From the NCBI GenBank assembly GCA_947305775.1, contig CAMZEN010000008.1, positions 2,646-66,645 on the forward strand: a DNA stretch of 64,000 nt. The letters are read 5' to 3'. This document shows positions 1-64,000 of this stretch, piece by piece. Both the position numbers and the translations under genes were made by a program. How positions within the stretch are numbered: position 1 is the first letter of the stretch; every line of letters starts with the position of its first letter. The notes below the pieces were generated by a model, which made no database searches, was not told the origin of the DNA, and saw nothing but the letters and a program-made list of their open reading frames with translations. This DNA comes from an uncultured Verrucomicrobiota bacterium. GTDB taxonomy: Bacteria > Verrucomicrobiota > Kiritimatiellia > RFP12 > UBA1067.

Positions 1-407
1 TGGGATGATTCTCAAAACGCCAGGCACAACGTCTTACCGCCTGCGGTACGTCACCATATACCATAGGGTCCGAGCGCTTAATCCCTCTAGGCCAATGCAT
101 TTCGCCCTAGGGTCTTTTTCGTTTGCCCTACTGGACAAGTCACAACCAGCCCGCTACTACACCACTCTATACGCCCCCAATAGGGTCAGGTTTTTGAAGT
201 GTTCGGTGAATTGGCATGTTTTCGTTCGGTGAATTGGCGCCACACCTAGACCATCCTCCCTGCTCTACGGACGAGACGAGATCGTCTGTCCCTCGCAAAA
301 TCTCCAATTGGCTAAAATTATCTGTGGCTGAGGTGGGTGCGCGGACACTATGCATAAAGGCGCCACAACTGCAAAGCTTCACATCCACCCGCAACCACAG
401 ACAAAGT

Positions 408-440
408 GGGCGAGGAAGGTTGCGTACTCCTCCCTCGCCC
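408..440 (-). terminator. candidate intrinsic terminator of the giant surface-protein gene
   Basis: On the minus strand GGGCGAGGGAGG / CCUUCCUCGCCC form a 12-bp stem (one G.U) with a 9-nt loop, about 50 nt past the stop at 489-491. The trailing ACUUUGUCUGU is only weakly U-rich. Confidence 0.4.
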
Positions 441-488
441 GGACGGCAGCGCGGTGTGTGCGTGACGCCGCCGCCAAATTATTTGGCC

Positions 489-3400
489 TTAGTAGACCGA
501 GAAGATCGTGCCAGGAATCACCTCGACACTGTAGGTTGTAGTGCCATCAGATATCGAAGAAACGACCCTCGAGCGCGAAACAGTCGTCGTCGGCAGGGGC
601 GAGAGCGTCACATCCGTGACGGAAATGGACGATTCTGCCGCCGTCAACGAGATTGTCCCTGCCGCAAGTGTCTTAGCCGAATCGGCAGAAATTGACACCG
701 CGCAGCCAGCAATCGTCATTGATGCGCATGCCGCATTCGCGTCGAGCGTAACGGTTGAAGCACTCGAGAAAGACACCGTATCGCCAGACTGTGGATAACG
801 GGTGGCCGTCGTGCCGCTTCCAAACGACCAGTTGCCCGCACTGGACCAACGATGATCCTCGACCGTCGACTCTGCAGTCTGCGGATCGGGCGCGAAATAG
901 GCATCCGTCCACGTATAGGCCGTGGGCGCATTCGCCAGGGCGTAGGTGACAATGCCCTCTGCGTCAGGCGCGCCTGGAGTCGATGTAAACTCGGCGCTAC
1001 TCGTGGCGACCGTGACGGTCACGCCGGCGACCTGTTTGATCTTCATGCCATCAAGAATCTGCGTGACAGCGGCATTTTCAAAGAATATCACGTAGTCATA
1101 GCCTGTCCCAAACCCCATCGCGGCCATATAAGCCGCTTGATTAGCCGCTTGCATCGCCAATTCGATGGTCGTGTAATAGGTAAGCGTTCCAGCTGTGCAA
1201 ACCGCCGCAGGCTTCTTCTTCAGCGTGCCGTTGTCGATGTAGTATTCATCCGGGCACGTCGCGTTCTCGTCAAGGATGGTGACGTCTTCGTACGTATGGC
1301 TGTCCGCCACCGCCGCGTCGATCGCTTCCTGGATCGTTTCGTACTTCGTTTCACCATATTGCGCCACGTATGTCGCGGGGGGCGAATAGACGCCGCCTTC
1401 CTTGTACACGACTTGCATTCCGGAGTCGCTGCCGTTCACGTACACGGCGTTGACCGTCACCGTTCCTGTGCCGTTGGTGGCGAGGAGCAGGGTGTCCGCC
1501 GCCGGAGCGGAGGCGAGCGAAATGCGCCCTACCGTCAATGCGGTCGTCGTGCTGTTGTTCAGCGTGCCGGTGTAGTCCGCAATCTCCGTTATCGCCAGCG
1601 AGGACGGCGCGGTGGTTGAAGTGAACGAGAGGTTGCCCGTGCCGGTGATCTTCGCGAACGAATAATGCCAGATTGACGACATCCCCGAAATCGTCACGGC
1701 GCCGTCGAGCCGCAGCGCCGGCGCGACATCCGAACGATGCGCCGTAGTATCAGTCTCTCCTAGCCAGCCACTCGTTATGCCGGTAAGGGCGACGGTCGAA
1801 GCGTCATTGCCGGCGAAAGTCAACTTCGCGCCGTCCGCCGCGAACTGCGGGAGCCTCACCGTGCCCGTCCAGTTGTCGAACGTCATCTGCGCCGTCGGGA
1901 CGGATGCGAGGTTCACCGTCCCCGCGCCCGCGAGTGCCGTCGCCGCCGCGATTGTCGCGCCGTTGGAAAGCGTCAGCGTGATCCCGCTTGCCACCTGCAC
2001 CTTGCCCGCGCCCGAAATCGTCCCGCCGTACACTTCGGGAGACGCTCCGTTCCACGAATTGTCGAAGTTGAGCGTCGTACCGGAAGCTACAGTTACAGTT
2101 GCATTCTTCAGCGCATAGCCAAGCGAATCGGTCTTTGAAATATCAATTGTTCCGCTGCAATCGAACTGAATGATCGCCCCGTCGCTTATCGGACCGAAAT
2201 AGCGATGTGTCGTATTCGGGATGATTACCGTATCTCCCGCGAAATACTTGGTTGCGTTCTGACCTTCGGCATCTGTAGTGAACACCGCAGGGCTATCCCC
2301 GCTTTGATATGTAGAATTCCAGTAAGTTCCGCTCTGCCAGTATATGCTTCCCGTTTCGCGATTGGGCGTGAATGTCAGATAGTAGTTGCCTCCAGCATCG
2401 GCTTCTGCCGCGAGATTCCAGTAGCCGCTTGTCGTTGGCGTGACGGCTATCGATGACTCAGTTCCAAGCGTTGCAACGCCTGTAAGTTGGATGGACGCAA
2501 TGCTAGCGACATTCGCCCAGTTCGCGTCAACGAGGCTCGACACATCGAAGGTCAGCGTCTTGCCCGCAGCAACTTCCACTGCACCTTCGGTGAGGTTTAT
2601 TGCATTATATGCGACGGTGGTATCTGTCTCGAACGATGTTGAAGCCGGGACTATTTTGCCCGTATAGCCAGACTTCAGCGCGACAGATATCGCAGCATCG
2701 CCCGCGAACGTCACGCTCTCGTATTCCGTATTGGCGTCGAGATTGACGGCGACTACCGCATCGGCCTCGGCGCTGTTCGTCAATGTAACGACGCTGTTTG
2801 CGAGCGGCGTATCGGCCTCGGCGTTGTTCACAGTCCACTTGCCCGTTTCCGTCCAATCGGCGGCGGTTTCGCCGGAGGCGAGCGTTCTTGCTGAATCTCC
2901 ATTCGGCGAGAAATACGGCCACTCGGTCTTTAACACCGCCATTTCTGCATCGGAGATGATGCGATCGTAAATGCGCGTCATGGCGATGATTGTCGTGTCG
3001 GTTGTCGCATTCTTGTCGATTGCATTCAAGCCCGACGGAACACCCGCAAAGCCGGAAGCTACCTGAAAGCCAGCGGTCAAGGTGAATGTGATGTCGTTAT
3101 TGACGTACGCAAGCGCAAGCTTGCCGTCAAGGTAGATGTTGACCTGATGGTCGCTTATCTTCTCGAACACGTAGAGGTGCGGCGTTGTGCGGCAACTTGT
3201 CGCAGCCATGGTAGCAAGAGGTGTCAAACCGCTTGAATTGTAGTAGTAGAGTTTCGCCTCGTTCGCGCTCGAGCCAGATGCAAGAAGCAACGCGCCTGCC
3301 GAGCCACACCCGCCACAGTCGAGAAGTATCGTATTGTCGGCAGTGGGCATCGTGCCGTAGAGCGCTACGGTGAACTGCGTCGTAGAGCCGAGGTTGATGT

Positions 3401-6400
3401 CTGTGTATGGACGGCAGTAGGCATAAAGTCCAGAGTACGTGTTGTTCGCCGCATCCGTCAGCGTACCGTACGCGGGTCCTGCATCCTTGCCAAGCGTCAC
3501 CGTTCCGGCAGACGAGCCGCTTGCCGTCGTAATCGTGTTGGTGAACGTGAAGTCATACCAGCAAGCCGCGCCGGAAACGACAACGCTCTCGACCAGCGTG
3601 GAGGTTGAGTCGGTGCGGGTCAGGGTGGCGGTGGTGCCGTCGGCCTTGTTGACCGTGATAGACGCGATGCTGGAGTCGATGTTATCGACTGTGGTCGTGC
3701 CAGTGGCGTATTCCACCTGCGTCTGGTCAATCGCGATGGACGAGCCGGATTCGAGCGTCAGGCCGCTGAAATCGCGAAGAGTTCCGAGGTCCCAGGTGCG
3801 CGAGCCGCCGAGCTCAAACGCGCCCGCCTCGATGACCGGCAGGACGTAATTATCGCCCGTATATGTGTAGAGGAGCGTGCCTTCGCCCTGCTTCTTGACC
3901 TGAAAGTCGCCGAAAATACGGCCTGAGACAGTGAGCGTCTTGCCGGAATCAACGACAATCTTGCCGTTCGCGCCGGCGTTGGAACGAATCGGACAGGCTA
4001 TCGTCGCATTGCCATAGGCGTAAACCGTGGTGCCGTTGGCGATGTTCATGTCGATCGTGGCGGAATACGAAGTGTCACCCGTGCCGGTTATGCTCGCACC
4101 TTCGTAGAGGTTGATGTAGTTGTTGGACCCGCACGTCCAGCGCGTCGCGCCCATCGCGAGAGTCCCGTAAACATTGACAGTCCCGGTGGCATTAAAGCCC
4201 AACGCATCGCTTCCAGTGCTGGTGAGCGTGACGCCTGCCGGGATGTTCAGCGTCCCAAGCATTCCTTGGCTGGCAAACTTGATGCTCGAATTCTGGGTCA
4301 CGTTCAGCGTCGCGGAAGCCGGCACTATAATCTGATGACCGCCGGACGCAATATCGAACTTGCCCGTGAAACCGTCGAAGCTATTAAAGGTGAACTTCGA
4401 GGTGACGGCGCCTTGGTCGTAGAACGTTCCCGTTCCTGCTAGCCCGCCGAATGATACTGTATTGCTGGAATATCCGTTGTCGCAGCGCCAGGCGTATTCC
4501 TCGGAGCCGGTCCCGTCTTCAAGAACAAGCGTATAGTTGCATGTTACGTCGGAACTAGGCGCATATGCCTTGACATTCGTAAACTTCACCTTGGAGCCAG
4601 TGTTGCCCCAGCTGGCCATGTCTGCGGTCAAGTTCGAGTTAACCTTGTCACCGCTGAGCACGCCGAAATCCTTCAGCCACATCGTGCCCGTCCAGTCCGC
4701 ATTGGAGAACGATATGCCGCTTGTAATCGTTGGCAGGACTCCGGAGTACTGCACGACGCCCGAGCCCTTCGCAGTGCCGACGAGCGCACCCGCCGACGAA
4801 ACCTTCACAACGCCAGGCTGGGGGAAGTAAATCGTCGAAGCCGTGATAGCCAAGCCGGAAATCGTGAGCGTTGAGGTCGCAGGAACGTAGAATGTTATGG
4901 TAGAAAGCGTCGCCGCCGCAGTCACATTCAGCGTCGCGTCGATTCCTGCAGAAACATTGACGACGGCATCGTCGCTGCTCGTCCACGTCGTAGGCAATTC
5001 CACTGTCTCGGCGGACGTTATGTTAAGAACCGTTGGCTCAACGACGGAAATGGAGCCATCGGCGTTTGCCTTGTAGCCGGTGTTGTGGTCGATGTCGCCG
5101 CTAATAGATGTTGCGACGAAGTACGGGAATGTCGCTCCTGTCGGGAACGTGAAGGTCGTATCTTCGTCAACCGTCAATGCGCCCTGGATGTATGCGGATG
5201 TTGTCGAAGCGCTCGCCGTCGGCTGGTCGGAGAAATCGAGCTTCGCGCTTGAGGCGTTCAGCGTCGCGGCTAGCTTTCCGCTGCCATGCAGCTTCAGCGT
5301 GCCGCCGGCGGTGCCGGAAAGAATGTTGGATTTCGCAGTGGTAGCAGTTTTCGTCGTCGTCCCCGCGATGGTGAATGTCTTGCCGGAGGCGATATCGAGG
5401 TTCACCGTGCCGGTCAAATGGCAGCCGCCGGAACGGCCAAACGTGAAATCCTCGTTGAACTCGAACCAGGTCTCTGTCGCGCCCGTCGGATCGCCGAGGA
5501 CGGAATAGCGGGACGCGGACGCAAACGCATACCCGGTCGCGCCCTCTTCTACGATTATGCCGCCGTATGTCACGGGCGAATAGTCTGCCGCAAGCGATTT
5601 CTTGTAGTCGCCTGAAACGAAACGAAGCACAGAACCGGGCGCGACATATTCGGAGCCGGCGTTCGACGAATAGCAGAAATAGTGCCAGTTGGCGCCTGTT
5701 GTGCTATTGGCTGCTCCACCAGTGTATGTTGTTGAAGTATTGCTCCCACTTGTGAGGTCAAATACAGTATAAGATGCTGCTGGCGCCGGTATGCAATTGT
5801 CAATGGCGTATGAAGGTGTCGTCCAAGTCACAATCCGCGACGTGTCTGCATACGACCACTTCTGGTATTTCTCCGCCGACGGCCAAACGTAGTCGGCAAG
5901 GTCGGTGTTGGAGTATGCGTTGCCGGGGAAGATGGCGACTTTCTCGATTATCATTCCTTCCCATGCATTCCATGGGCAGCCGCTTGCTTTGCCCGTCTGA
6001 CCGCCCAGACCAACATAATTCATCTTGGACGATCCCCATGCGTATGCAATTGTTCTTCCGGCCAAAGTGCCAATGCTTGTTCCGGCATACACTTTGAGGG
6101 TGGCGCAGTCATACGACAACATCAAGTACCCGCCTGATGCCGTCATGACAGGATCTTGCGCATTGTCGTTATCAAAACTCTTGTTTGAAGAGCTAACATA
6201 CCAACACGGATGATTTTTGTAGCTCCCTCCACGATACGTAACTATGCCGACATCAGGGATGCTGCCGCTTGTACGATAGCAATAAATAGATGCAGGCACG
6301 ACAGACGCTGAAGGTGACGGCGCCGATTTATATTTTATAAGCACGGTCATGGACGAAGCATTGGCGGCCGATGTGTTTACAATCGCTCCTTTCGAGGCTC

Positions 6401-6614
6401 CGGAGGCAATGACAATGTTCCCATTGGTTACCGAGTTGTCGTTAAGCTCTATCGTGTACGAATTGTCATCGGTGCCGGTTTTGGTGGCGGTGCCGAAATC
6501 GCTTTCCCAGACGACGGTTGCCTTTGGTGCTGTCGCCCAAGCCCCGCCTGTTGCGCAGAGAGCCAATGCGAACGCGAATGTTCGCACTATCGTTCTAGTC
6601 AATTTACCTATCAT
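489..6614 (-). CDS. giant secreted surface protein (2041 aa) with autotransporter-associated beta-strand (PATR)-like repeats and a LamG/concanavalin-like module
   Basis: Uninterrupted ORF. Signal peptide MIGKLTRTIVRTFAFALALCATGGAWA. T/S/G/A/N-rich beta-helix-like composition. PATR-like VKKQGEGTLLYTYTGDNYVLPVIEAGAFELGG. LamG-like LYVFEKISDHQVNIYLDGKLALAY...RIYDRIISDAEM. C-terminus ends in aromatic TIFSVY. Confidence 0.75.
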   Translation of the reverse strand: MIGKLTRTIVRTFAFALALCATGGAWATAPKATVVWESDFGTATKTGTDDNSYTIELNDNSVTNGNIVIASGASKGAIVNTSAANASSMTVLIKYKSAPSPSASVVPASIYCYRTSGSIPDVGIVTYRGGSYKNHPCWYVSSSNKSFDNDNAQDPVMTASGGYLMLSYDCATLKVYAGTSIGTLAGRTIAYAWGSSKMNYVGLGGQTGKASGCPWNAWEGMIIEKVAIFPGNAYSNTDLADYVWPSAEKYQKWSYADTSRIVTWTTPSYAIDNCIPAPAASYTVFDLTSGSNTSTTYTGGAANSTTGANWHYFCYSSNAGSEYVAPGSVLRFVSGDYKKSLAADYSPVTYGGIIVEEGATGYAFASASRYSVLGDPTGATETWFEFNEDFTFGRSGGCHLTGTVNLDIASGKTFTIAGTTTKTATTAKSNILSGTAGGTLKLHGSGKLAATLNASSAKLDFSDQPTASASTTSAYIQGALTVDEDTTFTFPTGATFPYFVATSISGDIDHNTGYKANADGSISVVEPTVLNITSAETVELPTTWTSSDDAVVNVSAGIDATLNVTAAATLSTITFYVPATSTLTISGLAITASTIYFPQPGVVKVSSAGALVGTAKGSGVVQYSGVLPTITSGISFSNADWTGTMWLKDFGVLSGDKVNSNLTADMASWGNTGSKVKFTNVKAYAPSSDVTCNYTLVLEDGTGSEEYAWRCDNGYSSNTVSFGGLAGTGTFYDQGAVTSKFTFNSFDGFTGKFDIASGGHQIIVPASATLNVTQNSSIKFASQGMLGTLNIPAGVTLTSTGSDALGFNATGTVNVYGTLAMGATRWTCGSNNYINLYEGASITGTGDTSYSATIDMNIANGTTVYAYGNATIACPIRSNAGANGKIVVDSGKTLTVSGRIFGDFQVKKQGEGTLLYTYTGDNYVLPVIEAGAFELGGSRTWDLGTLRDFSGLTLESGSSIAIDQTQVEYATGTTTVDNIDSSIASITVNKADGTTATLTRTDSTSTLVESVVVSGAACWYDFTFTNTITTASGSSAGTVTLGKDAGPAYGTLTDAANNTYSGLYAYCRPYTDINLGSTTQFTVALYGTMPTADNTILLDCGGCGSAGALLLASGSSANEAKLYYYNSSGLTPLATMAATSCRTTPHLYVFEKISDHQVNIYLDGKLALAYVNNDITFTLTAGFQVASGFAGVPSGLNAIDKNATTDTTIIAMTRIYDRIISDAEMAVLKTEWPYFSPNGDSARTLASGETAADWTETGKWTVNNAEADTPLANSVVTLTNSAEADAVVAVNLDANTEYESVTFAGDAAISVALKSGYTGKIVPASTSFETDTTVAYNAINLTEGAVEVAAGKTLTFDVSSLVDANWANVASIASIQLTGVATLGTESSIAVTPTTSGYWNLAAEADAGGNYYLTFTPNRETGSIYWQSGTYWNSTYQSGDSPAVFTTDAEGQNATKYFAGDTVIIPNTTHRYFGPISDGAIIQFDCSGTIDISKTDSLGYALKNATVTVASGTTLNFDNSWNGASPEVYGGTISGAGKVQVASGITLTLSNGATIAAATALAGAGTVNLASVPTAQMTFDNWTGTVRLPQFAADGAKLTFAGNDASTVALTGITSGWLGETDTTAHRSDVAPALRLDGAVTISGMSSIWHYSFAKITGTGNLSFTSTTAPSSLAITEIADYTGTLNNSTTTALTVGRISLASAPAADTLLLATNGTGTVTVNAVYVNGSDSGMQVVYKEGGVYSPPATYVAQYGETKYETIQEAIDAAVADSHTYEDVTILDENATCPDEYYIDNGTLKKKPAAVCTAGTLTYYTTIELAMQAANQAAYMAAMGFGTGYDYVIFFENAAVTQILDGMKIKQVAGVTVTVATSSAEFTSTPGAPDAEGIVTYALANAPTAYTWTDAYFAPDPQTAESTVEDHRWSSAGNWSFGSGTTATRYPQSGDTVSFSSASTVTLDANAACASMTIAGCAVSISADSAKTLAAGTISLTAAESSISVTDVTLSPLPTTTVSRSRVVSSISDGTTTYSVEVIPGTIFSVY

Positions 6615-6907
6615 ACCTCACACCTCAGCCCCTCGTTTTAGATCGGGCTTGGTGCGGGACTTTTGACACCTCCCCCGAAGCATCGAGTGAGGTGCGTAGG
6701 AAGAACCTATAGAAGATACAACGGAGAAGGCGAAACTGCACAAAGGCAGTATCCTTTTCTGCTGCGTCTTCTCGAGTGACAGGTTCCTACGCTTCCACTC
6801 AACGCAATCCCAATCGCAATTCAGGCAACACGTTATCGCCCTTCTCGCGCGGGAAATCTAGTCTACCAATTTGCGAACCATTGTCCGCCTATCAGCAGAT
6901 GTTAGAG
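6615..6907 (-). promoter_or_regulatory. ~290-nt structured 5' leader of the giant gene (candidate riboregulator, SD/anti-SD)
   Basis: Lies between the -10 element at 6908-6916 and the ATG at 6614. Long-range helix 6685-6708 x 6781-6800 encloses mutually exclusive small hairpins (6709-6780). CACCUCAC (plus gagtgaggtg, 6685-6694) is complementary to the SD region GAGGUGUGAGGU (6615-6628). Confidence 0.45.
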
Positions 6908-6916
6908 AGTATACCA
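6908..6916 (-). promoter_or_regulatory. extended -10 promoter element TGGTATACT
   Basis: Reverse complement of plus agtatacca. Matches the window-wide TGnTAtAAT motif. Sits downstream of the DUF3800 stop and upstream of the giant gene. Confidence 0.5.
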
Positions 6917-6994
6917 AAAATGATTGATGCGTGCAAGGGGTGGAATTGAAAAATCCCGAATTGGATTTGCGTTAGTCTGCTATCAGGATCTTCT

Positions 6995-7684
6995 TCAGAT
7001 TTCCTTAACCTTTATCTTCTTAAGGACATTGCGCTTGAAATTGCGCGGTCCTCCGAAGAAACGCATCTCAGACAATGTCATAGGCAGCCCGTTTAGAAGC
7101 CGCAATTCTATCAGGTGCAATGTGCAGACCAAGTCAGCAAGTTGAAAAAGCCTGTATCGCTCGGGCCGCACACCTTGCGCAAACTCAACAGAAAGGCCAA
7201 GCCGTTCCTCGAATGTCTTGTGCAGAAGGTTCGTGACTGGCGATTGTCCACAATCGTAGTATATCTTCACGCGACAGACGGCAGAGATCGAATCCCTGTG
7301 CGAATCAATGAAGCGTTCCAGCTCTATGCGCAACCGCTCGACTATCTGATCCACGGATGTGATGAACTTCTTGTCGACGCTCAGGCAATGGTATTTGAAA
7401 TCCACATTACTGGCAAACGCCATCATACGGGAAAAGATGCGCCCTCTGAACTTTCGGCTGAGTATTTCATAGCCCTTTTCCTTGCGGATGAGAGGCCCCG
7501 CATGGAAGCAATGCCCCTCTAGTCCAAGCATGTCCTCCATGCGCGTCAACTCTTCAACCAACTCGTCAATGCTGTTTTCCTGATTGTGGAACACCATGCC
7601 CAATATGTAGAAACGAGAATCGGAGTCTGGATATTGAAACCTGCCAGACTCGTCAACAAAGATGCTAAGCGTCGTATCACTCAC
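6995..7684 (-). CDS. DUF3800 family protein (229 aa)
   Basis: N-terminal LSIFVDESGRF and C-terminal RLFQLADLVCTL match the DUF3800 pattern (xDESG ... QxAD). The gene and its flanks look visibly lower in GC than neighbours. Confidence 0.65.
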   Translation of the reverse strand: MSDTTLSIFVDESGRFQYPDSDSRFYILGMVFHNQENSIDELVEELTRMEDMLGLEGHCFHAGPLIRKEKGYEILSRKFRGRIFSRMMAFASNVDFKYHCLSVDKKFITSVDQIVERLRIELERFIDSHRDSISAVCRVKIYYDCGQSPVTNLLHKTFEERLGLSVEFAQGVRPERYRLFQLADLVCTLHLIELRLLNGLPMTLSEMRFFGGPRNFKRNVLKKIKVKEI

Positions 7685-7791
7685 AGCAACAGACTCCTAA
7701 AGAGAAGGCGACGGAAATCGCTTCCCGCCACCCACGCGAAGACTTTCCTCCGCATCCAGATGATCCCCTCCCTTAGGTTGAGATCGTTTGT

Positions 7792-7800
7792 ATTATAGCA
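7792..7800 (-). promoter_or_regulatory. extended -10 promoter element TGCTATAAT
   Basis: Reverse complement of plus attatagca, in context gaatatgctataat, about 108 nt upstream of the DUF3800 start. Confidence 0.5.
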
Positions 7801-7871
7801 TATTCCCATTTACCCTCGCAAGTGGGTGAACAGTATAACCCTCCGCACTCGGTTGGTATATACCTCTCAAA

Positions 7872-9233
7872 TCAAGCGCGGCGAAAGAGGGACTCATCCA
7901 CTGCCCTTCTCCCAACGTGTCCGCGCCACTTCAGCATGGACAGCAGCACCGCAAGTGCTAGAAGAGGCTGGTAGTATAGGCTCTTTGCGAGCGAAAGCGA
8001 ATCGACCTGGATGTCCAGCCCCTTGGCTACGCCCATCGCAATCAAAATCTGCGCACCATACGGCAAAAGCCCCTGCACGACGCAGGACGCCGTGTCAAGC
8101 ACAGATGCCACGCGCACCGGGTCTACCTTGAACTTCTCCGCGCATGCTTTCGCGATCGGCCCCGCGATGACGATTGCGACGGTATTGTTCGCGGTGAAGC
8201 AGTTCACAGCGGAAACGAGGAAGAAAACGCCAAGTTCGCAGGAGCGAGGTCCCCTTATCACCTTCGCGATGCGGTCCGTGAGCCATGCGATGCCGCCGTT
8301 CTCGCGCACGGACCTGAACAGCCCGCCCGCGAGCAGCGCCACGATGAGGGTCTCACCCATTCCAAGCGCACCCTTGCCCAGCAGGTCCATCGCGTCGAAG
8401 AACGCGAACCGCCCAAGTGCGCCGCCGATGACTGCCGAGAGGAGCGTCCCGAAGAACAGGAGCGCCATCACGTTAAAACCGACCAACGCGAGCGCCAGTA
8501 CGAACACATAGGGAGCCACGAGGATGAAATGCTGTCCCGACACGGGCGCGGTTTCGACGACCCCTGCGGCGGAAGAGCCGGACATCGCATAGAGGAAAAG
8601 CGCGACCAAAGCTGCCGGCGAGGCGATGAAGCCGTTCGCAAGGAACTTGTCCTTCATCCGCACGCCTTGCGTCCGTGTTGCGGCAATCGTCGTGTCGGAG
8701 ATCATCGACATGTTGTCGCCGAACATCGCCCCGCCTATCGTCGCACCCATCAGGAGCGCCGGGCTCAGGTGAAGCGGTTCCGCGAAGCCGAGCGCAATCG
8801 GCGTCACGGCGGCGATTGTCCCGCAGGACGTTCCGATCGCCAGCGAAATAAGGCACGACACAAGGAACACACCCGTCACCATGAACTGCGCCGGAACAAA
8901 GCGTTCCGCAATGGCGACCGCCGCATCAACAGCCCCCGCCCCCTTCGCTATCGTGGCGAATGCGCCCGCGAGAATGAAGACAAGGCACATGACCATGATG
9001 TTAGGGTCGCCCATCCCGCGCGCGTACGTCTCGACCTTCTCATCCAGGGAATGGCGTCCAAAGAGGAGCGACGCCGCGGATGCCACCATGAACGCGACAG
9101 GCATCGACACTTTGTACCACGGCATATCGAACCCGAGGTGCGCGGCGAAAAGCGACAACCCTACGTAAAACGCTGCGAACACGACGAACGGGAGCAACGC
9201 GGCGCCGTTCGGCCTTATAGTGCCGCCGCTCAT
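7872..9233 (-). CDS. nhaC: Na+/H+ antiporter, NhaC family (453 aa)
   Basis: Polytopic membrane protein. Stretches such as GMGDPNIMVMCLVFILAGAF, GTSCGTIAAVTPIALG and GGAMFGDNMSMISDTTI are typical of NhaC-type antiporters. Confidence 0.75.
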   Translation of the reverse strand: MSGGTIRPNGAALLPFVVFAAFYVGLSLFAAHLGFDMPWYKVSMPVAFMVASAASLLFGRHSLDEKVETYARGMGDPNIMVMCLVFILAGAFATIAKGAGAVDAAVAIAERFVPAQFMVTGVFLVSCLISLAIGTSCGTIAAVTPIALGFAEPLHLSPALLMGATIGGAMFGDNMSMISDTTIAATRTQGVRMKDKFLANGFIASPAALVALFLYAMSGSSAAGVVETAPVSGQHFILVAPYVFVLALALVGFNVMALLFFGTLLSAVIGGALGRFAFFDAMDLLGKGALGMGETLIVALLAGGLFRSVRENGGIAWLTDRIAKVIRGPRSCELGVFFLVSAVNCFTANNTVAIVIAGPIAKACAEKFKVDPVRVASVLDTASCVVQGLLPYGAQILIAMGVAKGLDIQVDSLSLAKSLYYQPLLALAVLLSMLKWRGHVGRRAVDESLFRRA

Positions 9234-9261
9234 TCCGGAATCCCCTCATGCATCGACTTCT

Positions 9262-9277
9262 TGTGATTCAAATCACA
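9262..9277. promoter_or_regulatory. perfect inverted repeat TGTGATT-CA-AATCACA in the nhaC leader (candidate operator)
   Basis: 7+2+7 palindrome read directly. Lies between the nhaC -10 element (9300-9308) and the start codon (9233). Confidence 0.3.
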
Positions 9278-9299
9278 CCTCTTTCCCTTTTCGGCGGAT

Positions 9300-9308
9300 A
9301 TTATACCA
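9300..9308 (-). promoter_or_regulatory. extended -10 promoter element TGGTATAAT (nhaC)
   Basis: Reverse complement of plus attatacca, in context gatatttggtataat, 67 nt upstream of the nhaC ATG. Confidence 0.55.
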
Positions 9309-9365
9309 AATATCCCGTGTTCACAAAGATGGATTGCCTCTATGTTGCCCTGTGGTGTTGGGATA

Positions 9366-9374
9366 TGGTATAAT
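9366..9374 (+). promoter_or_regulatory. extended -10 promoter element TGGTATAAT (distal promoter of the Cys-rich/TCS operon)
   Basis: Context ggatatggtataatt. Divergent from the nhaC promoter. Confidence 0.5.
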
Positions 9375-9445
9375 TCGATGTATGATGGAGGGCAAACGAA
9401 AGTTTCATGCTGTTGCAATCTGGTGACAAACGAATCACCGGAATA

Positions 9446-9454
9446 TGGTTTAAT
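9446..9454 (+). promoter_or_regulatory. extended -10-like element TGGTTTAAT (proximal promoter)
   Basis: Context gaatatggtttaatat, 51 nt upstream of the ATG at 9505. One mismatch to the common motif. Confidence 0.4.
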
Positions 9455-9504
9455 ATGCGCCGTTGCCCCGCAACAGGGGCTGTCATAAAGAAAGGAACAA
9501 GAAA

Positions 9505-10032
9505 ATGAAGAAGTCCATGATAACGCTGTTCGGTGTGGCGCTAGCCGCCGTAGCCTTTGCACAGGGTCCAGTCTGCGACGGAAGGAAGTGCGGTCCAAGG
9601 CCGCAGTGCCCGCGCGATGGAAGGGGTTGCGGTCCGCAGCCTGTGGTGCTGTTCGTGACCGAGCAGACCGATGATGCGGCGGTCGAAGCCTACAAGCAGG
9701 CCGTTCTCGCCCAGATCGACGAAGCAGTCGCCAAGGGCCGCGCCCCCATGCCGGAAGTAACGAAGTGCGCATGCGAAAAGTGCGAGTGCGAGCAGTGTGC
9801 ATGCGAAAAGAAGCCCTGCCGCCGTCCTCCGCTCAAGCTGGAGTTCTCGGTCGGCTGCAAGCCTCCGTGCTTCAAGGGCGGGCGTCCGCGCTTCGGCAAG
9901 GGAGAGCGCCCCGACTTCGGAAACTGCGAGCGTCCGCGTTGCGAGCGCGGCCAGGGCGAAGGATGCGCAATGCCGCCTCCGCCGCCTGCCGCTCCAGAAG
10001 CCCAGGAAGCCGCACCTGAAGTCCAGCAGTGA
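9505..10032 (+). CDS. secreted cysteine-rich protein (175 aa), function unknown
   Basis: Start chosen at MKKSMITLFGVALAAVAFA (signal peptide, aaggaa SD upstream). 16 Cys in the mature chain, including KCACEKCECEQCACEKKPC. Pro-rich tail. Its stop overlaps the GTG start of the kinase gene (GTGA). Confidence 0.6.
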   Translation: MKKSMITLFGVALAAVAFAQGPVCDGRKCGPRPQCPRDGRGCGPQPVVLFVTEQTDDAAVEAYKQAVLAQIDEAVAKGRAPMPEVTKCACEKCECEQCACEKKPCRRPPLKLEFSVGCKPPCFKGGRPRFGKGERPDFGNCERPRCERGQGEGCAMPPPPPAAPEAQEAAPEVQQ

Positions 10033-11054
10033 AATCGCTCAAGATATACATATTGACCGTAGGCGTCCCCGCGCTGCTTCTGGCATGCGCGGGCGTTCGC
10101 CTTGTCCAGCTTGAGGCGCGCCACGCCGGACGCCCCCAAATAGAGTGCCGTCAGTTCAACGATTGCTGTCCGCCTGACATGCGCCGACTTCCGCCGCCAG
10201 TGCGGCGGCACATGCCTCGCGTGTTCCGTGAGGATGAATTCGGCGATTCTGTCGCGCGTGAGCGGAAGCTTTGGATCGGTGGATGCGTCGTAGGACTGCT
10301 GTTCCTCTCGCTCGTTTCTGGTGCGTGGCTGCTTGTGAAAAGCGAGCGCAAGGCGCATGAGGACGCGATGCGCAAGACGGACTTTCTCTCCAACGTGTCG
10401 CACGAGTTCAAGACGCCGCTAACGACGATCTGCCTCTGTGCAGAGCTTGCGCAGGACGACGGCATGGACCCCGCCCGCCGCAATAAGGCGCTGCAGTCGA
10501 TCGTTTTCGAGGCGAACAGGCTCAAGGGGCTGGTACTTCAGGCGCTAGACTTCAGCAGGCTCGAAAAGAAGGCGCGGCGCTTCAATATCACGAGGTGCGA
10601 CATCGCCGAAATCGTGCGCGAATCTTCCGAACCGTTCAGGGAGCGCTTCCCTGAAGGCGGACTTGTCGTCTCTGCCGACGCCCAGGCACCCGCAATGGCC
10701 GATGCAGACGCGGTCCGGCAGATTGTCGCTGTGCTGCTGGACAATGCTGCGAAGTATGCCGCGGCCGGCGGACCTGTCGAGGTCTCGTCCGGCGTTTCCG
10801 GCGATGGACGGGCCTTCCTCTCCGTGGCCGATAGAGGCGCGGGGCTCACGAGTGAAGCTCTCCGCCACGTGTTCGACAGGTTCTGGCGCGGTGACGACGC
10901 AACAACCGCCGAAACAGGCGGCTCAGGACTTGGCCTCGCAATCGCCCGTGAGCTTGCTCTTGGCATGAAAGGCGACCTTTCAGTGGCGCGGCGCAACGGT
11001 GGCGGACTCGTCTTCAAGCTCACTCTTCCGTGCGCAGGGGCGGAAAGCCTATGA
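10029..11054 (+). CDS. sensor histidine kinase (341 aa)
   Basis: Two TM segments flank a ~70-aa loop with 3 Cys (IECRQFNDCCPPD). H-box SHEFKTPLTT. G-box GGSGLGLAIARELA. Confidence 0.85.
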   Translation: MKSLKIYILTVGVPALLLACAGVRLVQLEARHAGRPQIECRQFNDCCPPDMRRLPPPVRRHMPRVFREDEFGDSVARERKLWIGGCVVGLLFLSLVSGAWLLVKSERKAHEDAMRKTDFLSNVSHEFKTPLTTICLCAELAQDDGMDPARRNKALQSIVFEANRLKGLVLQALDFSRLEKKARRFNITRCDIAEIVRESSEPFRERFPEGGLVVSADAQAPAMADADAVRQIVAVLLDNAAKYAAAGGPVEVSSGVSGDGRAFLSVADRGAGLTSEALRHVFDRFWRGDDATTAETGGSGLGLAIARELALGMKGDLSVARRNGGGLVFKLTLPCAGAESL

Positions 11055-11734
11055 CCGACATACTTTTTGCAGAGGACGACGCTGGAATTCGCGAATGGAC
11101 AGCTCTGGCCATTGAAGGGCCGACCTGCCGCGTCAGGGCGGTGGCGGACGGCGCCGCCGCCATCAAAGCTTATGAGGAGAAGGCCCCTGATCTCGTCATA
11201 CTGGACGTAATGATGCCGAAGATGTCGGGCTGGGATGTGCTCGCCGAGATAAGGAAGAAGGACAAGGCGGTTCCAATAATGATGCTGACCGCCAAGTCCG
11301 CCGAAGCCGACAAGGTGATGGGACTCGACCTTGGCGCCGACGACTATCTGGCGAAGCCTTTTGGCGTTGCGGAGCTTCGCGCCCGCGTCGCCGCGCTTCT
11401 TAGGCGGGCGGCAATCTCGTCGGTGCCGGTCGCGGCGAAATCTTCCAGCTTTACCGTCGGCTCGCACACCGTAGATCCAAAGCGGTCGGCCTTGTTGGAC
11501 GAGGATGGCGGCGAAACGGAACTTACTTCGCTTGAGCTTGGGATATTGCAGCATCTTCACGCGCATCGCGGCGAAATAGTTTCGCGCGACAGCCTGCTTG
11601 CCGGAATATGGGGCAACGCCTATCAGGGCACTAACAGGACCATCGATACGCGCCTTGCCCGGCTGCGCCAGAAGCTTGGCGACGATGCTGCGCTTGTCGA
11701 AACCGTATATGGCGCAGGCTACCGCATGCGGTAG
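11051..11734 (+). CDS. OmpR/PhoB-family DNA-binding response regulator
   Basis: ATGA overlap with the kinase stop. Receiver ILFAEDD...DLVILDVMMPKMSGWDV...MLTAK. Winged-helix C-terminus RTIDTRLARLRQKL...VYGAGYRM. Confidence 0.85.
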   Translation: MTDILFAEDDAGIREWTALAIEGPTCRVRAVADGAAAIKAYEEKAPDLVILDVMMPKMSGWDVLAEIRKKDKAVPIMMLTAKSAEADKVMGLDLGADDYLAKPFGVAELRARVAALLRRAAISSVPVAAKSSSFTVGSHTVDPKRSALLDEDGGETELTSLELGILQHLHAHRGEIVSRDSLLAGIWGNAYQGTNRTIDTRLARLRQKLGDDAALVETVYGAGYRMR

Positions 11735-11764
11735 CCTGAACCATTGCTGCTGTGCAGGGTAGGG

Positions 11765-12967
11765 TTACTTCTTTATTACATCCTTTATGACATCCTTGGC
11801 CTTGACGGTGCAGAAACGGATGTCTTTTTCGCCGGAGCCTTCGAAAACGACCCCCACATCGGCCGGTTCGCCCTTTGTTTTCGCCGGCATCAGGCAAATG
11901 TCGCTGTATGATGCGCGCCCGGGCTCAATCGTCAGGCCATCATTCCATGTTTGCCCGTCGTCCCAGCTTGTGCGGAGCGTCAGGTTGCTCCTGCCGCCTG
12001 CGTTGCAGTTCGAGAAGATGAGGATTTCATCGGGGTACTTCTGGTCGCCAACCTTCTTGCCCGCGTACTTCTTGCCCAAAGGATACGACATTATCTGCGC
12101 ATTGCACGCGCCGTCGTTAAGCTTTGTGTCGGACCAGTGGTCCCAAGTTTCGCCCTTGTCGTTGCTCTTGAATATCTCGCGCGCCCCAGCCTTCTTGCGC
12201 GAATTTATCATAAGCCCGCCGTCCGAAAGTTCGACAACCTTGCATTCGTCGCCTGGTTCCTTCGTAGGCTTGCCGTAGGCCTTCCACGTCTCGCCGCCGT
12301 CTTCGCTGCCGAACAGCGCCACCTGCTTGCCGACCCACACGATCGTATGGAGCAACGTGCCATCCTTCGTCTGCGTGCCGGAGCCGGAGGTGATGAACAC
12401 AAAGCCGTTCTTCGGCCAGCCCGCCGGCCTTATGCCGGCCGTGATTTCTTTCGGTTCGCCCCAGGTCTTGCCGTTGTCGGTCGATACCTGCACATACTGT
12501 TTGTATATGCCGGCTTCCTTGACATACTCCGCCACGTTGTAGAAGAGGAATATCTTCTTGTTCTTCTGGTCAACGATGAAGCTGGGGTCGCTGCCGGCCC
12601 ACTTTTCCTCGTCGTTCCACGTCCACTCGTGCGAATACACAGACGGCGTCCACTTTTTGCCGCCATCGGAGCTGGTGCGTACCGCTATGTTGATTCTCTG
12701 ATAGTCGCTCTTTGGACCGCCCTTGCGGTTTAGGTCGTATATGTGGTCCTCTCGCGCATCGCACGCCGCAACAAGCGTCTTGCCGTCCGGCGCCATGCAA
12801 AGCGCAGGAATGCGGTAAGTGTTGATTCCCGCGTCGCCAGCCTGCCACAATACTACTTGCTTGGACGCGGCAGATTTCGGCTGCTTGCCGCCGCCATCCT
12901 TTTTCGGCGCACCATGAACAACCATCGCCGCCGCCACCGCCGCCAAAAGAATGATTTTCGTTTTCAT
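11765..12967 (-). CDS. exo-alpha-sialidase (GH33)
   Basis: RIP motif (NTYRIPAL). Five Asp-box/BNR repeats (SSDGGKKW, STDNGKTW, SEDGGETW, SNDKGETW, SWDDGQTW). Start set at MKTKIILLAAVAAAMVVHG (signal peptide) because the -10 element sits 8 nt upstream. Confidence 0.85.
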   Translation of the reverse strand: MKTKIILLAAVAAAMVVHGAPKKDGGGKQPKSAASKQVVLWQAGDAGINTYRIPALCMAPDGKTLVAACDAREDHIYDLNRKGGPKSDYQRINIAVRTSSDGGKKWTPSVYSHEWTWNDEEKWAGSDPSFIVDQKNKKIFLFYNVAEYVKEAGIYKQYVQVSTDNGKTWGEPKEITAGIRPAGWPKNGFVFITSGSGTQTKDGTLLHTIVWVGKQVALFGSEDGGETWKAYGKPTKEPGDECKVVELSDGGLMINSRKKAGAREIFKSNDKGETWDHWSDTKLNDGACNAQIMSYPLGKKYAGKKVGDQKYPDEILIFSNCNAGGRSNLTLRTSWDDGQTWNDGLTIEPGRASYSDICLMPAKTKGEPADVGVVFEGSGEKDIRFCTVKAKDVIKDVIKK

Positions 12968-12974
12968 GCCGCAT

Positions 12975-12983
12975 ATTATATCA
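12975..12983 (-). promoter_or_regulatory. extended -10 promoter element TGATATAAT; implies a leaderless sialidase mRNA
   Basis: Reverse complement of plus attatatca. The last T of the -10 is 8 nt from the A of the ATG at 12967, and there is no SD. Confidence 0.5.
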
Positions 12984-13047
12984 AATCCTCCGCCGCGGGC
13001 GTAATGCAAAATCAATGGCATTTCTGATTGAGCACGGCGAAAGAATA

Positions 13048-13056
13048 TGGTAAAAT
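13048..13056 (+). promoter_or_regulatory. extended -10 promoter element TGGTAAAAT (kinase cluster)
   Basis: Context aagaatatggtaaaat, 72 nt upstream of the ATG at 13128. Confidence 0.5.
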
Positions 13057-13127
13057 TATGACACTTGCGTTACAAGACTCTTGTGTCAACGTGAAGCAAA
13101 GAGAATTTGCGATCGAAAGGGTGATGG

Positions 13128-16010
13128 ATGGAACAGCATATTGATAGCGGGGTTAAACTTGGGCGATATCTGTCGCCTTTGTCCGTGTGGGCTTTGTCGT
13201 TTGGCTGTGCGGTGGGCTGGGGCGCGTTCATCATGCCCGGCACGGCCTTTCTGCCTGTGGCGGGCCCGCTCGGTACGCTGATAGGCCTGAGCGTCGGCGC
13301 GGCGGTGATGTTCCTGATAGGGCGCAACTACCATTATCTCATACAGCACTTCCCCGACTCCGGCGGCGCATACTGCTACGTCAAGCGCGTCTGCGGCAAC
13401 GACCACGGCTACATCTGCGGCTGGTTCCTCATACTCACCTACGTCGCGATCGCCTGGGCGAACGCCACGGCCCTCGCCCTCGTCGGGCGAAACCTGATTG
13501 GGGGGGTGTTCAGCTTCGGCTTCCACTACAAAGTAGCCGGCTTCGACGTCTACGCCGGCGAAATCATTCTGTCGGCCCTGGTCGTCGCCGCGATATGGGC
13601 CGTGTTCATGTGCGGCAGGCGCCTGGCGGCGCGTTTGCAGACGGTTTTCGCGATTGTGCTTCTGGCCGGCGTCGCCATCTGCTTCGCGGCGGCCCTCGCC
13701 GGGCACGACGGCGGCCTCGCGACGCTGACCCCGGCCTTTTCCGCCAAGGGGAACCCGGTGCTGCAGGTGTTCGGCATCATCGCCCTCGCTCCGTGGGCGT
13801 TCATCGGTTTCGAGTCCATCTCGCACTCGGTCGAAGAATACGACTTTCCGCGCTGGAAGACGGTCGGCATAATCGTCTCGGCGCTCGCGTCCTCGGCGTT
13901 CGCCTACATCGCGCTTGCCTTCGTGGCGGCCTCGGCGCAGCCGGAAGGGTTCGCCGGCTGGCGCGACTATCTGGCGAACCTGGGCTCGATGGACGGAATC
14001 GAGGCCGTGCCCGTGTTCTATGCCGTCAAGGCGGCGCTCGGCTCCGCCGGGCTGGCGATACTGGGCCTTGCCACGTTCGCCGCAGCCGTCACGGGCCTGA
14101 TAGGCACCACCGTCGCGTCGAGCCGCCTGCTCTACTCGATGGCCCACGACGGTCTTCTGCCGGAATTCTTCTCGAAGCTCGACAAGGACCACGCCCCCGG
14201 GAACGCGATCGTCGTCATTCTCGCTTCCGCATGCCTGGTGCCGTTCGTGGGGCGCACCGCGGTCAGCTGGATCGTGGACATAACGGCCGTCGGCGCCAGC
14301 GTCGTATACGGCTACGTTTCGTTCTGCACGTTCAGGGTGGCGAAAGACGAAGGCCGCCGCTACGTGATGGCGAGCGGCGTCGCCGGGCTTGTAGTGGCGT
14401 CGCTCTTCATGGTCTACTACCTGATGCCGAACTTCTGGGTGGTCGATGCGCTCGCGACGGAATCGTACTTCATCCTTGCGATCTGGAGCATCCTGGGGGT
14501 GCTGGTGTTCCGCAACGTATTCCGCCGCGACCACTCGGGCCGCATCGGGGCGTCGACGGCGGCATGGATCGTGCTCGTGTTCTTCGTGTTCTTCTCGGGC
14601 CACATGTGGGACCGCCAGATGACGCGCGACCTCACGAACATCACCGTGACCGAGATACACGAGCACATTGAAGAGATGAAGAACCCCGATCACGACGACG
14701 AAGGGTGCGACTTCCTCGAAAAGCAGAAGGAAAGAATCGACGACACCCTTACCCACTACAACCTCATACAGGTGCTGCTGGTGGTGATCGCGCTCGGGAT
14801 AATGTACAACATCTACACCATCATCTCGAAGCGCGAACACCAGGCGGCGAAGGCCAAGGCCTACTTCTTCTCGACGATAAGCCACGACGTGCGGACGCCG
14901 CTGAACGCCATAGTCGGCTTCTCCCAGATGCTCAAGCTCGGTTTCAAGACGAAGAAGGAGAGCGACGCCGCCGTCGATTCGATATTGGTGAGCAGCAAGG
15001 CCCTGCTGGGGCTGATAAACGACATACTCGATCTGTCGCGCTGCGAAGTCGGCTCGGCGGAAGTCTCGGTCGCCCCAACCGAATGCCGCCTGCTGATGCA
15101 CGAGATCGTAGAGTCGTTCCGCGTGGCTTCGGCCGACAAGAAGGTCGAGATAAGGGACTCCATCGAAGAGATGCCGCCGCTGCTCGTCGACCACATGCGC
15201 TTCAGGCACGTCGTGTTCAACCTGATGTCCAACGCGGTGAAGTTCACAGAAAAGGGCTTCATCGAGCTTCGCGCCAAGTTCGATCCGGGCGAGGAGGTCG
15301 GAACCGGCACCCTGCGCGTGGAGCTGCAGGATACAGGCGTGGGGATAAGCGCCGAGGACCAGAAGCACATCGACTCGCCCTACGAGCAGACCGACAACAA
15401 GCTCGCCCGCCACAGCGGAACAGGCTTCGGCCTCGCCGTGGGCCGCCAGTTCGTCGAGGCCATGGGCGGCAAGCTGACGGTGAAGTCAGCGGTCGGCAAG
15501 GGCACAACGTTCTACATCGACATACCTCAGGTGAAGATCGCGCAGCAGATCGAGCCCGTGCACACAATCGTTGAAGTGCTGCACGAGCTAAAGCCGAGCG
15601 AGGCGGCAAAGCCGAGGATCATGCTTGTGGACGACTCGAAGATGAACCTTACCGTTCTTAAGTCGCTCATGAAGCGGCTCGGCGACTTCGACATCGAAAC
15701 CGCGATGGACGGCAAGGAGGCTCTCGAAAGGATAATGCGTACGGACCTGCCGAAGTTCGATGTCATACTCACCGACATGTGGATGCCGGAGTTGGACGGC
15801 GAAGGCCTGGCCAAGGCGATACGCGCGGACGAGCGTTTCTCGAATCTTCCGGTCTACGTCATCACCGCGGACGTGGAGCTCAAGGAGACTTACGCGGAGA
15901 AGCAGTTCGACGACATACTTCTCAAGCCCGTGACCATAGACGGTCTTCGTTCGCTTCTGCCCGCGTACGTACTCGGGGGGGGGGGAGTGACCTGTGAGAC
16001 CGCCCCGTAA
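13128..16010 (+). CDS. APC-type permease domain fused to a hybrid histidine kinase (permease-HisKA-HATPase-REC, 960 aa)
   Basis: N-terminal ~470 aa is polytopic with an APC-like start LSVWALSFGCAVGWGAFIMPG. H-box STISHDVRTPLNAI (~nt 14880). HATPase GTGFGLAVGRQFVEAMGG. Receiver IMLVDDSKMN...DVILTDMWMPELDG...LLKP. Confidence 0.75.
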   Translation: MEQHIDSGVKLGRYLSPLSVWALSFGCAVGWGAFIMPGTAFLPVAGPLGTLIGLSVGAAVMFLIGRNYHYLIQHFPDSGGAYCYVKRVCGNDHGYICGWFLILTYVAIAWANATALALVGRNLIGGVFSFGFHYKVAGFDVYAGEIILSALVVAAIWAVFMCGRRLAARLQTVFAIVLLAGVAICFAAALAGHDGGLATLTPAFSAKGNPVLQVFGIIALAPWAFIGFESISHSVEEYDFPRWKTVGIIVSALASSAFAYIALAFVAASAQPEGFAGWRDYLANLGSMDGIEAVPVFYAVKAALGSAGLAILGLATFAAAVTGLIGTTVASSRLLYSMAHDGLLPEFFSKLDKDHAPGNAIVVILASACLVPFVGRTAVSWIVDITAVGASVVYGYVSFCTFRVAKDEGRRYVMASGVAGLVVASLFMVYYLMPNFWVVDALATESYFILAIWSILGVLVFRNVFRRDHSGRIGASTAAWIVLVFFVFFSGHMWDRQMTRDLTNITVTEIHEHIEEMKNPDHDDEGCDFLEKQKERIDDTLTHYNLIQVLLVVIALGIMYNIYTIISKREHQAAKAKAYFFSTISHDVRTPLNAIVGFSQMLKLGFKTKKESDAAVDSILVSSKALLGLINDILDLSRCEVGSAEVSVAPTECRLLMHEIVESFRVASADKKVEIRDSIEEMPPLLVDHMRFRHVVFNLMSNAVKFTEKGFIELRAKFDPGEEVGTGTLRVELQDTGVGISAEDQKHIDSPYEQTDNKLARHSGTGFGLAVGRQFVEAMGGKLTVKSAVGKGTTFYIDIPQVKIAQQIEPVHTIVEVLHELKPSEAAKPRIMLVDDSKMNLTVLKSLMKRLGDFDIETAMDGKEALERIMRTDLPKFDVILTDMWMPELDGEGLAKAIRADERFSNLPVYVITADVELKETYAEKQFDDILLKPVTIDGLRSLLPAYVLGGGGVTCETAP
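15975..15985 (+). repeat. G11 homopolymer at the junction of the two permease-kinase genes
   Basis: Read directly (ctc ggg ggg ggg gga). Encodes the GGGG near the C-terminus of the first gene and merges into the GGAG SD, 7 nt before the GTG at 15994. Confidence 0.9.
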
Positions 16011-19000
16011 TCTCTCGGCCCTCGCTGCTTGGGGCCTTTCGTTCGGCTATGCCGTCGGTTGGGGTGCGTTCGTCATGCCGGGCGCGAAGTTCCTGCCCGA
16101 TGCCGGCCCGCTCGGCACCATCCTCGGCGTAGTCGCGGGCGCCATCGCGATGGTGGTGATAGGTTGGAACTACTATCGCATGGTTTCGTCGTCGCCCGGG
16201 CCGGGCGGCGCCTACACATACGCGACAAAGGCTTTCGGCTACGACTACGGCTTCCTTACCGCGTGGTCGCTGTCGCTCGCATACATGGCGATACTCTGGG
16301 CCAACGCGACCGCGCTGGTGCTGCTTGTGCGCTACGTGTTCGGCGACGCCTTCCAGTTCGGCTGGCACAGCAAAGTCGCCGGCTTCGACGTCTACTTCGG
16401 CGAGGCGCTTCTGTCGATGTGCATGATGGTGTTCGCGGGCGTATGCTGCCTGTTCCACCGCCGGTTCTCCGGACGCATCCAGGCGACATGCACCGTGTTC
16501 ATGATCGTTTCTATAGCGGTATGCTTCGGCGTCGCGGCCTTCAAGCATCAGGGCGGCATGGCGGCGATGGCCCCCGCGTTCTCGGCGACCGGCGGGGCCG
16601 ACAAGCTGGTGCAGACGCTGCGCATACTCGCGATGATGCCCTGGGCGTTCGTCGGCTTCGAGGCCGTGACCCACTCATCGCTTGAGTTCAAGTTCCCGAT
16701 GAAGCGGCTATGGCCTGTCATGCTGTTTGCGATACTGGCCTCTGCCGCCGCCTACATAATGCTCACGCTGATGCCCGTCCTCGCGCACCCTGACGGGTAT
16801 GTGACGTGGAGTGAATACATACGCGACTGCTCGAACCTCGACGGCCTGAGCACGATGCCGACCTTCGCCGCCGTCCAGAAGACGATGGGAGGCTTCGGCG
16901 TAGCCCTGCTCGCGGCCACGATGGTCGCCGCAATACATACGGGCATCGTCGGCACCATCGTCGCAATGAGCCGGCTTCTGTACACGCTTTCGTCCGAGGG
17001 GCTGCTGACCAAGGCCCGCTGGCTGGGGCAGCTCGACGGCAACGGCTCTCCGCGAAACGCGATAATATTCGTGGTGGGCATCTCGCTCTTCATTCCGTTC
17101 TTCGGGCGGACGGTGATAGGCTGGCCGGTGGATGTGTCGAGCATCGGCGCGGCGGTTGCGTTCTGCTGCACGTCGGCGGCCGCATGGAAGTTCGCGCGGA
17201 GCAACGGCGACAGGGTAACGATGGTCACCGGCCTGGTCGGCGTAGTAATGTCGGTGCTGTTCTGCCTGCTGCTGCTCGTGCCGAACTACCTTTCGACAAG
17301 CGTCCTTTCGGCCGAGGCGTATCTCGTGCTCTCGTTCTGGTGCATAATCGGCTTCATGCTGTACCGCCAGGTGTTCACGAAGGATGCCCACCAGCGCTTT
17401 GGGCGTTCGCCAATAGTGTGGACGGGCATCGTCATCATGATCTTCTTCGCGTCGCTCATGTGGGTGCGCCTCTCTTCGCAGTCCGCGACGGCAAAGGCGG
17501 TCGATTCGATAGTGGCGTTCTCGGAGGACCACTGCAGGCGGATGCATGGAGTTGTCAATCACGAAGAGCTGCACCACGAGCAGGAGTTCGTATCCGAGAA
17601 GATGGATGCGCTCAACAGCGATCAGCTTGTGAACGACATCGTGCAGATGGGGTTGCTTTCGTTTTCGCTAGTCATAATGTTCAACCTCTACTCCATACAG
17701 CGCCGCCGCGAGGAGCGCCTTGAGGTCGCCAACGCAAAGGCCGAGGCGAGGGACCGCGCCAAGAGCGCGTTCCTCTCCAGCATAAGCCACGACATCCGAA
17801 CCCCGATGAACGCCATCATCGGCTACATCGAGCTAGCGAAGCGAAAAGGCACCACCGAGGCGAAGATGCGCGAATACCTTGCGAAGACGGACGTCGCAAG
17901 CCACCATCTGCTGGCGCTCTTGAACGACGTACTCGAAATGAGCCGCATAGAGTCCGGCAAGATCGAGCTGGAGCCTGTGCCGGTCGATTTGGCGGCGGTG
18001 TTCGACGAGGTTGCAGCCATCTTCTCGGCCCAGATGGCGGAGAAGCACCTCGACTTCAGGCTCGACATGTCCGGCGTAAGCCACACGTGCGTCATGTGCG
18101 ACAGGGCGCGCCTGAACCGCATAATCCTCAACCTCATCAGCAACGCCTACAAGTTCACGCCGTCCGGCGGGAGCATAACCATGTCGCTGGCCGAGTTCGA
18201 GAGCGGACGCGAGAACGCCGCCAACTACGAACTTTGCGTAAGGGATACCGGCATCGGCATGAGCGAGACGTTCATGAAGCATGTGTTCGACGCGTTCGAG
18301 CGCGAGCGCAGCACCACCGTGAACGGCATAGAGGGCACAGGCCTCGGAATGCCGATCACGAAAGCCATCGTGGAGCTGATGAAAGGCACGATAACGGTGG
18401 ACTCCGAGGTCGGCAAGGGAACCGTGTTCACGATCCACCTGTCCCTGCCGTTCGCGCATGGCGTGCCTCAGAAGGTATCGCCCGTCGCCGCCGCAGCCGT
18501 GCCGCCGCTTCAGCCGATGGACCACTCGAAGATGCGCCTGCTGCTCGTGGAGGACAACGAGGTGAACCGCGAAATCGCCTCCACGCTGCTGGAGCAGGCC
18601 GGCTTCAATGTCGATGTCGCGGAGAACGGCAAGATCGCCGTCGACAAGTTCGCCAACGCCGGGGAAGGCTATTACAACGCGATATTGATGGATGTCCGCA
18701 TGCCGGTGATGGACGGCTACAAGGCTACGCGCACCATACGGTCCATGGAGCGCGGCGGCAAGCTGCGCGTGCCGATCATAGCGCTGTCGGCGAACGCCTT
18801 CGAGTCAGACGTTAAGGACGCGCTCTCGGTCGGCATGGACGCGCACATCGCGAAGCCGATAAAGCTGCCGCTGCTCATGAAGGTGCTCGAAGACCTGTTG
18901 AGGCGCACCGCCGCCACCGCAGACTCCGGGCTGAAGGGCGACGTGCTGAATTGCCTGGCGAAGATGGGCTGCGACATCGAGACCGCGCTGAAGGAGACGT

Positions 19001-19290
19001 ATATCGGCAACGTGGCGTTCTACTTGAAGATGCTGGCCAAGCTGCCGCAGAACACGGCCATAGCGCAGATGCGCAAGTCGTTCGATACCTTCGACGCGGT
19101 CGGGCTTTTCGAGGCGTCACACAGCCTGAAGGGCATGTATGCTTCGCTCGGCCTGACGCCGCTTCATGCGATCTGCAGCGAAATCGTAGAGATATCCCGC
19201 AATGGAGGTCTTGACGGTGTGAGCCCGCTCCTCACGAAGCTCGAGAAGATGCACGCTGAGGTTGTAGGGCTTGCTAAGATGCAATCTTGA
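15994..19290 (+). CDS. APC-type permease domain fused to a hybrid histidine kinase with HPt (permease-HisKA-HATPase-REC-HPt, 1098 aa)
   Basis: Paralogue of the upstream gene (LAAWGLSFGYAVGWGAFVMPG). H-box SSISHDIRTPMNAI. HATPase GTGLGMPITKAIVELMKG. Receiver LLLVEDNEVN...AILMDVRMPVMDG...HIAKP. HPt motif SHSLKG. Confidence 0.75.
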   Translation: MRPPRNLSALAAWGLSFGYAVGWGAFVMPGAKFLPDAGPLGTILGVVAGAIAMVVIGWNYYRMVSSSPGPGGAYTYATKAFGYDYGFLTAWSLSLAYMAILWANATALVLLVRYVFGDAFQFGWHSKVAGFDVYFGEALLSMCMMVFAGVCCLFHRRFSGRIQATCTVFMIVSIAVCFGVAAFKHQGGMAAMAPAFSATGGADKLVQTLRILAMMPWAFVGFEAVTHSSLEFKFPMKRLWPVMLFAILASAAAYIMLTLMPVLAHPDGYVTWSEYIRDCSNLDGLSTMPTFAAVQKTMGGFGVALLAATMVAAIHTGIVGTIVAMSRLLYTLSSEGLLTKARWLGQLDGNGSPRNAIIFVVGISLFIPFFGRTVIGWPVDVSSIGAAVAFCCTSAAAWKFARSNGDRVTMVTGLVGVVMSVLFCLLLLVPNYLSTSVLSAEAYLVLSFWCIIGFMLYRQVFTKDAHQRFGRSPIVWTGIVIMIFFASLMWVRLSSQSATAKAVDSIVAFSEDHCRRMHGVVNHEELHHEQEFVSEKMDALNSDQLVNDIVQMGLLSFSLVIMFNLYSIQRRREERLEVANAKAEARDRAKSAFLSSISHDIRTPMNAIIGYIELAKRKGTTEAKMREYLAKTDVASHHLLALLNDVLEMSRIESGKIELEPVPVDLAAVFDEVAAIFSAQMAEKHLDFRLDMSGVSHTCVMCDRARLNRIILNLISNAYKFTPSGGSITMSLAEFESGRENAANYELCVRDTGIGMSETFMKHVFDAFERERSTTVNGIEGTGLGMPITKAIVELMKGTITVDSEVGKGTVFTIHLSLPFAHGVPQKVSPVAAAAVPPLQPMDHSKMRLLLVEDNEVNREIASTLLEQAGFNVDVAENGKIAVDKFANAGEGYYNAILMDVRMPVMDGYKATRTIRSMERGGKLRVPIIALSANAFESDVKDALSVGMDAHIAKPIKLPLLMKVLEDLLRRTAATADSGLKGDVLNCLAKMGCDIETALKETYIGNVAFYLKMLAKLPQNTAIAQMRKSFDTFDAVGLFEASHSLKGMYASLGLTPLHAICSEIVEISRNGGLDGVSPLLTKLEKMHAEVVGLAKMQS

Positions 19291-19340
19291 TTTACTTTAT
19301 TTAACGGTTGGCGTAAAAGCACGAAAGGACGGGTCCACAA

Positions 19341-20879
19341 ATGAAAGAGTTCGAAGGCTACCGCATTATTTTGGCGGAAGACGAGGAGATCGACCGCGAG
19401 GTCGTGGCAAACCTTGTCGAAGACCTTGGCGCGACGTGCATCACCGTAAAGGACGGTGACGAACTGCTGGAAAGGCTGAACGGCCCGGACGGGGGCTCGA
19501 TAGACCTCGTTCTGACCGACATAAACATGCCGCACACAGACGGAATCGAGGCCTGCTCAGAGTTCCGGTCGTCGATGAATCCCAAGGCGAAGACCATGCC
19601 GATAATAGGGATCTCGGCTGACACGAACCAGGGCATATTCGACAGGGCGATCTCGGCCGGAATGAACAGCATGACGCTGAAGCCGCTGACGAGGGAGACC
19701 CTTCGCGCGCATTTCCACATAATGCTGAAGGACAACATGGCGAACGCCGTCTTCAGCGAGCGCGTTCAGCAGGCTTTGGCGAAAAGCCTGTTCTTCTCGA
19801 CCGTCAGCCACGATCTCAGGACTCCGCTGAACGCGATAATCGGATTCTCCGAGATGCTCAAGCAGGGTTTCGAATCTCCGTCGGAGCGGGAATTCGCCAT
19901 CGACTCGATTATCATGAGCAGCCGCGAGATGCTTCAGCTCGTCAACGACATACTCGACCTCTCGAAGCTGGAGCAGGGGCGCCTCACCATAGAGCCCGAG
20001 CCGACCGACGTCGCCATGCTTCTGAGGGAGATCGTGGCCTCCTTCGGCATAACCCAGCAGAAGCCGGGCCTTGAGATGCTATGCCATGCCGATGGTTTGC
20101 CGTCGCTTGTCATCGACCCGCACCGCATGAGGCAGATAGCCTTCAACCTCGTAAGCAACGCCGTAAAGTTCACGAATAAGGGCTATGTCGACATCAGGGC
20201 TTCGTTCACGCCGGACGCCGACGGCGCAAAGGGCGTCTTCCGCATGGAGGTCAAGGATACCGGCTGCGGCATAAGCGCCGAAGACCAGAGGAAGCTGGCC
20301 CGGCCGTTCGTGCAGGTCGGCGACAAGGTCGCGAAGCGCGGCGGAACCGGCCTCGGGCTTCACATATGCCGCTGGATCGCGAAGACCATGGGCGGCAGCA
20401 TGACGATATCTTCGGTGCTTGGCGAAGGCACGACAATCGCAATCGTAGTGCCCGGCGTAAGGGTCGCGGCGACCGGTTGGTCGGCGGGTGGCGACGCCGC
20501 CTCTAAAGAACCGCTCAAGACGGACAAGAGCATACTCATCGTGGACGACGCCAAGCTGAACCAGATCGTCCTGAAGAACATGTTCGGCAGGCTTGGCGCG
20601 ACCAACCTGACGATCGTATCGAACGGACGCGAGGCGCTGGACGTTCTGAAGGCGCGCGGCGCAGGGGCGTTCGACCTTGTGCTGACCGACGCCTACATGC
20701 CTGAGATGGGCGGACTTGAGCTAATCGAGGTGATCAGGGCCGACCCTGCGCTGGCGAAGATGACAGTGTATCTTTTCACCGCCGAGGTCGAAATGAACGA
20801 GACCTACGCGGAAAATGGCTTCGACGGCATAGTACTGAAGCCTGCCACACTTGAATCGCTAAAGGAGTTGCTGAAATGA
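19341..20879 (+). CDS. soluble hybrid histidine kinase, REC-HisKA-HATPase-REC (512 aa)
   Basis: No TM segments. N-terminal receiver IILAEDEEID...LVLTDINMPHTDG. H-box STVSHDLRTPLNAI. GGTGLGLHICRWIAKTMGG. C-terminal receiver ILIVDDAKLN...LVLTDAYMPEMGG...VLKP. Confidence 0.85.
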   Translation: MKEFEGYRIILAEDEEIDREVVANLVEDLGATCITVKDGDELLERLNGPDGGSIDLVLTDINMPHTDGIEACSEFRSSMNPKAKTMPIIGISADTNQGIFDRAISAGMNSMTLKPLTRETLRAHFHIMLKDNMANAVFSERVQQALAKSLFFSTVSHDLRTPLNAIIGFSEMLKQGFESPSEREFAIDSIIMSSREMLQLVNDILDLSKLEQGRLTIEPEPTDVAMLLREIVASFGITQQKPGLEMLCHADGLPSLVIDPHRMRQIAFNLVSNAVKFTNKGYVDIRASFTPDADGAKGVFRMEVKDTGCGISAEDQRKLARPFVQVGDKVAKRGGTGLGLHICRWIAKTMGGSMTISSVLGEGTTIAIVVPGVRVAATGWSAGGDAASKEPLKTDKSILIVDDAKLNQIVLKNMFGRLGATNLTIVSNGREALDVLKARGAGAFDLVLTDAYMPEMGGLELIEVIRADPALAKMTVYLFTAEVEMNETYAENGFDGIVLKPATLESLKELLK

Positions 20880-21721
20880 AGATCAATGCATTAGCCGTGG
20901 CCGCGTCGCTCGCCGCCGTGGCGTTTACTCCGACATATGGTGCGGAAGAGGAGGAGCAGACCGACGCAAAGTGGCTGTCGTTCCACGCCTTTGCCGACGT
21001 CGAGAGCGCCTACATCTGCCGCGGATACGTGTGGGACGTGCGCCCGTACTCGGCGCAGTTCGCCGACGCCGCCGTGGACCTCGGTGCGTTTGGCCGCATT
21101 GACGCGTCCGTCTGGACGATGTCCGCCATGTCCAGCAGCGGACATTCCGACGCGATGAGCCGCTACGCATACGCCGAGATAGACTACATGCTGCGGTATT
21201 CCTACGACATCGAGATCACGGAAGGCTGGCGTCTGTCGAGCGGCATCGCCCGCCAGTGGGTGACGAATCCCGGCTACAAGGGCGGTCGCACAGTTTGCGA
21301 TTTCCAGTTCATGCAGTCGTTGCAGAACCCGTATGTGACGCCCTACTGGAAGGTGCGTGCGATACACAGGCCTTTCGACGAGACGTATTTCATCGTCGGC
21401 GCGAAGAAGGGGTTTGCGCTCACGGACGACCTTACTCTTACCGTGGATTTCTTCGGCGACCTTGGCGACCGCCGCCACTTCGAGAACCTTTACGGACCGA
21501 AGCCGGGCTCGCCGACGTCGAACTATCGCGGCGGACTTCAGGCGCTAAACCTTGTGTTCAGGCTTGACTACGCCCTTGCCGACCACATTGGCCTTTTTGC
21601 GTTCATCGGGCAGTTCGGGGTCGTCCACGAGGACGCCCGCAGGGCTGTTAAGGCCACGAAGACCCCGGAGGCGCGGCGCGACCTTACTTACGGCGGCGTT
21701 GGCGTGTCGATCGACTTCTGA
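20876..21721 (+). CDS. outer-membrane beta-barrel protein, TorF/Gcw_chp-like (281 aa)
   Basis: ATGA overlap with the kinase stop. Signal peptide MKINALAVAASLAAVAFTPTYGA. Alternating-hydrophobic strands. C-terminal GGVGVSIDF (terminal Phe beta-signal). The family call is tentative. Confidence 0.5.
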   Translation: MKINALAVAASLAAVAFTPTYGAEEEEQTDAKWLSFHAFADVESAYICRGYVWDVRPYSAQFADAAVDLGAFGRIDASVWTMSAMSSSGHSDAMSRYAYAEIDYMLRYSYDIEITEGWRLSSGIARQWVTNPGYKGGRTVCDFQFMQSLQNPYVTPYWKVRAIHRPFDETYFIVGAKKGFALTDDLTLTVDFFGDLGDRRHFENLYGPKPGSPTSNYRGGLQALNLVFRLDYALADHIGLFAFIGQFGVVHEDARRAVKATKTPEARRDLTYGGVGVSIDF

Positions 21722-21746
21722 CGCTTGCGGCATGGCGCGGAAGATA

Positions 21747-21755
21747 TGATATAAT
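21747..21755 (+). promoter_or_regulatory. extended -10 promoter element TGATATAAT; implies a (near-)leaderless DUF58 mRNA
   Basis: Context aagatatgatataat. Only 9 nt (accgcacca, no SD) separate it from the ATG at 21765. Confidence 0.5.
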
Positions 21756-21764
21756 ACCGCACCA

Positions 21765-22655
21765 ATGGCAACCGACGTAAAAGAGCTGATGGCGAAGGTG
21801 GGGAAGATACGAATCCTCACCAATCGCCTTATTGACGACCAGCTTAGCGGCGACTACCACTCGACGTTCAAGGGCCAGGGCGTTGAGTTCGACGAAGTGC
21901 GCCCGTACATAGCCGGCGACGACGTAAGGACGATCGACTGGAACGTGACCGCGAGGATGGGGACGCCTTTCATAAAGCGGTTCTCGGAGGAGCGCGAACT
22001 TACCGTGCTTTTCATGGTGGACGTCTCGGGCTCGCAGGGGTACGGCTCGCGCAACCGCTCCAAGATGGAGCTTTCCGCCGAAGTGACCGCGCTTCTGGCG
22101 CTTACGGCCATACGCAACCAGGACAAGATCGGGCTGATCCTCTTTTCCGACAGCATAGTGAAGTACATCCCTCCGCGAAAGGGGCGCGACAGCGTGATGC
22201 GCCTCGTTCGCGAAGTGCTTGCCGCCGAAGACGGCGCCGAGGGCGGCACCGACATACCCGGTGCGCTACGCTTCCTGAACGGCGTCCAGAAGCGCCGCGC
22301 CGTCGTCTTTCTGGTCTCGGACTTCCTTACCAGGCAGGAGGGGCTTGAGAAGCTGCTGCGTGCGACGGCGCGCCGTCATGACATGGTGTGCGTGCCGGTG
22401 GGCGATCCCGCCGAGAGCGAGCTGCCCGATGTGGGCCTTGTCGAGCTTGAGGACCCAGAGACAGGCGAGCTTGTGCTGGTCGATACTTCAAGCGCAAGGG
22501 TGCGGCGCGCCTTCGCCGAGAGGGCGGCCGAGGACGGCGAGTCGCTAAGGCGGTTCTTCGTAAAGACCGGCATAGACACAATGACGCTTTCAACGGACCG
22601 TCCGTACATAGACGAAGTGCGCGCACTGTTCAAGCGCCGCGCCAGAAAGAGATGA
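21765..22655 (+). CDS. DUF58 domain protein (MoxR/Bat-cluster type)
   Basis: FKGQGVEFDEVRPYIAGDDVRTIDWNVTARMG... and VDVSGSQGYGS are characteristic of DUF58. Confidence 0.75.
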   Translation: MATDVKELMAKVGKIRILTNRLIDDQLSGDYHSTFKGQGVEFDEVRPYIAGDDVRTIDWNVTARMGTPFIKRFSEERELTVLFMVDVSGSQGYGSRNRSKMELSAEVTALLALTAIRNQDKIGLILFSDSIVKYIPPRKGRDSVMRLVREVLAAEDGAEGGTDIPGALRFLNGVQKRRAVVFLVSDFLTRQEGLEKLLRATARRHDMVCVPVGDPAESELPDVGLVELEDPETGELVLVDTSSARVRRAFAERAAEDGESLRRFFVKTGIDTMTLSTDRPYIDEVRALFKRRARKR

Positions 22656-22659
22656 CGAT

Positions 22660-23577
22660 ATGTTTTGCTGTTTGATGCTGGCGGCGTCGCTTCTGGTGAT
22701 GGAGAAAAACGGGGTCGAGATCAAGATCGACGGCGGGCCGGAGACCATCGACCCCGGCAGGAGTGTGTTCCTTGCCGTCACGATAACGCATTCTCGCGAA
22801 GTGAAGGTGGTGCATCCGGACTTCCGCGATCGCGTTCGCGGCTTTTCGCTCGCCGAAGATTTCGCGGAGGAGCCTAGCACGACCAAGGATGGCCGCGTGG
22901 TCGAGACCGTCAACTGGAAGCTGATACCCGAGCCTTGCGCCGAAGAGTACAAGTTGGCGCCGTTTCTCGTAAAGGCGTCGCCGCGTCTGCTTTCATCGCT
23001 GGCGGACGACGGAAGCCTTTCGTTCGTCGCAGGACCTGTGCGTTTCGCGAATCCGCCGCCGCGCGAACCGGTTACAGGCGGCATGGAGGTCGATCCGAAG
23101 AAGGATATGCCTCCGCTAAGCTGGAAGCTTGTTGGCAGGATCGCCGCGGCGTTGGCGGCGGTCTGCTTGCTGGTCTGGGCGGTCTGGAAGGGCGTTTGCT
23201 ATGCTGCGCGGCGGATCAAGGAGCATCGCATGAGCCCGATAGAGCGCGCATGGGCGGAGCTTGACCGCCTTCTCAAGAAGGGGCTGCCGGGGCGCGGCAG
23301 ATACAAGGACTTCTATGTGGAGTTGACGATGGTCGTTCGCAGGTATGTGCAGCGCAAGTACGGAATTCGCGCCCCGCACCTGACGACCGAGGAGTTCTTG
23401 CGCGAATGCGGCGCTTCGGAAGGCCGCATATGCGATACCGCCGCGCTCAGGAAGTTCCTTGAGAGCGCCGACATGGTGAAGTTCGCCGGTGTGGAGGCGA
23501 CGCCGGAAATGGCGGACGATGCGACGGACTCTGCGCGCGGATACCTGAAGGGCGATTCGAAGGAGGTCGCAAGGTGA
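22660..23577 (+). CDS. membrane protein with DUF4381-like C-terminal region (Bat-cluster type)
   Basis: A central TM (IAAALAAVCLLVWAVW) is followed by ERAWAELDRL...FYVELTMVVRRYVQRKYGIRAPHLTTEEFL...ADMVKFAG, the DUF4381 pattern. Confidence 0.5.
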   Translation: MFCCLMLAASLLVMEKNGVEIKIDGGPETIDPGRSVFLAVTITHSREVKVVHPDFRDRVRGFSLAEDFAEEPSTTKDGRVVETVNWKLIPEPCAEEYKLAPFLVKASPRLLSSLADDGSLSFVAGPVRFANPPPREPVTGGMEVDPKKDMPPLSWKLVGRIAAALAAVCLLVWAVWKGVCYAARRIKEHRMSPIERAWAELDRLLKKGLPGRGRYKDFYVELTMVVRRYVQRKYGIRAPHLTTEEFLRECGASEGRICDTAALRKFLESADMVKFAGVEATPEMADDATDSARGYLKGDSKEVAR

Positions 23578-24620
23578 AGTTCGCGAGCCCCATGATGCTT
23601 CTTATGGCGCTGCCGCTTGCGTTTGCCGCGTGGCGACTTCTGAGGTGCGCGAAAAGATCGGGGCTGAGGTTCCCTGCGATATCGCGCCTTCCGTCCAGGG
23701 CGGCCGGGTGGAGGGCGAAGGTCGCCGCCGCTACGCCTTTCATCATGCTTGCGGGGCTTGCGATGCTGATTGTGGCGGCGGCGCGTCCGCGCACGCCCCT
23801 CGCGCACGAGAGGAAGTCCGTGGACGCGATAGCGATTGCGATGACGGTGGATGTCTCGGGCTCGATGGACGCGCTCGACCTTACGCCGAAGGGCGTGCAG
23901 TATTCGCGTGAGACGACGCGCCTTGCGGTGGTGAAGAAGCTTTTCGCCGAATTCGTCGAGAAGCGTCCGGACGATCTCATCGGCCTTGTCACGTTTGGCG
24001 GCTATGCCGCCACGCGTTCGCCGCTGACCGCAGACCACGATGCGCTTCTCAACGTGCTCAAGGGCGTCGAAATACCTTCCGTCGCCTTGGATTCCAACGG
24101 ACGCGCAATAGCGCAGGACGAGCAGATGACGGCGATAGGGGATGGCCTCGCAACCGCCCTAGCCCGGCTGAAGGACGCGAAACCGAAGTCGAAGATAGTC
24201 ATTCTTCTTTCGGACGGCGTCAGCAACACTGGCGCGGTAGAGCCTGACGAAGCGGCAAAGGCGGCGGCGAAGATGGGCGTGAAGGTGTATGCGATCGGCG
24301 TCGGCACAAAATCGCGCAACACGCCTGTATTCGGGCGCGACTTCTTCGGGCGCACAATCATTCAGCGTGCCGACATGACCTTTGACGAACGGCAGCTTAA
24401 GTCGATAGCGTCCGTTACCGGCGGCACATACTTCCCGGTCAACGACCGCGACTCGCTCGAAAAGGCTCTTGAGGAAATCGACCAGCTTGAGACCACTGCG
24501 CTCGATGCAGATACCTATGACCGTTGGGAGGAACACTTTGTGGCGTTCCTTGTTTTGGGAGCGCTTCTGGTGTTTGCCGCGGTCTCCCTTTCCATGGCGG
24601 CATCGCGTCGTATGGCATGA
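23574..24620 (+). CDS. VWA domain protein, BatA-like
   Basis: GTGA overlap with the upstream gene. N- and C-terminal TM segments. MIDAS VDVSGSMDALD. ILLSDGVSNTG. YAIGVG. Confidence 0.75.
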   Translation: MKFASPMMLLMALPLAFAAWRLLRCAKRSGLRFPAISRLPSRAAGWRAKVAAATPFIMLAGLAMLIVAAARPRTPLAHERKSVDAIAIAMTVDVSGSMDALDLTPKGVQYSRETTRLAVVKKLFAEFVEKRPDDLIGLVTFGGYAATRSPLTADHDALLNVLKGVEIPSVALDSNGRAIAQDEQMTAIGDGLATALARLKDAKPKSKIVILLSDGVSNTGAVEPDEAAKAAAKMGVKVYAIGVGTKSRNTPVFGRDFFGRTIIQRADMTFDERQLKSIASVTGGTYFPVNDRDSLEKALEEIDQLETTALDADTYDRWEEHFVAFLVLGALLVFAAVSLSMAASRRMA

Positions 24621-24666
24621 TACGACGCCAACCATAAACCCCTCGTTCCGTTGCTTAAAAGGAAAA

Positions 24667-24758
24667 GTTACAAAGTACTAGTACTTTTGGCCAAATGTAC
24701 TAGTACTTTTGCGCAAATGTACTAGTACTTTTGATCAAAAGTACTAGTACTTTGTAAC
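24667..24758. repeat. AT-rich palindrome array: 4 x GTACTAGTAC at exact 22-bp spacing (8 alternating 11-bp half units)
   Basis: Cores at 24675-84, 24697-706, 24719-28 and 24741-50. The spacers are also palindromic (TTTTGGCCAAA, TTTTGCGCAAA, TTTTGATCAAAA). The whole 92 bp is a near-perfect dyad (GTTAC...GTAAC) centred on GCGC at about 24711-14, with 4 mismatches in 46-bp arms. Confidence 0.9.
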
Positions 24759-24762
24759 TCAT

Positions 24763-24772
24763 GGTGCGCACC
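24763..24772. repeat. 10-bp perfect palindrome GGTGCGCACC
   Basis: Read directly. Lies between the palindrome array and the 22-bp direct repeats. Confidence 0.8.
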
Positions 24773-24816
24773 AGAGCTTCGAGGGGTGCGGGGTAGAGCT
24801 TCAAGGGGTGCGGGGT
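24773..24816 (+). repeat. 2 x 22-bp tandem direct repeat AGAGCTTC(G/A)AGGGGTGCGGGGT
   Basis: Units at 24773-24794 and 24795-24816 differ at one position. Same 22-bp period as the adjacent palindrome array. Confidence 0.9.
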
Positions 24817-24891
24817 AGCGGCAAAATAGGTGCCTTTGGGCATGGGGGATATTCCTATTATGATGGTCGCTTGCCGCCGATGCGGGCAATA

Positions 24892-24900
24892 TGTTATAAT
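24892..24900 (+). promoter_or_regulatory. extended -10 promoter element TGTTATAAT (aspS)
   Basis: Context caatatgttataat, 32 nt upstream of the ATG at 24932. AGGAG SD at about 24916-24920. Confidence 0.55.
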
Positions 24901-24931
24901 ATGCGACCAATTTTTAGGAGCAAGAAAGACA

Positions 24932-26737
24932 ATGCATCCATATCGTACCCATACATGCAACGAGCTCCGCGCCTCTGACGCGGGCAAGACCGTTCGTCTC
25001 TCCGGCTGGATGTTCCGCCTTCGCGACCATGGCGGAATCCTTTTCGTGGACCTTCGCGACCACTACGGCCTTACGCAGATAGTCGTCCATCCGAGCCGCA
25101 GCTTCTTCGGGCTTGTTGAGAAGGCGCACCTTGAGAGCGTCATCACCGTGACCGGCGAGGTGAAGCTGAGGACGCCCGATACCATCAACCCCGACCTTCC
25201 CACTGGCGAGATCGAGATCGAGGCCAACGAGCTTGTCATGGAGGCTGCGAGCGAGGTTACGCCCATCTACATCCCCGACGAGAAGGCCGACGAGAGCGAG
25301 GACGTGCGCCTCAAGCACCGTTACCTCGACCTTCGCCGCGAGAAGCTCCACAACAACATCATCCTTCGCTCGAACGTGATCAAGTTCCTGCGTGAGAAGA
25401 TGTGGGAGAAGGGCTTCAACGAGTTTCAGACTCCGATTCTGACCGCATCCTCGCCCGAGGGTGCGCGCGACTACCTTGTGCCGAGCCGCATCCATCGTGG
25501 TCAGTTCTACGCCCTGCCGCAGGCGCCGCAGATGTTCAAGCAGCTCCTGATGGTCTCGGGCTTCGACAGGTATTTCCAGATTGCGCCGTGCTTCCGCGAC
25601 GAGGCCGCCCGCGCCGACCGCTCGCCCGGCGAGTTCTACCAGCTCGATATCGAGATGAGCTATGTGACGCAGGACGAGATCTTCGCCGTCGTCGAGGACG
25701 TCGTTTCGGCGACCTTCCGCAAGTTCTCCACCTGGACCTGCAACGAGGCCCCGTGGCCGCGCATCAAGTATCGCGACGCGATGATGGTCTACGGCAGCGA
25801 CAAGCCCGACCTCAGGAACCCGCTCAAGTGGCAGGACATGTCGGACTTCTTCCGCCGCGCGAGCTTCAAGGCGTTCGCCTCGTGCGTCGAGCAGGGCGGA
25901 CTCGTCAAGGGCCTTCTCGTCAAGGGAATCGTCGGTGTCGAGACGCGCACGTGGTTCGACAAGCGCGAGCACAACGTGAAGGAGAACGGCGGCAAGGGCC
26001 TCGGCTACATCAGCTGGACCAAGGAAGGCGAGCTCAAGGGCCCGATCGCGAAGTTCCTCACGCCCGAGCAGCTTGAGGAGATGAAGCAGATCGTCGGCAT
26101 GGAGCCGGGCGACGCGCTCTTCTTCATGGCCGCTCCGGTGGACGAGTGCCACAGGCTCTCCGGGCTTGTCCGCACCGACATCGCCGACCACCTCACGAAC
26201 GACATCCGCGAGCACAACTGCTACAAGTTCTGCTGGATCGTCGACTTCCCGTTCTTCGAGAAGGACCCCGAGACCGGCAAGATCATCTTCTCGCACAACC
26301 CGTTCTCGATGCCCCAGGGCGGACTTGAGGCGCTCAACACGAAGGCGCCGCTGGACGTGGTCGCATACCAGTACGACGTCGTCTGCAACGGTATCGAGCT
26401 TTCGTCCGGCGCTATCCGCAACCACCGCATCGATATCATGGAGAAGGCGTTCGAGATCGCCGGTTATTCGCCTGATGTCGTCAAGCAGAAGTTCGGCTGC
26501 CTCTACAACGCGTTCCGCTTCGGCGCGCCGCCCCACGGCGGAATCGCCCCGGGCGTCGACCGCATGGTGATGCTTCTCACCGATACGCCCAACATCCGCG
26601 AGGTGATTGCGTTCCCGATGAACCAGAAGGCGCAGGACCTCATGATGAACGCGCCGAACTTCGTCACCGAGCAGCAGCTCCGCGAGCTTCACATCAAGAT
26701 TCGCGGAACCGGCGCGGAGGCGGCGGCCCAGGCGTGA
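24932..26737 (+). CDS. aspS: aspartate--tRNA ligase (601 aa)
   Basis: [13 protein letters not shown]...[26 protein letters not shown] (OB fold). Class II motifs [46 protein letters not shown]. Start set at the Met after the SD. Confidence 0.95.
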
Positions 26738-27264
26738 GCAGACTGACCGCAACATTGATGGCGTGGCCGGCGGTTTTCTTTGCCGCGGTCACGCTTTCGT
26801 TCGTCACTGGAGCGGTGGCAAAGCTGTTCGGCGTGGAGCTGCCCGATCAGGCGCAGGTCGAGTTCGTCAAGCGCTACGCCGGCTGGAACATGACATTTGC
26901 CTTTATTGTGGCACAGGTTGTGGTGATAGTGCCAGCAATCGAAGAGGTTTTGTTCCGCTTCTTGCTCTGGAAAATGCCATTGTGCATTGCACGGCGCTGG
27001 CGCGGCACTTGGCGTGCGCCGATGCTGCTTGCGATACCTGTCGCGGCGCTTTTCTCGTTCGCGCATTATATCGACTTTACGAGAGTCGCGTCGGAGCATT
27101 CGTTCGCGCTTATTGAATTGAACAATGCCTTTCTTGCGCTTTTCTTCTTTGGGTTGGCGCAATGCTGGCTCTACCGCAAGACAGACAGGCTATGGTGCAC
27201 GATTCTGAACCATGGTCTATTTAATCTTACGAATCTCGTCCTTCTTTTCTTCCTGCCGGCATAG
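26734..27264 (+). CDS. CPBP family intramembrane glutamic endopeptidase (CAAX-protease-like)
   Basis: GTGA overlap with aspS. Motifs [16 protein letters not shown] and ILNHGLFNL in a polytopic protein. Confidence 0.7.
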
Positions 27265-27299
27265 CATAACGCCGCCTTTGCCCTTGTCTGCCTTTGCTA

Positions 27300-27322
27300 G
27301 TTGCGGCAGGATTCGCCGCAAC
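27300..27322 (+). other. hairpin GTTGCGGC-aggattc-GCCGCAAC downstream of the CPBP gene
   Basis: Perfect 8-bp stem, 36 nt after the stop. No U-tract, so the terminator role is uncertain. Confidence 0.35.
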
Positions 27323-27360
27323 CGTGCTCGCCTTCAAGGGTGGTCGATTTCCGCGTCCTT

Positions 27361-27398
27361 GCGACCGCTCGACATACACTAGTATGTCTTCGGGTCGC
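27361..27398 (+). other. two-tier hairpin (GCGACC..GACATAC-acta-GTATGTC..GGTCGC)
   Basis: Inner 7-bp and outer 6-bp stems read directly in the 400-bp intergenic region. Confidence 0.5.
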
Positions 27399-27461
27399 AG
27401 TCCTGCGCAAATCGCCTCGTCTTCTCGCCACAGAGTCTAAATTGGAAGGGCGGCCCTACAC

Positions 27462-27538
27462 TGGGAGAGCGGACGTCTCGTCCGCGAAGATGGAAGGTTT
27501 ACATCTCCTTATGAGCGGGCGAGACGCCCGCTCTCCCA
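27462..27538 (+). other. 77-nt long-stem hairpin (24-nt arms, 2 mismatches); candidate ncRNA or REP/MITE-like element
   Basis: TGGGAGAGCGGACGTCTCGTCCGC ... GCGGGCGAGACGCCCGCTCTCCCA. The 29-nt loop itself contains an AGATG/CATCT stem. Confidence 0.5.
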
Positions 27539-27622
27539 AGGTGCCAGTCGGTTGCGAGATTCACCCCCTTTGCTAAGTGCTCAGCGTACATAAGTGATAG
27601 GCGCATCAATGTGCGCAAAATA

Positions 27623-27631
27623 TGGTATAAT
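27623..27631 (+). promoter_or_regulatory. extended -10 promoter element TGGTATAAT
   Basis: Context aaatatggtataatat, 42 nt upstream of the ATG at 27673. Confidence 0.55.
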
Positions 27632-27672
27632 ATCCCTTAAGCCGAAAACGGCTCAAAGCAAGGTATAAAATC

Positions 27673-28698
27673 ATGACAAATAAGACGATCATCATGGCGG
27701 CCGCAATCGCCGCCGCATCCATGTCGGCATTCGCCGACAAGGTTACGCTCAAGTCCGGCTCGTTCCTTACGGGCACGGCAGACGTCATACGCGATGGCGT
27801 GCTGACGTTCAAGTCCGACGACATCGGCAAAGTCGAGATAAAGGTAGAGAACATCGCGTTGCTCGAAAGCGACAAGATGCACGTCGTCGAATACAATGAC
27901 GGCACCAAGGAGGAGCTCGCGGTCTCCGTCGCCGACGGCGCGCTGGTAGTCAACGCCCAGCCCGTCAACATGGATGACGTCAAGCGTACCGACCCGGAGG
28001 AGGAGAAGTGGCACGGCTCCGTGAACATCGGTTACAACTCTACGCGCGGAAACACATACAACAACTCCGCCAGCGTGATCGCGAACGTCAACCGCCGTTG
28101 GGAAAAGGACCGCCTGAACGTCGATTTCGGCTACTATTACACCGAGACGGGCACGTCCAAGAAGAACAAGGACAAGACCACCGACCGTATGGAGTTCGAG
28201 GGCCAGCATGACCACTTCTGGTCGACCCGCGTGTATACCTACGAGAACGGACGCTGGGAGCGCGACGACATCGCAGGCCTCGACTTCCGTCTCCGCCTCG
28301 GCGGCGGTCTTGGCTACCAGTGGCTCGACAAGACCAATTTCGATCTGACGGGCAAGTGGAGCTTCAGCCAGGAAGCCGGCTTCGCGTGGGTCCGTACTGA
28401 CTACGCCAACAAGGACGATTCGGCCGAGAAGAGCTACGCGACCTTCCGTTATGCCCACCACCTCAAGTACTATCCGAAGTGGAACGAGACCGTCGAGTTC
28501 TTCCACAACTGCGAGTGGATGCCCGACCTGGATGATTCCGACGTTTATCTCGCGAAGGCCGACGTAGGCTTCACGACGAAGGTCCTCATGGACTTCGACC
28601 TCCTCTGCAAGATCGAGTGGGACTACAACAGCACCCCGAGCGCAGGACGCAAGTCGAGCGACACCCGCTACATCGTCGGCCTCGGATACAAGTGGTAA
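27673..28698 (+). CDS. DUF481 (YdiY-like) outer-membrane beta-barrel protein
   Basis: Signal peptide MTNKTIIMAAAIAAASMSAFA. GSVNIGYNSTRGNTYNNSASV... strand pattern. C-terminal YIVGLGYKW. Confidence 0.6.
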   Translation: MTNKTIIMAAAIAAASMSAFADKVTLKSGSFLTGTADVIRDGVLTFKSDDIGKVEIKVENIALLESDKMHVVEYNDGTKEELAVSVADGALVVNAQPVNMDDVKRTDPEEEKWHGSVNIGYNSTRGNTYNNSASVIANVNRRWEKDRLNVDFGYYYTETGTSKKNKDKTTDRMEFEGQHDHFWSTRVYTYENGRWERDDIAGLDFRLRLGGGLGYQWLDKTNFDLTGKWSFSQEAGFAWVRTDYANKDDSAEKSYATFRYAHHLKYYPKWNETVEFFHNCEWMPDLDDSDVYLAKADVGFTTKVLMDFDLLCKIEWDYNSTPSAGRKSSDTRYIVGLGYKW

Positions 28699-28706
28699 TC
28701 TGAGCA

Positions 28707-30152
28707 ATGCGCGTCGCCATCTGCTATCCGCCTCTCAAGTCGGAGAAGGGCGTCGCGCTGCTGACGCAGAACCGCCAGTTCCAGTGGTTCTCGCGTCCAA
28801 CGTACATCTTCCCCGTCGTGCCGGCCACGGCGGCGACGATGATGAAGAAGGAAGGGCATGACGTGCTCTTCCTGGATGGAATCGCAGGCGAGCTTTCGGA
28901 CGACGAATTCGAAGCTCGCCTTGCATCTTTCAGGCCGGATTATGTTGTCCTTGAGACAAAAACCCCCGTCGTCAAGCGCCATTGGCGATGGATAGACTCC
29001 CACAAAGGCCAAGGTTTCAGGACGATACTCGTGGGCGACCATGTAACGGCTCTTCCCGAAGAGTCCATGAAGGCCTGCGGCGTGGACTTCATCCTTACCG
29101 GCGGCGATTGGGACTTTCTCTTGAAGAACCTTCTGGCGTCCGGCGGCGATGCCTCGAAATACGAATCGGGCATATGGTTCCGTGATGGCGACGAAATAAA
29201 GAACACGGGCCGCTTCAAGCTCGACCACGATCTGAACTCTGCGCCATGGATCGACCGCGATCTAGTGAATTGGCGCCTGTACGCGGAGAAGAACGGCAAC
29301 TTTCGCCGCACTCCGGGTACGTACATAATGTCCGGCCGCGATTGCTGGCATGCGAAGTGCACTTTCTGCAGCTGGACGACCCTCTACCCGACCTACCGCA
29401 CCCGCGATCCCATTGATGTGGTCGACGAGATCGAGATGCTCGTGGACAAGTACGGGGTCAAGGAGATAATGGATGATTCCGGCTCGTTGCCTGTCGGCAA
29501 GTGGCTGGACACCTTCTGCAATGAACTTATTCGCCGCGGATTGCCCAAAAGGTTGCGCATAGACTGCAACATGCGCTTCGGTCGCCTGACGTTCGACGAC
29601 TACAGGCTTATGCGCAAGGCTGGTTTCAGGCTTGTGCTGTTCGGCGTCGAATCCGCCAATCAGACGACCCTCGACCGCTTCGTGAAGGCGCTCAAGGTGG
29701 AGGATGTGGAGAAGGGTTGTGAATGGGCGCACAGGGCTGGACTCGACGTGCACCTTACTTTCATGTTCGGGCATGCATGGGAAGGCCCGGCGGAAGTCGC
29801 CAACACCGTGCGCTTTGCGCGGCGGCTGCTTGCGAAAGGCTGGGCTTCGACACTGCAGTGCACGTTGACGATACCCTATCCAGGGACGCCGCTTTTCCGC
29901 GAACTCAAGGAAAACGACGGGCTTTCGACGCTTGACTGGGACGAGTATGACATGCGTCGTGCGATCACCAAGACGCCGCTTGTGAGCGAAGCCGACATAA
30001 AGTGCGCCATTCGCGAGGTCTACAAGGGCTTTCTTCAGCCGAGCGCGCTGTTTCATCGGTTGACTACGACTCGCAACCTGTTCGATTTCTCTTTCTATTA
30101 CCGTGGAATCCGCTCGCTACTCGGCCATCTCGTCGACTTCCGCCAGAAATGA
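28707..30152 (+). CDS. B12-binding-domain radical SAM protein (481 aa)
   Basis: N-terminal Rossmann-like B12-binding-type region (RVAICYPP...HDVLFLDG). Cys cluster CWHAKCTFC, followed by a TIM-barrel-like region typical of class B radical SAM enzymes. Confidence 0.6.
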   Translation: MRVAICYPPLKSEKGVALLTQNRQFQWFSRPTYIFPVVPATAATMMKKEGHDVLFLDGIAGELSDDEFEARLASFRPDYVVLETKTPVVKRHWRWIDSHKGQGFRTILVGDHVTALPEESMKACGVDFILTGGDWDFLLKNLLASGGDASKYESGIWFRDGDEIKNTGRFKLDHDLNSAPWIDRDLVNWRLYAEKNGNFRRTPGTYIMSGRDCWHAKCTFCSWTTLYPTYRTRDPIDVVDEIEMLVDKYGVKEIMDDSGSLPVGKWLDTFCNELIRRGLPKRLRIDCNMRFGRLTFDDYRLMRKAGFRLVLFGVESANQTTLDRFVKALKVEDVEKGCEWAHRAGLDVHLTFMFGHAWEGPAEVANTVRFARRLLAKGWASTLQCTLTIPYPGTPLFRELKENDGLSTLDWDEYDMRRAITKTPLVSEADIKCAIREVYKGFLQPSALFHRLTTTRNLFDFSFYYRGIRSLLGHLVDFRQK

Positions 30153-30195
30153 AATTGCGACGTGGCCCGCGGGCTTGGTCTGACAAGTGTAAATA

Positions 30196-30204
30196 TGGTA
30201 AAAT
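30196..30204 (+). promoter_or_regulatory. extended -10 promoter element TGGTAAAAT (obg)
   Basis: Context aaatatggtaaaat, 25 nt upstream of the ATG at 30229. Confidence 0.5.
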
Positions 30205-30228
30205 ACCGGGTTGAGAAGAAAGGTTGAA

Positions 30229-31386
30229 ATGAAGGCCAAGACATTCATAGACCAGATTGAGGTGCTCGTAAGGAGCGGCAAGGGCGGCGACGGCAAGATG
30301 TCTTTCCGTCGCGAGGCACTTGTTGAGTTCGGCGGCCCGGACGGTGGCGACGGAGGTCGTGGCGGCGATGTGGTATTCAAGGCTTCCGAGCACGTGAATT
30401 CGCTCCTTTCCTTGTACTATGATCCAAAATGCTTCGCTCAGGACGGTGGACCCGGTCAGGGCCAGAAGATGTTCGGCAAGCGCGGCAAGGACCTTGTCGT
30501 GCCGGTTCCGCTGGGCACTGAGGTCTATGATGTGGATACGGGGCTTGTCGTAGCCGACATAACCGAACCCGGCCAAAGCGTTGTCGTCGCCAAAGGCGGC
30601 GCCGGCGGCTTCGGCAACGTACATTTCAAGTCTTCCGTCAACCAGGCGCCGACCGAGCACACCCCGGGCGGCCCGAGCGAAGAGAAGCGCCTGCGACTCG
30701 AGCTGAAGACGATTGCCGATGCGGGGCTTCTGGGCTTTCCGAACGCAGGCAAAAGCTCTCTGCTGTCGGCGCTTTCTTCCGCCACGCCCAAGATCGCGAA
30801 CTATCCTTTCACCACCCTCAACCCGATTGTCGGCACGATCGTATACGACGATTACGCGAAGATTCGCATGGCCGACGTGCCCGGAATCATTGAGGGTGCT
30901 GCGAAGGGCGTCGGATTGGGGTTGGATTTCCTCAAGCACCTTGAGCGCAGCCGCGTTCTGGTATATGTGATCGACATGGCCGGAACCGACAATCGCGAGC
31001 CGTGGACGGACTACAAGATCCTCCAGAAGGAGATCGATGAATTCTCGCTGGAGCTTGCATCGCGTCCGGCTCTTGTCGTCGCCAACAAGCTCGATGTTGA
31101 GGTCGCCAGGGAGAACCTTGCCCGATTCATCGAGGAGACGGGCGTTACGCCAATCGCTATAAGCTGCGAATCGCGCGAGGGCCTTGATGAATTCAAGGCC
31201 AAGCTGCGAGAGCTCGTGCGGCCGGTGTCGAAGTTCCACCACACCCACGCCGTCGCGCCGGACATCAAGGACATGCCCGACACAACAGGCGATGAGATTC
31301 CGGCAGAGGCTTTGAAGTTTGCGACGTTCCTTAAGCTCGAAAAGCCGAAGGCGAAGAGCCATCCGTCCAGAGGAAACATACATTGA
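30229..31386 (+). CDS. obg: GTPase Obg/CgtA
   Basis: FIDQIEVLVRSGKGGDGKMSFRREA..GGPDGGDGGRGGDV (Obg fold). G motifs GFPNAGKSSLL, DVPG, NKLD. Confidence 0.9.
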   Translation: MKAKTFIDQIEVLVRSGKGGDGKMSFRREALVEFGGPDGGDGGRGGDVVFKASEHVNSLLSLYYDPKCFAQDGGPGQGQKMFGKRGKDLVVPVPLGTEVYDVDTGLVVADITEPGQSVVVAKGGAGGFGNVHFKSSVNQAPTEHTPGGPSEEKRLRLELKTIADAGLLGFPNAGKSSLLSALSSATPKIANYPFTTLNPIVGTIVYDDYAKIRMADVPGIIEGAAKGVGLGLDFLKHLERSRVLVYVIDMAGTDNREPWTDYKILQKEIDEFSLELASRPALVVANKLDVEVARENLARFIEETGVTPIAISCESREGLDEFKAKLRELVRPVSKFHHTHAVAPDIKDMPDTTGDEIPAEALKFATFLKLEKPKAKSHPSRGNIH

Positions 31387-31402
31387 GGAGGGGGTAAGTA
31401 TC

Positions 31403-32176
31403 ATGAAGAAATGGAATGTGGCGTCCGTAAGGGCGTCGAAGGGCGTTGAAAAGCTCGGCTGCTGCACGGCTTACGACGCATGTTTTGCGCGTCTTGCGGA
31501 CGAGGCGGGCGTGCCGATAATTCTGGTTGGCGATTCCATGGGAATGACGATGCTTGGCTACGAGACGACTCTGCCGGTGAAGATCGAGGAGACCTTGTCG
31601 GCCACGGCGGCGGTCGCCCGCGCCGTAAAGAGCGCCATGGTGGTCGCGGACCTTCCGTTCGGCAGCTACCAGTGCGGCGACGATCTGGCCGTCATGAACG
31701 CCGTCAAGTGCATACAGGCCGGCGCCGACGCCGTCAAGCTTGAAGGCGGCGCCAGGGTGTGCGGTCTCATAAAGCGTCTTACCGAGGCGGGGATTCCCGT
31801 GCTTGCGCACGTCGGCATGACGCCACAGAGCGTCAACGAATACGGAGGCTTCAAGCGGCAGGGCAAGACGCGTGAAGCGGCCGAGCAGGTGCTTGCGGAC
31901 GCAAAGGCGGTCGAGGCGGCGGGTGCGTTCGCCGTGACGCTCGAGTGCATACCAGCCGAACTCGCGGCGCAGGTTACCGCGTCCCTGAAGATCGTCACGG
32001 TCGGCATCGGGGCGGGCCCGGTCTGCGATGCGCAGTGGCTTGTGATGCACGACCTGTTGGGCCTGAACGAGAAGGTGCCGACGTTCGTCAAGCAGTATGC
32101 GCATCTCGCAAGCGAGGTTCGCGATGCGTTTTCAAGCTATGTGCGCGAAGTGCGCGAAGGTGTTTTCCCGGAATGA
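31403..32176 (+). CDS. panB: 3-methyl-2-oxobutanoate hydroxymethyltransferase
   Basis: CCTAYDACFARLADEAGVPIILVGDSMGMTMLGYETTLPV ... VKLEGG ... HVGMTPQS. Start at MKKWNV after the GAGGAGGGGG SD. Confidence 0.9.
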   Translation: MKKWNVASVRASKGVEKLGCCTAYDACFARLADEAGVPIILVGDSMGMTMLGYETTLPVKIEETLSATAAVARAVKSAMVVADLPFGSYQCGDDLAVMNAVKCIQAGADAVKLEGGARVCGLIKRLTEAGIPVLAHVGMTPQSVNEYGGFKRQGKTREAAEQVLADAKAVEAAGAFAVTLECIPAELAAQVTASLKIVTVGIGAGPVCDAQWLVMHDLLGLNEKVPTFVKQYAHLASEVRDAFSSYVREVREGVFPE

Positions 32177-32196
32177 ATGCAAGGAGCGATTGCGAT

Positions 32197-34497
32197 ATGA
32201 TTAAGCGTTTCGTTATGATGTCGGCCGTTGCCGCATGTTCCGTTGCCTTTGCGTCGGCAACGCACACTTTCGAGGTTTCGATGGAGCGGGATGCGTTCCT
32301 GTTGGACGGCAAGCCGTTCCAGATTCGCTGCGGCGAGCTGCATTTCGCCCGCGTTCCGCGCGCTTACTGGCGTCACAGGATACAGATGTGCAAGGCAATG
32401 GGCCTAAACACGGTCTGCGCCTACATGTTCTGGAACTACCACGAGATGGAGCGCGGCAAATACGACTTCTCCGGTGAGAAGGACATAGCCGAATTCTGCC
32501 GCATTGCGCAGGAGGAGGGGATGTGGGTGTTGCTTCGTCCCGGTCCGTACACATGCGCCGAGTGGGAGTTCGGCGGCCTGCCATGGTGGCTTATAGACAA
32601 GGGTTCGGAGAACGTCCGCCTGCGCACGCGCGATCCGCGCTATCTTGAGCCGGCGAAGGCGTACCTCAGGCGTGTTGCGGCCGAGCTTAAGGACCTTCAG
32701 ATCACGCATGGCGGTCCGATACTGATGGCGCAGGACGAGAACGAGTATGGTTTCGTCGGCGACGACAGGGAGTATATACGCGCACTGTACGATACGATGC
32801 GCGAGGCCGGCTTTGACGTGCCGATCTTCACCTGCAACCCAGTATACCATCTCACAAAGGGCGTAATACCCGAGACTCTAAAGGTTGCAAACTTCCCGGC
32901 GAATCCCGAGAACGCCTTTTCGGTCCTCAGGGAGGTCCAGCCTCGCGGACCGCTCATGTGCGGTGAATACTATTCCGCCTGGTATGACGCATGGGGGCAG
33001 CGCCACCACACCAAGCCTGTCGAGAACATGCTAAAGGATCTCGACTACATGCTTTCGGTCGGCGGATCGTTCTCGATTTACATGGCGCACGGCGGCACGT
33101 CTTTCGGCTGGTGGGCCGGATGCAACTCTCCGTTCGTGCCCCAGACTTCCAGCTACGACTATGAGGCTCCCATCAGTGAGCAGGGAAGGGCCATCCCGAA
33201 GTTCTACGCCATACGCGATCTGATGAAGAAGTACATGACCGAAGAAGAGCTGGCCGCCCTGCCCGAGCCGCCACCGCCGGTTCCGTTGCAGGCGTTCAAG
33301 AGCGATGTTCGCGGCGAGCTCGTAACCCCATCGTTCAAGATGCTTGACGGCAATATGAAACAGCCTCTTCCGATAGAGATGCTGAACGTCGGCTACGGCA
33401 CTGTTCTCTACACTGCGCTCGGAGACACAATCGGAGGTGGAGTGCTAAAGGCCCGCAACATTCGCGACCAGGCGGCGGTGTTCCTCGACAAGAGGCTGCT
33501 CGGCTTCCTTGACAGGCGTTTCCCTGAGCGCGGCGTCAACGTTCCGGCCGGAGCGGGTAAGCTGCAAATACTGCTTACGCACATGAGCCGCTACAATTTC
33601 GGCGCCGTCATAAACAACTCCGAGAAGGGGCTTCTGCCGCCGGTGACGCTAAATGGCAAGGAGCTGCTTGGCTGGGCTGCGAGCCAGGTGGTGCCGCCGC
33701 TTGAAGGCAAGGAAGAGAGCCATATTGCAGATCACCCGCTAAACTTCAAGCGCTTCAACGTGAATTTTACGTCAACGGCGGATACGTTCCTTCTGGTGCG
33801 CGGCTGGAAGAAGGGGCATGTATGGGTGAATGGGCATCCTCTCGGCCGTTTCTGGGGCATAGGACCTACCCAAACGATGTACGTCCCGGGCTGCTGGCTC
33901 AGGGAAGGGGTCAATGAATTCCTGGTTTTCGACTTTGGCGGCAATGTTCCCATGGATGGCCTTGAATTTGTCGATTCGCCCATACTTGACGAAATGCACC
34001 CTGAGATTGACATAATTTCCGCCCCCAAACGCGATTCTGCACCGTTCACCCCGCCGGAGAACCCGACTCTCAAAGGAGAATTCCCCGATGCAGTGGCTTC
34101 GCAGGAGGTTATGCTGGATGCGCCCGTCAAGGCACGCCAGTTCGCTTTCGTGATTGACTCCGACTGGCCTGGCAAGGGCGTCGCCGCCGTAGCGGAGTTT
34201 GAGCTGCTTGACGTCAAGGGCGAAAGTCTGCCGCACGGCAGCTGGAAGTTCATTTCTCTTTCCAGCGAAGAGACCGTGCGGGAGGACGGCGCGGCCGAGA
34301 ATGCCATTGATGGCCAGATATCCAACTTCTGGCACTCGCGGTGGAGCAAGGATCAAGCCAAACCGCCGCATTATTTCGTCATTGATGCAGGCTCGGAGGT
34401 GGAGGTTTCCGGTTTTCGCTATACTCCACGCCAGGACGGTCGCAGCGGACGTGTTCGCGGTTGGCGTCTGTTCTTGGGCGATTCTTTGACTAAATAG
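32197..34497 (+). CDS. beta-galactosidase, GH35, with C-terminal F5/8-type C (discoidin) domain
   Basis: Signal peptide MIKRFVMMSAVAACSVAFA. GH35 core MGLNTVCAYMFWNYHE...RPGPYTCAEWEFGGLPWWL. C-terminal NAIDGQISNFWHSRW...GFRYTPRQD. Confidence 0.85.
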   Translation: MIKRFVMMSAVAACSVAFASATHTFEVSMERDAFLLDGKPFQIRCGELHFARVPRAYWRHRIQMCKAMGLNTVCAYMFWNYHEMERGKYDFSGEKDIAEFCRIAQEEGMWVLLRPGPYTCAEWEFGGLPWWLIDKGSENVRLRTRDPRYLEPAKAYLRRVAAELKDLQITHGGPILMAQDENEYGFVGDDREYIRALYDTMREAGFDVPIFTCNPVYHLTKGVIPETLKVANFPANPENAFSVLREVQPRGPLMCGEYYSAWYDAWGQRHHTKPVENMLKDLDYMLSVGGSFSIYMAHGGTSFGWWAGCNSPFVPQTSSYDYEAPISEQGRAIPKFYAIRDLMKKYMTEEELAALPEPPPPVPLQAFKSDVRGELVTPSFKMLDGNMKQPLPIEMLNVGYGTVLYTALGDTIGGGVLKARNIRDQAAVFLDKRLLGFLDRRFPERGVNVPAGAGKLQILLTHMSRYNFGAVINNSEKGLLPPVTLNGKELLGWAASQVVPPLEGKEESHIADHPLNFKRFNVNFTSTADTFLLVRGWKKGHVWVNGHPLGRFWGIGPTQTMYVPGCWLREGVNEFLVFDFGGNVPMDGLEFVDSPILDEMHPEIDIISAPKRDSAPFTPPENPTLKGEFPDAVASQEVMLDAPVKARQFAFVIDSDWPGKGVAAVAEFELLDVKGESLPHGSWKFISLSSEETVREDGAAENAIDGQISNFWHSRWSKDQAKPPHYFVIDAGSEVEVSGFRYTPRQDGRSGRVRGWRLFLGDSLTK

Positions 34498-34546
34498 GCA
34501 GTTCCCCAGTCAAAAATATTGGCTCTAGACATTGGCAGGGATATTA

Positions 34547-34555
34547 TGATATACT
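34547..34555 (+). promoter_or_regulatory. extended -10 promoter element TGATATACT (rpoD)
   Basis: Context gatattatgatatact, 57 nt upstream of the ATG at 34612. Confidence 0.45.
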
Positions 34556-34611
34556 ACCCGCTCACTTGACAAAGTGCAGTCGGGTAGACTGTAGACTGGA
34601 GCAATATCTAA

Positions 34612-36594
34612 ATGGTGACGATAAAGAAGTCCTCGAAGGGGACTGGCAAAAAAAAGTCGTCTTCGCCTGCGAAAGCGAAGAAATCGTCTGCGGTTAATAT
34701 CCGCAGTGCGTCGATTTCTGAAGATGATGTGCTTGATTCCGATGATCTTCCGCCAGATGATGCGACTATAGAGGCGGAGGTTGCTTCTCTTGACGCCGAC
34801 AAGCTTGCCGCCGAGGTCGAGCAGCAGGAGGGCAAGGTTTCGGAAGAGGACGGCGAGGTTGTGCTGGATGAGGCTCCGCTTCCGGCGTTTGCCGCGGCCG
34901 ACGAGGCCATTGATGATGTCGACGCAATCCTGCCTTCGATGGAAGGCATGTCCATTCTGCGCGAGACGGAGCTGAACGACGTGATAAACGACGTAAAGCG
35001 CCGCAGTGAAGTGAACGGAGGCTATGTAACCTACGAGGAGCTCAATCAGATACTCCCTCAGAACATAGTCGATGCAATCCAGTCCGACAGATACCTTAAG
35101 ATTCTTGAGGCGCTTGGCGTGCACGTCATCCGCGAGGAGGACGTCAAGAAGTATATAGAGGCCAAGAACGCAAAGGCGTCGGATCCCAAGAGCCGTGCTG
35201 CGGAGATGATCGAAGATCCGATCCGCATGTACCTCCATCAGATGGGCCAGGTGCAGCTTCTTTCGCGAGACGAGGAGGTTGACATCTGCCAGACGATTGA
35301 AGACGCCGAAGTGAAGATTCGCGACATGTTCAATCGCTTTCTCTTCGCTCCGCCGATGTATGCGTCCATGCTCGACAAGCTGGAGGGCCAGAGCGAACGC
35401 TTCGACCGCATCGTTACCGATAAGTTCGAGGACAATCGCGACGCCTACATGGCGCTCATCCCCGGCTTTCGCAAGGATCTCAAGGTTATTGAGAAGCGCC
35501 TCAGGGAGGCGAGCGACAAGTATCTTTCGACCATCGCCCAGAAGAAGCCCTCGCCGGCTGCTGTGCGCGGTGCCGAGAAGACGCTTTCGAACGCCAGAAG
35601 CGCGCTCAGAACGTGTTTCGACGACATGAGCTTCAAGCAGAAGGTTCTTGAGACCCTTTGCATGGAGGCCGACGAGAGGATTTACCTCCCGTACCGTTCG
35701 TTCGTAAAGAAACAGGCCGACCTCATGCAGACCAAGGCATCCAAGAAGCGCGAACGAGACCTAGCCGTTCTGCGCGAGAAGATGGCCGGTCTGGAAGTCC
35801 TGTTCGGCATGCCGCCGCAGGAGTTCATGGCGACGTTCTCCGAGCTCAGAAAGGTGCTCAAGAACGGTCAGGTCGCCCGTACCAAGATGGTTGAGGCCAA
35901 CTTGAGGCTGGTCATCTCGATCGTCAAGAAGTACATGAATCGCGGACTCAGCTTCCTGGATCTCATACAGGAGGGCAACACCGGCCTGATGAAGGCCGTC
36001 GAGAAGTTCGAGTACAAGCGAGGCTACAAGTTCTCGACATACGCGACGTGGTGGATCCGGCAGGCCGCCACGCGTGCGATTGCCGACCAGGCGCGGACCA
36101 TCCGCATACCGGTTCACATGATCGAGACGATCAACAAGCTGATGCGTGTGCAGAAGAAGCTCATCCAGACGCTTGGCCGTGAGCCGAACGAGAACGAGCT
36201 CGCCGCGGAAATGAACATGCCGCTCGACCAGGTCAAGGCCGTCAGGAAGATGGCCCAGCAGCCGATTTCGCTGCAGTCCAAGGTCGGCGACAACGACGAC
36301 GCGCATTACGGGGACTTCATCCCCGACCTGTCGAGCGAAAATCCCTTCGAGGTCACGGAGGGGCATCTCCTTAAGGAACGCATCAGGGAGATACTTGAAA
36401 CACTGACCGACCGCGAACGGCAGGTTGTTGACTTCCGTTTCGGTCTTACCGACGGTTGCAGCCGCACTCTTGAGGAGGTTGGGCGGCTCTTCAACGTCAC
36501 CCGCGAGCGAATCCGTCAGATTGAGGCGAAGGCGCTCCGCAAACTACGCCATCCGAGCCGCATGAAGTCGCTCGGAGATTACAGAAACAGTTGA
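34612..36594 (+). CDS. rpoD: RNA polymerase primary sigma factor (sigma-70)
   Basis: Acidic N-terminus. Region 2 [12 protein letters not shown]. Region 4 [32 protein letters not shown]. Confidence 0.95.
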
Positions 36595-36646
36595 CCGGAA
36601 TGTCCGGCGACACGAAGAGAAGAAAAGAAAGAGAAGGAAATAGGTA

Positions 36647-37114
36647 ATGACACTAGCATGCATCAAGCAGGCGATTGCGCTTTTCGAAGCGCCCAACACC
36701 TGCGCCGCGATCGCGCTTTCGATCGCGGCGTTTGTCGTAGGCGCATTGACGGCGCTTGTGGTCTGCAAGTTTGCCTGCCCATGCGGCGGCAAGAAGGCGC
36801 AGCCCAAGAATCCTGCAAAGAAATTCGACAAGGCTGAAAAGCTGCATCATGCGCCGACCGACGGATCGATAGAGATATACGTCGGAAACCTCAGCTACGA
36901 CCTGACCGAGGATCAGCTTCGCAAGGAGTTCGAGGCTTTCGGCAAGGTCAACTCAGCACGAATCATCACCAATCGCTACAACAACAAGTCCAAGGGCTTT
37001 GGGTTTGTGCACATGCCAAACCGTGCAGAGGTCGATGCCGCCATCAGCGCGCTGAACGACAAGGACCTGCTTGGGCGCAAGATAAAGTGCAACGTGGCGC
37101 GCAACACGCTTTGA
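36647..37114 (+). CDS. RRM (RNP-type) RNA-binding protein with an N-terminal transmembrane anchor (155 aa)
   Basis: RNP2 IYVGNL and RNP1 KGFGFVHM in the C-terminal ~85 aa. The N-terminus has a hydrophobic helix AAIALSIAAFVVGALTALVVC followed by a KK-rich linker. aaggaaa SD before the ATG. No alternative in-frame start next to the RRM. Confidence 0.65.
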   Translation: MTLACIKQAIALFEAPNTCAAIALSIAAFVVGALTALVVCKFACPCGGKKAQPKNPAKKFDKAEKLHHAPTDGSIEIYVGNLSYDLTEDQLRKEFEAFGKVNSARIITNRYNNKSKGFGFVHMPNRAEVDAAISALNDKDLLGRKIKCNVARNTL

Positions 37115-37139
37115 TTAGCTGTTGCCCTAGGAGATGCGT

Positions 37140-37697
37140 ATGGCAAAGGTACTTGTTCCGCTGGCTAATGGATTCGAGGATATAGAGGCGGTGTCCATCA
37201 TAGACGTGCTGCGCCGCGGCGGTGTAGACGTCGTGACTGCGGCAATCGGCGACTCTATTGAGGTGCGAAGCGCACATGGCATATCCATGAAATCCGATGC
37301 TTTGTTCTCCAAAGTGAGCGAGGACGAGTATGATGCGATAATTCTTCCTGGTGGCGGTGAGGGTACGGAAAACCTTCGTGCCTGCAAGCCGCTCATCGAG
37401 CGCCTGCGCCGCCAGAAGGAGGAAGACCGCCTGCTTTGCGCGATTTGCGCCGCGCCGACGGTGCTTGTGGACGCCGGTGTTGCAGACGAAGGCCTTCACA
37501 TGACTTGCTATCCAAGCATGATGATGGAGCTTGACCGGCCATATACGAACGTGCCTGTCGTATCGGACGGCAACCTTGTGACCGGTCAGGCCCCTGGCTC
37601 CGCTTTGCTTTTTGCACTTGTGGTGCTGCAGACGCTTGCTGGCGAATCTGTTGCGCGCAAGGTCGCACGCGGCATGGTTTCGGATGTACTTGACTGA
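37140..37697 (+). CDS. DJ-1/PfpI family protein (YajL/ThiJ-like)
   Basis: KVLVPLANGFEDIEAVSIIDVLRRGG...AIILPGG...LLCAICAAPTVL (nucleophile-elbow Cys). The second ATG was chosen for its SD spacing. Confidence 0.75.
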   Translation: MAKVLVPLANGFEDIEAVSIIDVLRRGGVDVVTAAIGDSIEVRSAHGISMKSDALFSKVSEDEYDAIILPGGGEGTENLRACKPLIERLRRQKEEDRLLCAICAAPTVLVDAGVADEGLHMTCYPSMMMELDRPYTNVPVVSDGNLVTGQAPGSALLFALVVLQTLAGESVARKVARGMVSDVLD

Positions 37698-40021
37698 TGA
37701 AGCGCCTTTTTGCGATTTTCGCTTTGGCGCCGATGCTGGCCTTCGCAAAGACGGAGGTCAGTTTTCTTTTTGCATACGACCCGACCCATCCGGAGTCGCC
37801 CGAGACACGGGCCATTCTTGATCTTGCAAAGAGGGATGAGACGCTCTCTCCAGTAAAATGGGGCGGACTCACTTTGCCTGGAGCGGGTGGACGCGCGACT
37901 TTCATGCTCGCCCTTGCCGGGGGAACCGCGCCGGACATATACAAGGCGTGGTTCCACATTCTTCGCCATGACGTTGAGCAAGGGTTTGTGTATCCGCTCG
38001 ACGAGTGGGAAGGCATTCCGTCGTCCGACGACCTTTGGGACAGGGTACGCGTAAAGGATGGCCACGTGTGGGCGCTGCCAACTCCTGGAACGGCCTATTA
38101 CGGAATTGTATACCGCAAGGATTTGGTGGCATTGGCGGGGCTGGACCCTGAGAAGCCGCCGTTCACATGGTCCGAGTTCCGCGACTGGTGCGTTGCCCTT
38201 ACCAAGCCGGGCCGCCGTGCATTTGCCGTGGAGAATCGTCCTTGGGGATTCCTTCCGTGGGTGCAGTCCGCCGGCGGCGACATAATAAGGGAGAAGGAAG
38301 ACGGATCATTCGAGGCCTGCTTTGATTCGCCTGCCGCGGTCAAGGCCGCTGAGTTCCTTCAGGATTTGGTGCGGCTGGATGTCGTACGTGGACTGCCGAC
38401 CTTAAGTGCGGCGGACGACATAGGTCCTCTTTTCACTTCTGGCGAGATCGCGGCGGTCTTTGGCGGGGAGGATCTAGTCCGACGCCTCACTGACGCGTTA
38501 TCGTTCCCTCCAGAGCTGATTGGCGTCATGCCGTTCCCGGCGGCGGACGATGGAGGTGTTCGGATTCTTCAGGCTCACAGGCACTTTTATGCGATGAGCG
38601 AATCCGTGGCAAGTCGTCCCAAGGAAGATCGAGATCTGGTGTATCAGAGCCTCAAGGCGCTTGCTTCCCCTGAAATCGCGGATGAAGAGATTCGGCGCAA
38701 CGTGGCTGAAGGCCGGGTTATGTGGTGCCGCCCCGATGATCTGGTCCGTCTTGGTTTTGCGGCGGAGGCGGAATCATTGCCGTATGGGGTGAGGACCATG
38801 TACGCCGATCTCGCAGCAGGCAGGATAAAGGCGGCGACGGAACCTTGGGTCGGCTTTTGGCAAGGCGCGAGCGATTTGGTGCAGAGGCGTCTTCTTGGGC
38901 TTCTGCTGTCGGATGCAGGTCGCACGATGGACTGCAAGGCCGCGCTTGCATCCATAAATGCGGACGCCAATCGCGGATTGATGTTCGATTCGGACGATTC
39001 AAAAGTCCGTAATGCCCGTCCGTACGCACGCGTGATATTTGGGGTGATTGTTTTTTCGGTGCTGGTTTCGTGTTGGTTGATTTACAGGGGCAAGGCTCGT
39101 ACGGCTGATCCGAAGTCTCGCAGCGACGATCTGTCGGAGCGCCATCCACAACGGATTGTTCCATGGCTTTTTCTTGCGCCGGCATTGCTCTCCATTTTGC
39201 TTTGGAGCTATTATCCTTTGTTGAAGGGTGCCGTCATGGCGTTTCAGGACTACCGCATAGTCGGTTCCGCCGCGTGGGTAGGCTTGGACAACTTTATACG
39301 CATTTCGACGGATTCCGGATTCTGGCTTGCTTGGCTACGGACATTGGAATATGTTTGCATAACGCTTGCTCTCGGGTTCGTTACACCTGTCGTTTTGGCG
39401 ATAATGCTGTGTGAGATACCGCGCGGAAAGGTTTTCTTCCGCTTTATGTACTTTCTTCCGCACTTGACGAGTGCGCTTGTCGTCACGCTTCTCTGGAAGC
39501 TGATGTTTGATCCGACGGAGAACGGAATACTTAACCAGATATTGATGTCCGTGGGGATTGCTCGCCATTCGTGGCTGCTTGACCCTGCCTGGGCGATGGT
39601 TTGCTGCATATTGCCTGGTGTCTGGGCCGGGGCCGGCATAAGCTCTCTCATATATATAGCTGCGCTTGGATCTTTGCCGCAGGATTACTATGAAGCCGCC
39701 GCAATAGACGGAGCAGGGATTTTCGCACGCCTTAGGCACATAACCCTGCCGCAGCTCGCGCCGCTGATGGTCATAAACTTTGTCGGTGCGTTCATCGCGG
39801 CATTCCAGGGGATGGGTTCGATATTCCTGTTGACATTTGGCGGACCTGGTGACGCGACGCAAGTGCTTTCGCTTCAAATATGGAAGGAGGCGTACAACAA
39901 CCTCCGTTTCTCCACCGCCACTACCATGGCGTGGTATCTTGGGACTGCCCTGATAGGCTTTACCTGCCTGCAGATACGGTTCCTTCGCCGCGTGGAATTC
40001 CGCCAGGCCGCCGCGAACTAG
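37697..40021 (+). CDS. ABC importer fusion: family-1 solute-binding domain + MalF/UgpA-type permease (774 aa)
   Basis: Signal peptide MKRLFAIFALAPMLAFA. ~430-aa SBP-like region. Linker TM. Then a 6-TM permease with EAA loop YEAAAIDGAGIFARLRHITLPQLAP. Confidence 0.65.
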   Translation: MKRLFAIFALAPMLAFAKTEVSFLFAYDPTHPESPETRAILDLAKRDETLSPVKWGGLTLPGAGGRATFMLALAGGTAPDIYKAWFHILRHDVEQGFVYPLDEWEGIPSSDDLWDRVRVKDGHVWALPTPGTAYYGIVYRKDLVALAGLDPEKPPFTWSEFRDWCVALTKPGRRAFAVENRPWGFLPWVQSAGGDIIREKEDGSFEACFDSPAAVKAAEFLQDLVRLDVVRGLPTLSAADDIGPLFTSGEIAAVFGGEDLVRRLTDALSFPPELIGVMPFPAADDGGVRILQAHRHFYAMSESVASRPKEDRDLVYQSLKALASPEIADEEIRRNVAEGRVMWCRPDDLVRLGFAAEAESLPYGVRTMYADLAAGRIKAATEPWVGFWQGASDLVQRRLLGLLLSDAGRTMDCKAALASINADANRGLMFDSDDSKVRNARPYARVIFGVIVFSVLVSCWLIYRGKARTADPKSRSDDLSERHPQRIVPWLFLAPALLSILLWSYYPLLKGAVMAFQDYRIVGSAAWVGLDNFIRISTDSGFWLAWLRTLEYVCITLALGFVTPVVLAIMLCEIPRGKVFFRFMYFLPHLTSALVVTLLWKLMFDPTENGILNQILMSVGIARHSWLLDPAWAMVCCILPGVWAGAGISSLIYIAALGSLPQDYYEAAAIDGAGIFARLRHITLPQLAPLMVINFVGAFIAAFQGMGSIFLLTFGGPGDATQVLSLQIWKEAYNNLRFSTATTMAWYLGTALIGFTCLQIRFLRRVEFRQAAAN

Positions 40022-40079
40022 ATGTCCGTTGCATCCAGCAGGAAGATTGTCATATGGTACCCGTGACGAATGTTGAAAG

Positions 40080-40330
40080 GCCAGAAGATTCACCGAACTT
40101 AACTTGAGGCTTGTGAGTTTGCGTTGATAGTTCGCTAGCATGTGCCAATCAGGGTCAAGGTGTATTATTATGACTGCGGACAATCGGTTGTTACAAAGCT
40201 GTTGCATAAGGCGTTTATTGCGGTGCTTGGTTCCAATGTGGAATTTGCGCTAAAAGTAAGACCTGGGCCTGTGAACTACAAATCAATTAAGGTGGCAGAT
40301 ATTGTATTTGCATTGTTGCTTATTGATTAA
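40080..40330 (+). pseudogene. decayed DUF3800 paralogue (C-terminal remnant)
   Basis: ORF 40142-40330 (IRVKVYYYDCGQSVVTKLLHKAF..LGSNVEFALKVRP...KVADIVFALLL) aligns with residues ~135-190 of the intact DUF3800 protein at 6995-7684 (CRVKIYYDCGQSPVTNLLHKTFEERLGLSVEFAQGVRP...QLADLVCTLHL). The upstream frames carry stops. Low-GC patch. Confidence 0.6.
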
Positions 40331-40393
40331 CGGCTTTGACTTGGTTTATCGAATATAGAAATAGATATTTGGAAACACCTAGCTGTCCCATTA

Positions 40394-40402
40394 TGGTATA
40401 AT
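40394..40402 (+). promoter_or_regulatory. extended -10 promoter element TGGTATAAT
   Basis: Context cattatggtataatat, 41 nt upstream of the ATG at 40443. Confidence 0.55.
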
Positions 40403-40442
40403 ATGTGTCAAATTTCCTATTGATACAACTGGAGGACATACA

Positions 40443-40889
40443 ATGGACTTCAAAGAATTGATTGCTGACTTCGCTGCGCGTCATAACGTGGCGGATCTCG
40501 TTGCTGACAACAATGCCGCGGCGCTTGACATTGATGGCATCATCGTCATCATAGTCGCTGATGGCGACAGGGTGACTCTTTCTGCAGAGGTCGGTGCACC
40601 GCCTGCGGAGGGTCGCGCCGATTTTGCGGACCTGATGCTTGAGGCAAGCCTGCAGACCGATGCGTTCTTTGCAAAGGCCTCGGAATCCGACACCTACATC
40701 GTAGTGCAGCGGCTTTCGCTTCGTGTGATTGATGACGCTGCGTTCGATGCCGCGCTCGAGACGTTCGTCAACCAGGCCGAGATATGGCGCCGCCTTCTGT
40801 CTGACTTCCGTCCGATGGCAAAGGCCGCGGTGGAGAGGGCAAAAGAGAACGACAAGTCTTTAGCGGCGACAGGATTCATGCAGGTGTAA
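40443..40889 (+). CDS. small acidic protein, CesT/SycE-like type III secretion chaperone fold candidate (148 aa)
   Basis: The pattern FKELIADFAARHNV..L..DNNAAALDIDGIIVIIV...VTLSAEVG.PP......FADLMLEASL.....FA......YIVVQRLSL..IDDAAFDAALETFVNQAEIWRRLL resembles the CesT-family layout. No other T3SS genes are in the window. Confidence 0.45.
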   Translation: MDFKELIADFAARHNVADLVADNNAAALDIDGIIVIIVADGDRVTLSAEVGAPPAEGRADFADLMLEASLQTDAFFAKASESDTYIVVQRLSLRVIDDAAFDAALETFVNQAEIWRRLLSDFRPMAKAAVERAKENDKSLAATGFMQV

Positions 40890-40927
40890 GAAGGGTCTGC
40901 AGGTTGTTTGCTTTCCTCAGGATGTTA

Positions 40928-40936
40928 TGGTATAAT
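40928..40936 (+). promoter_or_regulatory. extended -10 promoter element TGGTATAAT; implies a leaderless pyrH mRNA
   Basis: Context gttatggtataat. The GTG at 40944 is 8 nt after the last T, with no SD. Confidence 0.5.
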
Positions 40937-40943
40937 TCTCACC

Positions 40944-41681
40944 GTGAAAAAAGCATCACGTAAACTTAAATATCGCCGGATACTGCTTAAGCTGTCTGGC
41001 GAGGTTCTTGGCAACCGCGAAACGGGCGAGTGCATCGACCCGAAGAATCTTGCCTTTATGGCAGAGCGAGTCAAGAAGATTCACGCGCTAGGAGTCGAGG
41101 TTGGCATTGTGCTTGGGGGCGGCAACATATTCCGCGGCCTCACTGGTGCCGGCAAGGGCGTGAACCGCGTAACGGGCGATTCGATGGGCATGCTCGCCAC
41201 GATCATAAACGGTCTGGCCATGATGAACGCGTTGGAGTCGATCGGCGTTCCGACGCGTGTCATGACGGCGATCGACCTGCCGAGTTTCGCCGAGCCGTTC
41301 ATCCAGAGAAAGGCGCTTCGCCACTTTGAGAAGGGGCGCGTGCTGATCTTTGCGGGCGGCACCGGCAATCCGTTCTTCTCGACCGATTCCGCCGCGGCGT
41401 TGCGTGCGAGCGAGATCGATGCGGATGCGCTTCTCAAGGCGACCAAGGTGGACGGTGTTTACACGGCCGACCCGAAGAAGGATCCCAAGGCCAAGAAGTA
41501 TGGCTCGCTGAAGTATGAGACCGCCCTCGAGAAGAGGTTGAAGGTCATGGATTCCGCGGCGTTCGCCCTCTGCATGGATAACGGAATCCCAATCGTGGTG
41601 TTCGACTTCTTTGATGGCGATGCGCTGGAGCGCGTCGTGAAGGGCGAGGCGGTCGGCACGCTCGTAAGCGCAAAGGGCTGA
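40944..41681 (+). CDS. pyrH: UMP kinase
   Basis: YRRILLKLSGEVL...GIVLGGGNIFRG...DSMGMLATIINGLAM...IFAGGTGNPFFSTDSAAALRA...KATKVDGVY. GTG start chosen because the TTG at 40908 lies upstream of the promoter element. Confidence 0.9.
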   Translation: MKKASRKLKYRRILLKLSGEVLGNRETGECIDPKNLAFMAERVKKIHALGVEVGIVLGGGNIFRGLTGAGKGVNRVTGDSMGMLATIINGLAMMNALESIGVPTRVMTAIDLPSFAEPFIQRKALRHFEKGRVLIFAGGTGNPFFSTDSAAALRASEIDADALLKATKVDGVYTADPKKDPKAKKYGSLKYETALEKRLKVMDSAAFALCMDNGIPIVVFDFFDGDALERVVKGEAVGTLVSAKG

Positions 41682-41725
41682 TTCGCAGCCGATGACAATC
41701 TTAAGAAAGGCTATAAGGTAAATAC

Positions 41726-42289
41726 ATGGAAACGACAAGTGATGTTTTGAACGACGCAAACGCCAAGCTGCAGAAAAGCTTCGATGCGTTGAAGGCACAG
41801 TTCGCAGGTCTCCGCACGGGCAAGGCAAATCCGGCGATGGTCGACCAGATCAGGGTCGAGTACTATGGCTGCCCGACACCGATAAAGAACCTCGGCACGA
41901 TATCGACGCCCGAACCGCGTCAGATAAAGATAACGCCGTTCGACCCGACCGTGCTTGCAGAGATGAACAAGGCGATCCTGGCCGCAAATATCGGCGTGAC
42001 GCCCCAGACTGACGGCAAGGTTCTCAGAATCACCGTGCCGGAGCTCAACGAGCAGCGCCGCAAGGAAATCGTAAAGGTCGCCAAGGGCCAGGCGGAGGCC
42101 CAGAAGGTCGCCATGCGCAATGTGCGCCGCGATGCGAACGATGCGGCAAAGAAGCTTGAAAAGGACAAGAAGATCTCCGAAGACGACCTTAAGGTTCTTC
42201 TTGACAAGATCCAGAAGGCGACCGACGCCGCCATCGCAAAGATCGACGCCGAACTCAAGGCAAAGGAATCTGAGGTTATGGCGGTTTGA
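41726..42289 (+). CDS. frr: ribosome recycling factor
   Basis: LRTGKANPAMVDQIRVEYYG..TPIKNLGTISTPEPRQIKITPFD...VPELNEQRRKEIVK..K...E..KVAMRNVRRDAND. Confidence 0.95.
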   Translation: METTSDVLNDANAKLQKSFDALKAQFAGLRTGKANPAMVDQIRVEYYGCPTPIKNLGTISTPEPRQIKITPFDPTVLAEMNKAILAANIGVTPQTDGKVLRITVPELNEQRRKEIVKVAKGQAEAQKVAMRNVRRDANDAAKKLEKDKKISEDDLKVLLDKIQKATDAAIAKIDAELKAKESEVMAV

Positions 42290-42340
42290 TCAAGCCGCCA
42301 CTTCGCAAGACATTTCAACAGGGTAAGAGAGGAGCGAGCC

Positions 42341-43621
42341 ATGGCTGAAGAAACACCTACCACACCGTCACCTGCCGTTGAACCACCCAAGGCGAATCCG
42401 CTGGGCAAGCCCGTCGCACCGGGCGCGTCCCCGATTGGACAGACCATCAGAAGGCCAACGTTGTCTGGTGCGCTTAGGCCTGGCGTAAAGTTGCCTCCGA
42501 AGCCAGCGCTTGCCGGTGGCCTGAAGCTCCCGCCCAAGCCTGCGTCGCCGCTCAAGACGGTGTCCACGGCGTCGCCGCTGAAGCCTGGTCTGAAGATGCC
42601 GGCCGCTCCTGCCGCTCCGGTGCTCAAGAGCGGACTGAAGCTGCCGACGAAACCCGTGATACGCAAGCCCGGTTCGGGGCTGACGCCCGTGAAGCCGCCA
42701 GCGCCGGCTGCTGCCGCGCCCGCACCAGTCGCGCCTGCTGCACAGGCGCCTGTTGCCCCCGTCGCGCAGCCGCAGAAGCCCGTTGCCGCGCCGGTGGTAG
42801 CCAAGCCTGTTGCCGCGCCGGTGGTAGCCAAGCCTGTTGCCGCGCCAGTCGCCGCACCGGTCGCCAAGCCGGTCGCAGTCGCTGTGGCGGGTGACGCGCT
42901 TACTACGCTCAAGGCGGTTACGAAGAATCTCAAGAGCCTTACGTCTCCGATTCCGCAGCAGGCCATTCTCCATAAGACTGGCATAATCGCAGAGCCAGTG
43001 AAAGACATCTCCGATGCGCAGAAGCAGGCGGCGAAATCCAAGACTTCACGGATATCGCTCTCCACTGCGGTCGGTGCGGCTCCGGTCAAGAACGATGGTG
43101 CTCCAATGAAGACCATCCGCATCAAGCGTCCGGTGGATCTTCCTGCAGATGGTCCTGCCACAGCGAGCCAGCCCGCCAAGGTTGTGACCGCCACAGTCGT
43201 GGCGCCGCCCCAGCCGGCTGCAACCCCTGAGCCTCCTGCTGCTCCTGCGGCCGCGGCAGAGTCGGTTACCGCAACGCAGCGCAAGACGCTCAAGATATCC
43301 CGTCCGGCTGGTCTGGGAGTTCGTCCCGCTGGCAAGTTTGGCGTCAAGAAGCCAACCGCCCCAACCTCGGCCCCTGCTGCCGCTGCCGCTCCTGCGGCCT
43401 CGGCGGACGCCGCGCCTGTTGCGGATATCCCAGACATCCCCGACATGCCTGCGGTGTCGACGAACGTCCCGGCGTTTGCACCTGCCCAGTCCAAAGAGAC
43501 AGTGGCTGACGTGCCTGCGTTCGTGGCGATGCTCGGCATGATTGTCCAGGTTGCGGCTTGCTTGGTGATGGGCGCCGTTGCTTGGTTCCTTTACCAGGAT
43601 TCTTTGATTCCTGTTTTCTGA
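42341..43621 (+). CDS. Pro/Ala/Lys-rich low-complexity protein with a C-terminal TM anchor (426 aa)
   Basis: GAGAGGAG SD plus ATG. Repeats GLKLPPKP and KPVAAPVVA. C-terminal hydrophobic FVAMLGMIVQVAACLVMGAVAWFLY. The 539-aa antisense ORF is judged a shadow. Confidence 0.55.
   Translation: MAEETPTTPSPAVEPPKANPLGKPVAPGASPIGQTIRRPTLSGALRPGVKLPPKPALAGGLKLPPKPASPLKTVSTASPLKPGLKMPAAPAAPVLKSGLKLPTKPVIRKPGSGLTPVKPPAPAAAAPAPVAPAAQAPVAPVAQPQKPVAAPVVAKPVAAPVVAKPVAAPVAAPVAKPVAVAVAGDALTTLKAVTKNLKSLTSPIPQQAILHKTGIIAEPVKDISDAQKQAAKSKTSRISLSTAVGAAPVKNDGAPMKTIRIKRPVDLPADGPATASQPAKVVTATVVAPPQPAATPEPPAAPAAAAESVTATQRKTLKISRPAGLGVRPAGKFGVKKPTAPTSAPAAAAAPAASADAAPVADIPDIPDMPAVSTNVPAFAPAQSKETVADVPAFVAMLGMIVQVAACLVMGAVAWFLYQDSLIPVF
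42776..42850 (+). repeat. 27-bp tandem repeat (about 2.7 units) encoding KPVAAPVVA
   Basis: aagccYgttgccgcgccggtggtagcc occurs twice, followed by a degenerate third unit. Confidence 0.8.
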
Positions 43622-43625
43622 CGCA

Positions 43626-44516
43626 TTGGCATTGATGAGACGCGGCCGTGCCATCGTTTATGCGACGGCGCTTGAGATATTAGGGGAGCCTCTTGCATTG
43701 CTGGTTCTTCTGGCGTCGCTTGCGTTGACTACGCTTGCGCCTGCGTTCCACTACCATCAGTTCGGCGAGCCCTCGCGAATGGCGAGGGACGCCGGAATTT
43801 CAGCATTGCTTCTCGGCGGTTCGGTGATCGCATATGTGGGAACTTTGCGTACTTTCCGACGCGAATTGGAGTCGGGCACTGCGCAGTCGGCGCTGGCGCA
43901 TTCGGTTTCGCGAACGGCGTTTTTCCTTTGGAAGGCCTGCGGGTGCCTGGTTGCCTACGTCGTGTTTGCCGCAACGGTGTCGCTGGTGTCGTTGACTGTC
44001 GTGCGCGGCGCTGAGATCGGCGGCGCGTTGGCGGCGACGACTGGCGATATCGCAAGACTCTGGGGTCCGTCGTTGGCGGTTGCGCTCGGTGCGTGCATCC
44101 TGCCGGTCGTTGCGGCGGCATTGTTGAACAGATTCAAACGGTTTCGTTTTGCGCTTACTTCAAACGTCCTTGCGCTTGTCGTGGCGGCGTTAGGCGTTGC
44201 ATACAGGTTTGATGGAGCTCTTGCGTCACGGCTTTTGCCTGCGTTTGCGCTAGCCGCCGCGCCGTCGCTTGTCGTCATGTCGGCGTCCGCCGCGTTTGCG
44301 TTGCGCTTTTCCTCAAACACAGCCTCGACCCTGACCGCCATTGCTACGGCTTTCGTCTTGCCGGCTCTCGGCAACTACTGCCTTTCAGATGCGCTTGCCG
44401 ATGGCGGTTCTGTTCCGTGGGCGTATCTTGCCGTGGCGTTTATGGCCGTCGTTCCGGCCGTGGCGCTGTTTCTTCTGATCGGTATTCACTTCATAAACGA
44501 GCGCGATGTGCAATGA
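43626..44516 (+). CDS. ABC-2-type transporter permease-like membrane protein
   Basis: Six or more hydrophobic segments. ATGA overlap with the downstream ABC ATPase gene. Confidence 0.5.
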   Translation: MALMRRGRAIVYATALEILGEPLALLVLLASLALTTLAPAFHYHQFGEPSRMARDAGISALLLGGSVIAYVGTLRTFRRELESGTAQSALAHSVSRTAFFLWKACGCLVAYVVFAATVSLVSLTVVRGAEIGGALAATTGDIARLWGPSLAVALGACILPVVAAALLNRFKRFRFALTSNVLALVVAALGVAYRFDGALASRLLPAFALAAAPSLVVMSASAAFALRFSSNTASTLTAIATAFVLPALGNYCLSDALADGGSVPWAYLAVAFMAVVPAVALFLLIGIHFINERDVQ

Positions 44517-45274
44517 ACGGCGATTCAGTCATATCCATTGAAGGTGCGACCAAGACCTTCCGCGACTTTTGGCTAAGGCCGACCGTGAATGCGGTCGATG
44601 GACTTTCACTTGAGGTTCGCAAAGGCGAAGTATTCGGACTTCTTGGGCCAAATGGCAGCGGCAAGTCCACGACGATAAAGTTGATACTGGGGCTTCTTGC
44701 GCCGACGCTCGGCAGGATATCAGTATTCGGGCTTTCGCCGCGTGCCGTGGCGGCGCGAGCGAAGATCGGGTATCTGCCCGAGCTCAGCTATCTGCATCCG
44801 TTCCTTACTGCGCGCGAAACCATCATGTACTATGCGGGGCTGTGCAACCTGAGCCGTTCGGTCGCGGCTGAACGCACGCGTGAATTGCTGAAGATGGTCA
44901 AGCTCGAGGATGTGTCCAATCGCGTGGTGTCGGGTTTCTCGAAGGGAATGGCGCGTCGCGTGGCCCTCGCGTCGGCGCTGGTGGGAAAGCCTGAGCTTCT
45001 CATCCTTGACGAGCCGACTTCGGGGCTTGATCCGGTATCCACAAAGGAGGTCAAGACTCTCGTCAAGGCGCTTGCAAAGAACGGAATGACGGTGCTTATG
45101 ACATCGCACCTTCTGGCGGACGCGGAGGATGTGTGCGATCGCGTAATGATACTTGATCGCGGCAAGTCGGTTGCGGAGGGGCGTGTGGCCGAGCTCGGCG
45201 AGTCGCTTGAGGAGTTTTTCCTTGCAAAGGTGGGCAACGCAGATGAATTCGTTCTGGCGGATTTTCTCGCTTGA
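44513..45274 (+). CDS. ABC transporter ATP-binding protein (ABC-2/DrrA-like)
   Basis: Walker A GPNGSGKST, signature FSKGMARRV, Walker B LLILDEPTSGLD, H-loop TSHLL. Confidence 0.9.
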   Translation: MNGDSVISIEGATKTFRDFWLRPTVNAVDGLSLEVRKGEVFGLLGPNGSGKSTTIKLILGLLAPTLGRISVFGLSPRAVAARAKIGYLPELSYLHPFLTARETIMYYAGLCNLSRSVAAERTRELLKMVKLEDVSNRVVSGFSKGMARRVALASALVGKPELLILDEPTSGLDPVSTKEVKTLVKALAKNGMTVLMTSHLLADAEDVCDRVMILDRGKSVAEGRVAELGESLEEFFLAKVGNADEFVLADFLA

Positions 45275-46532
45275 GTTCACCGCGTTTGTGCGGTCGAAGT
45301 CGCTTGCGATGCTGCTGGCCGCGTCGGTGGCATGGATGTTTGTAGCACCGATCGTGTTTGGCGGCGACGGTACGGAAGAGGGTGCGCGGCAGTTGACGGT
45401 GCACTATTCGCTTGGCGGCGTGGCGGCGCTTCTTTCGGTGGTGCTTCTTTCCAGCGCTACGGGTTCGATTGCCGCAGAGCGTGCGTCCAGACGGCTTCAG
45501 CTCACTTTGGTGCGGCCTGTGCGCTACACATCGATTGTCATAGCCAAGACGGCCGCCCTTACTTTTGCCGGAGCGATTGTTCTTGCTGCTGCGGCCTGCG
45601 TCGAGTTGGTGCGTCAGCCGCTTTCCCGTCCTTGCAGGCATGTGCTTTCGCCTGTGCTGCCGACGCCTCAAGAGGAGGCGCGGGCAATGTACGAAGCGTT
45701 TGTAAATGATCCGTCCACCTCGGACGCGATAAAGAAGACCAAGAAGTCTGTTGTCCTTCGCTTCTTGGCGCAGAGGGCCTTCGACCGCTATGAGACGGTC
45801 GGCACGAACGAAACGGCCGTCTGGAGTTTCGCGCTGCCGCGCGACATGGCCCTCGGCGCCGGCGCAATGTCGGGCATGTGTGCAAGGCTGCGCTTCACAA
45901 ACGACTACGACATGCGCCAGGATGTGCGCGGGTGGCTTGCGTTCGATGACGGCGAAAGCCTTTGGTCGGGATGCGTAAGCAACATAACCAAGGCCGTTGT
46001 CGAGGTTCCGCTGGCGGCTTCGCCTGCAGACGGCGAACGCACCCCCGGTGCGCTTTCGTTTCGCAATGAAGGAAAGTCCGGGTTGATGCTTCGCCCTCGC
46101 AGAGATGTCAATCTTCTGGTGCGGGCGGACGGCTTTGGCTGGAATCTGCTGAGGGCGTATTTCGAGCTTGTCGCGGTGTTCGCGCTTCTTGTGTCGTTCG
46201 GGATGTTCCTTGGCTCCGCGTTGGGGCGTCCTGTGGCGCTCTTTGCGGCGATCGCGGCGCTGGTCGTGAGCGAGATGAGCCCAAGTGTCATAGAGCAGTA
46301 TCCCGATGAGCTGGAGAAGGACGCCATAGACGCCATAGGGCTTCACATAACCCGCGCAGTTGCGGCGATGACCCATCCCGTAAGTTCAATCGAGCCGATG
46401 GCGAAGCTTGCCGAGGACACATGCGTGGAGCGCCGTGAAGTCGTTAGGGTTCTTGTCGCGGATATGCTGCTCGCACCGCTTGTTTTTGCCTTTCTCTCCT
46501 CCCTCGTCATGCCTCGCAAGACATATGACTGA
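45243..46532 (+). CDS. ABC-2-type permease-like membrane protein with a large extracytoplasmic insert
   Basis: N-terminal TMs (FWRIFSLEF...), a ~170-aa hydrophilic insert, and C-terminal TMs. The start at MNSFW overlaps the ATPase 3' end by 32 nt and is uncertain. Confidence 0.5.
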   Translation: MNSFWRIFSLEFTAFVRSKSLAMLLAASVAWMFVAPIVFGGDGTEEGARQLTVHYSLGGVAALLSVVLLSSATGSIAAERASRRLQLTLVRPVRYTSIVIAKTAALTFAGAIVLAAAACVELVRQPLSRPCRHVLSPVLPTPQEEARAMYEAFVNDPSTSDAIKKTKKSVVLRFLAQRAFDRYETVGTNETAVWSFALPRDMALGAGAMSGMCARLRFTNDYDMRQDVRGWLAFDDGESLWSGCVSNITKAVVEVPLAASPADGERTPGALSFRNEGKSGLMLRPRRDVNLLVRADGFGWNLLRAYFELVAVFALLVSFGMFLGSALGRPVALFAAIAALVVSEMSPSVIEQYPDELEKDAIDAIGLHITRAVAAMTHPVSSIEPMAKLAEDTCVERREVVRVLVADMLLAPLVFAFLSSLVMPRKTYD

Positions 46533-46548
46533 CGATGCGACGGAAATA

Positions 46549-46557
46549 TGGTAAAAT
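46549..46557 (+). promoter_or_regulatory. extended -10 promoter element TGGTAAAAT (alaS)
   Basis: Context gaaatatggtaaaat, 27 nt upstream of the ATG at 46584. Confidence 0.5.
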
Positions 46558-46583
46558 ATACATTTCAAAAGGAATAGCTAGAA

Positions 46584-48404
46584 ATGAAGAACCTGACTGC
46601 GGACGAACTCCGCGACATGTACCTTAAGTTTTTCGAGTCGAAGGGGCACAAGATCATCCCCGGCGCGTCGGTCATACCCGAAAACGATCCGACCGTCCTT
46701 TTCACCACGGCTGGAATGCACCCGCTTGTGCCGTATCTCATGGGCGCGATGGAGCATCCGGCAGGGACGCGCCTTACGGACGTCCAGAAGTGCGTCAGGA
46801 CCGGCGATATCGACGAGGTGGGCGACTCCGCGCACCTGACGTTCTTTGAGATGCTCGGCAACTGGTCGCTTAACGACTACTTCAAGAAGGAGGCGATCAG
46901 CTGGAGCTTTGAGTTTCTTACGCAGCACCTCGGCTTTTCGCCTGATCAGCTTTCGGTTACCGTCTTCAAAGGCGAGGGCGTCGAGGGCGAGCCCGGCTAC
47001 ATTCCCGCCGACGAGGAGGCCGCCGCGATATGGCGCAGCCTCGGCATTCCGGACGAGCGCATCTACCGCCTGCCGCGCGAGGACAACTGGTGGGGTCCGG
47101 CGGGCACGACGGGTCCATGCGGTCCCGACACCGAGATGTTCATCGACACCGGCAAGCCGAAGTGCGGGCCGGACTGCCGTCCCGGCTGCCACTGCGGCAA
47201 GTTCATCGAGATCTGGAACGACGTGTTCATGCAGTACAACAAGAACGCCGAGGGCAAGTTTGAGCCGCTTGGCCGCCACAATGTCGATACCGGCATGGGC
47301 GTCGAACGCACGATATGCATGATGAGCGGCGCACCGACGGTGTACGATACCGAGATCTTCGCGCCGATCATGGCGAAGATCGACGAACTTTCGACAGTGA
47401 CGCCCGAGGATGCCGAGCTGGCGCTCCGCGCCCGCCGCATCATCGCCGACCACATGCGCACTGCCACTTTCATACTGTGCGATCCGAAGGGTGGGGTCAA
47501 GCCCGGCAATATCGGGGCGAACTATGTCTTGAGGCGCCTGATCCGCCGCGCGGTCCGCTACAGCCGCTTCCTCGGAATCGCCCCCGGCTTCACGGTGAAG
47601 CTGGCCGAGGTGATCTGCGAGAAGTACAAGCACGTATATCCGGAGCTCGCCGTAAACCTCGAGACTTGCAAGATCGACCTTGAAGCCGAGGAGAACCGCT
47701 TCAACCAGACGCTGGACAAGGGCGAGGCGATGTTCAACAAGGTCGCCGAGCAGCTCAAGGCCCACGGCCAGACGCAGATCAGCGGCAAGACGGCGTTCAA
47801 GCTCTACGACACGTTCGGCTTCCCGTTCGAAATGACGCTGGAGATGGCGGACAAGGCGGGTCTTACGGTCGATAAGGAGGGTTTCGAGGAGGCGAACCGC
47901 AAGCATCAGGAGCTTTCGCGCACCACGAGCGCGGGCAGCTTCAAGGCTGGTCTTCAGGATAATAGCGAGGTCGTGACGCGCATGCACACGGCGACGCACC
48001 TCTTGCACGCGGCGCTCCACAAGGTGCTGGGTCCGACGGCGAACCAGAAGGGGTCGAACATCACGGCGGAGCGTCTTCGCTTCGACTTCACGTGGCCCGA
48101 ACCGATGACCGCCGAGCAGAAGGCCGAGGTAGAGAAGCTCGTCAACGAGTGGATCGCCCAGGGAATCGAGGTCACCAAGAAGATGACGACCGTCGAGGAG
48201 GCCAAGAAGGAGGGCGCGATGGCGCTCTTCGGCGCGAAGTACGGCGATCAGGTTTCGCTCTACACGATCGGCGACGTCTCGAAGGAGATTTGCTGCGGCC
48301 CGCACGTCACTAACACCAAGGAGCTCGGCAGCTTCAAGATTCAGAAGGAGCAGTCGTCCTCTGCGGGCGTCCGCCGCATAAAGGCCGTGATCGGCAACAT
48401 GTAA
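46584..48404 (+). CDS. alaS: alanine--tRNA ligase, short form (606 aa) lacking the C-Ala domain
   Basis: FFESKGH...NDPTVLFTTAGM...FFEMLGNWS core. Editing-domain metal ligands HTATHLLH and CCGPHV. The ORF ends ~25 aa after the editing domain, and purC starts 12 nt later. Confidence 0.9.
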   Translation: MKNLTADELRDMYLKFFESKGHKIIPGASVIPENDPTVLFTTAGMHPLVPYLMGAMEHPAGTRLTDVQKCVRTGDIDEVGDSAHLTFFEMLGNWSLNDYFKKEAISWSFEFLTQHLGFSPDQLSVTVFKGEGVEGEPGYIPADEEAAAIWRSLGIPDERIYRLPREDNWWGPAGTTGPCGPDTEMFIDTGKPKCGPDCRPGCHCGKFIEIWNDVFMQYNKNAEGKFEPLGRHNVDTGMGVERTICMMSGAPTVYDTEIFAPIMAKIDELSTVTPEDAELALRARRIIADHMRTATFILCDPKGGVKPGNIGANYVLRRLIRRAVRYSRFLGIAPGFTVKLAEVICEKYKHVYPELAVNLETCKIDLEAEENRFNQTLDKGEAMFNKVAEQLKAHGQTQISGKTAFKLYDTFGFPFEMTLEMADKAGLTVDKEGFEEANRKHQELSRTTSAGSFKAGLQDNSEVVTRMHTATHLLHAALHKVLGPTANQKGSNITAERLRFDFTWPEPMTAEQKAEVEKLVNEWIAQGIEVTKKMTTVEEAKKEGAMALFGAKYGDQVSLYTIGDVSKEICCGPHVTNTKELGSFKIQKEQSSSAGVRRIKAVIGNM

Positions 48405-48415
48405 GGAGAGAGAAC

Positions 48416-49315
48416 ATGAAATACGACAAGAACCATGCTTTGCTTGAGTGCGCGATTCCTGGCCTTCCGCAGAAGAGCGGAAAGGTGCGTGACGTCTTCG
48501 ATCTCGGCGACAGCCTTTTGATGGTCGTCACCGACCGCATCAGCGCCTTTGATGTGATACTGCCTTGCGGCGTTCCGGACAAGGGCAAGGTGCTGAACCA
48601 GCTCTCGCTCTTCTGGATGGAGTTCCTCGGAATGAAGAACCACCTCATCACGGCGGACGTCAATGAGTATCCTGAAGTGCTGAAGCCCTACGCGGCGGAT
48701 CTCGCGGGACGCTCCATGCTCGTCAAGAAGGTCAAGATGGTCGAGGTCGAGTGCATCGCCCGCGGCTACCTCACGGGCAGCGGATGGAAGGAATACCAGA
48801 AGTCGCAGACCGTGAACGGCGAGAAGCTGCGCGAGGGCTACCAGAACGCATCGAAGCTCGACGAAGTTCTCTTTACGCCAACGACCAAGGCGGCGATCGG
48901 CGACCACGACGAGGCCATCAACTACGAAGAGACCGCGAAGCTCGTCGGCGAGGCTACCGCCGCGAAGCTCAAGGAGGCGACGATCTCGCTCTACCAGCGT
49001 GCGGCGGACTACGCCATCCAGCACGGCATAATCATCGCCGATACGAAGTTCGAGTTCGGCATGGATGACGATGGCTCGCTCATCCTTGCGGACGAGGTGC
49101 TTACGCCCGACTCCTCGCGCTTCTGGCCCGAGGCCAGCTACGCGGTCGGCAAGAATCCGCCTTCGCTCGACAAGCAGTATGTGCGCGACTGGCTTGATTC
49201 CATCAACTTCAACCACCAGCCGCCGGGGCCGGTTCTGCCCGACGACGTGATTGCCCGCACGCGCGAGATATACGTAAAGGCTTACGAGGAACTCAGCGGC
49301 AGGAAGCTCGCATGA
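48416..49315 (+). CDS. purC: phosphoribosylaminoimidazole-succinocarboxamide synthase
   Basis: SGKVRDVFDLGDSLLMVVTDRISAFD...VECIARGYLTGSGW...IIADTKFEFG...LADEVLTPDSSRFW. Confidence 0.95.
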   Translation: MKYDKNHALLECAIPGLPQKSGKVRDVFDLGDSLLMVVTDRISAFDVILPCGVPDKGKVLNQLSLFWMEFLGMKNHLITADVNEYPEVLKPYAADLAGRSMLVKKVKMVEVECIARGYLTGSGWKEYQKSQTVNGEKLREGYQNASKLDEVLFTPTTKAAIGDHDEAINYEETAKLVGEATAAKLKEATISLYQRAADYAIQHGIIIADTKFEFGMDDDGSLILADEVLTPDSSRFWPEASYAVGKNPPSLDKQYVRDWLDSINFNHQPPGPVLPDDVIARTREIYVKAYEELSGRKLA

Positions 49316-49365
49316 CGAAGTAGCTTTGACAAACCCAATCATTTAAGAATAAAAGGAGGAAACCA

Positions 49366-49683
49366 ATGGGAATTCTAGATCAGGTGAAGGACGCAATGAA
49401 GATGCGTGCCGAGTCCAAGAAAATCGAGGCGATGCTTAAGAAGATATCGGTCGATTATTCCAACGGTGGCATTACGGTCACGGCAAAGGGCGACATGACG
49501 ATTGAAAAGATCGAAATGGTACCTGAGGCTTATGACGAGGTCAAGGCCGGCAAGCCTGCGAGGTTCGAGACCATGCTTCTCAACGTGGTCAACGGAGCTC
49601 TCAAGAAGGTGCGCGAGACTACCCAGCAGGAGATGATGAAGCTCATGCAGCAGGGTGGCGTCGGAGGACTCTTCGGCAAGTGA
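49366..49683 (+). CDS. ybaB: YbaB/EbfC family nucleoid-associated protein
   Basis: 105 aa immediately upstream of recR (conserved ybaB-recR pair). GGITVTAKGDMTIEKIEM pattern. AAGGAGG SD. Confidence 0.85.
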   Translation: MGILDQVKDAMKMRAESKKIEAMLKKISVDYSNGGITVTAKGDMTIEKIEMVPEAYDEVKAGKPARFETMLLNVVNGALKKVRETTQQEMMKLMQQGGVGGLFGK

Positions 49684-50282
49684 ACGCCTTGCGGCCAATA
49701 GACGATCTTGAGGCGGCGCTTTCCAAGCTGCCAGGTCTTGGACGACGTTCCGCCGCGCGCGCGGCCCTTGCGCTTGTCAAAGAGCCTCAACGTCTTATGG
49801 AGCCGCTCGTTTCAGCCTTAAAGGAGGCGCGCGCTCAGATAAGGTGCTGCTCGCGATGCGGAGCGTTCACCACTCTTGACCGCGACCCGTGCGACTTCTG
49901 CACCGATGCCACGCGTGATGGGTCAGCCGTTTGTGTCGTCGAGGAGCCTGCCGACATCGTCTCTATAGAGTCCGCCGGCGCTTTTCGAGGGCGTTACCAT
50001 TCGCTTGGCGGCAAGCTTTCTCCTTCACGTCATCTCGGTCCTGAGAAGCTGCGCCTTCGGGAGCTTGCAGATCGCGTTCGTAACGAAGGGATGACAGAAG
50101 TCCTGCTTGCCCTTTCGACGGACATGGAAGGCGATGCGACGGCCGGCTACATTGCTGAGCTGCTGCGCGGCAGCGGGGCGAGGGTTACGCGGCTTGCGTT
50201 TGGCCTGCCGGTTGATTCCGGGATAGCATATTCGGACCCCCTTACCCTGCGCAGGGCGATAGTCAACCGCATACAACAGTGA
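49680..50282 (+). CDS. recR: recombination protein RecR
   Basis: LSKLPGLGRRSAARAAL (HhH). C4 zinc finger CSRCGAFT...CDFC. Toprim VCVVEEPADI. GTGA overlap with ybaB. Confidence 0.9.
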   Translation: MNALRPIDDLEAALSKLPGLGRRSAARAALALVKEPQRLMEPLVSALKEARAQIRCCSRCGAFTTLDRDPCDFCTDATRDGSAVCVVEEPADIVSIESAGAFRGRYHSLGGKLSPSRHLGPEKLRLRELADRVRNEGMTEVLLALSTDMEGDATAGYIAELLRGSGARVTRLAFGLPVDSGIAYSDPLTLRRAIVNRIQQ

Positions 50283-50283
50283 C

Positions 50284-50994
50284 ATGAGGCGGCTTTTCTC
50301 GATAGCGGTTTTGCTTGTCCTCGCCATAGCCGGACAGTTTGCGCTTACGGCCATGCGTCCGGTGAAGTCGCCAGCGATGGAGGAGGGCTTGTTCGCGGCG
50401 ATCGGCGGTCTCAGAAGCATCATATCGGAGGTTGTCTGGTTCAGGGCCGACAGGCTTCAGGAGGAAGGTCGCTATGTGGAGCTTGCGCAATTGGCTCACG
50501 CGCTTGCATTGGCCGAACCTCACACGCCTGAAATATGGAGTTACGCGGCGTGGAACCTGGCATATAACGTATCCGTAATGATGCCGACATATGAAGATCG
50601 GTGGCGCTGGGTGCAGTCCGCCTTGACTCTTCTGCGGGACGACGGCTTAAGGTTGAATCCATCCTCTGCGGAGCTGCACCGCGAGCTTGCATGGCTTTTT
50701 GAACTCAAGATAGGGGCAGACCTCGATGCTGCGGCCCCGCTTTACCGTGTAAAATGGCGTGAAGTAGTGTCTGATGTCGAGTCGCGGGGCGCATGGGAAG
50801 AGCTAGCGATGGACCCCATGATCATGAACGAGATTGAATCGCGCTTTGGCGTCTCTGATCGCGGCGCCGCCCAATACTCTGCGATATACTGGGCATATAA
50901 GGGCCTAAAGGTTGCGAAGGGTGTCGATGAGCGTATCCTGTCCGAGATAATCCGTCAGTCCCAGATCATCTACGCAAAGACGAAGGGCTCGTAA
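50284..50994 (+). CDS. hypothetical membrane-anchored helical-repeat protein (236 aa)
   Basis: N-terminal TM LFSIAVLLVLAIAGQFAL, then an alpha-helical Trp/Tyr-rich region. No recognisable motif. Confidence 0.4.
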   Translation: MRRLFSIAVLLVLAIAGQFALTAMRPVKSPAMEEGLFAAIGGLRSIISEVVWFRADRLQEEGRYVELAQLAHALALAEPHTPEIWSYAAWNLAYNVSVMMPTYEDRWRWVQSALTLLRDDGLRLNPSSAELHRELAWLFELKIGADLDAAAPLYRVKWREVVSDVESRGAWEELAMDPMIMNEIESRFGVSDRGAAQYSAIYWAYKGLKVAKGVDERILSEIIRQSQIIYAKTKGS

Positions 50995-51993
50995 ATGGCT
51001 GAAGTGCGCTTCGAAAACGTCCGTAAGGTCTACTCGCGAGGTGATGCCCCTGCGGTCGAGGATTTCACTCTTGAGGTCAAGGATGGTGAATTCCTTGTGC
51101 TTGTGGGGCCTTCCGGGTGCGGCAAATCGACTTCGCTTCGCATGGTTGCAGGGCTGGAGACGCCGACTTCGGGACGGATATTCATTGGCGGCAGGGATGT
51201 CACGAACCTTCCGCCGAAGGACCGTGACATCGCCATGGTGTTTCAGAACTACGCCCTCTACCCGCACATGACGGTCGAAGAGAACCTGTCGTTTGCGCTG
51301 AAGCTGAGGAGATTCCCGAAGAGCGAAATCAAGAGGCGGGTTGAGTCCGCGGCAGAAACGCTTGAGCTCAAGCCGTATATGGGCAGGCTCCCGAAGGCGC
51401 TTTCCGGCGGACAGCGCCAGCGAGTCGCGCTTGGTCGTGCGATTGTGCGTGAACCTGCGGTGTTCTTGTTTGACGAGCCGCTCTCGAACCTGGATGCGAA
51501 GATGCGCGTCGAGATGAGGGCTGAGATCATAAGGCTGCATAACGCTCTCGGGGCTACGATGATCTATGTCACGCATGACCAGACAGAGGCCATGACGATG
51601 GGCAACAGGATCGTCGTAATGTCGTCCGGCAGGATTCAGCAGGTCGCTCCACCGCTCGAAGTATACGAAAGGCCGGCGAATCCGTTTGTTGCAGGCTTCA
51701 TAGGGACGCCGCCGATGAACCTGTTTCCCGCAGGCACCATAGACCCGCAACATATTGTGGGCGTAAGGCCTGAGCACATTCAGCTTGGTGCAGCGACTGT
51801 GGCGCAAGGCGAGAAGGGGACGCTCACGGGCACGGTCGATTTCGTGGAGCCGCTAGGCTCGGAGACGCTTGTTCATGTGCTTCTTGCCGGCTCTCGCCAT
51901 CTGGCGGTGGTGCGTGTGCCGGGTTTCGCCACTGTCCGTGCGGGCGATGCCGTAAGCCTTGTTCCGGACCTCTCGCGCTCGGTGTTGTTCTGA
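50995..51993 (+). CDS. sugar ABC transporter ATP-binding protein (MalK/UgpC/MsiK-like)
   Basis: Walker A GPSGCGKST, Q-loop, signature LSGGQRQRVALGRA, Walker B FLFDEPLSNLD, C-terminal TOBE-like region. Confidence 0.9.
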   Translation: MAEVRFENVRKVYSRGDAPAVEDFTLEVKDGEFLVLVGPSGCGKSTSLRMVAGLETPTSGRIFIGGRDVTNLPPKDRDIAMVFQNYALYPHMTVEENLSFALKLRRFPKSEIKRRVESAAETLELKPYMGRLPKALSGGQRQRVALGRAIVREPAVFLFDEPLSNLDAKMRVEMRAEIIRLHNALGATMIYVTHDQTEAMTMGNRIVVMSSGRIQQVAPPLEVYERPANPFVAGFIGTPPMNLFPAGTIDPQHIVGVRPEHIQLGAATVAQGEKGTLTGTVDFVEPLGSETLVHVLLAGSRHLAVVRVPGFATVRAGDAVSLVPDLSRSVLF

Positions 51994-52058
51994 CTTTCGC
52001 GGAACGGAACGAACAATCGACGATACAGCGTCAGCTGTAAAAATTTTAAGATACCCCA

Positions 52059-52087
52059 TTGACACCGTCAGAGGAATATGAGATAAT
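52059..52087 (+). promoter_or_regulatory. tRNA operon promoter: TTGACA - 17 nt - GATAAT with TG extension
   Basis: TTGACA at 52059-64. TGAGATAAT at 52079-87. tRNA-Leu starts 13 nt downstream. Confidence 0.65.
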
Positions 52088-52099
52088 ATGCGCCCGTAA

Positions 52100-52184
52100 G
52101 CACCCGTGGTGAAATTGGCATACACGCCAGATTCAGGTTCTGGTGCCGCAAGGTGTGTGGGTTCAAATCCCACCGGGTGCACCA
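52100..52184 (+). tRNA. tRNA-Leu (anticodon CAG), class II long variable arm, CCA encoded
   Basis: Acceptor GCACCCG/CGGGTGC. Anticodon stem CCAGA/TCTGG with loop TTCAGGT. T-arm GGGTTCAAATCCC. Ends ACCA. Confidence 0.9.
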
Positions 52185-52190
52185 AAAGCT

Positions 52191-52265
52191 GGCCCCTTCG
52201 TCTATCGGCTAGGACATCTGGTTCTCATCCAGGTAAGAGGAGTTCGACTCTCCTAGGGGCTGCCA
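52191..52265 (+). tRNA. tRNA-Glu (anticodon CUC), CCA encoded
   Basis: Collinear with E. coli tRNA-Glu (GGCCCCTTCGTCTA...GGAC). Anticodon loop TTCTCAT. T-arm AGGAGTTCGACTCTCCT. Acceptor closes with a G1.U72 wobble. Confidence 0.85.
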
Positions 52266-52320
52266 AACGAGGCAGCATGTGCGTGTACTGAAGATATTTA
52301 TGAAATGGGCAGGAAAGGCG

Positions 52321-54180
52321 ATGAAGTGGGTCTTCATCGTCTTTTTCGTTTACTGCATATCGCTCTTCTTTAGGGCTGAGCGCATATCGGGAGCGGTGGT
52401 CGAGCGGTTTGTAGCGGGTTTCTTGCCGAGCAACATTGTCTTTCACTGCAAATCTGCCTCTTTCGGGTTTCGACACGGCCTTTACTTTCGGGCGTTGAAG
52501 ATTTACGACACGTTGCGGCACGACCCGGTATCGCCTGTCTTTGCCGCAGATTCCGTTTCCATCGCTTTCTTTGAGCGCTACGTCAAGGTCGTCAAGGCTC
52601 GGATGCCGCGCCTGCACGACAGCTACTACGAACCGGGCCCTTATGCGGAGCCGCTCGGGGACCGCGAAATCGACTTCAAGCTTCCGTCGCTGCCTGAGTT
52701 CACTTTGGATCTCGATCGTCCGTCCATACTTGGCGTCGAACCCGAGCGCGTCACTGCGCAGGTTTTCTCGCGTGCCGACAGGCTGAAGCTCATGGGCATT
52801 CATATCGACTGGTCGGGCAGAGACCGCGATTTGGCTCTGAATGGCATGTGCCGCGTCGACCTGGCCAAACGCCGCGTTTTCGGCAAGGTGCATGGTTTGG
52901 CCACGCAGTCGCAGATACGCCCGCTGCTGGTCGCGCTCGACCTTCCTACGGTTCTGCAGTATATGGATGCGTTCACAGGCGTTACGGTGCCGGTTCAGGC
53001 AAGCTGCGCATGGAATGTTAATCTTGTCGACAACGACTTGCGCCTTGATCTAGACCTGCACCCGACCCTCGGCGCCTACAATGGAGTGCCGATGTCGCAG
53101 GCGGACGGCAAGATATCGGTCCACACGTCCTTCCCGCTGCGAAACGGAGTCAGGTGCATGGACTACACTGTGACCATAGGGCCCCTTGTGGCGTACGACA
53201 ACAAAGATCGTTCGCTCTCTGGTCAAGTGGTCATAAACGGTACTGGCGGGTCAGGTGGCGAGGATGACGTAGTATATCTTGACTTCGATGCCACCAGCGA
53301 GCTTTTGAAGGATGATCTGCTAGGTATTGTGGATTGCCTGAACGACGGCGCGCTGGACTGCCTGAAGTGCGAAACTCCACCTGTCCTTAGGTTGCGCGGG
53401 ACGCTTGCCACAGATGCGGCCCATCAGCACAACAACAACATTCTTGGCGCAGTGACACTCAAAAAGGGCTCCTTTTTGGGCGTGAATTTGGCGGATGCGA
53501 CGACCGGTTTTGCGTATGTCGGCGACAAGGTGACGTTCTTCGACGCATCGGCGCAAGGACGCGACGGCGGCGTGATCGCCGGAATGGCACAACTGTCGTT
53601 TCCTGATATGGACCCTGAACGCGCGACATTTTCGGTCGATGTGGTCTATGGGGGCGGCAATATAGGAGAGCTTGCGGACATCCTGCAGATGGATGTTGGC
53701 GACCGCAACGGCGATGTAGAGTGCGAAATGCGGCTATCTGGGCCTTTGTCGACCAACTTTACCGAGAGACTTTCTGGCAATGGGCACATAAAGGTTACAA
53801 ACGGACACCTCGCGCAGTTGAAACTGTTCATGGGGTTGACCGAGCTGTTGGCAAAAGAGGTGCCTGGCGTTGAGAAGGTTGTCAATCAGTCGGAGGCGTC
53901 CGCCACGTTCCTGATCGAGGACGGAGTTGTGCGTTCCCGCGACATTCTCATAGAAGGATCGCTGTTTTCCATATCGGCGAGAGGCGAGTACGACATACCT
54001 CGCGACATGCTTGACTTCACTGTTCGTGTCGAGATTATGCGCAAGGACTCCGTTTTGGGCAAGTATCTCATAAGGCCGATACTGTGGCCGTTTACGAAAC
54101 TCCTGCTGGAGTTCAAGGTGATCGGTCCGCTTGACGACCCCAAGTGGACGTACATAAGCGTTCTGGACAGGATAATTTAA
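52321..54180 (+). CDS. AsmA-like envelope protein
   Basis: N-terminal anchor MKWVFIVFFVYCISLFF. C-terminal AsmA_2-like region (GHIKVTNGHLAQLKLF...FLIEDGVVRSRDILIEGSLFSISARGEYD...GPLDDPKW). ORF open from 52279; start uncertain (52279, 52300 or 52321). Confidence 0.6.
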   Translation: MKWVFIVFFVYCISLFFRAERISGAVVERFVAGFLPSNIVFHCKSASFGFRHGLYFRALKIYDTLRHDPVSPVFAADSVSIAFFERYVKVVKARMPRLHDSYYEPGPYAEPLGDREIDFKLPSLPEFTLDLDRPSILGVEPERVTAQVFSRADRLKLMGIHIDWSGRDRDLALNGMCRVDLAKRRVFGKVHGLATQSQIRPLLVALDLPTVLQYMDAFTGVTVPVQASCAWNVNLVDNDLRLDLDLHPTLGAYNGVPMSQADGKISVHTSFPLRNGVRCMDYTVTIGPLVAYDNKDRSLSGQVVINGTGGSGGEDDVVYLDFDATSELLKDDLLGIVDCLNDGALDCLKCETPPVLRLRGTLATDAAHQHNNNILGAVTLKKGSFLGVNLADATTGFAYVGDKVTFFDASAQGRDGGVIAGMAQLSFPDMDPERATFSVDVVYGGGNIGELADILQMDVGDRNGDVECEMRLSGPLSTNFTERLSGNGHIKVTNGHLAQLKLFMGLTELLAKEVPGVEKVVNQSEASATFLIEDGVVRSRDILIEGSLFSISARGEYDIPRDMLDFTVRVEIMRKDSVLGKYLIRPILWPFTKLLLEFKVIGPLDDPKWTYISVLDRII

Positions 54181-54192
54181 GGTTTACGCGAA

Positions 54193-55008
54193 ATGAATCT
54201 GACAAGCCCCAGCCAGGTAAAAGCCTGGTGCATAGAAAATGATTTCCACCCGAACAAGACCATGGGGCAGAACTTCCTCATCGACAGGAATGCGCTTGTC
54301 GCCATAGTCGATGCGGGCCTTGAGCCGGTAGGGGGCGTTGCGTCTCCGCGGGTCCTGGAAATTGGCCCTGGCCTTGGCGTGCTCACGGAAGAGCTCCTTT
54401 CGCGGGGATGCGACGTTGTTGCCATAGAGAAGGACCCGATTCTTGCGGAGCGGCTTGCCGGCTCGCTTGGGAATCCCGAACGACTCTCTGTGGTGGCAGG
54501 CGACGCGCTTGATTTTATCAATCATAAAAGTGCGCTGCCCGGCGATCGCCCGTTCGACTGCATGGTCAGCAACCTGCCATACCAGTCCGGCACACGCATA
54601 CTTCTCGAGCTGGTGTTGAGTCGTTCCATAGCCGCAATTACGGCACTTGTGCAAAGCGAGGTTGCGGATAGGCTGGTCGCTGGCGAAGGCTCGAAGACGC
54701 GTGGCCTTGCGGGAGTCTGGGCGCAGCTAGACTATGATGTCGAAATTGTGCGCAAAGTGTCGGCGAGCTGCTTTTGGCCAAGGCCCGAGATAGGTTCGAG
54801 CGTCGTTCGCCTTGTCCGGCATGAAAGAAACGCCGACTTTTCCGAAGAAGAGCGCGATGTTTTCCACAAGATAACGAAAAAGGCTTTCGAGCATAGGCGC
54901 AAGCAACTTGGCAGCATATTCCGAGATATGATACAATCTACGGCGAGGGCCGAAGAGCTCTCGAATGAAGACTGGAAGAACCTTGTGAAAGGACTGATGG
55001 GGACATGA
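54193..55008 (+). CDS. rsmA: 16S rRNA (adenine1518/1519-N6)-dimethyltransferase
   Basis: GQNFLIDRN...VLEIGPGLGVLTEEL...VSNLPYQ...FWPRPEIGSSVVRL. Confidence 0.9.
   Translation: MNLTSPSQVKAWCIENDFHPNKTMGQNFLIDRNALVAIVDAGLEPVGGVASPRVLEIGPGLGVLTEELLSRGCDVVAIEKDPILAERLAGSLGNPERLSVVAGDALDFINHKSALPGDRPFDCMVSNLPYQSGTRILLELVLSRSIAAITALVQSEVADRLVAGEGSKTRGLAGVWAQLDYDVEIVRKVSASCFWPRPEIGSSVVRLVRHERNADFSEEERDVFHKITKKAFEHRRKQLGSIFRDMIQSTARAEELSNEDWKNLVKGLMGT
54929..54937 (+). promoter_or_regulatory. extended -10-like element TGATACAAT inside the rsmA 3' end (possible internal promoter for the hexokinase gene)
   Basis: Context gagatatgatacaat, 68 nt upstream of the ATG at 55005. It lies within coding sequence, so confidence is lower. 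Confidence 0.3.
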
Positions 55009-56291
55009 AGACACCAGAGGAATTTCTTGCAGAGAATGGCTTGTTTGGGGTGCGCGATTTCGACCGTGCATCATTGTTGGCGATCCTTCTTTCGGAGATG
55101 GAGAATGGTCTGAAGGGTGCGCCATCGTCCCTGATGATGATCCCGACGTTTGTCGGCGTCGACGGTAAAGTACCCTCTGGCGCGAAGGCCGCCGTGCTTG
55201 ACGCGGGAGGAACTAATTTCCGCTCCGGGATAGTGACAATTCCGCCGTCTGTCGAGGATCGCAAGAACCAGCCGATGCCTGGGGCGAAGTCTCCGGTCGA
55301 CAACGAGACCTTTTATTCCGTGCTGGCCGATGAAGTAAAGCGCGTGGCCCCCAAGGCGACGGCAAAGAAGATCGGTTTCTGCTTTTCGTATCCGGCCGAA
55401 GCCACCCGTGACCTGGACGCAAAACTCGTTCGGTGGACAAAGGGCATACAGGCCGATGGCGTTGTGGGCCAGTATGTGGGCAAGGAGCTTCTCAAGCGAG
55501 TCGGCGGCGGCGAGATAGCAATCGTGAACGACACGGTAGCGACGTTGATGGCCGCCAAGGCGACCGAGGGCGAGAAGACGTATTCCTCGTACATTGGCTT
55601 CATTCTTGGCACTGGCACCAATTGTGCCTATGTGGAACGCAATATAGCGATTGAGAAGCTTTCCGGCCTCGATCCCAACGGGAAGATGATCATAAATGCC
55701 GAGAGTGGCAGTTTTGACAAGGCGCCGCGCAGCAGGTTTGATCTGTTGATGGATGCCAAGACGGCGACACCTGGCGCCAACCCGTTTGAGAAGATGATAG
55801 CTGGCGCGTATTTGGGGCCCTTGGGCCTCGAAGTGCTGAAAGTCGCCGCGAAGGAGGGATTCTTCTCAAGAGGTGCCGCAGAGCGCATAGCCGGGCTGGC
55901 TTCGCTGGAGACGATTGATTTCGACAACTTCATTGCGGCCTGCAAAAAGAAGGACCGAGTCAATCCGCTTGACGAGATTTTCGCCAATCAAGCGGACGCG
56001 AAGATGGCTCGACGCCTTGGTCTGCCCGTCTTCGAGCGTGCGGCGGTTCTGACAGCGGTCCATCTTGCCGCTTTTGTCATAAAGACAGGCGAAGGCGCAT
56101 CGTCCGCCGCGCCGGTGGCGATAAGCGTCGATGGCTCAACATACTACAAGACGAGAGCGATCCCGTTTGACGAGACCGTCCGTCGCGAGCTTGACGATAT
56201 GCTCGTCAAGAGACGCAATGTGCATTACGAGATAACGCCGCAGGTCGACGACGCGCCTATGGTTGGCGCCGGAATCGCGGCGATGCTCTAG
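55005..56291 (+). CDS. hexokinase-family sugar kinase (eukaryote-type Hexokinase_1/2 fold)
   Basis: LDAGGTNFRSG, GFCFSYP, IVNDTVATLMA, GFILGTGTNCAYVE, INAESGSF. ATGA overlap with rsmA. Confidence 0.8.
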   Translation: MKTPEEFLAENGLFGVRDFDRASLLAILLSEMENGLKGAPSSLMMIPTFVGVDGKVPSGAKAAVLDAGGTNFRSGIVTIPPSVEDRKNQPMPGAKSPVDNETFYSVLADEVKRVAPKATAKKIGFCFSYPAEATRDLDAKLVRWTKGIQADGVVGQYVGKELLKRVGGGEIAIVNDTVATLMAAKATEGEKTYSSYIGFILGTGTNCAYVERNIAIEKLSGLDPNGKMIINAESGSFDKAPRSRFDLLMDAKTATPGANPFEKMIAGAYLGPLGLEVLKVAAKEGFFSRGAAERIAGLASLETIDFDNFIAACKKKDRVNPLDEIFANQADAKMARRLGLPVFERAAVLTAVHLAAFVIKTGEGASSAAPVAISVDGSTYYKTRAIPFDETVRRELDDMLVKRRNVHYEITPQVDDAPMVGAGIAAML

Positions 56292-59200
56292 GTTGACCCC
56301 AGTGGAAAGCGATACAGATAATGCAAGGATAGTCCGATGGACTCAGCGTCTGCTGGACCTTTCCCTGCGCAACCGACTCCTTAACGCACGCGAGTGCAGA
56401 CAGATACTTCCCCTTGAATGCGAGGGGCTGGGCGCACTCGAAGATCGGCTTTCCGGCGGGGCGTCAGTCCCTGTCGAGAGCTCGAACCAGACCGCCCGCA
56501 CAACGAACTCCCTGCGCACCTCGCTCGACGAAGACGAGATGCGCAGGCGTCTCAAGGAAATCTACCGGCTGGCCAAGACGGACATGGAGGAGTCGGGCGT
56601 AAACGCACTTTATCTCGCCCTCGGATTTCTCAAGTGGCGGCCCAAAGGCAGCGGCGAAAAGCTCTACCGGGCGCCGCTGCTGCTCGTGCCGGTCCAGCTT
56701 TCGAGGAAGAACGTGCGCGAGGGCTACGCGCTGGCATGCATGGACGACGACACCGTACTCAACGCAACGCTGGTCGAGTTCCTCAGAGTAGAGTTCGGAA
56801 TCCAGGTTTCGGGCGTCGATCCGCTGCCAGAGGACGCCTCGGGCGTAGCTGTCGACCAGGTGATGCAGTCCTTTCGCGAGGCGGTGAAGGGGATGGACGG
56901 CTGGAGCGTCGAGAGCGACGCAGCGCTTGGGCACTTCTCGTTCGGCAAGTTCGTGATGTGGAAGGATCTTTCCTCCCGCGCGGACGCCCTTGCCGCGCAT
57001 CCTCTGGTCGCGCACCTCATGAAAGGTGGTGGCGGATATGACGACGGAGTGGATGTTCCTGACGGAGATGAGCTTGCCGCCGCCATCGCCTATGACGAAA
57101 CGTTCGCACCCTTAAGCGCCGACTCTTCGCAACTCGCGGCGGTGCTTCTTTCCGCAAAGGGGAAGTCGTTCGTGCTTCACGGACCTCCAGGAACGGGCAA
57201 GTCCCAGACCATCACCAATCTTATCGCCCACAACCTTGCGCTCGGTAGAAGGGTGTTGTTCGTCTCCGAGAAGAAGGCTGCTCTGGACGTGGTGCACCGT
57301 CGTCTTGAGAAGGTGGGGCTCAAGCCTTTCTGTCTGGAGCTGCACTCCAACAAGTCCGGCAAGGGGGATGTGCTTGCGCAGTTCGCCGAGGCGCTGGACT
57401 ATGTGGACAAGGGTGTGCCGCTCGAATGGGGCAAGACGACGAGCGCGCTGACGCGACTCAGGTCCGGTCTGGATGCGACGGTCGCCGCGCTCCACAGGCG
57501 GCAGCCCAACGGACTCACCGCATACGAATGCTTCGCCTCTAAGATGTCCGGCGATGTGAAGACGTTTCCTTTCGCCGGCATTACCGTCTCCGAATGGAGC
57601 GAGCAGGATATTGCTGCCGGACGCGACCTGGCGGCTAAGGCGGCGTCCGACTGGAGCGAGACGACCCCGGATGCCGTCAATGCGCTGAAGCTTGTGAAGA
57701 CCTTCAGCTGGAACCCCGCCATGGAGTCCGAGACGCGCCAAAGGCTTGCCGCCCTTAAGGGGAAGGGCGCCTTCATGCGCGGCGTCAGCGTTCTGTTCGG
57801 TTGCGGTCCCGTGACTACGGGGAAAGGTTTCGCTTCGCGATTCGATGGCTTTGCCAAGGACTACCCGGCTCGCCTGCAGGCGGCAATTGACGCCATGGGC
57901 GAAAGCCGTGGCGTGATGCGCTACAGGGAGTCCGCCGGCAAGGCGGTGGAGTGCCTTGGCGAGGGATTCGTAAAGTCCCTTGAGAACGGCGATGTCTCGT
58001 CCGACGACGTCTTGGAGTCATACGACCGCTCCATCGCCGCGAAGACGCTGGACGAGATTCTTGCGAAGGAACCGTCCCTGGCCAGCTTCTCGGGACGCAG
58101 CCACGAGGAGCAGATACTTGATTTCCGCAAGCTGGACGATGAGTACGCCGCTCTTGTGCAGCACGTGATAAGGGCGCGAATCGCCTTCGAGATGCCAGGC
58201 GGCAGGCTTGACGACTGTCCCGAGGGATGCGAACTCGGCGTTCTCAGGCGCGAGTGCAGGAAGAAGTCGCGGCAAAAGCCCATACGCAAGCTTCTGGCCG
58301 AGACGCGCGGCATTGTCGGCAAGTTGAAGCCGTGCTTCCTGATGAGTCCGCTTTCCGTCGCGCAGTACCTTCCGCCGGAGGCGTCGTTCGATCTCGTGGT
58401 CTTCGACGAGGCGTCGCAGATCCCTGTTTGGGACGCGATCGGCGTCATCGCCCGGGCGAAGCAGTGCGTAGTCGTAGGCGACCCGAAGCAGATGCCCCCA
58501 ACGAGCTTCTTCCAGAAGGGCGAGAGCGCCGAGGCGGATGACGAGGATGCGACGGAGGACCTTGAGAGCATACTTGACGAGTGCCTTGCCGCGGGGCTTC
58601 ATTCCTCGTACCTGAGCTGGCACTACAGGAGCCGCCACGAGTCGCTGATAGCGTTTAGCAACAGAGAGTACTATGGCGGACGGCTCTTCACGTTCCCGGC
58701 CGCCAAGACGACGCCTGATCTTGGCGTAAGGCACCATTTCGTCCAGGACGGAGTATACGACGCGAAGGCTAGCCGCACGAACAGGGTGGAGGCGGAGGCG
58801 CTCGTAGACTACATCTTCGGGCGTCTTGCCGAGGGGCGCCGCCGCAGCGTCGGCGTGGTCACTTTCTCCATGGCACAGAAGAACCTCATCGAGGACCTTC
58901 TGGAAGAGCGCCGCGCGGCGGATTCGCGCTTCGAGGATTTCTTCACGGGCGATGGCGCGGAGCCTTTCTTCGTGAAGAACCTCGAGAACGTGCAGGGCGA
59001 CGAGAGGGACGTGATACTCTTCAGCGTGGGCTATGCGAAGGGACCGGACGGTAAGTTCATGATGAACTTCGGTCCCCTCAATCGCGCAGGAGGCGAACGG
59101 CGGCTCAACGTGGCAGTGACGCGCGCCAAGGAACAGGTCGTGGTGTTTTCGTCGTGCCGTTCAGCCGAGATAGACCTTTCTCGCACGCAGTCGGTCGGCG

Positions 59201-59856
59201 CAAAGCACCTCAAGGCTTTCCTCGAGTACGCAGAAGCGGGCGGTGTGGCGTCTGATTCCGAAAACGGATCGTCGCGCGATGCCTTCGCGGACATCGTCGC
59301 CGAATTCATCGCGTCCCGCGGCTATGTAGTCAAGCGCGGTGTAGGTAGCTCTGCGCGGAGGATTGATGTAGGCGTCTCGGACGCGAACTCGAAGGGACGC
59401 TTCATCGCGGCTGTCGAGTGCGACGGCGAGGCGTACGCTGACGCAACAGTCGTCAGGGATCGCGAGAAGCTTCGTGCCGGAGTTCTTCGCTCGCTTGGAT
59501 GGAACGTATTGCGTGTATGGTCGGCGGATTGGGCTCTTGATCGTACACGCGCCGAGGAGCGGCTTGCGGCGGAGCTCGAGGCGATAGGGCGCGCGAAGAG
59601 CGGCATGCTGCCGGAGCCTAAGTTCGAGCCGACCGTTACTTTCCCGCGCAAGAGGTCGCAGAAGCGGACCGAACCGGCGAAGGTTTCGCTCGAGAACGTG
59701 CCGGCGGAGGAGCTGCGCCGCACTATGAACGAGGTTGAACGGGACCTCGGACGCTGCGAGACCGACACCCTTTACCGCGAGACTGTGAAACGTTATGGAT
59801 ACAAGACGCTTTCCCCCAAGGCACGCGCCATCCTCGATAGGGCTCGCATTAGTTGA
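56263..59856 (+). CDS. large SF1 (Upf1-like) helicase: DUF4011-like N-terminus + AAA_11/AAA_12 + PD-(D/E)xK/DUF559-like module + DUF3320-like tail
   Basis: RWTQRLLDLSLRNRLLN (DUF4011-like). Walker A GPPGTGKSQT. DEASQI. GDPKQMPPT. SWHYRSRHESLIAFSN. VQGDERDV. LNVAVTRAK. Then RIDVGVSD...AVECDGEAYADATVVRDREKLRAGVLRSLGWNVLRVWSADW. Start ambiguous (TTG 56263, TTG 56293 or GTG 56302). Confidence 0.75.
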   Translation: MAPESRRCSRLTPVESDTDNARIVRWTQRLLDLSLRNRLLNARECRQILPLECEGLGALEDRLSGGASVPVESSNQTARTTNSLRTSLDEDEMRRRLKEIYRLAKTDMEESGVNALYLALGFLKWRPKGSGEKLYRAPLLLVPVQLSRKNVREGYALACMDDDTVLNATLVEFLRVEFGIQVSGVDPLPEDASGVAVDQVMQSFREAVKGMDGWSVESDAALGHFSFGKFVMWKDLSSRADALAAHPLVAHLMKGGGGYDDGVDVPDGDELAAAIAYDETFAPLSADSSQLAAVLLSAKGKSFVLHGPPGTGKSQTITNLIAHNLALGRRVLFVSEKKAALDVVHRRLEKVGLKPFCLELHSNKSGKGDVLAQFAEALDYVDKGVPLEWGKTTSALTRLRSGLDATVAALHRRQPNGLTAYECFASKMSGDVKTFPFAGITVSEWSEQDIAAGRDLAAKAASDWSETTPDAVNALKLVKTFSWNPAMESETRQRLAALKGKGAFMRGVSVLFGCGPVTTGKGFASRFDGFAKDYPARLQAAIDAMGESRGVMRYRESAGKAVECLGEGFVKSLENGDVSSDDVLESYDRSIAAKTLDEILAKEPSLASFSGRSHEEQILDFRKLDDEYAALVQHVIRARIAFEMPGGRLDDCPEGCELGVLRRECRKKSRQKPIRKLLAETRGIVGKLKPCFLMSPLSVAQYLPPEASFDLVVFDEASQIPVWDAIGVIARAKQCVVVGDPKQMPPTSFFQKGESAEADDEDATEDLESILDECLAAGLHSSYLSWHYRSRHESLIAFSNREYYGGRLFTFPAAKTTPDLGVRHHFVQDGVYDAKASRTNRVEAEALVDYIFGRLAEGRRRSVGVVTFSMAQKNLIEDLLEERRAADSRFEDFFTGDGAEPFFVKNLENVQGDERDVILFSVGYAKGPDGKFMMNFGPLNRAGGERRLNVAVTRAKEQVVVFSSCRSAEIDLSRTQSVGAKHLKAFLEYAEAGGVASDSENGSSRDAFADIVAEFIASRGYVVKRGVGSSARRIDVGVSDANSKGRFIAAVECDGEAYADATVVRDREKLRAGVLRSLGWNVLRVWSADWALDRTRAEERLAAELEAIGRAKSGMLPEPKFEPTVTFPRKRSQKRTEPAKVSLENVPAEELRRTMNEVERDLGRCETDTLYRETVKRYGYKTLSPKARAILDRARIS

Positions 59857-59882
59857 ACGTCTAGTTATATCGTTGAATAAAG

Positions 59883-59891
59883 TGATATAAT
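59883..59891 (+). promoter_or_regulatory. extended -10 promoter element TGATATAAT
   Basis: Context aaagtgatataatat, 40 nt upstream of the GTG at 59931. Confidence 0.5.
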
Positions 59892-59930
59892 ATACGCCAA
59901 CAATTACAAGAAAACGAAAGAACAGAGACA

Positions 59931-61154
59931 GTGAAATTCAAGCAAGCGATCATATGGACGGCGGCGCTCGTGCTGGGCGTGGTTCTGGGCATGTTAGGCA
60001 ATGCGCATATAAACGGCTTCATGGACTTCATAGCGTCCGCATACACCAGAGCGTTCCAGTTCGTGGCCATACCGACGGTTGCGCTTGCGATACTGACCGC
60101 TATGGCGTCCCTCGGCGAAGGCAATTCGATGGGCAAGGTCTTCGCGCGTACGCTCTCGTTCACTGTACTTACCTCGTTCATCGCGGCGCTTGTCGGCATG
60201 GGGCTGTTTATTGCGATCAACCCTGGTACGGTCGACCAGAGCGTCGTGAGCGCCGTCGCGCAGGACGCCGACGCAATGGCGCAGATATCACGGACGCCCG
60301 AAACCATCTACGGTCACATCCTCAGCGCCATTCCAAACAACCTTGTGAATCCATTCCTCACGGGGAATGTGCTCTCGATCGTCCTAATATCCGCCGGCAT
60401 CGGCATTGCAATCGCGGTGCTCGGCAAGAAGAGCGACAACGTGGTCGCGCTCCACAAGGCGATATGCGGACTGCAGGAAGTCTTCTTTGCGATGATCAAG
60501 GGCCTCATATGGGCGCTTCCCGTCGGCATCGTCGCGTTCGCGGCCCAGCTTTCCGCGCAGATGTCCGCCGGCGTCGTGGTGGGCTCCATCGGCAAGTACG
60601 TCCTTGTCGTTCTTGGCGGCAATGTGATACAGTTCTTCATCGTCCTGCCGCTCTTCTGCTATTTGAAGGGCGTGAACGGCTACAGGCTGATGCGCCAGAT
60701 GACGCCGGCGCTTCTCATGGCGCTCTTCACGAAGTCGTCAGCGGCGACACTTCCGGTTACCGTTGCGACAGCCGAGAAGAACATGAAGGCGAAGCCGTGG
60801 ATTGCGCGTTTCATCCTGCCGCTTTGCTGCACGATAAACATGAACGGATGCTCGGCGTTCATACTCGTAACATCGCTGTTCGTCATGCAGAACTCGCCTG
60901 AGTGTGGCATCGTCCTTACGCTCCCGACAATGCTCGCATGGTGCATAGTGGCGGTGGTCTGCGCGATAGGCAATGCGGGCGTCCCGATGGGATGCTACTT
61001 CCTCACGCTCTCGCTGATGGCGGGCGTCGGAGGCAACCTGATGATTCTTGGCGTTATCCTTCCTATCTATACGATCATCGACATGATCGAGACGGCGGAG
61101 AACGTATGGTCCGACTGCTGCATATGCGCGGTTGTCGATAAAAGCACAAAATAA
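59931..61154 (+). CDS. dicarboxylate/amino acid:cation symporter (DAACS family)
   Basis: Polytopic protein. TKSSAATLPVT and CCTINMNGCSAF hairpin motifs. GNAGVPMG. IIDMIETAENVWSD. Confidence 0.8.
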   Translation: MKFKQAIIWTAALVLGVVLGMLGNAHINGFMDFIASAYTRAFQFVAIPTVALAILTAMASLGEGNSMGKVFARTLSFTVLTSFIAALVGMGLFIAINPGTVDQSVVSAVAQDADAMAQISRTPETIYGHILSAIPNNLVNPFLTGNVLSIVLISAGIGIAIAVLGKKSDNVVALHKAICGLQEVFFAMIKGLIWALPVGIVAFAAQLSAQMSAGVVVGSIGKYVLVVLGGNVIQFFIVLPLFCYLKGVNGYRLMRQMTPALLMALFTKSSAATLPVTVATAEKNMKAKPWIARFILPLCCTINMNGCSAFILVTSLFVMQNSPECGIVLTLPTMLAWCIVAVVCAIGNAGVPMGCYFLTLSLMAGVGGNLMILGVILPIYTIIDMIETAENVWSDCCICAVVDKSTK

Positions 61155-61166
61155 AGGAGAACCCAA

Positions 61167-62444
61167 ATGGGTATGTGGAACAGACAAGCCGAGACCCTTT
61201 CGAGGGACGAATACGCCAAGCTTCAGCTGGAGGGGCTAAAGAAGTCCCTTTCGCGCGTTTGGACTAACGACTTCTACCGCGAGCGCCTCAAGCGCGGCGG
61301 TGTCGGTTCGCCGGAGGACGTGAAGTCGCTTGACGACCTCGCAAGCCTGCCGCTCTTCACAAAGGACGACTTCCGCGACGCGTATCCGCTCAAAATGAAC
61401 TGCGTCGACAGGAAGGATCTTCTCGAATTCCACATGTCCAGTGGCTCCACGGGCACGCCGGTCGTAATGGCCTACACCAAGAACGACCTCCTTCAGTGGG
61501 CGGAGTGCATGGCGAGGAGCTTCTCGATGGCGGGGCTGGAGAAGGGCGACGCCTTCCAGATAATGCCTACGTTCGGACTTTTCAACGGCGGCTTCGGCTG
61601 CTACCACGGCTGCCGCAAGGCGGGGCTCTTCTGCGTTCCGGCATCGAGCGGCAACACCGAGCGCCAGATAAAGCTCTTGAAGGACTTCAAGGTGAAGGGC
61701 TTCTGTTCGGTGGTGTCATATGTGCCGCGTCTGATAGAGAAGCTCGACGAGCTGCCCGAGAGCGAGCGCGACCTGCCCTACCTCAAGGTCGGCATCTTCG
61801 GCAGCGAAACCTTCTCGGACGAGACTCGCCGCCGCATTGAATCGCGCCTCGGAATAGAGTGCTTCGACATCTACGGCATGACGGAGACGGGCGGCATCGG
61901 CACAACCGGACAGGACTGCCGCTGCCACTGCGGTCTGCACGTATGGGAAGACCAGTACATCACCGAAATCATCGACCCGGTTACGGGCAAGGTTCTCCCC
62001 GACGGCGAGTACGGCGAAATCGTCTTCACCTCGCTCACGCGCGAAGCGATGCCGATCATCCGCTACCGCACCCACGACATAACGCGAATCCTCTCGCGTG
62101 AGAAGTGCGAGTGCGGCAGGACGTCCCTCAGGATCGACCGCATAACTGGCCGTACGGACGACATGCTGATCGTGAAGGGCGTTAACTTCTATCCGCGCCA
62201 GGTCGAGCAGGCGCTTATGGAGATTCCAGGCGTAAAGGACGAGTTCCAGATAATTCTGGAGGAGCACAACGGAATCACGGATGTCACGGTCAATGTCGAG
62301 GCGGAGCCTGGCGTTACCGGTCACACCGTCGCCAAGCACCTTCGCGAGCGTCTTGGCTTCCTGCCGAAAGGCGACGTGTTCCCGGTCGGTGCGTTGCCGC
62401 GCAACGAAGGCAAGGCGAAGCGCGTCATACGCATAAAGCGGTGA
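61167..62444 (+). CDS. paaK: phenylacetate--CoA ligase family adenylate-forming enzyme
   Basis: LSRDEYAKLQLEGLKKSL...FYRERL, SSGSTGTPVVMAYTKNDL, YGMTETGG, and a C-terminal ACT-like region typical of PaaK/F390-synthetase proteins. Confidence 0.7.
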   Translation: MGMWNRQAETLSRDEYAKLQLEGLKKSLSRVWTNDFYRERLKRGGVGSPEDVKSLDDLASLPLFTKDDFRDAYPLKMNCVDRKDLLEFHMSSGSTGTPVVMAYTKNDLLQWAECMARSFSMAGLEKGDAFQIMPTFGLFNGGFGCYHGCRKAGLFCVPASSGNTERQIKLLKDFKVKGFCSVVSYVPRLIEKLDELPESERDLPYLKVGIFGSETFSDETRRRIESRLGIECFDIYGMTETGGIGTTGQDCRCHCGLHVWEDQYITEIIDPVTGKVLPDGEYGEIVFTSLTREAMPIIRYRTHDITRILSREKCECGRTSLRIDRITGRTDDMLIVKGVNFYPRQVEQALMEIPGVKDEFQIILEEHNGITDVTVNVEAEPGVTGHTVAKHLRERLGFLPKGDVFPVGALPRNEGKAKRVIRIKR

Positions 62445-62464
62445 CGAAGCTGAAGCAAGCCGGT

Positions 62465-64000
62465 ATGCGCTCGGTTGCGGCGATGGCGTTGTTGCTCTGC
62501 CTGGCAGGGTGCGCGTCGTTGCCGCCGCGTTTCATACTAAACGGCGGCGGCGCATTCCGGGATGCCGACCTTGCTCAACCGGCAGAACTTAAGATTCTTG
62601 ACGCGCCCGACGTGCCGGTCGTAAAGGACGGGCGTTCCATTCCGATAGTATTCGCCGACACGCAGCGAGCATTCGGCGCGGCGATTCAGCTGGCCGATAT
62701 CATACGAAGGGCGACGGGAGTTAAGCCAGACATAATCCGCGAGTTTCCAGGCACCGCCGCCACCAACAAGCCTGCGCTTTTTATTGGCGAGACATCCGCC
62801 GCCGCGTCGCTTGGGCTTGCCGTGCCTTGCGATGATCCGGAGGCTTTTCGCGTGGTGGCTAATGCTGGCGATGTGTTCTTTCTTGGGCGGGAAGACTTCG
62901 CTGTGTTCGACTGGTGCGAGCGGCAGCTTGGGGCCAGGTGCTTCTGGCTGGACAAGGACGGCGAGGAGCTTTCTGTCCCGCGCGTTGACGGCATTTCGGC
63001 TACTGCCGTGGACTACATGGACAAGCCTGCGTACGAAATGCGTGTTTGCGGTTCATGCGCCAACCAGCGTTGGGCACGGTTCTCAAAGGTTGGCAATGTC
63101 CACCGCGGCGCGGTGAAGGTGCATGCGCCCCACAAGTGGAACAGCGACCCGGTGCTGGTCGCCGAAAGGCCTGAGATATTCGCGTTGGCCTCCGACGGAC
63201 GACGCGCAACGTCGCCACTCCTGTGCTACGGGAATCCTGCGACTCTCGAATACTACGAGTCTCGCATAGACGAGGCCATTGCGGGCGTTCGCGATTCTGG
63301 CGGGATAGTGGATGTGCAGCGCAAGGTTATAACGGTCTCCCCGTGGGATGTCGCCTACAATTGCACATGCCAGCACTGCATGCCATTGTACGACGAGTCG
63401 CTTGGGCCAGGCGGGAACGCATCGCCCATCGTGTGGGGTCGCTTTCTGAAGGAACTCGCGCGTTGGGCCAAAGACAAGCATCCCGATTACATCATATCGT
63501 TCCTGCCTTATTGGAACATGTGTGAAGTCCCTCCAGGTCTGGACCTGAACGAAGAGGGGAACTGCGAAGCCGAGGTTTGCGTCATGCCGGGGCTGGCCCT
63601 CATGAAGGATGAGTCGGTAAAGCGGCGCGAAGAGGAGATAATCCGCAAATGGACCGAAGTCACCGGACGCAAGGCCATACTTTGGCACTATACATGCTGG
63701 CCGGCCGAGTTCACCGTTGCGCCATACCTTTTCGGCAACACCATCCGTCGCCATTGGCAGGACATGCGTGGATTGGTTGACGGATGCTTCATATGCGGAG
63801 GCGGGGAGGTGCCGCGGCTTTCACTCATGTACTATGTGTGGATGCGCTGCATGTGGAATCCTGAAGTTGACGTGGAAGCGATATACGACACCTTTTGCAA
63901 GCGCATGTTTGGTCCGGCGGCAAAGCCGATGCGCCGTCTAATTGCGCTTCAGGAGTTCGGGTGGTCCCGTCGCTGGATCGGCGAAGAGATGTCCGATGGC
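62465..64000 (+). CDS. lipoprotein, DUF4838-like glycoside-hydrolase-associated protein (3' end beyond the window)
   Basis: Not in the ORF track because no stop is reached. Open in frame from 62441 to 64000. Lipobox MRSVAAMALLLCLAGC. N-terminal IPIVFADTQ..FGAAIQLADIIRRATGV...ALFIGE pattern and LLCYGNPATLEYYESRI resemble DUF4838 proteins. Confidence 0.5.
   Translation, partial: MRSVAAMALLLCLAGCASLPPRFILNGGGAFRDADLAQPAELKILDAPDVPVVKDGRSIPIVFADTQRAFGAAIQLADIIRRATGVKPDIIREFPGTAATNKPALFIGETSAAASLGLAVPCDDPEAFRVVANAGDVFFLGREDFAVFDWCERQLGARCFWLDKDGEELSVPRVDGISATAVDYMDKPAYEMRVCGSCANQRWARFSKVGNVHRGAVKVHAPHKWNSDPVLVAERPEIFALASDGRRATSPLLCYGNPATLEYYESRIDEAIAGVRDSGGIVDVQRKVITVSPWDVAYNCTCQHCMPLYDESLGPGGNASPIVWGRFLKELARWAKDKHPDYIISFLPYWNMCEVPPGLDLNEEGNCEAEVCVMPGLALMKDESVKRREEEIIRKWTEVTGRKAILWHYTCWPAEFTVAPYLFGNTIRRHWQDMRGLVDGCFICGGGEVPRLSLMYYVWMRCMWNPEVDVEAIYDTFCKRMFGPAAKPMRRLIALQEFGWSRRWIGEEMSDG

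Follow-up and report, generated by a model that had tools for sequence, protein, structure and literature searches.

Three tightly coupled genes were found in the window (the whole 64,000-nucleotide stretch of DNA analyzed here, from an uncultured Verrucomicrobiota bacterium): a small ORF, which comes first, a HisKA kinase gene, and an OmpR-type regulator gene. Sequence and selection data indicate that the first gene is real and encodes a Sec-exported periplasmic protein, most of which is disordered. By database searches, its family is an orphan that was previously undescribed. With modest confidence, we favor the reading that the small protein serves a kinase whose sensor loop is degenerate, both as its dedicated periplasmic partner and as its feedback product, and that the run of cysteines in the small protein is a plug-in.

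The operon and its exported product

The three-gene operon claimed in the earlier note was recovered with both coupled junctions, GTGA and ATGA (Table 1). As described there, the small-gene TGA (10030–10032) overlaps the kinase GTG at 10029, and the kinase TGA (11052–11054) overlaps the regulator ATG at 11051. The RBS is kept as GAAAGGAA(C/A) 5' of the ATG in most loci shown; L179 carries AAGGAGG instead.

Table 1. Features of the operon and its upstream region, in window positions.
Feature	Position	Strand	Remarks
Two overlapping sigma-70-like sites	9345..9386	+	TTGCCC-18-TATAAT with TG; TTGGGA-17-TATGAT
Conserved direct repeat TGTTGCAATCTGGTGACAAACG	9411..9432	+	Phylogenetic footprint; −35 position
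Extended −10, TGgTTTAAT	9446..9454	+	18 nt downstream of half-site 2
Small hairpin, GCCCC-gcaaca-GGGGC	9465..9480	+	Near predicted mRNA 5' end; weak
RBS GAAAGGA	9490..9496	+	Ahead of small-gene ATG
Small gene (175 aa, stop included)	9505..10032	+	Founding member seen here of orphan family
Sec-type signal peptide MKKSMITLFGVALAAVAFA	9505..9561	+	Hydropathy; predicted cleavage between AFA and QG
Family-defining core, residues 43–120	9631..9864	+	Alignments, profile search, AF2 model
Cys-run insertion CACEKCECEQCACEKKPC, residues 88–105	9766..9819	+	Helix–strand linker; motif CxCxxCxCxxCxC
Disordered R/G/P/C-rich tail	9865..10029	+	GERPxF-like repeats, acidic PPPPPAAPEAQEAAPEVQQ end
Histidine kinase gene, 341 aa	10029..11054	+	HisKA and HATPase_c
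Low-complexity periplasmic loop, kinase residues 28–80	10110..10268	+	Cys40, Cys46, Cys47
OmpR/PhoB-type response regulator gene, 227 aa (stop included)	11051..11734	+	

The N-terminus of the small protein (MKKSMITLFGVALAAVAFA, followed by QG) has a hydrophobic stretch at residues 4–20 according to hydropathy, in agreement with the signal peptide proposed before. It is kept family-wide in the alignments, and cleavage probably occurs at the AFA/QG boundary. A lipoprotein reading was rejected by eye. The signal-peptide Cys of AICGA, which is conserved in the family, misfits a lipobox, with I/L/V at −1; the h-region ahead of this Cys is not long enough, and Phe occurs there in the window protein.

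Purifying selection acts on the small ORF, with dN/dS values of 0.13–0.33 overall and 0.03–0.15 in the core. These low values, together with the conserved signal peptide and RBS, led us to regard it as a real gene. Selection on the tail is relaxed but still purifying (dN/dS 0.2–0.58), and the AF2 confidence in this region was low (pLDDT <50). The AF2 model of the full-length protein was poor (pLDDT 44). The core alone, modeled with a deeper alignment, reached a pLDDT of 69.7, with values of 88–92 at model residues 11–40 (the strand–helix part) and 74 at residues 71–80. From its N-terminal side, the core consists of strand-like PVVLFV, the amphipathic helix DDAAVEAYKQAVLAQIDEAVAK, a linker, and strand-like PPLKLEFSV.

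The 16 cysteines counted earlier were all located in the mature chain (positions 24, 29, 35, 42, 88, 90, 93, 95, 98, 100, 105, 118, 122, 141, 146, and 154), and the dense run KCACEKCECEQCACEKKPC and the PPPPP tail were likewise found. The same chain holds 0 His and 2 Met. The Cys fraction of the small ORF (10.5%) was the highest among the 166 crude signal-peptide ORFs of the genome, for which the median was 1.2%. From Arg, Cys and His can be reached equally well by transitions, yet 16 Cys stand against 0 His, which suggests that the Cys add-on may be under selection. An N-terminal CxC module was also observed in other exported proteins of this genome, namely in an OMP-like 318-aa protein (C18:9802) and in a 151-aa exported protein (C30:30511).

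The orphan family and its cysteines

Profile and structure searches identified no Pfam, NCBIfam, PDB, or Foldseek relative of the small protein. No Pfam or NCBIfam family was obtained at E ≤ 0.1, a result in line with the earlier judgment that the protein does not resemble CpxP or ZraP. An hmmscan against Pfam at E ≤ 10 gave 0 families for P0003, P0015, and P0038. The core-only AF2 model had no PDB match in Foldseek, and a sequence-profile search of the PDB with the core gave none either. When 1.84 billion representatives were searched with a profile, only relatives of 110–250 aa were recovered. The family comprises ~40 clusters at 50% identity, nearly all in one Kiritimatiellae genus; within the order, the small protein was found in 18/319 genomes, and 17 of these 18 belong to one genus.

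The hallmark of the family is a ~55-aa strand–helix–strand core, not the cysteines. The core consensus is (R/K)P..L.(V/I)..(K/N)T....(I/V)..(F/Y)K..V..(K/Q)(I/V)D. The full architecture consists of a signal peptide, a disordered linker, the core, a second hydrophobic strand, and an R/G/P-rich tail. All of these elements are present in the window protein, which scores E = 1.1e-25 against the A5 family profile. The tail and an APEAPAPEAE-like end occur family-wide.

The emphasis of the earlier note on the Cys pattern as the mark of the partnership was not sustained. Among close homologues, C24 alone is invariant, and members without mature Cys are still coupled to the kinase and the regulator. 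Mature Cys is lacking in about a third of the members counted. The CxCxxCxCxxCxC run is restricted to the window clade, within which its six CxC cysteines are kept, and to a few other members; elsewhere in the family, Cys-rich modules stand at differing positions. By alignment, the run is an optional, clade-specific insertion. At least three changes of the Cys-rich state are required on the kinase tree.

Cys-poor members are often Met-rich (mean 4.1% Met vs 2.0% background), and the Cys and Met contents are inversely related across the family (Spearman −0.44). Several members carry neither Cys nor surplus Met, which excludes metal binding as a function common to the whole family. For the Cys run itself, a metal or oxidant role is plausible. 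DsbA, DsbB, VKOR, and Thioredoxin_4 were all absent in a genome search, and since the host is an anaerobe without Dsb machinery, its exported thiols are probably free.

Kinase, regulator, and promoter

The window kinase is built from TM1, the periplasmic loop, TM2, HisKA, and HATPase_c. Its hydrophobic segments (residues 5–27 and 81–104) flank the loop, and HisKA begins directly, ~12 residues past TM2. The matches to PF00512 (1.2e-13) and PF02518 (1e-22) place it among the class I HisKA kinases; a domain search gave no HAMP match. According to hydropathy, the loop is ~53 aa long, shorter than the ~70 aa claimed before. It does contain the three cysteines reported (IECRQFNDCCPPD), but they are not conserved, and Arg replaces them in the two nearest relatives. 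Assignment to the intramembrane-sensing kinases was rejected, as this class needs an extracytoplasmic loop of < ~25 residues.

Orthologous kinases are 52–82% identical to the window kinase (L189: 93% over the cytoplasmic part). Their loops span 51–156 aa, are of low complexity, and are poorly conserved. A conserved juxtamembrane motif, PRVFxED..DSVAxERxLW, lies just before TM2. The window kinase is best read as sensor-poor, with a degenerate sensor loop. Loop cysteines tend to co-occur with a Cys-rich partner (6/9 vs 1/9 loci; one-sided Fisher p = 0.025, with kinship ignored), which would also fit a Cys add-on under selection. A metagenome scan with the kinase profile yielded one further close relative, L098; the flanks were too short to show the partners of distant kinases.

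The regulator belongs to the OmpR/PhoB family (PF00072, 9.2e-30; PF00486, 5.3e-19), and no equivalog reached its cut-off. Upstream of the small gene, a direct repeat was conserved at the −35 position. Its half-sites, GTTGCAAT (9412–9419) and GTGACAAA (9423–9430), are spaced by 11 bp. The extended −10 is kept as TATGGTTTAATATG(C/T)(G/A)CCGT in most relatives, and the repeat and the extended −10 recur together in loci with unrelated flanks. With a PWM, the box scored 18.6–34.1 bits, 80–119 nt 5' of the ATG, at all loci of the own genus where the small gene is linked to the kinase, and 11.4 bits at L193, which belongs to another genus. It was absent at the stand-alone small genes in genomes without the kinase.

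The 11-bp-phased repeat would replace the −35 element of the operon promoter, and this placement suggests activation of the operon by the OmpR-type regulator that it encodes. Autoregulation is also suggested by the conservation of the box at kinase-linked loci and its absence where the kinase is missing. From this co-occurrence, we infer that the repeat is the binding site of the operon's own regulator. Scanning of the own genome gave one strong box, at the operon's own promoter (34.7 bits). The next best (21.3 bits) lies 5' of an epimerase/glycosyltransferase cluster, with the −10 spacing off by 3 nt. A wider regulon prediction was dropped, as the weaker matches were unconvincing.

The two tandem −10 elements of the earlier note correspond to overlapping sigma-70-like sites at 9345–9374 and 9358–9386 (3 such sites found vs 0.6 expected). 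They are not the promoter kept across relatives, which lies ~70 nt further downstream. A similar TGGTATAAT occurs 5' of the box in L014, L016, and L020 and is not kept in all loci; these sites are possibly a constitutive upstream promoter. The hairpin near the predicted mRNA 5' end (−11.4 kcal/mol, z −1.1) is not significant alone. By eye, relatives have a hairpin of different sequence at the same place, and the consensus fold is weak.

The proposed partnership, its alternatives, and known systems

The small gene, the kinase gene, and the regulator gene were found as a syntenic triad in at least 14 loci with differing flanks, with junctions formed by 0–20-nt gaps or 4-nt overlaps. Small-protein-linked kinases group together in a single clade (SH-aLRT 95). 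In G004 and G254, the orthologous kinase holds the core domain of the small protein within its periplasmic loop (E = 3.6e-18 and 1e-8, respectively), and these cases represent one fusion lineage. The fusion ties the small protein to the sensory face of the kinase. The core domain is absent from the window kinase, so the homotypic contact hinted at by the fusion cannot apply directly here. Gene order and the single fusion lineage suggest that the small protein and the kinase may interact physically.

Four genomes keep the small gene while both the kinase and the box are missing, and L012 is a fifth stand-alone copy, with a weak box. Stand-alone small genes adjoin a GalE-like epimerase gene. The retention of the gene without the kinase implies that the protein has some function of its own. 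Of the co-sensor proposed in the earlier note, the dedicated two-component partner is thus supported by the triad and the loop fusion, whereas a purely co-sensing role is at odds with the four kinase-less genomes.

In the reading that we favor, the small protein would be a trans-acting partner with a sensory or feedback role on the periplasmic side of the kinase, and it would also be the main product induced by the two-component system. This would amount to CpxP-like logic run by an unrelated protein. The CxC run and the scattered cysteines would form a lineage-specific plug-in within the disordered parts. Probably present as free thiolates, they may serve as ligands for a soft metal or as targets for oxidants. 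They would tune the response of the pair, and the partnership itself would not need them.

The strongest competitor, which we nevertheless hold to be unlikely, assigns the small protein to the output only, as a regulated, disordered soft-metal or oxidant sponge or protectant that has no signaling role. It accords with the sole strong regulator box being that of the small gene's own promoter, the persistence of stand-alone copies in kinase-less genomes, the top Cys fraction among the exported ORFs, the tendency of Cys-poor members toward Met, and the thiols left free by the missing Dsb system. A precedent is provided by SilE, a periplasmic sponge that is disordered and whose gene lies next to silRS (PMC5008109). 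However, it is the Cys-free core that the family conserves, not the sulfur-rich segments, and several members contain no Cys and no excess Met. A sponge would also leave the core inside the kinase loop of two genomes unexplained, and no metal pump or resistance gene lies in the operon or its conserved neighborhood.

We also hold to be unlikely a further elaboration, by which the ~55-aa unit would be an unrecognized periplasmic signaling domain, either built into the loop or free, with Cys/Met antennae and loop cysteines bridging the partner to the kinase. The disordered flanks of the core would then take interchangeable Cys-rich or Met-rich modules, and the partner thiolates and the kinase-loop Cys of this anaerobe without Dsb proteins would jointly capture a soft metal. 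Alternatively, an oxidant could induce a mixed disulfide between the two. In either case, the signal would be read as a partner-to-kinase bridge; the sensor would be provided in trans, and its ligand-binding part would be modular.

An improbable account, which concerns the origin only and is compatible with the favored partnership, regards the small protein as an evolutionary remnant, the reduced descendant of a secreted vWA protein that retained its first strand–helix–strand. In Opitutales and other Verrucomicrobiota, an orthologous kinase–regulator pair (38–52% identity, with the PALLLAxAG TM1 motif) is likewise preceded immediately by a secreted-protein gene. These vWA-protein/kinase/regulator triads are apparently undescribed so far. 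They differ from the window operon in having a kinase periplasmic domain of 190–300 aa and a 290–460-aa vWA partner. The vWA gene occupies the same upstream position in L021, L022, L025, L026, L027, and L036, and the vWA-linked kinases are outgroup and sister to the small-protein kinase clade. The L021 partner, with a degenerate MIDAS, P/R/G repeats, and a PAAAPA..E tail, resembles the small proteins. The tail likeness is compositional. No homology was detected between the vWA partners and the small protein: in hhalign comparisons with the family, they matched the signal peptide only, or gave E = 0.25. No vWA protein was among the hits of the profile search (1.84 billion proteins), and the window protein sequence contains no MIDAS motif DxSxS.

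Cys/Pro-rich envelope proteins exist in Planctomycetes and Chlamydiae, members of the PVC superphylum. By analogy with these wall proteins, the Cys/Pro and Arg/Gly disordered segments could crosslink or coat the envelope under an envelope-stress two-component system that adjusts their supply, as might fit the CxC modules of other exported proteins, the second-best box before the epimerase/glycosyltransferase cluster, and the GalE-like neighbor of stand-alone copies, but this is very improbable given that the disulfide-forming machinery was not found in the genome, that the second box is weak and misspaced, and that Cys is absent from many members.

CpxP and ZraP are small exported proteins encoded with their own two-component systems and induced by the respective regulator. 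The window protein shares the first property with them; for regulator induction and kinase feedback, the likeness is one that we infer. In contrast to CpxP, Spy, and ZraP, it has no LTxxQ motif and no Pfam match. It also departs from CpxP in being mostly disordered with a single helix, and its gene is not divergent but first in the same operon, translationally coupled to the kinase. The CpxP–CpxA accessory concept is covered in PMC4755656. Unlike in the CpxA system, the kinase here has neither a folded sensor domain nor HAMP.

SilE combines a signal peptide, disorder, and soft-metal ligands, and its gene stands beside a two-component system (PMC5008109). The window protein is similar to SilE and PcoE in being exported, disordered, rich in soft-metal ligands, and adjacent to such a system. 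SilE, however, uses His/Met motifs (HxxM/MxxH), whereas Cys dominates the mature chain here. There is no sequence relation to SilE or PcoE and no efflux pump in the neighborhood, and the small-protein family includes Cys-free, Met-poor members. The CxCxxCxCxxCxC motif in a short low-complexity stretch, in a host without a disulfide-forming system, recalls metallothioneins. No Pfam metallothionein match was obtained even at E ≤ 10, and in contrast to metallothioneins, the protein is exported rather than cytoplasmic and the run is an insertion in a larger protein.

In MgrB, periplasmic cysteines couple signaling to the redox state. As in MgrB–PhoQ, LiaF–LiaS, and BceAB–BceS, we propose that a sensor-poor kinase is governed via a partner. 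MgrB and LiaF are membrane proteins, whereas the window partner would be soluble and exported, with no sequence relation to them, and the kinase loop is longer than in classical intramembrane-sensing kinases.

Accessory proteins of kinase perception are known from a handful of models and have hardly been studied beyond Proteobacteria and Firmicutes. Here, an orphan domain is tied to its kinase in a testable manner, by the coupling of the operon genes, the conservation of the regulator box, and the naturally occurring domain fusion, in hosts that are abundant, uncultured gut and rumen Kiritimatiellae. For annotation, the gain is a new family and a predicted regulator-binding motif, with the eye-catching cysteines not being the conserved feature. 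The Cys-rich, Met-rich, and sulfur-poor members offer a natural variant series for ligand-rich disordered add-ons on a signaling scaffold, and the family could show how bacteria without disulfide-forming enzymes use exported cysteines.

The operon and the exported-protein family

The three co-directional, overlapping genes listed in the earlier note were present in the sequence (table). Because they lie between a divergent NhaC-type antiporter gene and a convergent sialidase gene (Pfam), the operon comprises three genes. Pfam assigned HisKA and HATPase_c to the kinase and Response_reg and Trans_reg_C to the regulator; in an NCBIfam search, none of the three proteins reached the cut-off of an equivalog. 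The signal peptide and the 16 mature-chain Cys residues ascribed to the small protein, the product of the first gene, were both borne out. The N-terminal hydrophobic segment ends in AFA/QG, all 16 Cys residues (including those of KCACEKCECEQCACEKKPC) follow it, and the acidic tail contains PPPPP.

Positions of the features discussed (L, loci in relatives; G, genomes of relatives; C, contigs)
Feature	Position	Strand	Remarks
NhaC-type antiporter gene	7872-9233	minus	
Intergenic region	9234-9504		271 bp; common to the operon and the antiporter gene
Promoter-like sites	9345-9386		
-10 element TGGTATAAT	9366-9374		
Direct repeat (box)	9411-9432		half-sites GT(T/G/C)(G/A)CAAT and GTGACAA(A/T), 11 bp apart
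Extended -10	9446-9454		TGgTTTAAT; 18-nt spacer after repeat
Small gene	9505-10032	plus	175 aa; ATG preceded by GAAAGGA
Kinase gene	10029-11054	plus	341 aa; GTG overlaps small-gene TGA (GTGA)
Regulator gene	11051-11734	plus	227 aa; ATG overlaps kinase TGA (ATGA)
Core-bearing kinase, G004	L192 (G004:C6), L192:190-1341	minus	core profile match, E=3.6e-18
Core-bearing kinase, G254	L190 (G254:C165), L190:28-1188	minus	core profile match, E=1e-8
Triad loci	L005, L006-8, L009-11, L014-15, L016-17, L018, L020, L023, L098, L179		
Triad loci, genus set	L180-L182, L188-L197		
vWA/kinase/regulator triad loci	L021, L022, L025, L026, L027, L036		other Verrucomicrobiota
Second-best box match	C13:4342	minus	
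Triple CGTAACATTCG repeat	C14:9273-9310	plus	
Triple CGTAACATTCG repeat	C33:8587	minus	
Triple CGTAACATTCG repeat	C45:598	plus	
OMP-like exported protein	C18:9802	minus	318 aa
Small exported protein	C30:30511	minus	151 aa

Searches among 5.8 billion proteins yielded 16 and later 24 homologues, unnamed or "hypothetical", all from gut or rumen Kiritimatiellae assemblies. The family occurs in 18 of the 319 genomes of the order; 17 belong to the genus of the window and the remaining one to another genus of the same taxonomic family. The dN/dS of the small gene relative to four relatives was 0.13-0.33 overall, 0.03-0.15 in the core (the Cys-free strand-helix-strand unit of ~55 aa that defines the family) and 0.2-0.58 in the tail. 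A 57-position core profile searched against 1.84 billion representatives gave 41 matches with no known family among them; the credible ones were all 83-250 aa long and shared the architecture of the small protein. The profile and structure search proposed earlier was run and found no relative in Pfam (even at E<=10), among PDB sequences or by Foldseek of the predicted core against the PDB. Judged from sequence, the small gene is real and its family an orphan.

The alignments revealed a signal peptide, a disordered P/R/G-rich linker, a strand-like (R/K)P..L.(V/I) segment and an amphipathic helix, ..KT....(I/V)..(F/Y)K..V..(K/Q)(I/V)DEAVA. After a further linker, the chain continues with another hydrophobic strand-like segment (LKLEFSV or IVLFVND) and an R/G/P-rich tail, usually ending in APEAPAPEAE. 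Full-chain structure prediction modelled helix 57-78 alone (pLDDT 44). The core-only prediction, with a deeper alignment, reached pLDDT 69.7, with 88-92 for the first strand-like segment and helix and 74 for the second segment.

Coupling to the kinase

The triad of small gene, kinase and regulator proved syntenic elsewhere: the order recurs between unrelated flanks, with 4-nt overlaps or 0-20 nt gaps, and the cytoplasmic parts of the kinases form a single clade (SH-aLRT 95). In two relatives, G004 and G254, the kinase immediately 3' of the free small gene (59% and 52% identity with the window kinase, respectively) holds a copy of the core in its periplasmic loop, RPRPTLSLRIDAKTTREQAEAYKRAVFEKIDAAAAAYSACPPAERKPLRVSLLVVDRG, aligned to the place of the window kinase's short loop. 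The strongest case for the free small protein acting at the periplasmic face of the kinase comes from this natural fusion. At another locus, L196 (G260:C2), the small gene is followed by a kinase N-terminus (TM1-loop-TM2) joined straight to the C-terminal end of the regulator DNA-binding domain; the two-component system was apparently lost there through an internal deletion that spared the small gene and its promoter box.

The window kinase has a sensor loop that is short and carries three Cys residues (40, 46 and 47), as the earlier note had it, but the hydrophobic segments 5-27 and 81-104 delimit ~53 aa rather than ~70. The H-box lies only ~20 residues after TM2, which leaves no room for a HAMP domain. 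The loop is of low complexity and poorly conserved, and its length varies from 51 to 156 aa in orthologous kinases; conservation in the N-terminal part is confined to TM1, a juxtamembrane PRVFxED..DSVAxERxLW motif and TM2.

More distant kinase-regulator orthologues, in another Kiritimatiellia and in Opitutales, keep the TM1 motif and share 38-52% identity. The periplasmic domain of their kinases is large, and the gene just upstream encodes a secreted vWA-domain protein; this triad of other Verrucomicrobiota appears to be undescribed. In the tree, the vWA-partnered kinases are sister and outgroup of the small-protein kinase clade. At L021, the MIDAS motif of the vWA partner is degenerate and its disordered ends resemble those of the small protein; no homology was demonstrable between the small family and the vWA partners. 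The small protein is either a replacement of the vWA partner or an unrecognisable vWA remnant.

Promoter and putative autoregulation

Upstream regions of the small genes share a footprint although their flanks are unrelated. It consists of the direct repeat, the extended -10, a conserved GCGCCGT, a small hairpin and an RBS. A PWM of the repeat scored 18.6-34.1 bits, 80-119 nt from the ATG, at every kinase-linked locus of the genus, and 11.4 bits at L193 in the other genus. OmpR/PhoB-type activators classically bind direct repeats with 11-bp phasing at the -35 position. From this layout we infer that the operon is positively autoregulated by its own OmpR-type regulator, the small protein then being its first and most direct product. 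The two promoter-like sites reported earlier are present, and these upstream -10 elements may form a second, constitutive operon promoter.

In the window's own genome, the operon promoter was the only strong site (34.7 bits vs 21.3 for the next). The latter, on C13, has TTTAAT 19 nt downstream and precedes an epimerase and GT2 glycosyltransferase cluster; as a second member of the regulon it is conceivable but not convincing. At three loci outside the window, CGTAACATTCG occurs as three direct repeats with 11-bp phasing, followed by TTTGCGATAATGG; this array resembles a binding site for some other response regulator.

Four stand-alone small genes (L184-L187 in G213, G229, G230 and G017) lack the repeat, precede a GalE-like UDP-glucose 4-epimerase gene and reside in genomes without the kinase; another, L012, has a weaker box. 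Such copies in kinase-less genomes favor the main rival explanation, in which the small protein is a pure effector or sponge. We consider this rival rather unlikely.

Cysteines and the role of the partner

The Cys pattern did not hold up as a conserved family feature. C24 is the sole invariant Cys among close homologues, and mature Cys residues are absent from more distant members, including kinase-coupled ones. In the window clade, the CxCxxCxCxxCxC run is inserted into the helix-strand linker; within that clade its six Cys residues are kept to about 45-50% overall identity, and the run is lost in one sublineage (L005 type). In other members, Cys-rich low-complexity modules lie in the N-terminal linker (P0034, P0038, P0039, P0045, P0060, L195) or, with other sequences, in the helix-strand linker (P0051, P0053, P0055, P0058), and the kinase tree requires at least three changes for the Cys-rich partners. 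Members poor in Cys tend towards a high Met content (mean 4.1% vs 2.0% background; Spearman -0.44), and several members have neither Cys nor excess Met.

Of 166 crude signal-peptide ORFs in its own genome, the small protein ranks first in Cys fraction. Its mature chain has 16 Cys and no His. CGY codons for Arg can turn into Cys or His codons by equally accessible transitions, so this bias points to selection of Cys rather than drift of an Arg-rich region. CxC-rich modules also directly follow the signal peptide in an OMP-like protein with the C-terminal end ...LSASF (DPCQCGKPECTCGADCKCTVETCSCGC, C18) and in a small exported protein (TCKCACPC, C30); in this organism, such a module may act as a portable periplasmic tag. 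DsbA, DsbB, VKOR and Thioredoxin_4 gave no match in the 92%-complete genome and did match in control genomes, so exported thiols are probably reduced.

In the two nearest relatives, L010 (82% identity) and L189 (93% identity in the cytoplasmic part of the kinase), Arg replaces all three loop Cys residues. Across 18 loci, loop Cys occurred in six of nine kinases with a Cys-rich partner (at least 7 mature Cys; the window, L006/L191, L179, L197, L195 and L190) vs one of nine with a Cys-poor partner, at non-homologous positions. This co-occurrence (Fisher one-sided p 0.025, two-sided 0.05, uncorrected for phylogeny) is only suggestive of an association. The cysteines of the partner and of the kinase loop are lineage-specific additions.

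The interpretation in the earlier note is partly right: the small protein appears to be a dedicated, undescribed periplasmic partner of the two-component system, with the Cys-free core and not the cysteines as the basis of the partnership. On balance, we lean toward an autoregulated operon in which a sensor-poor kinase would work together with a secreted small protein that would serve both as its main output and in sensing or feedback. In some lineages, thiolate-rich plug-ins are probably an adaptation to a soft metal or oxidant.

Follow-up and report, generated by a model that had tools for sequence, protein, structure and literature searches.

A four-gene module of APC-permease hybrid kinases, a soluble hybrid kinase and an outer-membrane barrel in Kiritimatiellia

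The 64-kb stretch of DNA analyzed here (the window) comes from a Kiritimatiellia bacterium of the gut or rumen and has, on its + strand, a four-gene signaling module in which two permease-kinases are followed by a third kinase and a barrel protein. What would such a set of proteins sense, and where would the signal go? The genes are as follows.

Gene 1: 13128..16010, + strand, 14-TM APC-permease::hybrid histidine kinase (APC-2TM-HisKA-HATPase-REC), 960 aa (Pfam)
Gene 2: 15994..19290, + strand, paralogous APC-permease::hybrid kinase with a C-terminal Hpt, 1098 aa, GTG start (Pfam)
Gene 3: 19341..20879, + strand, soluble REC-HisKA-HATPase-REC hybrid kinase, 512 aa (Pfam)
Gene 4: 20876..21721, + strand, signal-peptide outer-membrane beta-barrel, 281 aa (AF2, Foldseek; unannotated family)

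The ORF coordinates bear out the layout given in an earlier, sequence-only reading of this DNA: the four genes are co-oriented, genes 1 and 2 overlap by 17 nt, genes 2 and 3 are separated by 50 nt, and genes 3 and 4 share a 4-nt ATGA overlap, by which translation of gene 4 is coupled to that of gene 3. The paralogy of genes 1 and 2 is confirmed (35-39% identity). As also claimed there, none of the receivers of genes 1-3 has a DNA-binding or other output domain detectable with Pfam. The rest of the window encodes neither an output-domain response regulator nor any other REC, GGDEF or EAL domain, which fits the proposal that the regulator is not encoded in the cluster. On balance we lean toward a self-contained, conserved Kiritimatiellia operon for a transceptor-type multi-kinase phosphorelay, which would converge on the Hpt of gene 2 and have its solute supplied by a porin.

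The permease domain as a proposed sensory input

Three segments can be delimited in gene 1.

13128..14537, + strand: APC (SLC7-like) 12-TM core, aa 1-470; signatures GWGAF (TM1) and PWAFIGFES (TM6)
14550..14831, + strand: TM13, an extracytoplasmic helical hairpin of ~55 aa and TM14, aa ~475-568 (hydropathy, AF2)
14856..15953, + strand: transmitter and receiver, with HisKA at aa 577-638, HATPase_c at 688-801 and REC at 831-942 (Pfam)

The assignment of the N-terminal domains to APC-type permeases is upheld by Pfam, phmmer and Foldseek alike. AA_permease_2 matches gene 1 at aa 15-436 (E 2e-31), and the APC domain of gene 2 lies at aa 7-451. In a phmmer search against the PDB, gene 1 aligns with GkApcT (6f34) over aa 7-470, all 12 TMs included (E 2e-11), and its AF2 model (pLDDT 83, pTM 0.81) matches GkApcT, AdiC and BasC with TM-scores of 0.79-0.84; the predicted core is thus a complete fold. 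By the same matches, the N-terminal domain does not belong to some non-APC family of membrane sensors. With GkApcT, AdiC, BasC and CAT1 the domain shares the 12-TM fold and the unwound-helix motifs G-x-G (TM1) and (W/F)xxGxE (TM6), and alignments to the 14-TM CAT1 and CAT4 structures span 555-566 columns; in contrast to these proteins, to which it is only 16-20% identical, it has a Trp within G-x-G, no TM5 Lys and a C-terminal kinase.

Among 66 homologues, conservation is concentrated in TM1/3/6/8/10 of the APC core, so that the substrate-site and gating helices top the membrane domain: TM1 scores 0.84, TM3 0.79, TM6 0.76 and TM10 0.73, against 0.55 for TM4, 0.61 for TM5 and 0.57 for TM7 (Mann-Whitney p=1.7e-6). 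In the same clade, stand-alone 12-TM permeases also carry the GWG and PWAFxGF(E/D) signatures; one of them (locus L087) adjoins a separate hybrid kinase and another an outer-membrane barrel. The 12-helix APC core is followed by two more TM helices, which the earlier reading had not recorded. The AF2 model places helices at 478-516 and 523-604, the latter joining TM14 to the DHp helix that bears His586, and Pfam finds no PAS, HAMP or STAC domain between the membrane part and the DHp.

We infer that the complete APC/SLC7-type permease domain would be the input of two paralogous inner-membrane hybrid kinases, that is, a 'transceptor'. The solute, small and either amino-acid-like or an organocation, would bind at the canonical TM1/TM3/TM6/TM8 site and probably pass through; the alternating-access movements would then be transmitted by the TM13-TM14 hairpin to the DHp helix, which is continuous with the last hairpin helix.

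There is precedent in CbrA, which both transports histidine and signals and is a true transceptor (PMC7096432, PMC13022988). Like CbrA and CrbS/MxtR, the SSS/SLC5 fusions of Pseudomonas and Vibrio, genes 1 and 2 each join a LeuT-fold transporter to HisKA/HATPase in one polypeptide. Unlike them, they have a transporter that is APC proper (AA_permease_2, SLC7-like) and not SSS, no STAC or PAS but two extra TM helices running straight into the DHp, and hybrid kinases with REC domains, plus an Hpt in gene 2; they are tandem paralogues accompanied by a third kinase and an outer-membrane barrel, and no NtrC-type regulator adjoins them. The statement that APC-fold fusions are uncharacterized holds for the APC family proper (AA_permease/SLC7 type) and fails for the fold, since the SSS domain of CbrA itself belongs to the LeuT-fold APC superfamily. 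The APC-family permease fold also serves as a ligand-sensing element in LysP-CadC of E. coli and in yeast Ssy1 and Gap1. There the permease is a separate protein, working through protein-protein contacts or PKA/SPS signaling, whereas here it is fused to a two-component kinase; the unfused clade member beside a kinase in L087 would be a split form analogous to those systems.

It is possible, although we think it unlikely, that the APC domains bind the solute without translocating it, so that the kinases report external concentration rather than flux and other transporters do the uptake. The TM5 lysine of GkApcT, K191, which we take to be its proton-coupling site, aligns with Leu in gene 1 (HMMER alignment), but many APC antiporters and facilitators lack this lysine too. 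An invariant bulky Trp sits inside the TM1 G-x-G motif; on sequence grounds, either this Trp or the Leu could mean binding without translocation. None of the curated NCBIfam transporter models matches the APC domain above its cut-off (BcaP scores best, 84.6 bits against 690), so a substrate class is not transferable to it, and this too would suit a receptor. Against a pure receptor, the whole 12-TM fold is kept, gating helices included, and the TM1 and TM6 signatures are shared with the stand-alone clade members, which carry no signaling domain and are presumably transporters. Models for such a receptor are yeast Ssy1, an APC-type sensor, and the Amt-kinase fusion Ks-Amt5 of Kuenenia stuttgartiensis (PVC superphylum), an ammonium transporter-histidine kinase that binds its ligand but barely transports it (PMC8534201), signaling without efficient transport (PMC5764959, PMC8534201). 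Ks-Amt5 resembles the present proteins in using a transporter fold as kinase input in a PVC-group bacterium; it differs in its Amt/Rh fold (a trimeric channel), in its kinase arrangement and in having no barrel partner.

We consider it improbable that the permease domain has degenerated into an anchor in the membrane or a scaffold for dimerization, with the stimulus arriving via the TM13-14 hairpin, the receivers (by cross-phosphorylation) or the barrel protein. The layout TM13-loop-TM14-DHp does look like a classical two-TM kinase sensor module, but the extracytoplasmic TM13-14 loop is the least conserved segment (0.43 in the 66 homologues), and TM1 nearly equals the DHp helix (0.87). The input receiver of gene 3 and the many kinases in the loci would also suit an anchor; set against them are the fusion of one APC clade to kinases, maintained across phyla at ~40% identity, and the pairing of the unfused clade member with a kinase.

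Phosphorelay components, barrel and output

On the preferred transceptor reading, the signal would next enter a phosphorelay. AA_permease_2, HisKA, HATPase_c, Response_reg and Hpt were all matched in the genes to which they had been attributed, and the His, Asp and N/G-box residues are all intact. Gene 1 has H586, the N and G boxes and D883; gene 2 (HisKA 589-655, HATPase 703-818, REC 850-965; Pfam) has H600 and D901; and gene 3, a REC-HisKA-HATPase-REC protein by Pfam with no hydrophobic segment, as expected of a TM-less kinase, has D60, H157 and D450. In its kinase and C-terminal REC, gene 3 shares 42-46% identity with the gene 1 type and ~30% with the gene 2 type (tblastn). The Hpt foreseen in gene 2 was located with its motif:

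19057..19263, + strand: gene 2 Hpt, aa 1022-1090, His in SHSLKG (Pfam, 33.1 bits against a cut-off of 24.6)

A jackhmmer search found no second Hpt in the window. The kinases of genes 1, 2 and 3 would each autophosphorylate and then phosphorylate their own receivers, and all three would converge on this single Hpt at the gene 2 C-terminus, from which, we infer, phosphate would pass to a response regulator whose gene lies outside the window. Feedback or cross-regulation could act through the N-terminal receiver of gene 3.

Several hybrid kinases also feed one Hpt hub in the LuxN/LuxQ/CqsS-LuxU-LuxO relay of Vibrio and the GacS/RetS/LadS-HptB relay of Pseudomonas. The likeness lies in the multiple hybrid kinases, the single hub and the regulator encoded elsewhere; by comparison, the module has permease inputs, an Hpt fused to one kinase and one member with an N-terminal receiver, and it reaches no equivalog cut-off. 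The best partial NCBIfam matches of the transmitter parts are TorS, ArcB, LuxQ and BarA, all under cut-off.

Gene 4 proved to be the signal-peptide barrel that had been read from its sequence: it has a signal peptide, 12-14 predicted strands and a C-terminal Phe (...SIDF), and its AF2 model is a barrel (pLDDT 80). Foldseek matches it to PcoB, OmpG, KdgM/NanC/VhGalP and FapF with TM-scores of about 0.5, and it has no Pfam or NCBIfam match. The suggested family, Gcw_chp, is rejected, with 0 of 56 homologues matching it. Distant paralogues of gene 4 sit in carbohydrate-active loci. From fold resemblance and context, gene 4 may plausibly be an outer-membrane conduit or porin for the solute; as a co-translated product, it would form a small porin-like channel giving the solute access to the sensors.

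Clues to the output come from relatives. Next to the fusions in Firmicutes lie genes for Hpt (10 loci) and REC-GGDEF(-EAL) proteins (14 loci) and, in 25 of 79 loci, for additional hybrid kinases, and in some Kiritimatiellia relatives the block lies within exopolysaccharide (EPS) loci. By analogy, the likeliest output would be c-di-GMP turnover and/or exopolysaccharide production, on the evidence of loci in other phyla or of no more than 3-4 related loci.

Distribution, gene order and the divergent sialidase

GTDB species representatives hold over 580 loci with APC-kinase fusions (376 clusters at 50% identity); the taxa concerned are Kiritimatiellia, Lentisphaerae and many Firmicutes of the rumen, cultured Butyrivibrio among them. 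We found no published paper on them; they are a large, widespread and unstudied class of "transporter-as-sensor" kinases.

Orthologues of gene 1 are 60-95% identical, and those of gene 2 in loci L001 and L021 68-71%. Gene order is kept in relatives: the four-gene block is intact in L021 and L091, with unrelated flanks, and of 28 loci with barrels at least 55% identical, 23 have the barrel gene directly behind a hybrid kinase gene. Several relatives lack one of the genes (gene 1 in L084, gene 4 in L001), so the set of four is not obligatory. In L001, an 85%-identical relative, the block has different neighbors, with counterparts of window genes 52279-56291 just upstream.

Upstream of gene 1 lies a divergent gene that had been called a sialidase, correctly by its Pfam match (BNR_2).

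13022..13127, unstranded: divergent intergenic region between the sialidase gene and gene 1; reaches 12969 if the sialidase starts at Met18

It is scarcely probable that the module responds to sialic acid or an amino sugar freed by this GH33 sialidase and controls its gene. In favor, the gene is adjacent and divergent, its product is exported (signal peptide), and the generic barrel fold matches include, at rank 27, the sialic-acid-inducible porin NanC. Against this, NanC is 8% identical, a generic barrel similarity; the usual substrates of APC-family carriers are amino acids and amines rather than sialic acid; the block has other neighbors in L001, L021 and L091; and about 170 related loci (the first 83 related and 80 barrel-centered metagenomic loci; tblastn, E 1e-5) yielded no homologue of the sialidase. 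Neither the sialoglycan-foraging link nor a co-occurrence with GH33 genes is supported by this comparison, and, as far as neighborhoods tell, the module is without a conserved link to the sialidase.

The divergent region has no Rfam match at E<=1 and one sigma-70-like match (13028-13056), promoter-like matches being no commoner than in shuffles. Its spacer is 106 bp from the longest sialidase ORF; the ~160 bp reported earlier applies if translation begins at Met18 (12968), which gives 159 bp. A TATAAT 7 nt upstream of the Met18 ATG is the only basis for calling the sialidase 'leaderless', and the Met18 start opens a classical signal peptide, MKTKIILLAAVAAAMVVHGA.

Architecture and domain content of the block

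The core of the locus is a run of four co-oriented genes, in which the sequence-only reading had recognized two permease-kinase fusions, a soluble kinase and an outer-membrane barrel. Its coordinates proved exact, as did the junctions: genes 1 and 2 overlap by 17 nt, 50 nt separate genes 2 and 3, and genes 3 and 4 share an ATGA. Domains are from Pfam:

Gene 1, 13128-16010, + strand: AA_permease_2 (aa 15-436, E 2e-31), HisKA, HATPase_c, Response_reg
Gene 2, 15994-19290, + strand: the gene 1 domain set plus Hpt
Gene 3, 19341-20879, + strand: REC-HisKA-HATPase-REC
Gene 4, 20876-21721, + strand: signal-peptide barrel; no Pfam match

The permease-type N-termini claimed for genes 1 and 2 are borne out by AA_permease_2 scores of 109.7 and 99.6 bits (cut-off 27), with matches spanning profile positions 1-404 of 427. 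The two genes are indeed paralogues, 35-39% identical, and stem from an old duplication. The Hpt domain of gene 2 scores 33.1 bits against a cut-off of 24.6, and its SHSLKG segment at aa 1042-1047 contains the conserved His of the HxxKG motif. Pfam also recovers the REC-HisKA-HATPase-REC order proposed for gene 3, and none of the receivers of the block is followed by an output domain, as had been noted. The H-box His, the N, G1 and G2 boxes and the receiver DD...D...T/S...K residues are intact in genes 1, 2 and 3, and both gene 3 receivers keep the full set of phosphorelay residues. The kinase and C-terminal receiver of gene 3 share 42-46% identity with their gene 1 counterparts and only ~30% with those encoded by gene 2; the protein has the look of a gene-1-type transmitter in which a receiver has replaced the permease.

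The exact gene 3 sequence had no match on record in public assemblies, so genomic context is drawn from relatives. An Rfam search upstream of gene 1 for a riboswitch or leader RNA gave no match at E<=1. Promoter and terminator scans gave counts not above those of shuffled sequence, and thus provide no evidence on operon boundaries. Beginning 43 nt past the barrel gene, window 21765-24620 (+ strand) carries a DUF58 gene, a family-less 305-aa ORF and a BatA-like VWA gene, with a MoxR ATPase gene absent upstream; these genes may be co-transcribed with the kinase operon. In one related locus (L085), a BatA-like gene of 57% identity lies directly 3' of the barrel gene, so that the barrel-VWA adjacency recurs at least once.

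The APC domain as a probable kinase input

The first ~470 residues of gene 1 align end to end with GkApcT (phmmer, 6f34, E 2e-11, aa 7-470), a bacterial homologue of the SLC7/CAT transporters. An AlphaFold2 model of residues 1-640, built from 66 homologues, reached pLDDT 83.4 and pTM 0.81, and its best Foldseek matches in the PDB were GkApcT, BasC, AdiC, LAT1 and y+LAT1. Target-normalized TM-scores of 0.79-0.84 to these solved transporters, 6f34, 3ob6 and 9h76 among them, show that the complete 12-TM APC fold is retained, as the resemblance to APC transporters had suggested. The substrate-site motifs of the two unwound helices are also kept: VGWGAF in TM1 (G-x-G) and PWAFIGFES in TM6 (aromatic-x-x-G-x-E/D). 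GWGAF and PWAFIGFES are nearly invariant across 66 to 150 homologues, and the G-x-G motif holds an unusual Trp, a signature of the clade, where Ser, Thr or Ala is usual. As a reservation, TM5 Lys191 of GkApcT, which like K158 of ApcT forms the proton-coupling site, pairs with Leu in gene 1 in the HMMER alignment. The gene 1/2-type permease domain reached no NCBIfam or TIGRFAM cut-off for a named substrate subfamily, the best curated-family scores being 84.6 bits for BcaP (cut-off 690) and 78.7 bits for TIGR00909 (cut-off 556.8). With every match far under its cut-off, substrate assignment through curated transporter families was abandoned.

The gene 1 membrane region has 14 helices, not 12. 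TM12 is followed by TM13 (aa ~475-493), an extracytoplasmic helical hairpin of ~55 residues and TM14 (aa ~549-567). In the AlphaFold2 model, residues 523-604 form a single unbroken helix, making TM14 continuous with the DHp helix that bears His586. Pfam detected no SSF, STAC or PAS domain (E<=0.01) and no HAMP domain in the fusions. Across the 66 homologues, conservation within the membrane domain is highest in TM1 (0.84), TM3 (0.79), TM6 (0.76) and TM10 (0.73) and lower in TM4 (0.55), TM5 (0.61) and TM7 (0.57; Mann-Whitney p=1.7e-6); the lowest value of any segment, 0.43, falls on the TM13-14 loop, and DHp helix 1 stands at 0.87. The best-conserved helices are those that build the substrate site and gates in LeuT-fold carriers. 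Such a pattern would be expected of sensing at the APC site rather than in the loop, and it would fit binding and transport alike.

On balance we favor, by a modest preponderance, a transceptor phosphorelay, with the transporter domains doubling as receptors, that leads from the gene 4 channel to a distal regulator. Solute would cross the outer membrane through the gene 4 channel, bind in the APC sites of genes 1 and 2 and probably pass through, with the conformational change reaching the DHp helix by way of the TM13-14 hairpin. All three hybrid kinases would converge on the single Hpt of gene 2, from which phosphate would be received by the distal regulator, and the N-terminal receiver of gene 3 would be the feedback point. 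The main rival, a real but lesser possibility, is that the APC domains function as receptors only, as in Ks-Amt5. That the permease domain is only an anchor is improbable, being disfavored by the conservation pattern and by the context data.

The described transporter-kinase fusions that we found are CbrA and CrbS (SSS), Ks-Amt5 (Amt) and the uncharacterized SK-MFS family of TCDB. CbrA and CrbS are transceptor kinases with an SSS (SLC5) domain followed by STAC, whereas genes 1 and 2 have AA_permease_2 and neither SSF nor STAC. The SSS family is itself of LeuT fold, within the APC superfamily; what is new here is a permease of the APC family proper fused to a kinase. Also new are the predicted direct helical coupling without STAC or PAS, and the wiring of hybrid kinases with an Hpt, tandem paralogues and a barrel partner. 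The coupling differs from that of the described fusions and would be simpler, since the TM helix passes without a break into DHp. Full-text literature searches found no paper on AA_permease-type kinase fusions, a match for C. phytofermentans having proved beside the point, and the CbrA structure paper still calls transporter-kinase fusions rare.

The barrel, gene order and the sialidase neighbor

Gene 4 had been read as a signal-peptide beta-barrel, and its N-terminus (MKINALAVAASLAAVAFTPTYGA) and C-terminus (...GVGVSIDF) agree with this. Its AlphaFold2 model (pLDDT 80) is a 12-14-strand barrel with 268 PDB barrel matches at E<=1e-3, the nearest folds being PcoB, OmpG, KdgM/NanC/VhGalP and FapF (TM-score ~0.5). 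The suggested Gcw_chp identity (PF09694/TIGR02001) did not hold: gene 4 has no Pfam or NCBIfam match, and none of 56 homologues matched at E<=5. Nor did Pfam place it in the KdgM/NanC or OmpG families, to which it is alike in fold only (8-12% identity). No Pfam domain or name is attached to any of the 210 homologues of gene 4. The barrel fold and the nameless homologues together point to a small porin-like channel that represents a new sequence family.

A barrel-centered metagenome scan yielded 80 loci, and these were examined for a same-strand kinase core directly 5' of the barrel gene. Such a core was present in 23 of the 28 loci that combine a barrel identity of 55% or more with 1.3 kb or more of upstream sequence, and in 0 of 14 with more distant barrels. 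Where a kinase-linked barrel had 5.2 kb or more of upstream sequence (nine loci), one or more APC fusions were always present. The barrel gene is tightly coupled to the soluble kinase gene, a rare pairing that ties an outer-membrane channel to a phosphorelay. Distant barrel paralogues adjoin ~950-1000-aa FAD_oxidored (PF12831) proteins, alpha-amylase and acetyl-xylan esterase. The FAD_oxidored arrangement, with barrels 42-51% identical, occurs in L139, L140, L142, L143, L145, L148, L154, L158 and L160, and is a second conserved, kinase-free pairing of the barrel family; one of the FAD_oxidored neighbors has a weak Golvesin_C match.

Gene order is conserved in relatives. The full series of genes 1 to 4 is found in L021 at 67, 68, 68 and 75% identity, and L091 has the same four-gene order with the same 4-nt overlaps, unrelated flanks and a barrel 61% identical. 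Partial versions also occur: genes 1 to 3 without gene 4 in L001 (gene 1 85% identical); gene 1, a gene-3-like kinase and gene 4 in L004; two other kinases followed by genes 2 to 4 in L084; and the gene 3-gene 4 pair in L085 and L086. In L086 this pair adjoins a gene for a 4978-aa Peptidase_C10/Flg_new_2 giant protein, to part of which a 2041-aa ORF of the window (489-6614, - strand; no Pfam match at E<=1e-3) has weak tblastn similarity (27-32%).

The divergent gene, predicted from its sequence to encode a sialidase, has the GH33 profile and motif: BNR_2 (E 2.5e-24) and BNR_3 (E 4.6e-18) in Pfam, and YRIP, a FRIP-type motif. The ~160-bp spacer between it and the block stands, at 159 bp, if translation starts at Met18, and shrinks to 106 bp for the longest ORF. 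Within 12940-13021 (- strand), Met18 (ATG at 12968) is the most likely start and opens a textbook signal peptide; the last base of a perfect TATAAT lies 7 nt 5' of this ATG, a spacing that would fit a leaderless transcript. A conserved functional link between sialidase and block was not upheld, as no sialidase homologue occurs in the first 83 related loci or the 80 barrel loci. The L001 block has different neighbors: window genes 52279-56291 (YhdP-like, RrnaAD and hexokinase), syntenic with 2172-6143 of this 85%-identity relative, lie just upstream of it. This segment is 4-8 kb upstream of the block in L001 and 31 kb downstream in the window; between these close relatives, rearrangement has affected either the block or the DNA around it. 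The adjacency of block and sialidase is incidental in a CAZyme-rich genome, with no conserved link, and a sialoglycan regulon, disfavored by the context data and the conservation pattern, is the least probable of the explanations considered.

Candidate outputs and spread of the family

For the distal regulator of the favored phosphorelay, the window was searched by phmmer and jackhmmer, seeded with REC, GGDEF, EAL, Hpt and rhodanese, and only the three kinases came back. Pfam assigned 30 other window ORFs to housekeeping genes and CAZymes, among them AspRS, AlaRS, RpoD, a GH35 beta-galactosidase and a DUF4011 helicase-nuclease. This last (56263-59856, + strand; 1197 aa; DUF4011, AAA_11/AAA_12, REase_MTES_1575) is a superfamily-1 helicase fused to a nuclease and may be related to defense or repair.

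In relatives, neighbors in 79 fusion loci include further hybrid kinases (25), a REC-GGDEF(-EAL) regulator (14), other GGDEF or EAL proteins (9) and a stand-alone Hpt (10), and a recurrent order in Clostridia is HK-REC, REC-GGDEF-EAL, Hpt, APC-HK-REC, HK-REC. In three to four Kiritimatiellia loci (L002, L084 and L092; L084 and L118 are the same contig), the kinases and barrel lie inside an exopolysaccharide (EPS) locus with Bac_transf, GT4, Wzy_C, Polysacc_synt, Poly_export and a STAS protein. From the GGDEF, EAL and Hpt neighbors and these EPS contexts, control of c-di-GMP, EPS or both would be the likeliest output class, by analogy with relatives rather than from this genome. The EPS contexts also raised the barrel as an EPS secretin, which is unlikely because these loci have their own Poly_export (Wza-like) gene and barrel paralogues occur in catabolic loci.

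Anti-sigma antagonist-like STAS genes lie two genes 3' of the barrel in L084 (12031-12354) and L092 (10317-10640), and L091 encodes a dCache-SpoIIE phosphatase (15479-17119) ~4.6 kb downstream of the barrel; both hint at partner-switching regulation. One or two rhodanese lipoprotein genes immediately 3' of the fusion occur in 18 loci, mostly Selenomonadaceae (L008, L015, L022, L024, L027, L032, L036, L037, L044, L049, L051, L054, L057, L059, L064, L071, L072, L082); in the branch concerned, they might point to a ligand that contains sulfur.

Among 5.8 billion clustered proteins, a search gave >1,200 matches, with the permease-kinase fusion in all of the best 120; the few named matches are called 'amino acid permease' and come from Kiritimatiellae or Lentisphaerae MAGs. 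Scanning one genome per GTDB species confirmed at least 584 fusion loci. The best 80 are mostly from rumen Lachnospiraceae, Selenomonadaceae and Oscillospiraceae, with single Olsenella and Quinella MAGs; their fusions, of 940-1110 aa and ~39-40% identical over the full length, have the entire architecture. Cultured isolates among these 80 include Butyrivibrio sp. WCD3002 and MB2005 and Lachnospiraceae bacterium AC3007. An exhaustive HMMER search restricted to the APC core gave 376 50%-identity clusters at E<=1e-30. Among the best 150 of these, 86 are at least 690 aa, which makes them candidate fusions by length, and ~40 are of 430-520 aa, many of them genuine stand-alone 12-TM permeases.

The fusion class is common, conserved, widespread and still uncharacterized. 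The locus is one member of a family, hundreds of sequence clusters strong, that uses an APC/SLC7 fold as kinase input. The family is seen in domain databases yet annotated only as 'amino acid permease', so that annotation-based surveys miss it. Cultured rumen Butyrivibrio carry it beside Hpt and REC-GGDEF genes, and it is therefore experimentally accessible there. Knowing the ligand would reveal how nutrients are sensed by abundant glycan degraders of the gut, and would open a second, independent system for the control of a kinase by alternating-access movement. Tentatively, APC-fold transceptor kinases could be a large unrecognized class of nutrient sensors in anaerobic gut and rumen bacteria, in which the flux of one specific amino-acid-like solute would act through multi-kinase phosphorelays on c-di-GMP levels and exopolysaccharide. 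The Kiritimatiellia version would then be an envelope-spanning conduit of a dedicated porin, two possibly heterodimerizing permease-kinases, a receiver-gated soluble kinase and a shared Hpt.

The stand-alone 12-TM permeases of the clade carry the same GWG and PWAFxGF(E/D) signatures. One is divergent to a separate HisKA-HATPase-REC kinase (L087), and in L089 and L090 a 200-aa outer-membrane barrel gene precedes the permease. An apparent unfused transporter that follows the fusion in L002 (13006-14271, 422 aa) was rejected as a chimera, in which ~345 residues of gene-2-like permease run in frame into the C-terminal ~75 residues of a barrel of gene 4 type. Its structure implies that a ~4.5-kb deletion or a misassembly took out the kinase region together with gene 3 and most of gene 4; the remnant is still evidence that the block in that locus included the barrel. 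An NhaC-type Na_H_antiporter gene (7872-9233, - strand) lies 4 kb upstream of gene 1, and a 42%-identical homologue (L089, 9837-11126) is directly beside the barrel-preceded stand-alone permease; this could be coincidence or a shared substrate pathway.

What the first reader, a model, noticed from the sequence alone, without database searches (positions are those of the whole stretch)
24667..24816. Phased array of four perfect GTACTAGTAC palindromes (22-bp spacing) plus two 22-bp direct repeats upstream of aspS
SEEN:
- In an otherwise GC-rich genome, a 92-bp AT-rich block contains four identical 10-bp palindromes centred exactly 22 bp apart, about two helical turns, so all lie on one DNA face.
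- The 12-bp spacers are themselves palindromic. The block is therefore eight alternating 11-bp half-units (CAAAnGTACTA / TAGTACTTTTG).
- The whole block is a 46-bp-arm dyad with 4 mismatches, bracketed by GTTAC...GTAAC.
- It is followed by the palindrome GGTGCGCACC and then two 22-bp direct repeats (one mismatch), with the same 22-bp period.
- The block sits 47 nt after the batA-like stop and about 135 nt upstream of the aspS -10 element.

INFERENCE: Possible roles are:
- a cooperative multi-dimer operator;
- a centromere-like (ParR/parC-style 11-bp iteron) or other nucleoprotein assembly site;
- a cruciform-forming element;
- a genome-specific repeat (REP/MITE).

No nearby gene in this window encodes an obvious cognate DNA-binding protein, and I cannot assign the motif to a known regulator.
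Basis: seen in the sequence. Interest (0 to 1): 0.75.

Follow-up and report, generated by a model that had tools for sequence, protein, structure and literature searches.

The report
Phased-palindrome interspersed repeat in Kiritimatiellae
The four evenly spaced palindromes are real, but they are one copy of a short non-coding repeat scattered between unrelated genes in a few uncultured gut Kiritimatiellae, not a control site made for the aspS gene; the conserved part looks like a docking platform for a DNA-binding protein that is still unidentified.

Summary
Four perfect GTACTAGTAC cores lie exactly 22 bp apart inside a 47-nt-arm dyad. Four GGTGC motifs follow in the same 22-bp register, so the structure is about eight 22-bp units (24667-24850).

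It is not an aspS operator. The closest aspS and batA orthologues (89-96% aa) have short intergenic regions and no array. The same element occurs between other gene pairs:
- family A: hipA-like|rpe and uvrC|mreB;
- family B, diverged: at least four further contexts, with a 155-bp core 100% identical between two contigs of one MAG.

A and B share only the AAAGTACTAGTACTTT cores, the strict 22-bp phase, G-rich 22-bp repeats and an outer dyad bracket. Units are gained or lost in whole steps. One copy carries the array inverted in place.

Best reading: a new, low-copy, MITE/BIME-like interspersed repeat whose core is a phased platform for a dimeric helix-turn-helix protein. The same 10-mer, in pairs, sits beside GntR-TetR fusion regulators in Actinobacteria and resembles the TrpR operator core. 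The binder, the mode of spread and any effect on aspS are unknown. An RNA or cruciform hairpin role is not excluded.

Interest is moderate.

The parts
24605..24628 (+). Small hairpin GCGTCGTAT...ATACGACGC overlapping the batA-like stop codon (TGA 24618-24620). It is part of the native 3' end of the upstream gene, not of the repeat.
   Evidence: Read from the sequence and paired in the RNA fold. Relatives' batA 3' flanks differ immediately after the stop.
24633..24666 (.). Left flank of the repeat (CATAAACCCCTCG...AGGAAAA). It contains ACCCCTCG (24638-24645), which mirrors CGAGGGGT on the right side.
   Evidence: Homology with copy L129 extends to 24633. The symmetric 8-mers lie 71 bp on either side of the dyad axis.
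24667..24758 (.). Core array: four 22-bp units, each with the perfect 16-bp palindrome AA(A/T)GTACTAGTACTTT. Cores are at 24675-84, 24697-706, 24719-28 and 24741-50. The array is bracketed by GTTAC/GTAAC, with the dyad axis at 24712/24713.
   Evidence: An nhmmer profile of the array finds only the known element copies at E<1e-15 in 1.36 Mb of held sequence.
24763..24850 (+). Four G-rich 22-bp units in the same register as the palindromes: GGTGCGCACC (itself a palindrome), GGTGCGGGGT, GGTGCGGGGT and GGTGCCTTTG. The window copy has one more unit than copies L128 and L129.
   Evidence: The alignment with L128 and L129 shows a single AGRGNTWCRARGGGTGCGGAGT unit there.
24871..24900 (+). Native aspS promoter-like site (TTGCCG, 18 nt, TG-TATAAT). 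It is not part of the repeat.
   Evidence: Relatives' aspS upstream regions have the same TGNTATAAT layout without the array.
24932..26737 (+). aspS (aspartate-tRNA ligase, 601 aa), the downstream gene.
   Evidence: Pfam tRNA-synt_2, GAD and anticodon OB domains. Homologues reach 96% identity and are named Kiritimatiellae.
23574..24620 (+). batA-like VWA-domain gene, last gene of the DUF58 / unknown / VWA operon upstream.
   Evidence: Pfam VWA, VWA_2. Orthologues at 89-93% identity.

Best explanation
The block is the core of one copy of a short (about 160-220 bp), non-coding, low-copy interspersed repeat. The repeat is found in a subset of uncultured, probably gut or rumen, Kiritimatiellae.

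**Position here.** This copy lies between the end of the batA-like operon and the native aspS promoter.

**Construction.** The element is built from 22-bp units.
- Four units carry the perfect palindrome AAAGTACTAGTACTTT.
- Three or four adjacent units carry a G-rich motif (GGTGCGGGGT in this family).
- The whole element is a long imperfect palindrome.

**Inferred mechanism.**
- The four palindromes are docking sites for four dimers of a helix-turn-helix protein encoded elsewhere.
- The dimers are placed two helical turns apart, on nearly the same DNA face, so they can bind cooperatively or wrap the DNA.
- The G-rich repeats bind a second protein or a second domain.
- The assembly serves the element's own recombination or propagation, or acts as a barrier between neighbouring transcription units.
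- Any effect on aspS is a by-product of where the copy landed.

**Shown:** repetition, dispersal, absence from orthologous sites, modular 22-bp construction, conservation of the palindromes between two diverged families, unit gain and loss, and in-place inversion.

**Inferred:** protein binding, the type of protein, and the purpose.
For: 1. **Dispersal.** The same architecture occurs elsewhere.
   - Family A, 83-95% identical to the window over 135-163 bp:
     - L128, hipA-like -> element -> rpe;
     - L129, uvrC -> element in the opposite orientation -> mreB.
   - Family B:
     - L017, L041 and L091 come from one MAG, and the 155-bp core is 100% identical between L017 and L041;
     - L119, L121, L125 and L126 come from one metagenome;
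     - at least four contexts are represented: yitT-like, GH92/BspA-LRR, smc, UDG/Macro.

2. **Not conserved at the orthologous sites.**
   - aspS orthologues at 92-96% aa identity have 94-128 bp upstream regions without the motif.
   - batA orthologues at 89-93% have 25-60 bp downstream.
   - About 370 kb of related contigs contain no copy.

3. **Selective conservation.** A and B differ in spacers, brackets and flanks. They keep the following:
   - AAAGTACTAGTACTTT in four copies, three in L121;
   - the exact 22-bp phase;
   - G-rich 22-bp repeats with the shared motif GGnnGGGG(A)GT;
   - an outer complementary bracket, GTTAC/GTAAC in A against GAGTGAA/TTCACTC in B.

4. **Repeat dynamics.**
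   - L121 lacks exactly one unit.
   - The window has one extra G-rich unit.
   - With flanks matched, the L129 array has 9 mismatches to the window array but 2 to its reverse complement.

5. **GTACTAGTAC as a protein site elsewhere.**
   - In 7 of 10 actinobacterial loci tested, a pair of this 10-mer lies beside a divergent GntR + TetR_N + TetR_C_1 regulator gene.
   - TetR genes flank such pairs in L011 and L082 and a YtrA-like GntR in L042, identified by eye.
   - A TrpR-like ORF lies about 170 bp from a pair in L022.
   - The 10-mer is the CTAG-centred version of the TrpR operator TGTACTAGTTAACTAGTACA (PMC2504314; natural operator in PMC11748629).
Against: - **No binding protein identified.** No helix-turn-helix regulator, transposase or recombinase gene lies within about 3 kb of any copy.
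- **Mobility not shown.** No target-site duplication or clear terminal inverted repeat was found, and no filled/empty pair at one orthologous site was recovered.
- **Copy number poorly known.** At least 3 copies are seen in one fragmented MAG and 1 in this 64 kb.
- **Periodicity could be history, not function.** The 22-bp period could simply reflect origin by tandem duplication.
- **Hairpin reading remains open.** Both families can fold into long hairpins, and the outer bracket is complementary in both despite different sequences. Selection could therefore act on a single-stranded hairpin rather than on duplex binding sites.
- **The regulator leads come from other phyla.**
Confidence: 0.6

Rival explanations
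1. **RNA or single-strand hairpin element (REP/ERIC/Correia-like role).** The repeat acts when transcribed as the 3' end of the upstream operon. It would form a long stem-loop that stops read-through, protects the mRNA from 3' exonucleases or is cut by RNase III. Alternatively it acts as a DNA cruciform or hairpin during replication or transposition.
For: - The window copy folds at -98.4 kcal/mol (z -8.0) as RNA and -35.7 (z -11.4) as DNA.
- Family B also folds well (z -5.0).
- The outer bracket differs in sequence between families but stays complementary.
- Symmetry extends to +/-71 bp.
- No canonical intrinsic terminator lies between batA and the aspS promoter.
- Six of seven classifiable contexts place the element after a gene's 3' end, ahead of a co-directional gene.
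- The in-place inversion is what hairpin-mediated template switching would produce.
Against: - A hairpin does not need the central spacer to be 12 nt, yet every spacer is exactly 12 nt in both families.
- A hairpin does not explain the G-rich units continuing the same 22-bp register.
- Family B spacers are not self-complementary, giving 6x6 internal loops.
- L121, with three cores, breaks the symmetry yet persists.
- The cores are invariant rather than co-varying, which points to sequence-specific rather than structure-specific selection.
- No U-tract follows the stem.
Confidence: 0.2
2. **Site-specific recombination site.** The palindromic cores would be crossover sites and the one-sided direct repeats accessory sites, by analogy with Tn4430-type resolution sites or FRT (recalled from prior knowledge, not checked here). 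A recombinase encoded elsewhere would use dispersed copies to invert or shuffle chromosome segments.
For: - The layout is palindromic sites plus direct repeats on one side.
- One copy has its array inverted in place.
- One copy has lost exactly one unit.
- Copies sit at synteny breakpoints. The batA|aspS junction is unique to this genome.
- The family B core plus a 95-bp promoter segment is followed by three different genes in L041, L119 and L126.
Against: - No recombinase gene lies near any copy.
- Gene order in these genomes is shuffled at many junctions that carry no element, so the breakpoint association is weak.
- Unit loss and inversion are equally explained by slippage and by recombination within a palindrome.
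Confidence: 0.1
3. **Dedicated cooperative operator.** A regulator would control aspS or the batA-like operon through this array.
For: - Four identical palindromes lie on one helical face 125 bp upstream of the aspS -35.
- The G-rich repeats abut the promoter.
Against: - The array is absent upstream of aspS and downstream of batA in the closest relatives.
- It is present next to unrelated genes: rpe, mreB, smc, an LRR surface protein gene.
- It occurs in either orientation relative to the downstream gene.
Confidence: 0.05
4. **Plasmid-type centromere or iteron origin.** The element would be a ParR/parC-like centromere, or an iteron replication origin embedded in the chromosome.
For: - It has tandem phased repeats.
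- It has 22-bp direct repeats next to an AT-rich block.
Against: - No par, rep or mobile-element genes occur in the window or near any copy.
- Both sides are housekeeping genes.
- Several dispersed copies occur in one genome.
- There is no similarity to any plasmid or phage record.
Confidence: 0.02

Closest known systems
REP/BIME elements of enterobacteria
   Same: - Short non-coding intergenic repeats.
- Built as mosaics of palindromic units in alternating orientation with short linkers.
- Unit number varies.
- They bind host proteins and affect mRNA ends (from established knowledge).
   Different: - No GTAG-headed 20-40 bp imperfect palindrome.
- Units are a strict 22 bp with a perfect 16-bp AT-rich palindrome.
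- Copy number appears low.
- No RAYT-type gene was seen.
- No sequence similarity.
Palindromic MITE-like repeats (Neisseria Correia elements, ERIC, and MITE-derived hairpins)
   Same: - About 100-200 bp imperfect palindrome.
- Dispersed between genes in either orientation.
- Strong hairpin when transcribed.
- Rfam's only sub-threshold hits are long microRNA-precursor hairpin families (mir-559, mir-548, MIR1120). From memory, some of these derive from MITEs.
   Different: - No target-site duplication, defined terminal repeat or parent insertion sequence was found.
- The inside is a phased tandem array, not unique sequence.
- The Rfam scores (51 against a gathering score of 95) reflect hairpin shape only.
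Modular or tandem interspersed repeats (pneumococcal BOX elements; mycobacterial MIRU)
   Same: - Dispersed intergenic elements made of modules.
- One module is tandemly repeated a variable number of times.
- Whole-unit gain and loss occurs between copies.
   Different: - Unit length and sequence are unrelated.
- Those families lack perfect palindromes in helical phase.
Multi-dimer operator arrays (phage 186 CI, ArgR ARG boxes, tandem TrpR binding)
   Same: - Identical palindromic sites about two helical turns apart, suited to cooperative binding or DNA wrapping.
- The core GTACTAGTAC is the CTAG-centred form of the TrpR operator half (PMC2504314, PMC11748629).
   Different: - Those arrays are single-locus operators next to the genes they control.
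- TrpR sites repeat every 8 bp, not 22.
- No cognate regulator gene was found here.
- This array is a dispersed repeat.
GTACTAGTAC operator pairs beside actinobacterial GntR-TetR fusion regulators
   Same: The same perfect 10-bp palindrome occurs in pairs 22-44 bp apart in promoter regions.
   Different: - Two sites, not four.
- Different flanks (CGTACTAGTACG rather than AAAGTACTAGTACTTT).
- Always next to the regulator gene.
- A different phylum.

Membership tests
MITE (miniature inverted-repeat transposable element) | Short, non-coding, several copies per genome in unrelated sites | tested here: met
   - The element is 155-300 bp.
- Three copies occur in MAG CAMZDY01, with 100% identity over 155 bp between two of them.
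- Three family A contexts and at least four family B contexts were found.
MITE (miniature inverted-repeat transposable element) | Terminal inverted repeats at the element ends | tested here: inconclusive
   The element is a long imperfect palindrome with symmetric ACCCCTCG/CGAGGGGT at +/-71 bp. Its exact ends could not be fixed, because no filled/empty site pair was found.
MITE (miniature inverted-repeat transposable element) | Target-site duplication flanking each copy | tested here: not met
   No direct repeat flanks the shared boundaries in alignments of A copies or B copies. The boundaries are only approximate.
MITE (miniature inverted-repeat transposable element) | A parent element with the same ends and a transposase gene | not testable with these tools
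   No transposase lies within about 3 kb of any copy.
REP/BIME | 20-40 bp imperfect palindromic units with a conserved GTAG head, hundreds of copies, RAYT transposase in the genome | tested here: not met
   - The units are 22 bp with a perfect GTACTAGTAC core and no GTAG head.
- Only 1 copy occurs in 64 kb and 0 in about 370 kb of relatives.
- The presence of a RAYT gene is not testable.
TrpR operator | CTAG-centred GNACTAGTNC motifs repeated every 8 bp, next to trp/aro genes, with trpR in the genome | tested here: not met
   - The motif itself matches (PMC2504314).
- Spacing is 22 bp, not 8.
- The flanking genes are batA-like and aspS.
- tblastn with E. coli TrpR finds nothing in the window or in any Kiritimatiellae locus held.
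ParR/parC-type centromere or iteron origin | Repeat array adjacent to partition (parM/parR, parA/parB) or rep genes on a replicon that needs them | tested here: not met
   - Pfam scans of most large ORFs between about 7 and 56 kb of the window, and of copy flanks, show none.
- There are no plasmid or phage matches.
Any Rfam RNA family | Score at or above the family's gathering threshold | tested here: not met
   - No hit at gathering thresholds was found in the window, apart from two tRNAs, or in L017, L041 and L091.
- The best sub-threshold hit is mir-559, 51 bits against 95.
Conserved cis-regulatory site of aspS or the batA-like operon | Presence at the orthologous position in related genomes | tested here: not met
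   Loci L114-L118 and L135-L147 lack it.

The most novel reading that the evidence does not exclude
The element is a propagating protein-docking cassette. This 8 x 22 bp module would carry a four-dimer platform for one helix-turn-helix protein and an in-phase array for a second factor, and would copy itself next to housekeeping promoters. In doing so it would either bring unrelated genes (aspS, rpe, mreB, smc, surface proteins) under one regulator, or supply the crossover sites behind the frequent operon shuffling and local inversions in these Kiritimatiellae genomes.
Probability: 0.15. Interest if true: 0.7.

Novelty: new variant of a known kind. Interest (0 to 1): 0.42.

Why it matters
Interspersed repeats have hardly been described in Kiritimatiellae, which are abundant but almost uncultured gut and rumen bacteria. 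This family has an unusually regular build: perfect palindromes in strict helical phase, with a second repeat array in the same register.

Two diverged families keep only those features. That argues for a specific protein partner, which gives a concrete target for DAP-seq or pull-down with proteins expressed from MAGs.

If the partner is a regulator or a recombinase, the repeat would be a bacterial case of a mobile sequence spreading binding sites or driving rearrangements.

For annotation, the practical point is that this block should not be read as an aspS operator.

Tried and rejected
- **Source contig.** An exact look-up of the window's AspS to find the source contig returned nothing on record. 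An earlier attempt failed on a frame error.
- **Plasmid and phage records.** blastn of 24630-24830 against both collections gave no match.
- **Viral contigs.** A scan for two palindromes 22 bp apart found four unrelated contigs with other GTACTAGTAC arrangements. ORFs near one were listed but not pursued.
- **Rfam.** Gathering and permissive thresholds gave only sub-threshold generic hairpin matches.
- **Literature.** Searches for the 14-mer, and for the 10-mer together with the word 'operator', returned no paper. Nothing relevant was found for Kiritimatiellae repeats.
- **Replication origin idea.** This arose from a strand switch and a cumulative GC-skew minimum near 13 kb. It was rejected as an explanation for the array because no dnaA or dnaN lies there, only sensor kinases and a BNR-repeat protein.
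- **Ancestral site idea.** A family B copy also lies near a batA operon (L119). The idea was rejected because intermediate relatives have compact junctions without the array, and L119 has an extra gene in between.
- **Common neighbouring gene.** A search across all copies found none.
- **Diverged copies.** An nhmmer profile search found none beyond the known ones.
- **Empty site at uvrC|mreB.** The search through MreB homologues failed because that adjacency is not present in the relatives recovered.
- **XerCD dif site.** The resemblance of GGTGCGCACC to the XerC arm of dif, recalled from memory, was dropped because no XerD-like arm follows.

Full report
**1. The observation**

The sequence at 24667-24816 is as described.
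- GTACTAGTAC occurs four times, at 24675, 24697, 24719 and 24741.
- It occurs nowhere else in the window, even with one mismatch allowed. Shuffles give 0.31 expected, and none of 100 reaches four.
- The block is a dyad with 47-nt arms, 91% complementary and no gap.
- The two 22-bp direct repeats differ at one base.

- GGTGCGCACC is centred exactly 22 bp after the last palindrome.
- GGTGC recurs at 24763, 24785, 24807 and 24829, in the same register. Chance expectation is zero.

The periodic structure is therefore about eight 22-bp units, 24667-24850. Dyad symmetry also reaches outward to ACCCCTCG and CGAGGGGT, each 71 bp from the axis.

**2. Setting**

- Upstream is a DUF58 / unknown / VWA (batA-like) operon ending at 24620.
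- Downstream is aspS, with its ATG at 24932, followed by an Rce1-like gene.
- aspS has a good promoter-like site at 24871-24900.
- AspS homologues reach 96% identity, and those that carry names are called Kiritimatiellae.
- Apart from rpoD (34612-36594), no helix-turn-helix regulator domain was found among the large ORFs scanned between about 7 and 56 kb of the window. Several two-component sensor kinases are present.

**3. It is not a conserved site of aspS or of the batA operon**

- Contigs carrying the closest AspS proteins (92-96% identity) have 94-128 bp upstream regions. These show the same TGNTATAAT promoter layout but no array, and different upstream genes.
- Contigs carrying the closest BatA proteins (89-93%) have 25-60 bp after the stop codon, followed by three different downstream genes.
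- The right edge of the periodic structure (24850) meets sequence resembling the relatives' native aspS upstream region.

The element therefore looks like an addition between two native segments.

**4. The same architecture exists elsewhere**

A scan of species-representative genomes for two palindromes 4-34 bp apart found three contigs of one MAG with four palindromes at 22 bp. That MAG is CAMZDY01, labelled Verrucomicrobia; its relatives share the bat operon with the window. A metagenome scan for three palindromes at 22 bp found seven more such contigs. They fall into two families.

*Family A* is the window type.
- L128 is 95% identical over 135 bp. L129 is 83% identical over 163 bp.
- The flanking genes are hipA-like and rpe in L128, and uvrC and mreB in L129. 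The L129 copy is in the opposite orientation to the downstream gene.

*Family B* has different spacers (TTTAGTGGAAAG) and bracket (GAGTGAA/TTCACTC).
- It has three G-rich 22-bp repeats (GGSYGGGGAGTAAG...) on the other side of the array.
- Its 155-bp core is 100% identical between two contigs of the one MAG.
- It occurs in at least four contexts: after a yitT-like gene, next to GH92 and a BspA-type LRR gene, upstream of smc, and near UDG/Macro genes.

No protein-coding gene is shared among the flanks. A profile of the array finds no further copy in 1.36 Mb of held sequence, about 370 kb of which is from Kiritimatiellae relatives. The family is therefore dispersed but low in copy number and patchy in distribution.

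**5. What is conserved**

Laid out in 22-bp register, A and B share four features.
- The 16-mer AAAGTACTAGTACTTT.
- The exact 12-bp spacer length, including the central spacer.
- G-rich repeats with the common motif GGnnGGGG(A)GT.
- An outer bracket that differs in sequence but stays complementary.

Everything else differs. Whole units are gained or lost: L121 has three palindromes, and the window has one extra G-rich unit.

With its flanks aligned to the window, the L129 array has 9 mismatches to the window array but only 2 to its reverse complement. L128 shows 1 and 9. The array has therefore been inverted in place in one lineage.

**6. How it may work**

Invariant cores with free spacers, a fixed two-turn phase that includes the central spacer, and a second motif in the same register are most simply explained by duplex DNA recognised by proteins. 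The model is four dimers on nearly one face, with a second factor alongside.

Independent support that GTACTAGTAC is a protein site:
- In Actinobacteria, 7 of 10 loci tested with a pair of this 10-mer have a divergent gene for a GntR + TetR_N + TetR_C_1 fusion regulator.
- By eye, TetR genes flank such pairs in L011 and L082, and a YtrA-like GntR in L042.
- A TrpR-like ORF lies near a pair in L022.
- The 10-mer is the CTAG-centred form of the TrpR operator (PMC2504314, PMC11748629).

These are leads from other phyla, not identifications.

The hairpin alternative is not excluded.
- The window copy folds with z -8 as RNA and z -11 as DNA.
- Family B folds with z -5.
- The complementary but different brackets look like compensatory conservation.

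A role as a recombination site is possible but has no recombinase to support it. Gene order in these genomes changes at many junctions that lack the element.

**7. Comparison with known systems**

By behaviour this is an interspersed intergenic repeat of the REP/BIME, Correia/ERIC, BOX or MIRU kind.
- It fails the specific REP tests: no GTAG-headed unit, and low copy number.
- It lacks demonstrable MITE hallmarks: no target duplication, no defined ends, no parent element.

It can therefore be filed only under the general kind. It matches no Rfam family, no plasmid or phage record, and no paper in the library.

**8. Verdict**

It is a new, architecturally unusual variant of bacterial interspersed repeats in an under-studied clade. 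A specific but unknown protein partner is the most likely reason for its conservation. Interest is moderate.

Noticed in passing
L043, L053, L112, L045, L054, L080, L002 (also L011, L082, L042): In Actinobacteria, pairs of perfect GTACTAGTAC palindromes 22-44 bp apart lie directly beside a divergent gene for a three-domain regulator (GntR wHTH + TetR_N + TetR_C_1, about 300-320 aa). This looks like a conserved autoregulatory operator of a dual-HTH fusion family. Related pairs flank plain TetR genes and a YtrA-like GntR gene.
   Followed up: partly
L022:1-430: A TrpR/YerC-like ORF (39% identical to E. coli TrpR over 84 aa) starts about 170 bp from a pair of GTACTAGTAC palindromes 24 bp apart, in an unclassified low-GC MAG.
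   Followed up: partly
L121:~10033-10070 and ~10330-10420; L125:~3300; L091:~1390-1426; L017:~40-60: A second repeat, the 31-bp perfect hairpin TTCGTCCATGGGGTCTGACCCCATGGACGAA, flanks family B copies, on both sides in L121. This suggests mosaic, BIME-like intergenic regions in that genome.
   Followed up: no
L013, L039, L067, L057, L019, L026, L106 (Bacteroidales/Paludibacter MAGs): Long tandem arrays with a 42-bp period, whose units carry the 20-bp palindrome CGTTCGTACTAGTACGAACG. They occur on several contigs per MAG. This is another dispersed repeat family built on the same 10-mer.
   Followed up: no
L007, L030, L070, L072, L098, L103 (one Candidatus Uhrbacteria MAG): Six contigs carry GTACTnnnGTACTAGTAC-N6-GTACTAGTACnnnAGTAC, a dispersed hairpin-like repeat.
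   Followed up: no
L036:760-797, L068:2175-2213, L096:3973-4010 (Bryobacterales MAGs): A conserved pair AAGTACTAGTACGAAA...TGAGTACTAGTACGATCTAGTCC, 28-29 bp apart, lies upstream of a roughly 505-aa gene in three MAGs. A third copy of the 10-mer lies about 2.7 kb away.
   Followed up: no
window:13128-16010 and 15994-19290 (+), then 19341-20879: Two adjacent large genes fuse an amino-acid permease (APC) domain to a histidine kinase and receiver domain (the second also has an Hpt domain). A receiver/kinase hybrid follows. This is an unusual transporter-like sensor architecture in tandem.
   Followed up: no
window:~12000-14000: Gene orientation switches from mostly minus to almost entirely plus strand, and cumulative GC skew has its minimum here. 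No dnaA or dnaN lies nearby.
   Followed up: partly
L148:9606-10000 and L150 (relatives of the L129 organism): dnaN-dnaA-gidA lie divergent from mreB across a 395-bp AT-rich intergenic region with DnaA-box-like TTATCAACA motifs. This is probably oriC in those Kiritimatiellae.
   Followed up: no
window:55005-56291, 36647-37114, 489-6614: - A hexokinase-family gene (Pfam Hexokinase_1/2).
- A small RRM-domain protein.
- A 2041-aa ORF on the minus strand that was not characterised.
   Followed up: no
L041:355-606, L119:8662-8906, L126:1859-2112: The family B core plus the next 95 bp, ending just after a TTGACG-17-TATAAT promoter, is shared by three contigs. The gene after the promoter differs in each: a giant ORF of more than 1600 codons, a small secreted-looking protein, and a BspA-type LRR protein.
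   Followed up: partly
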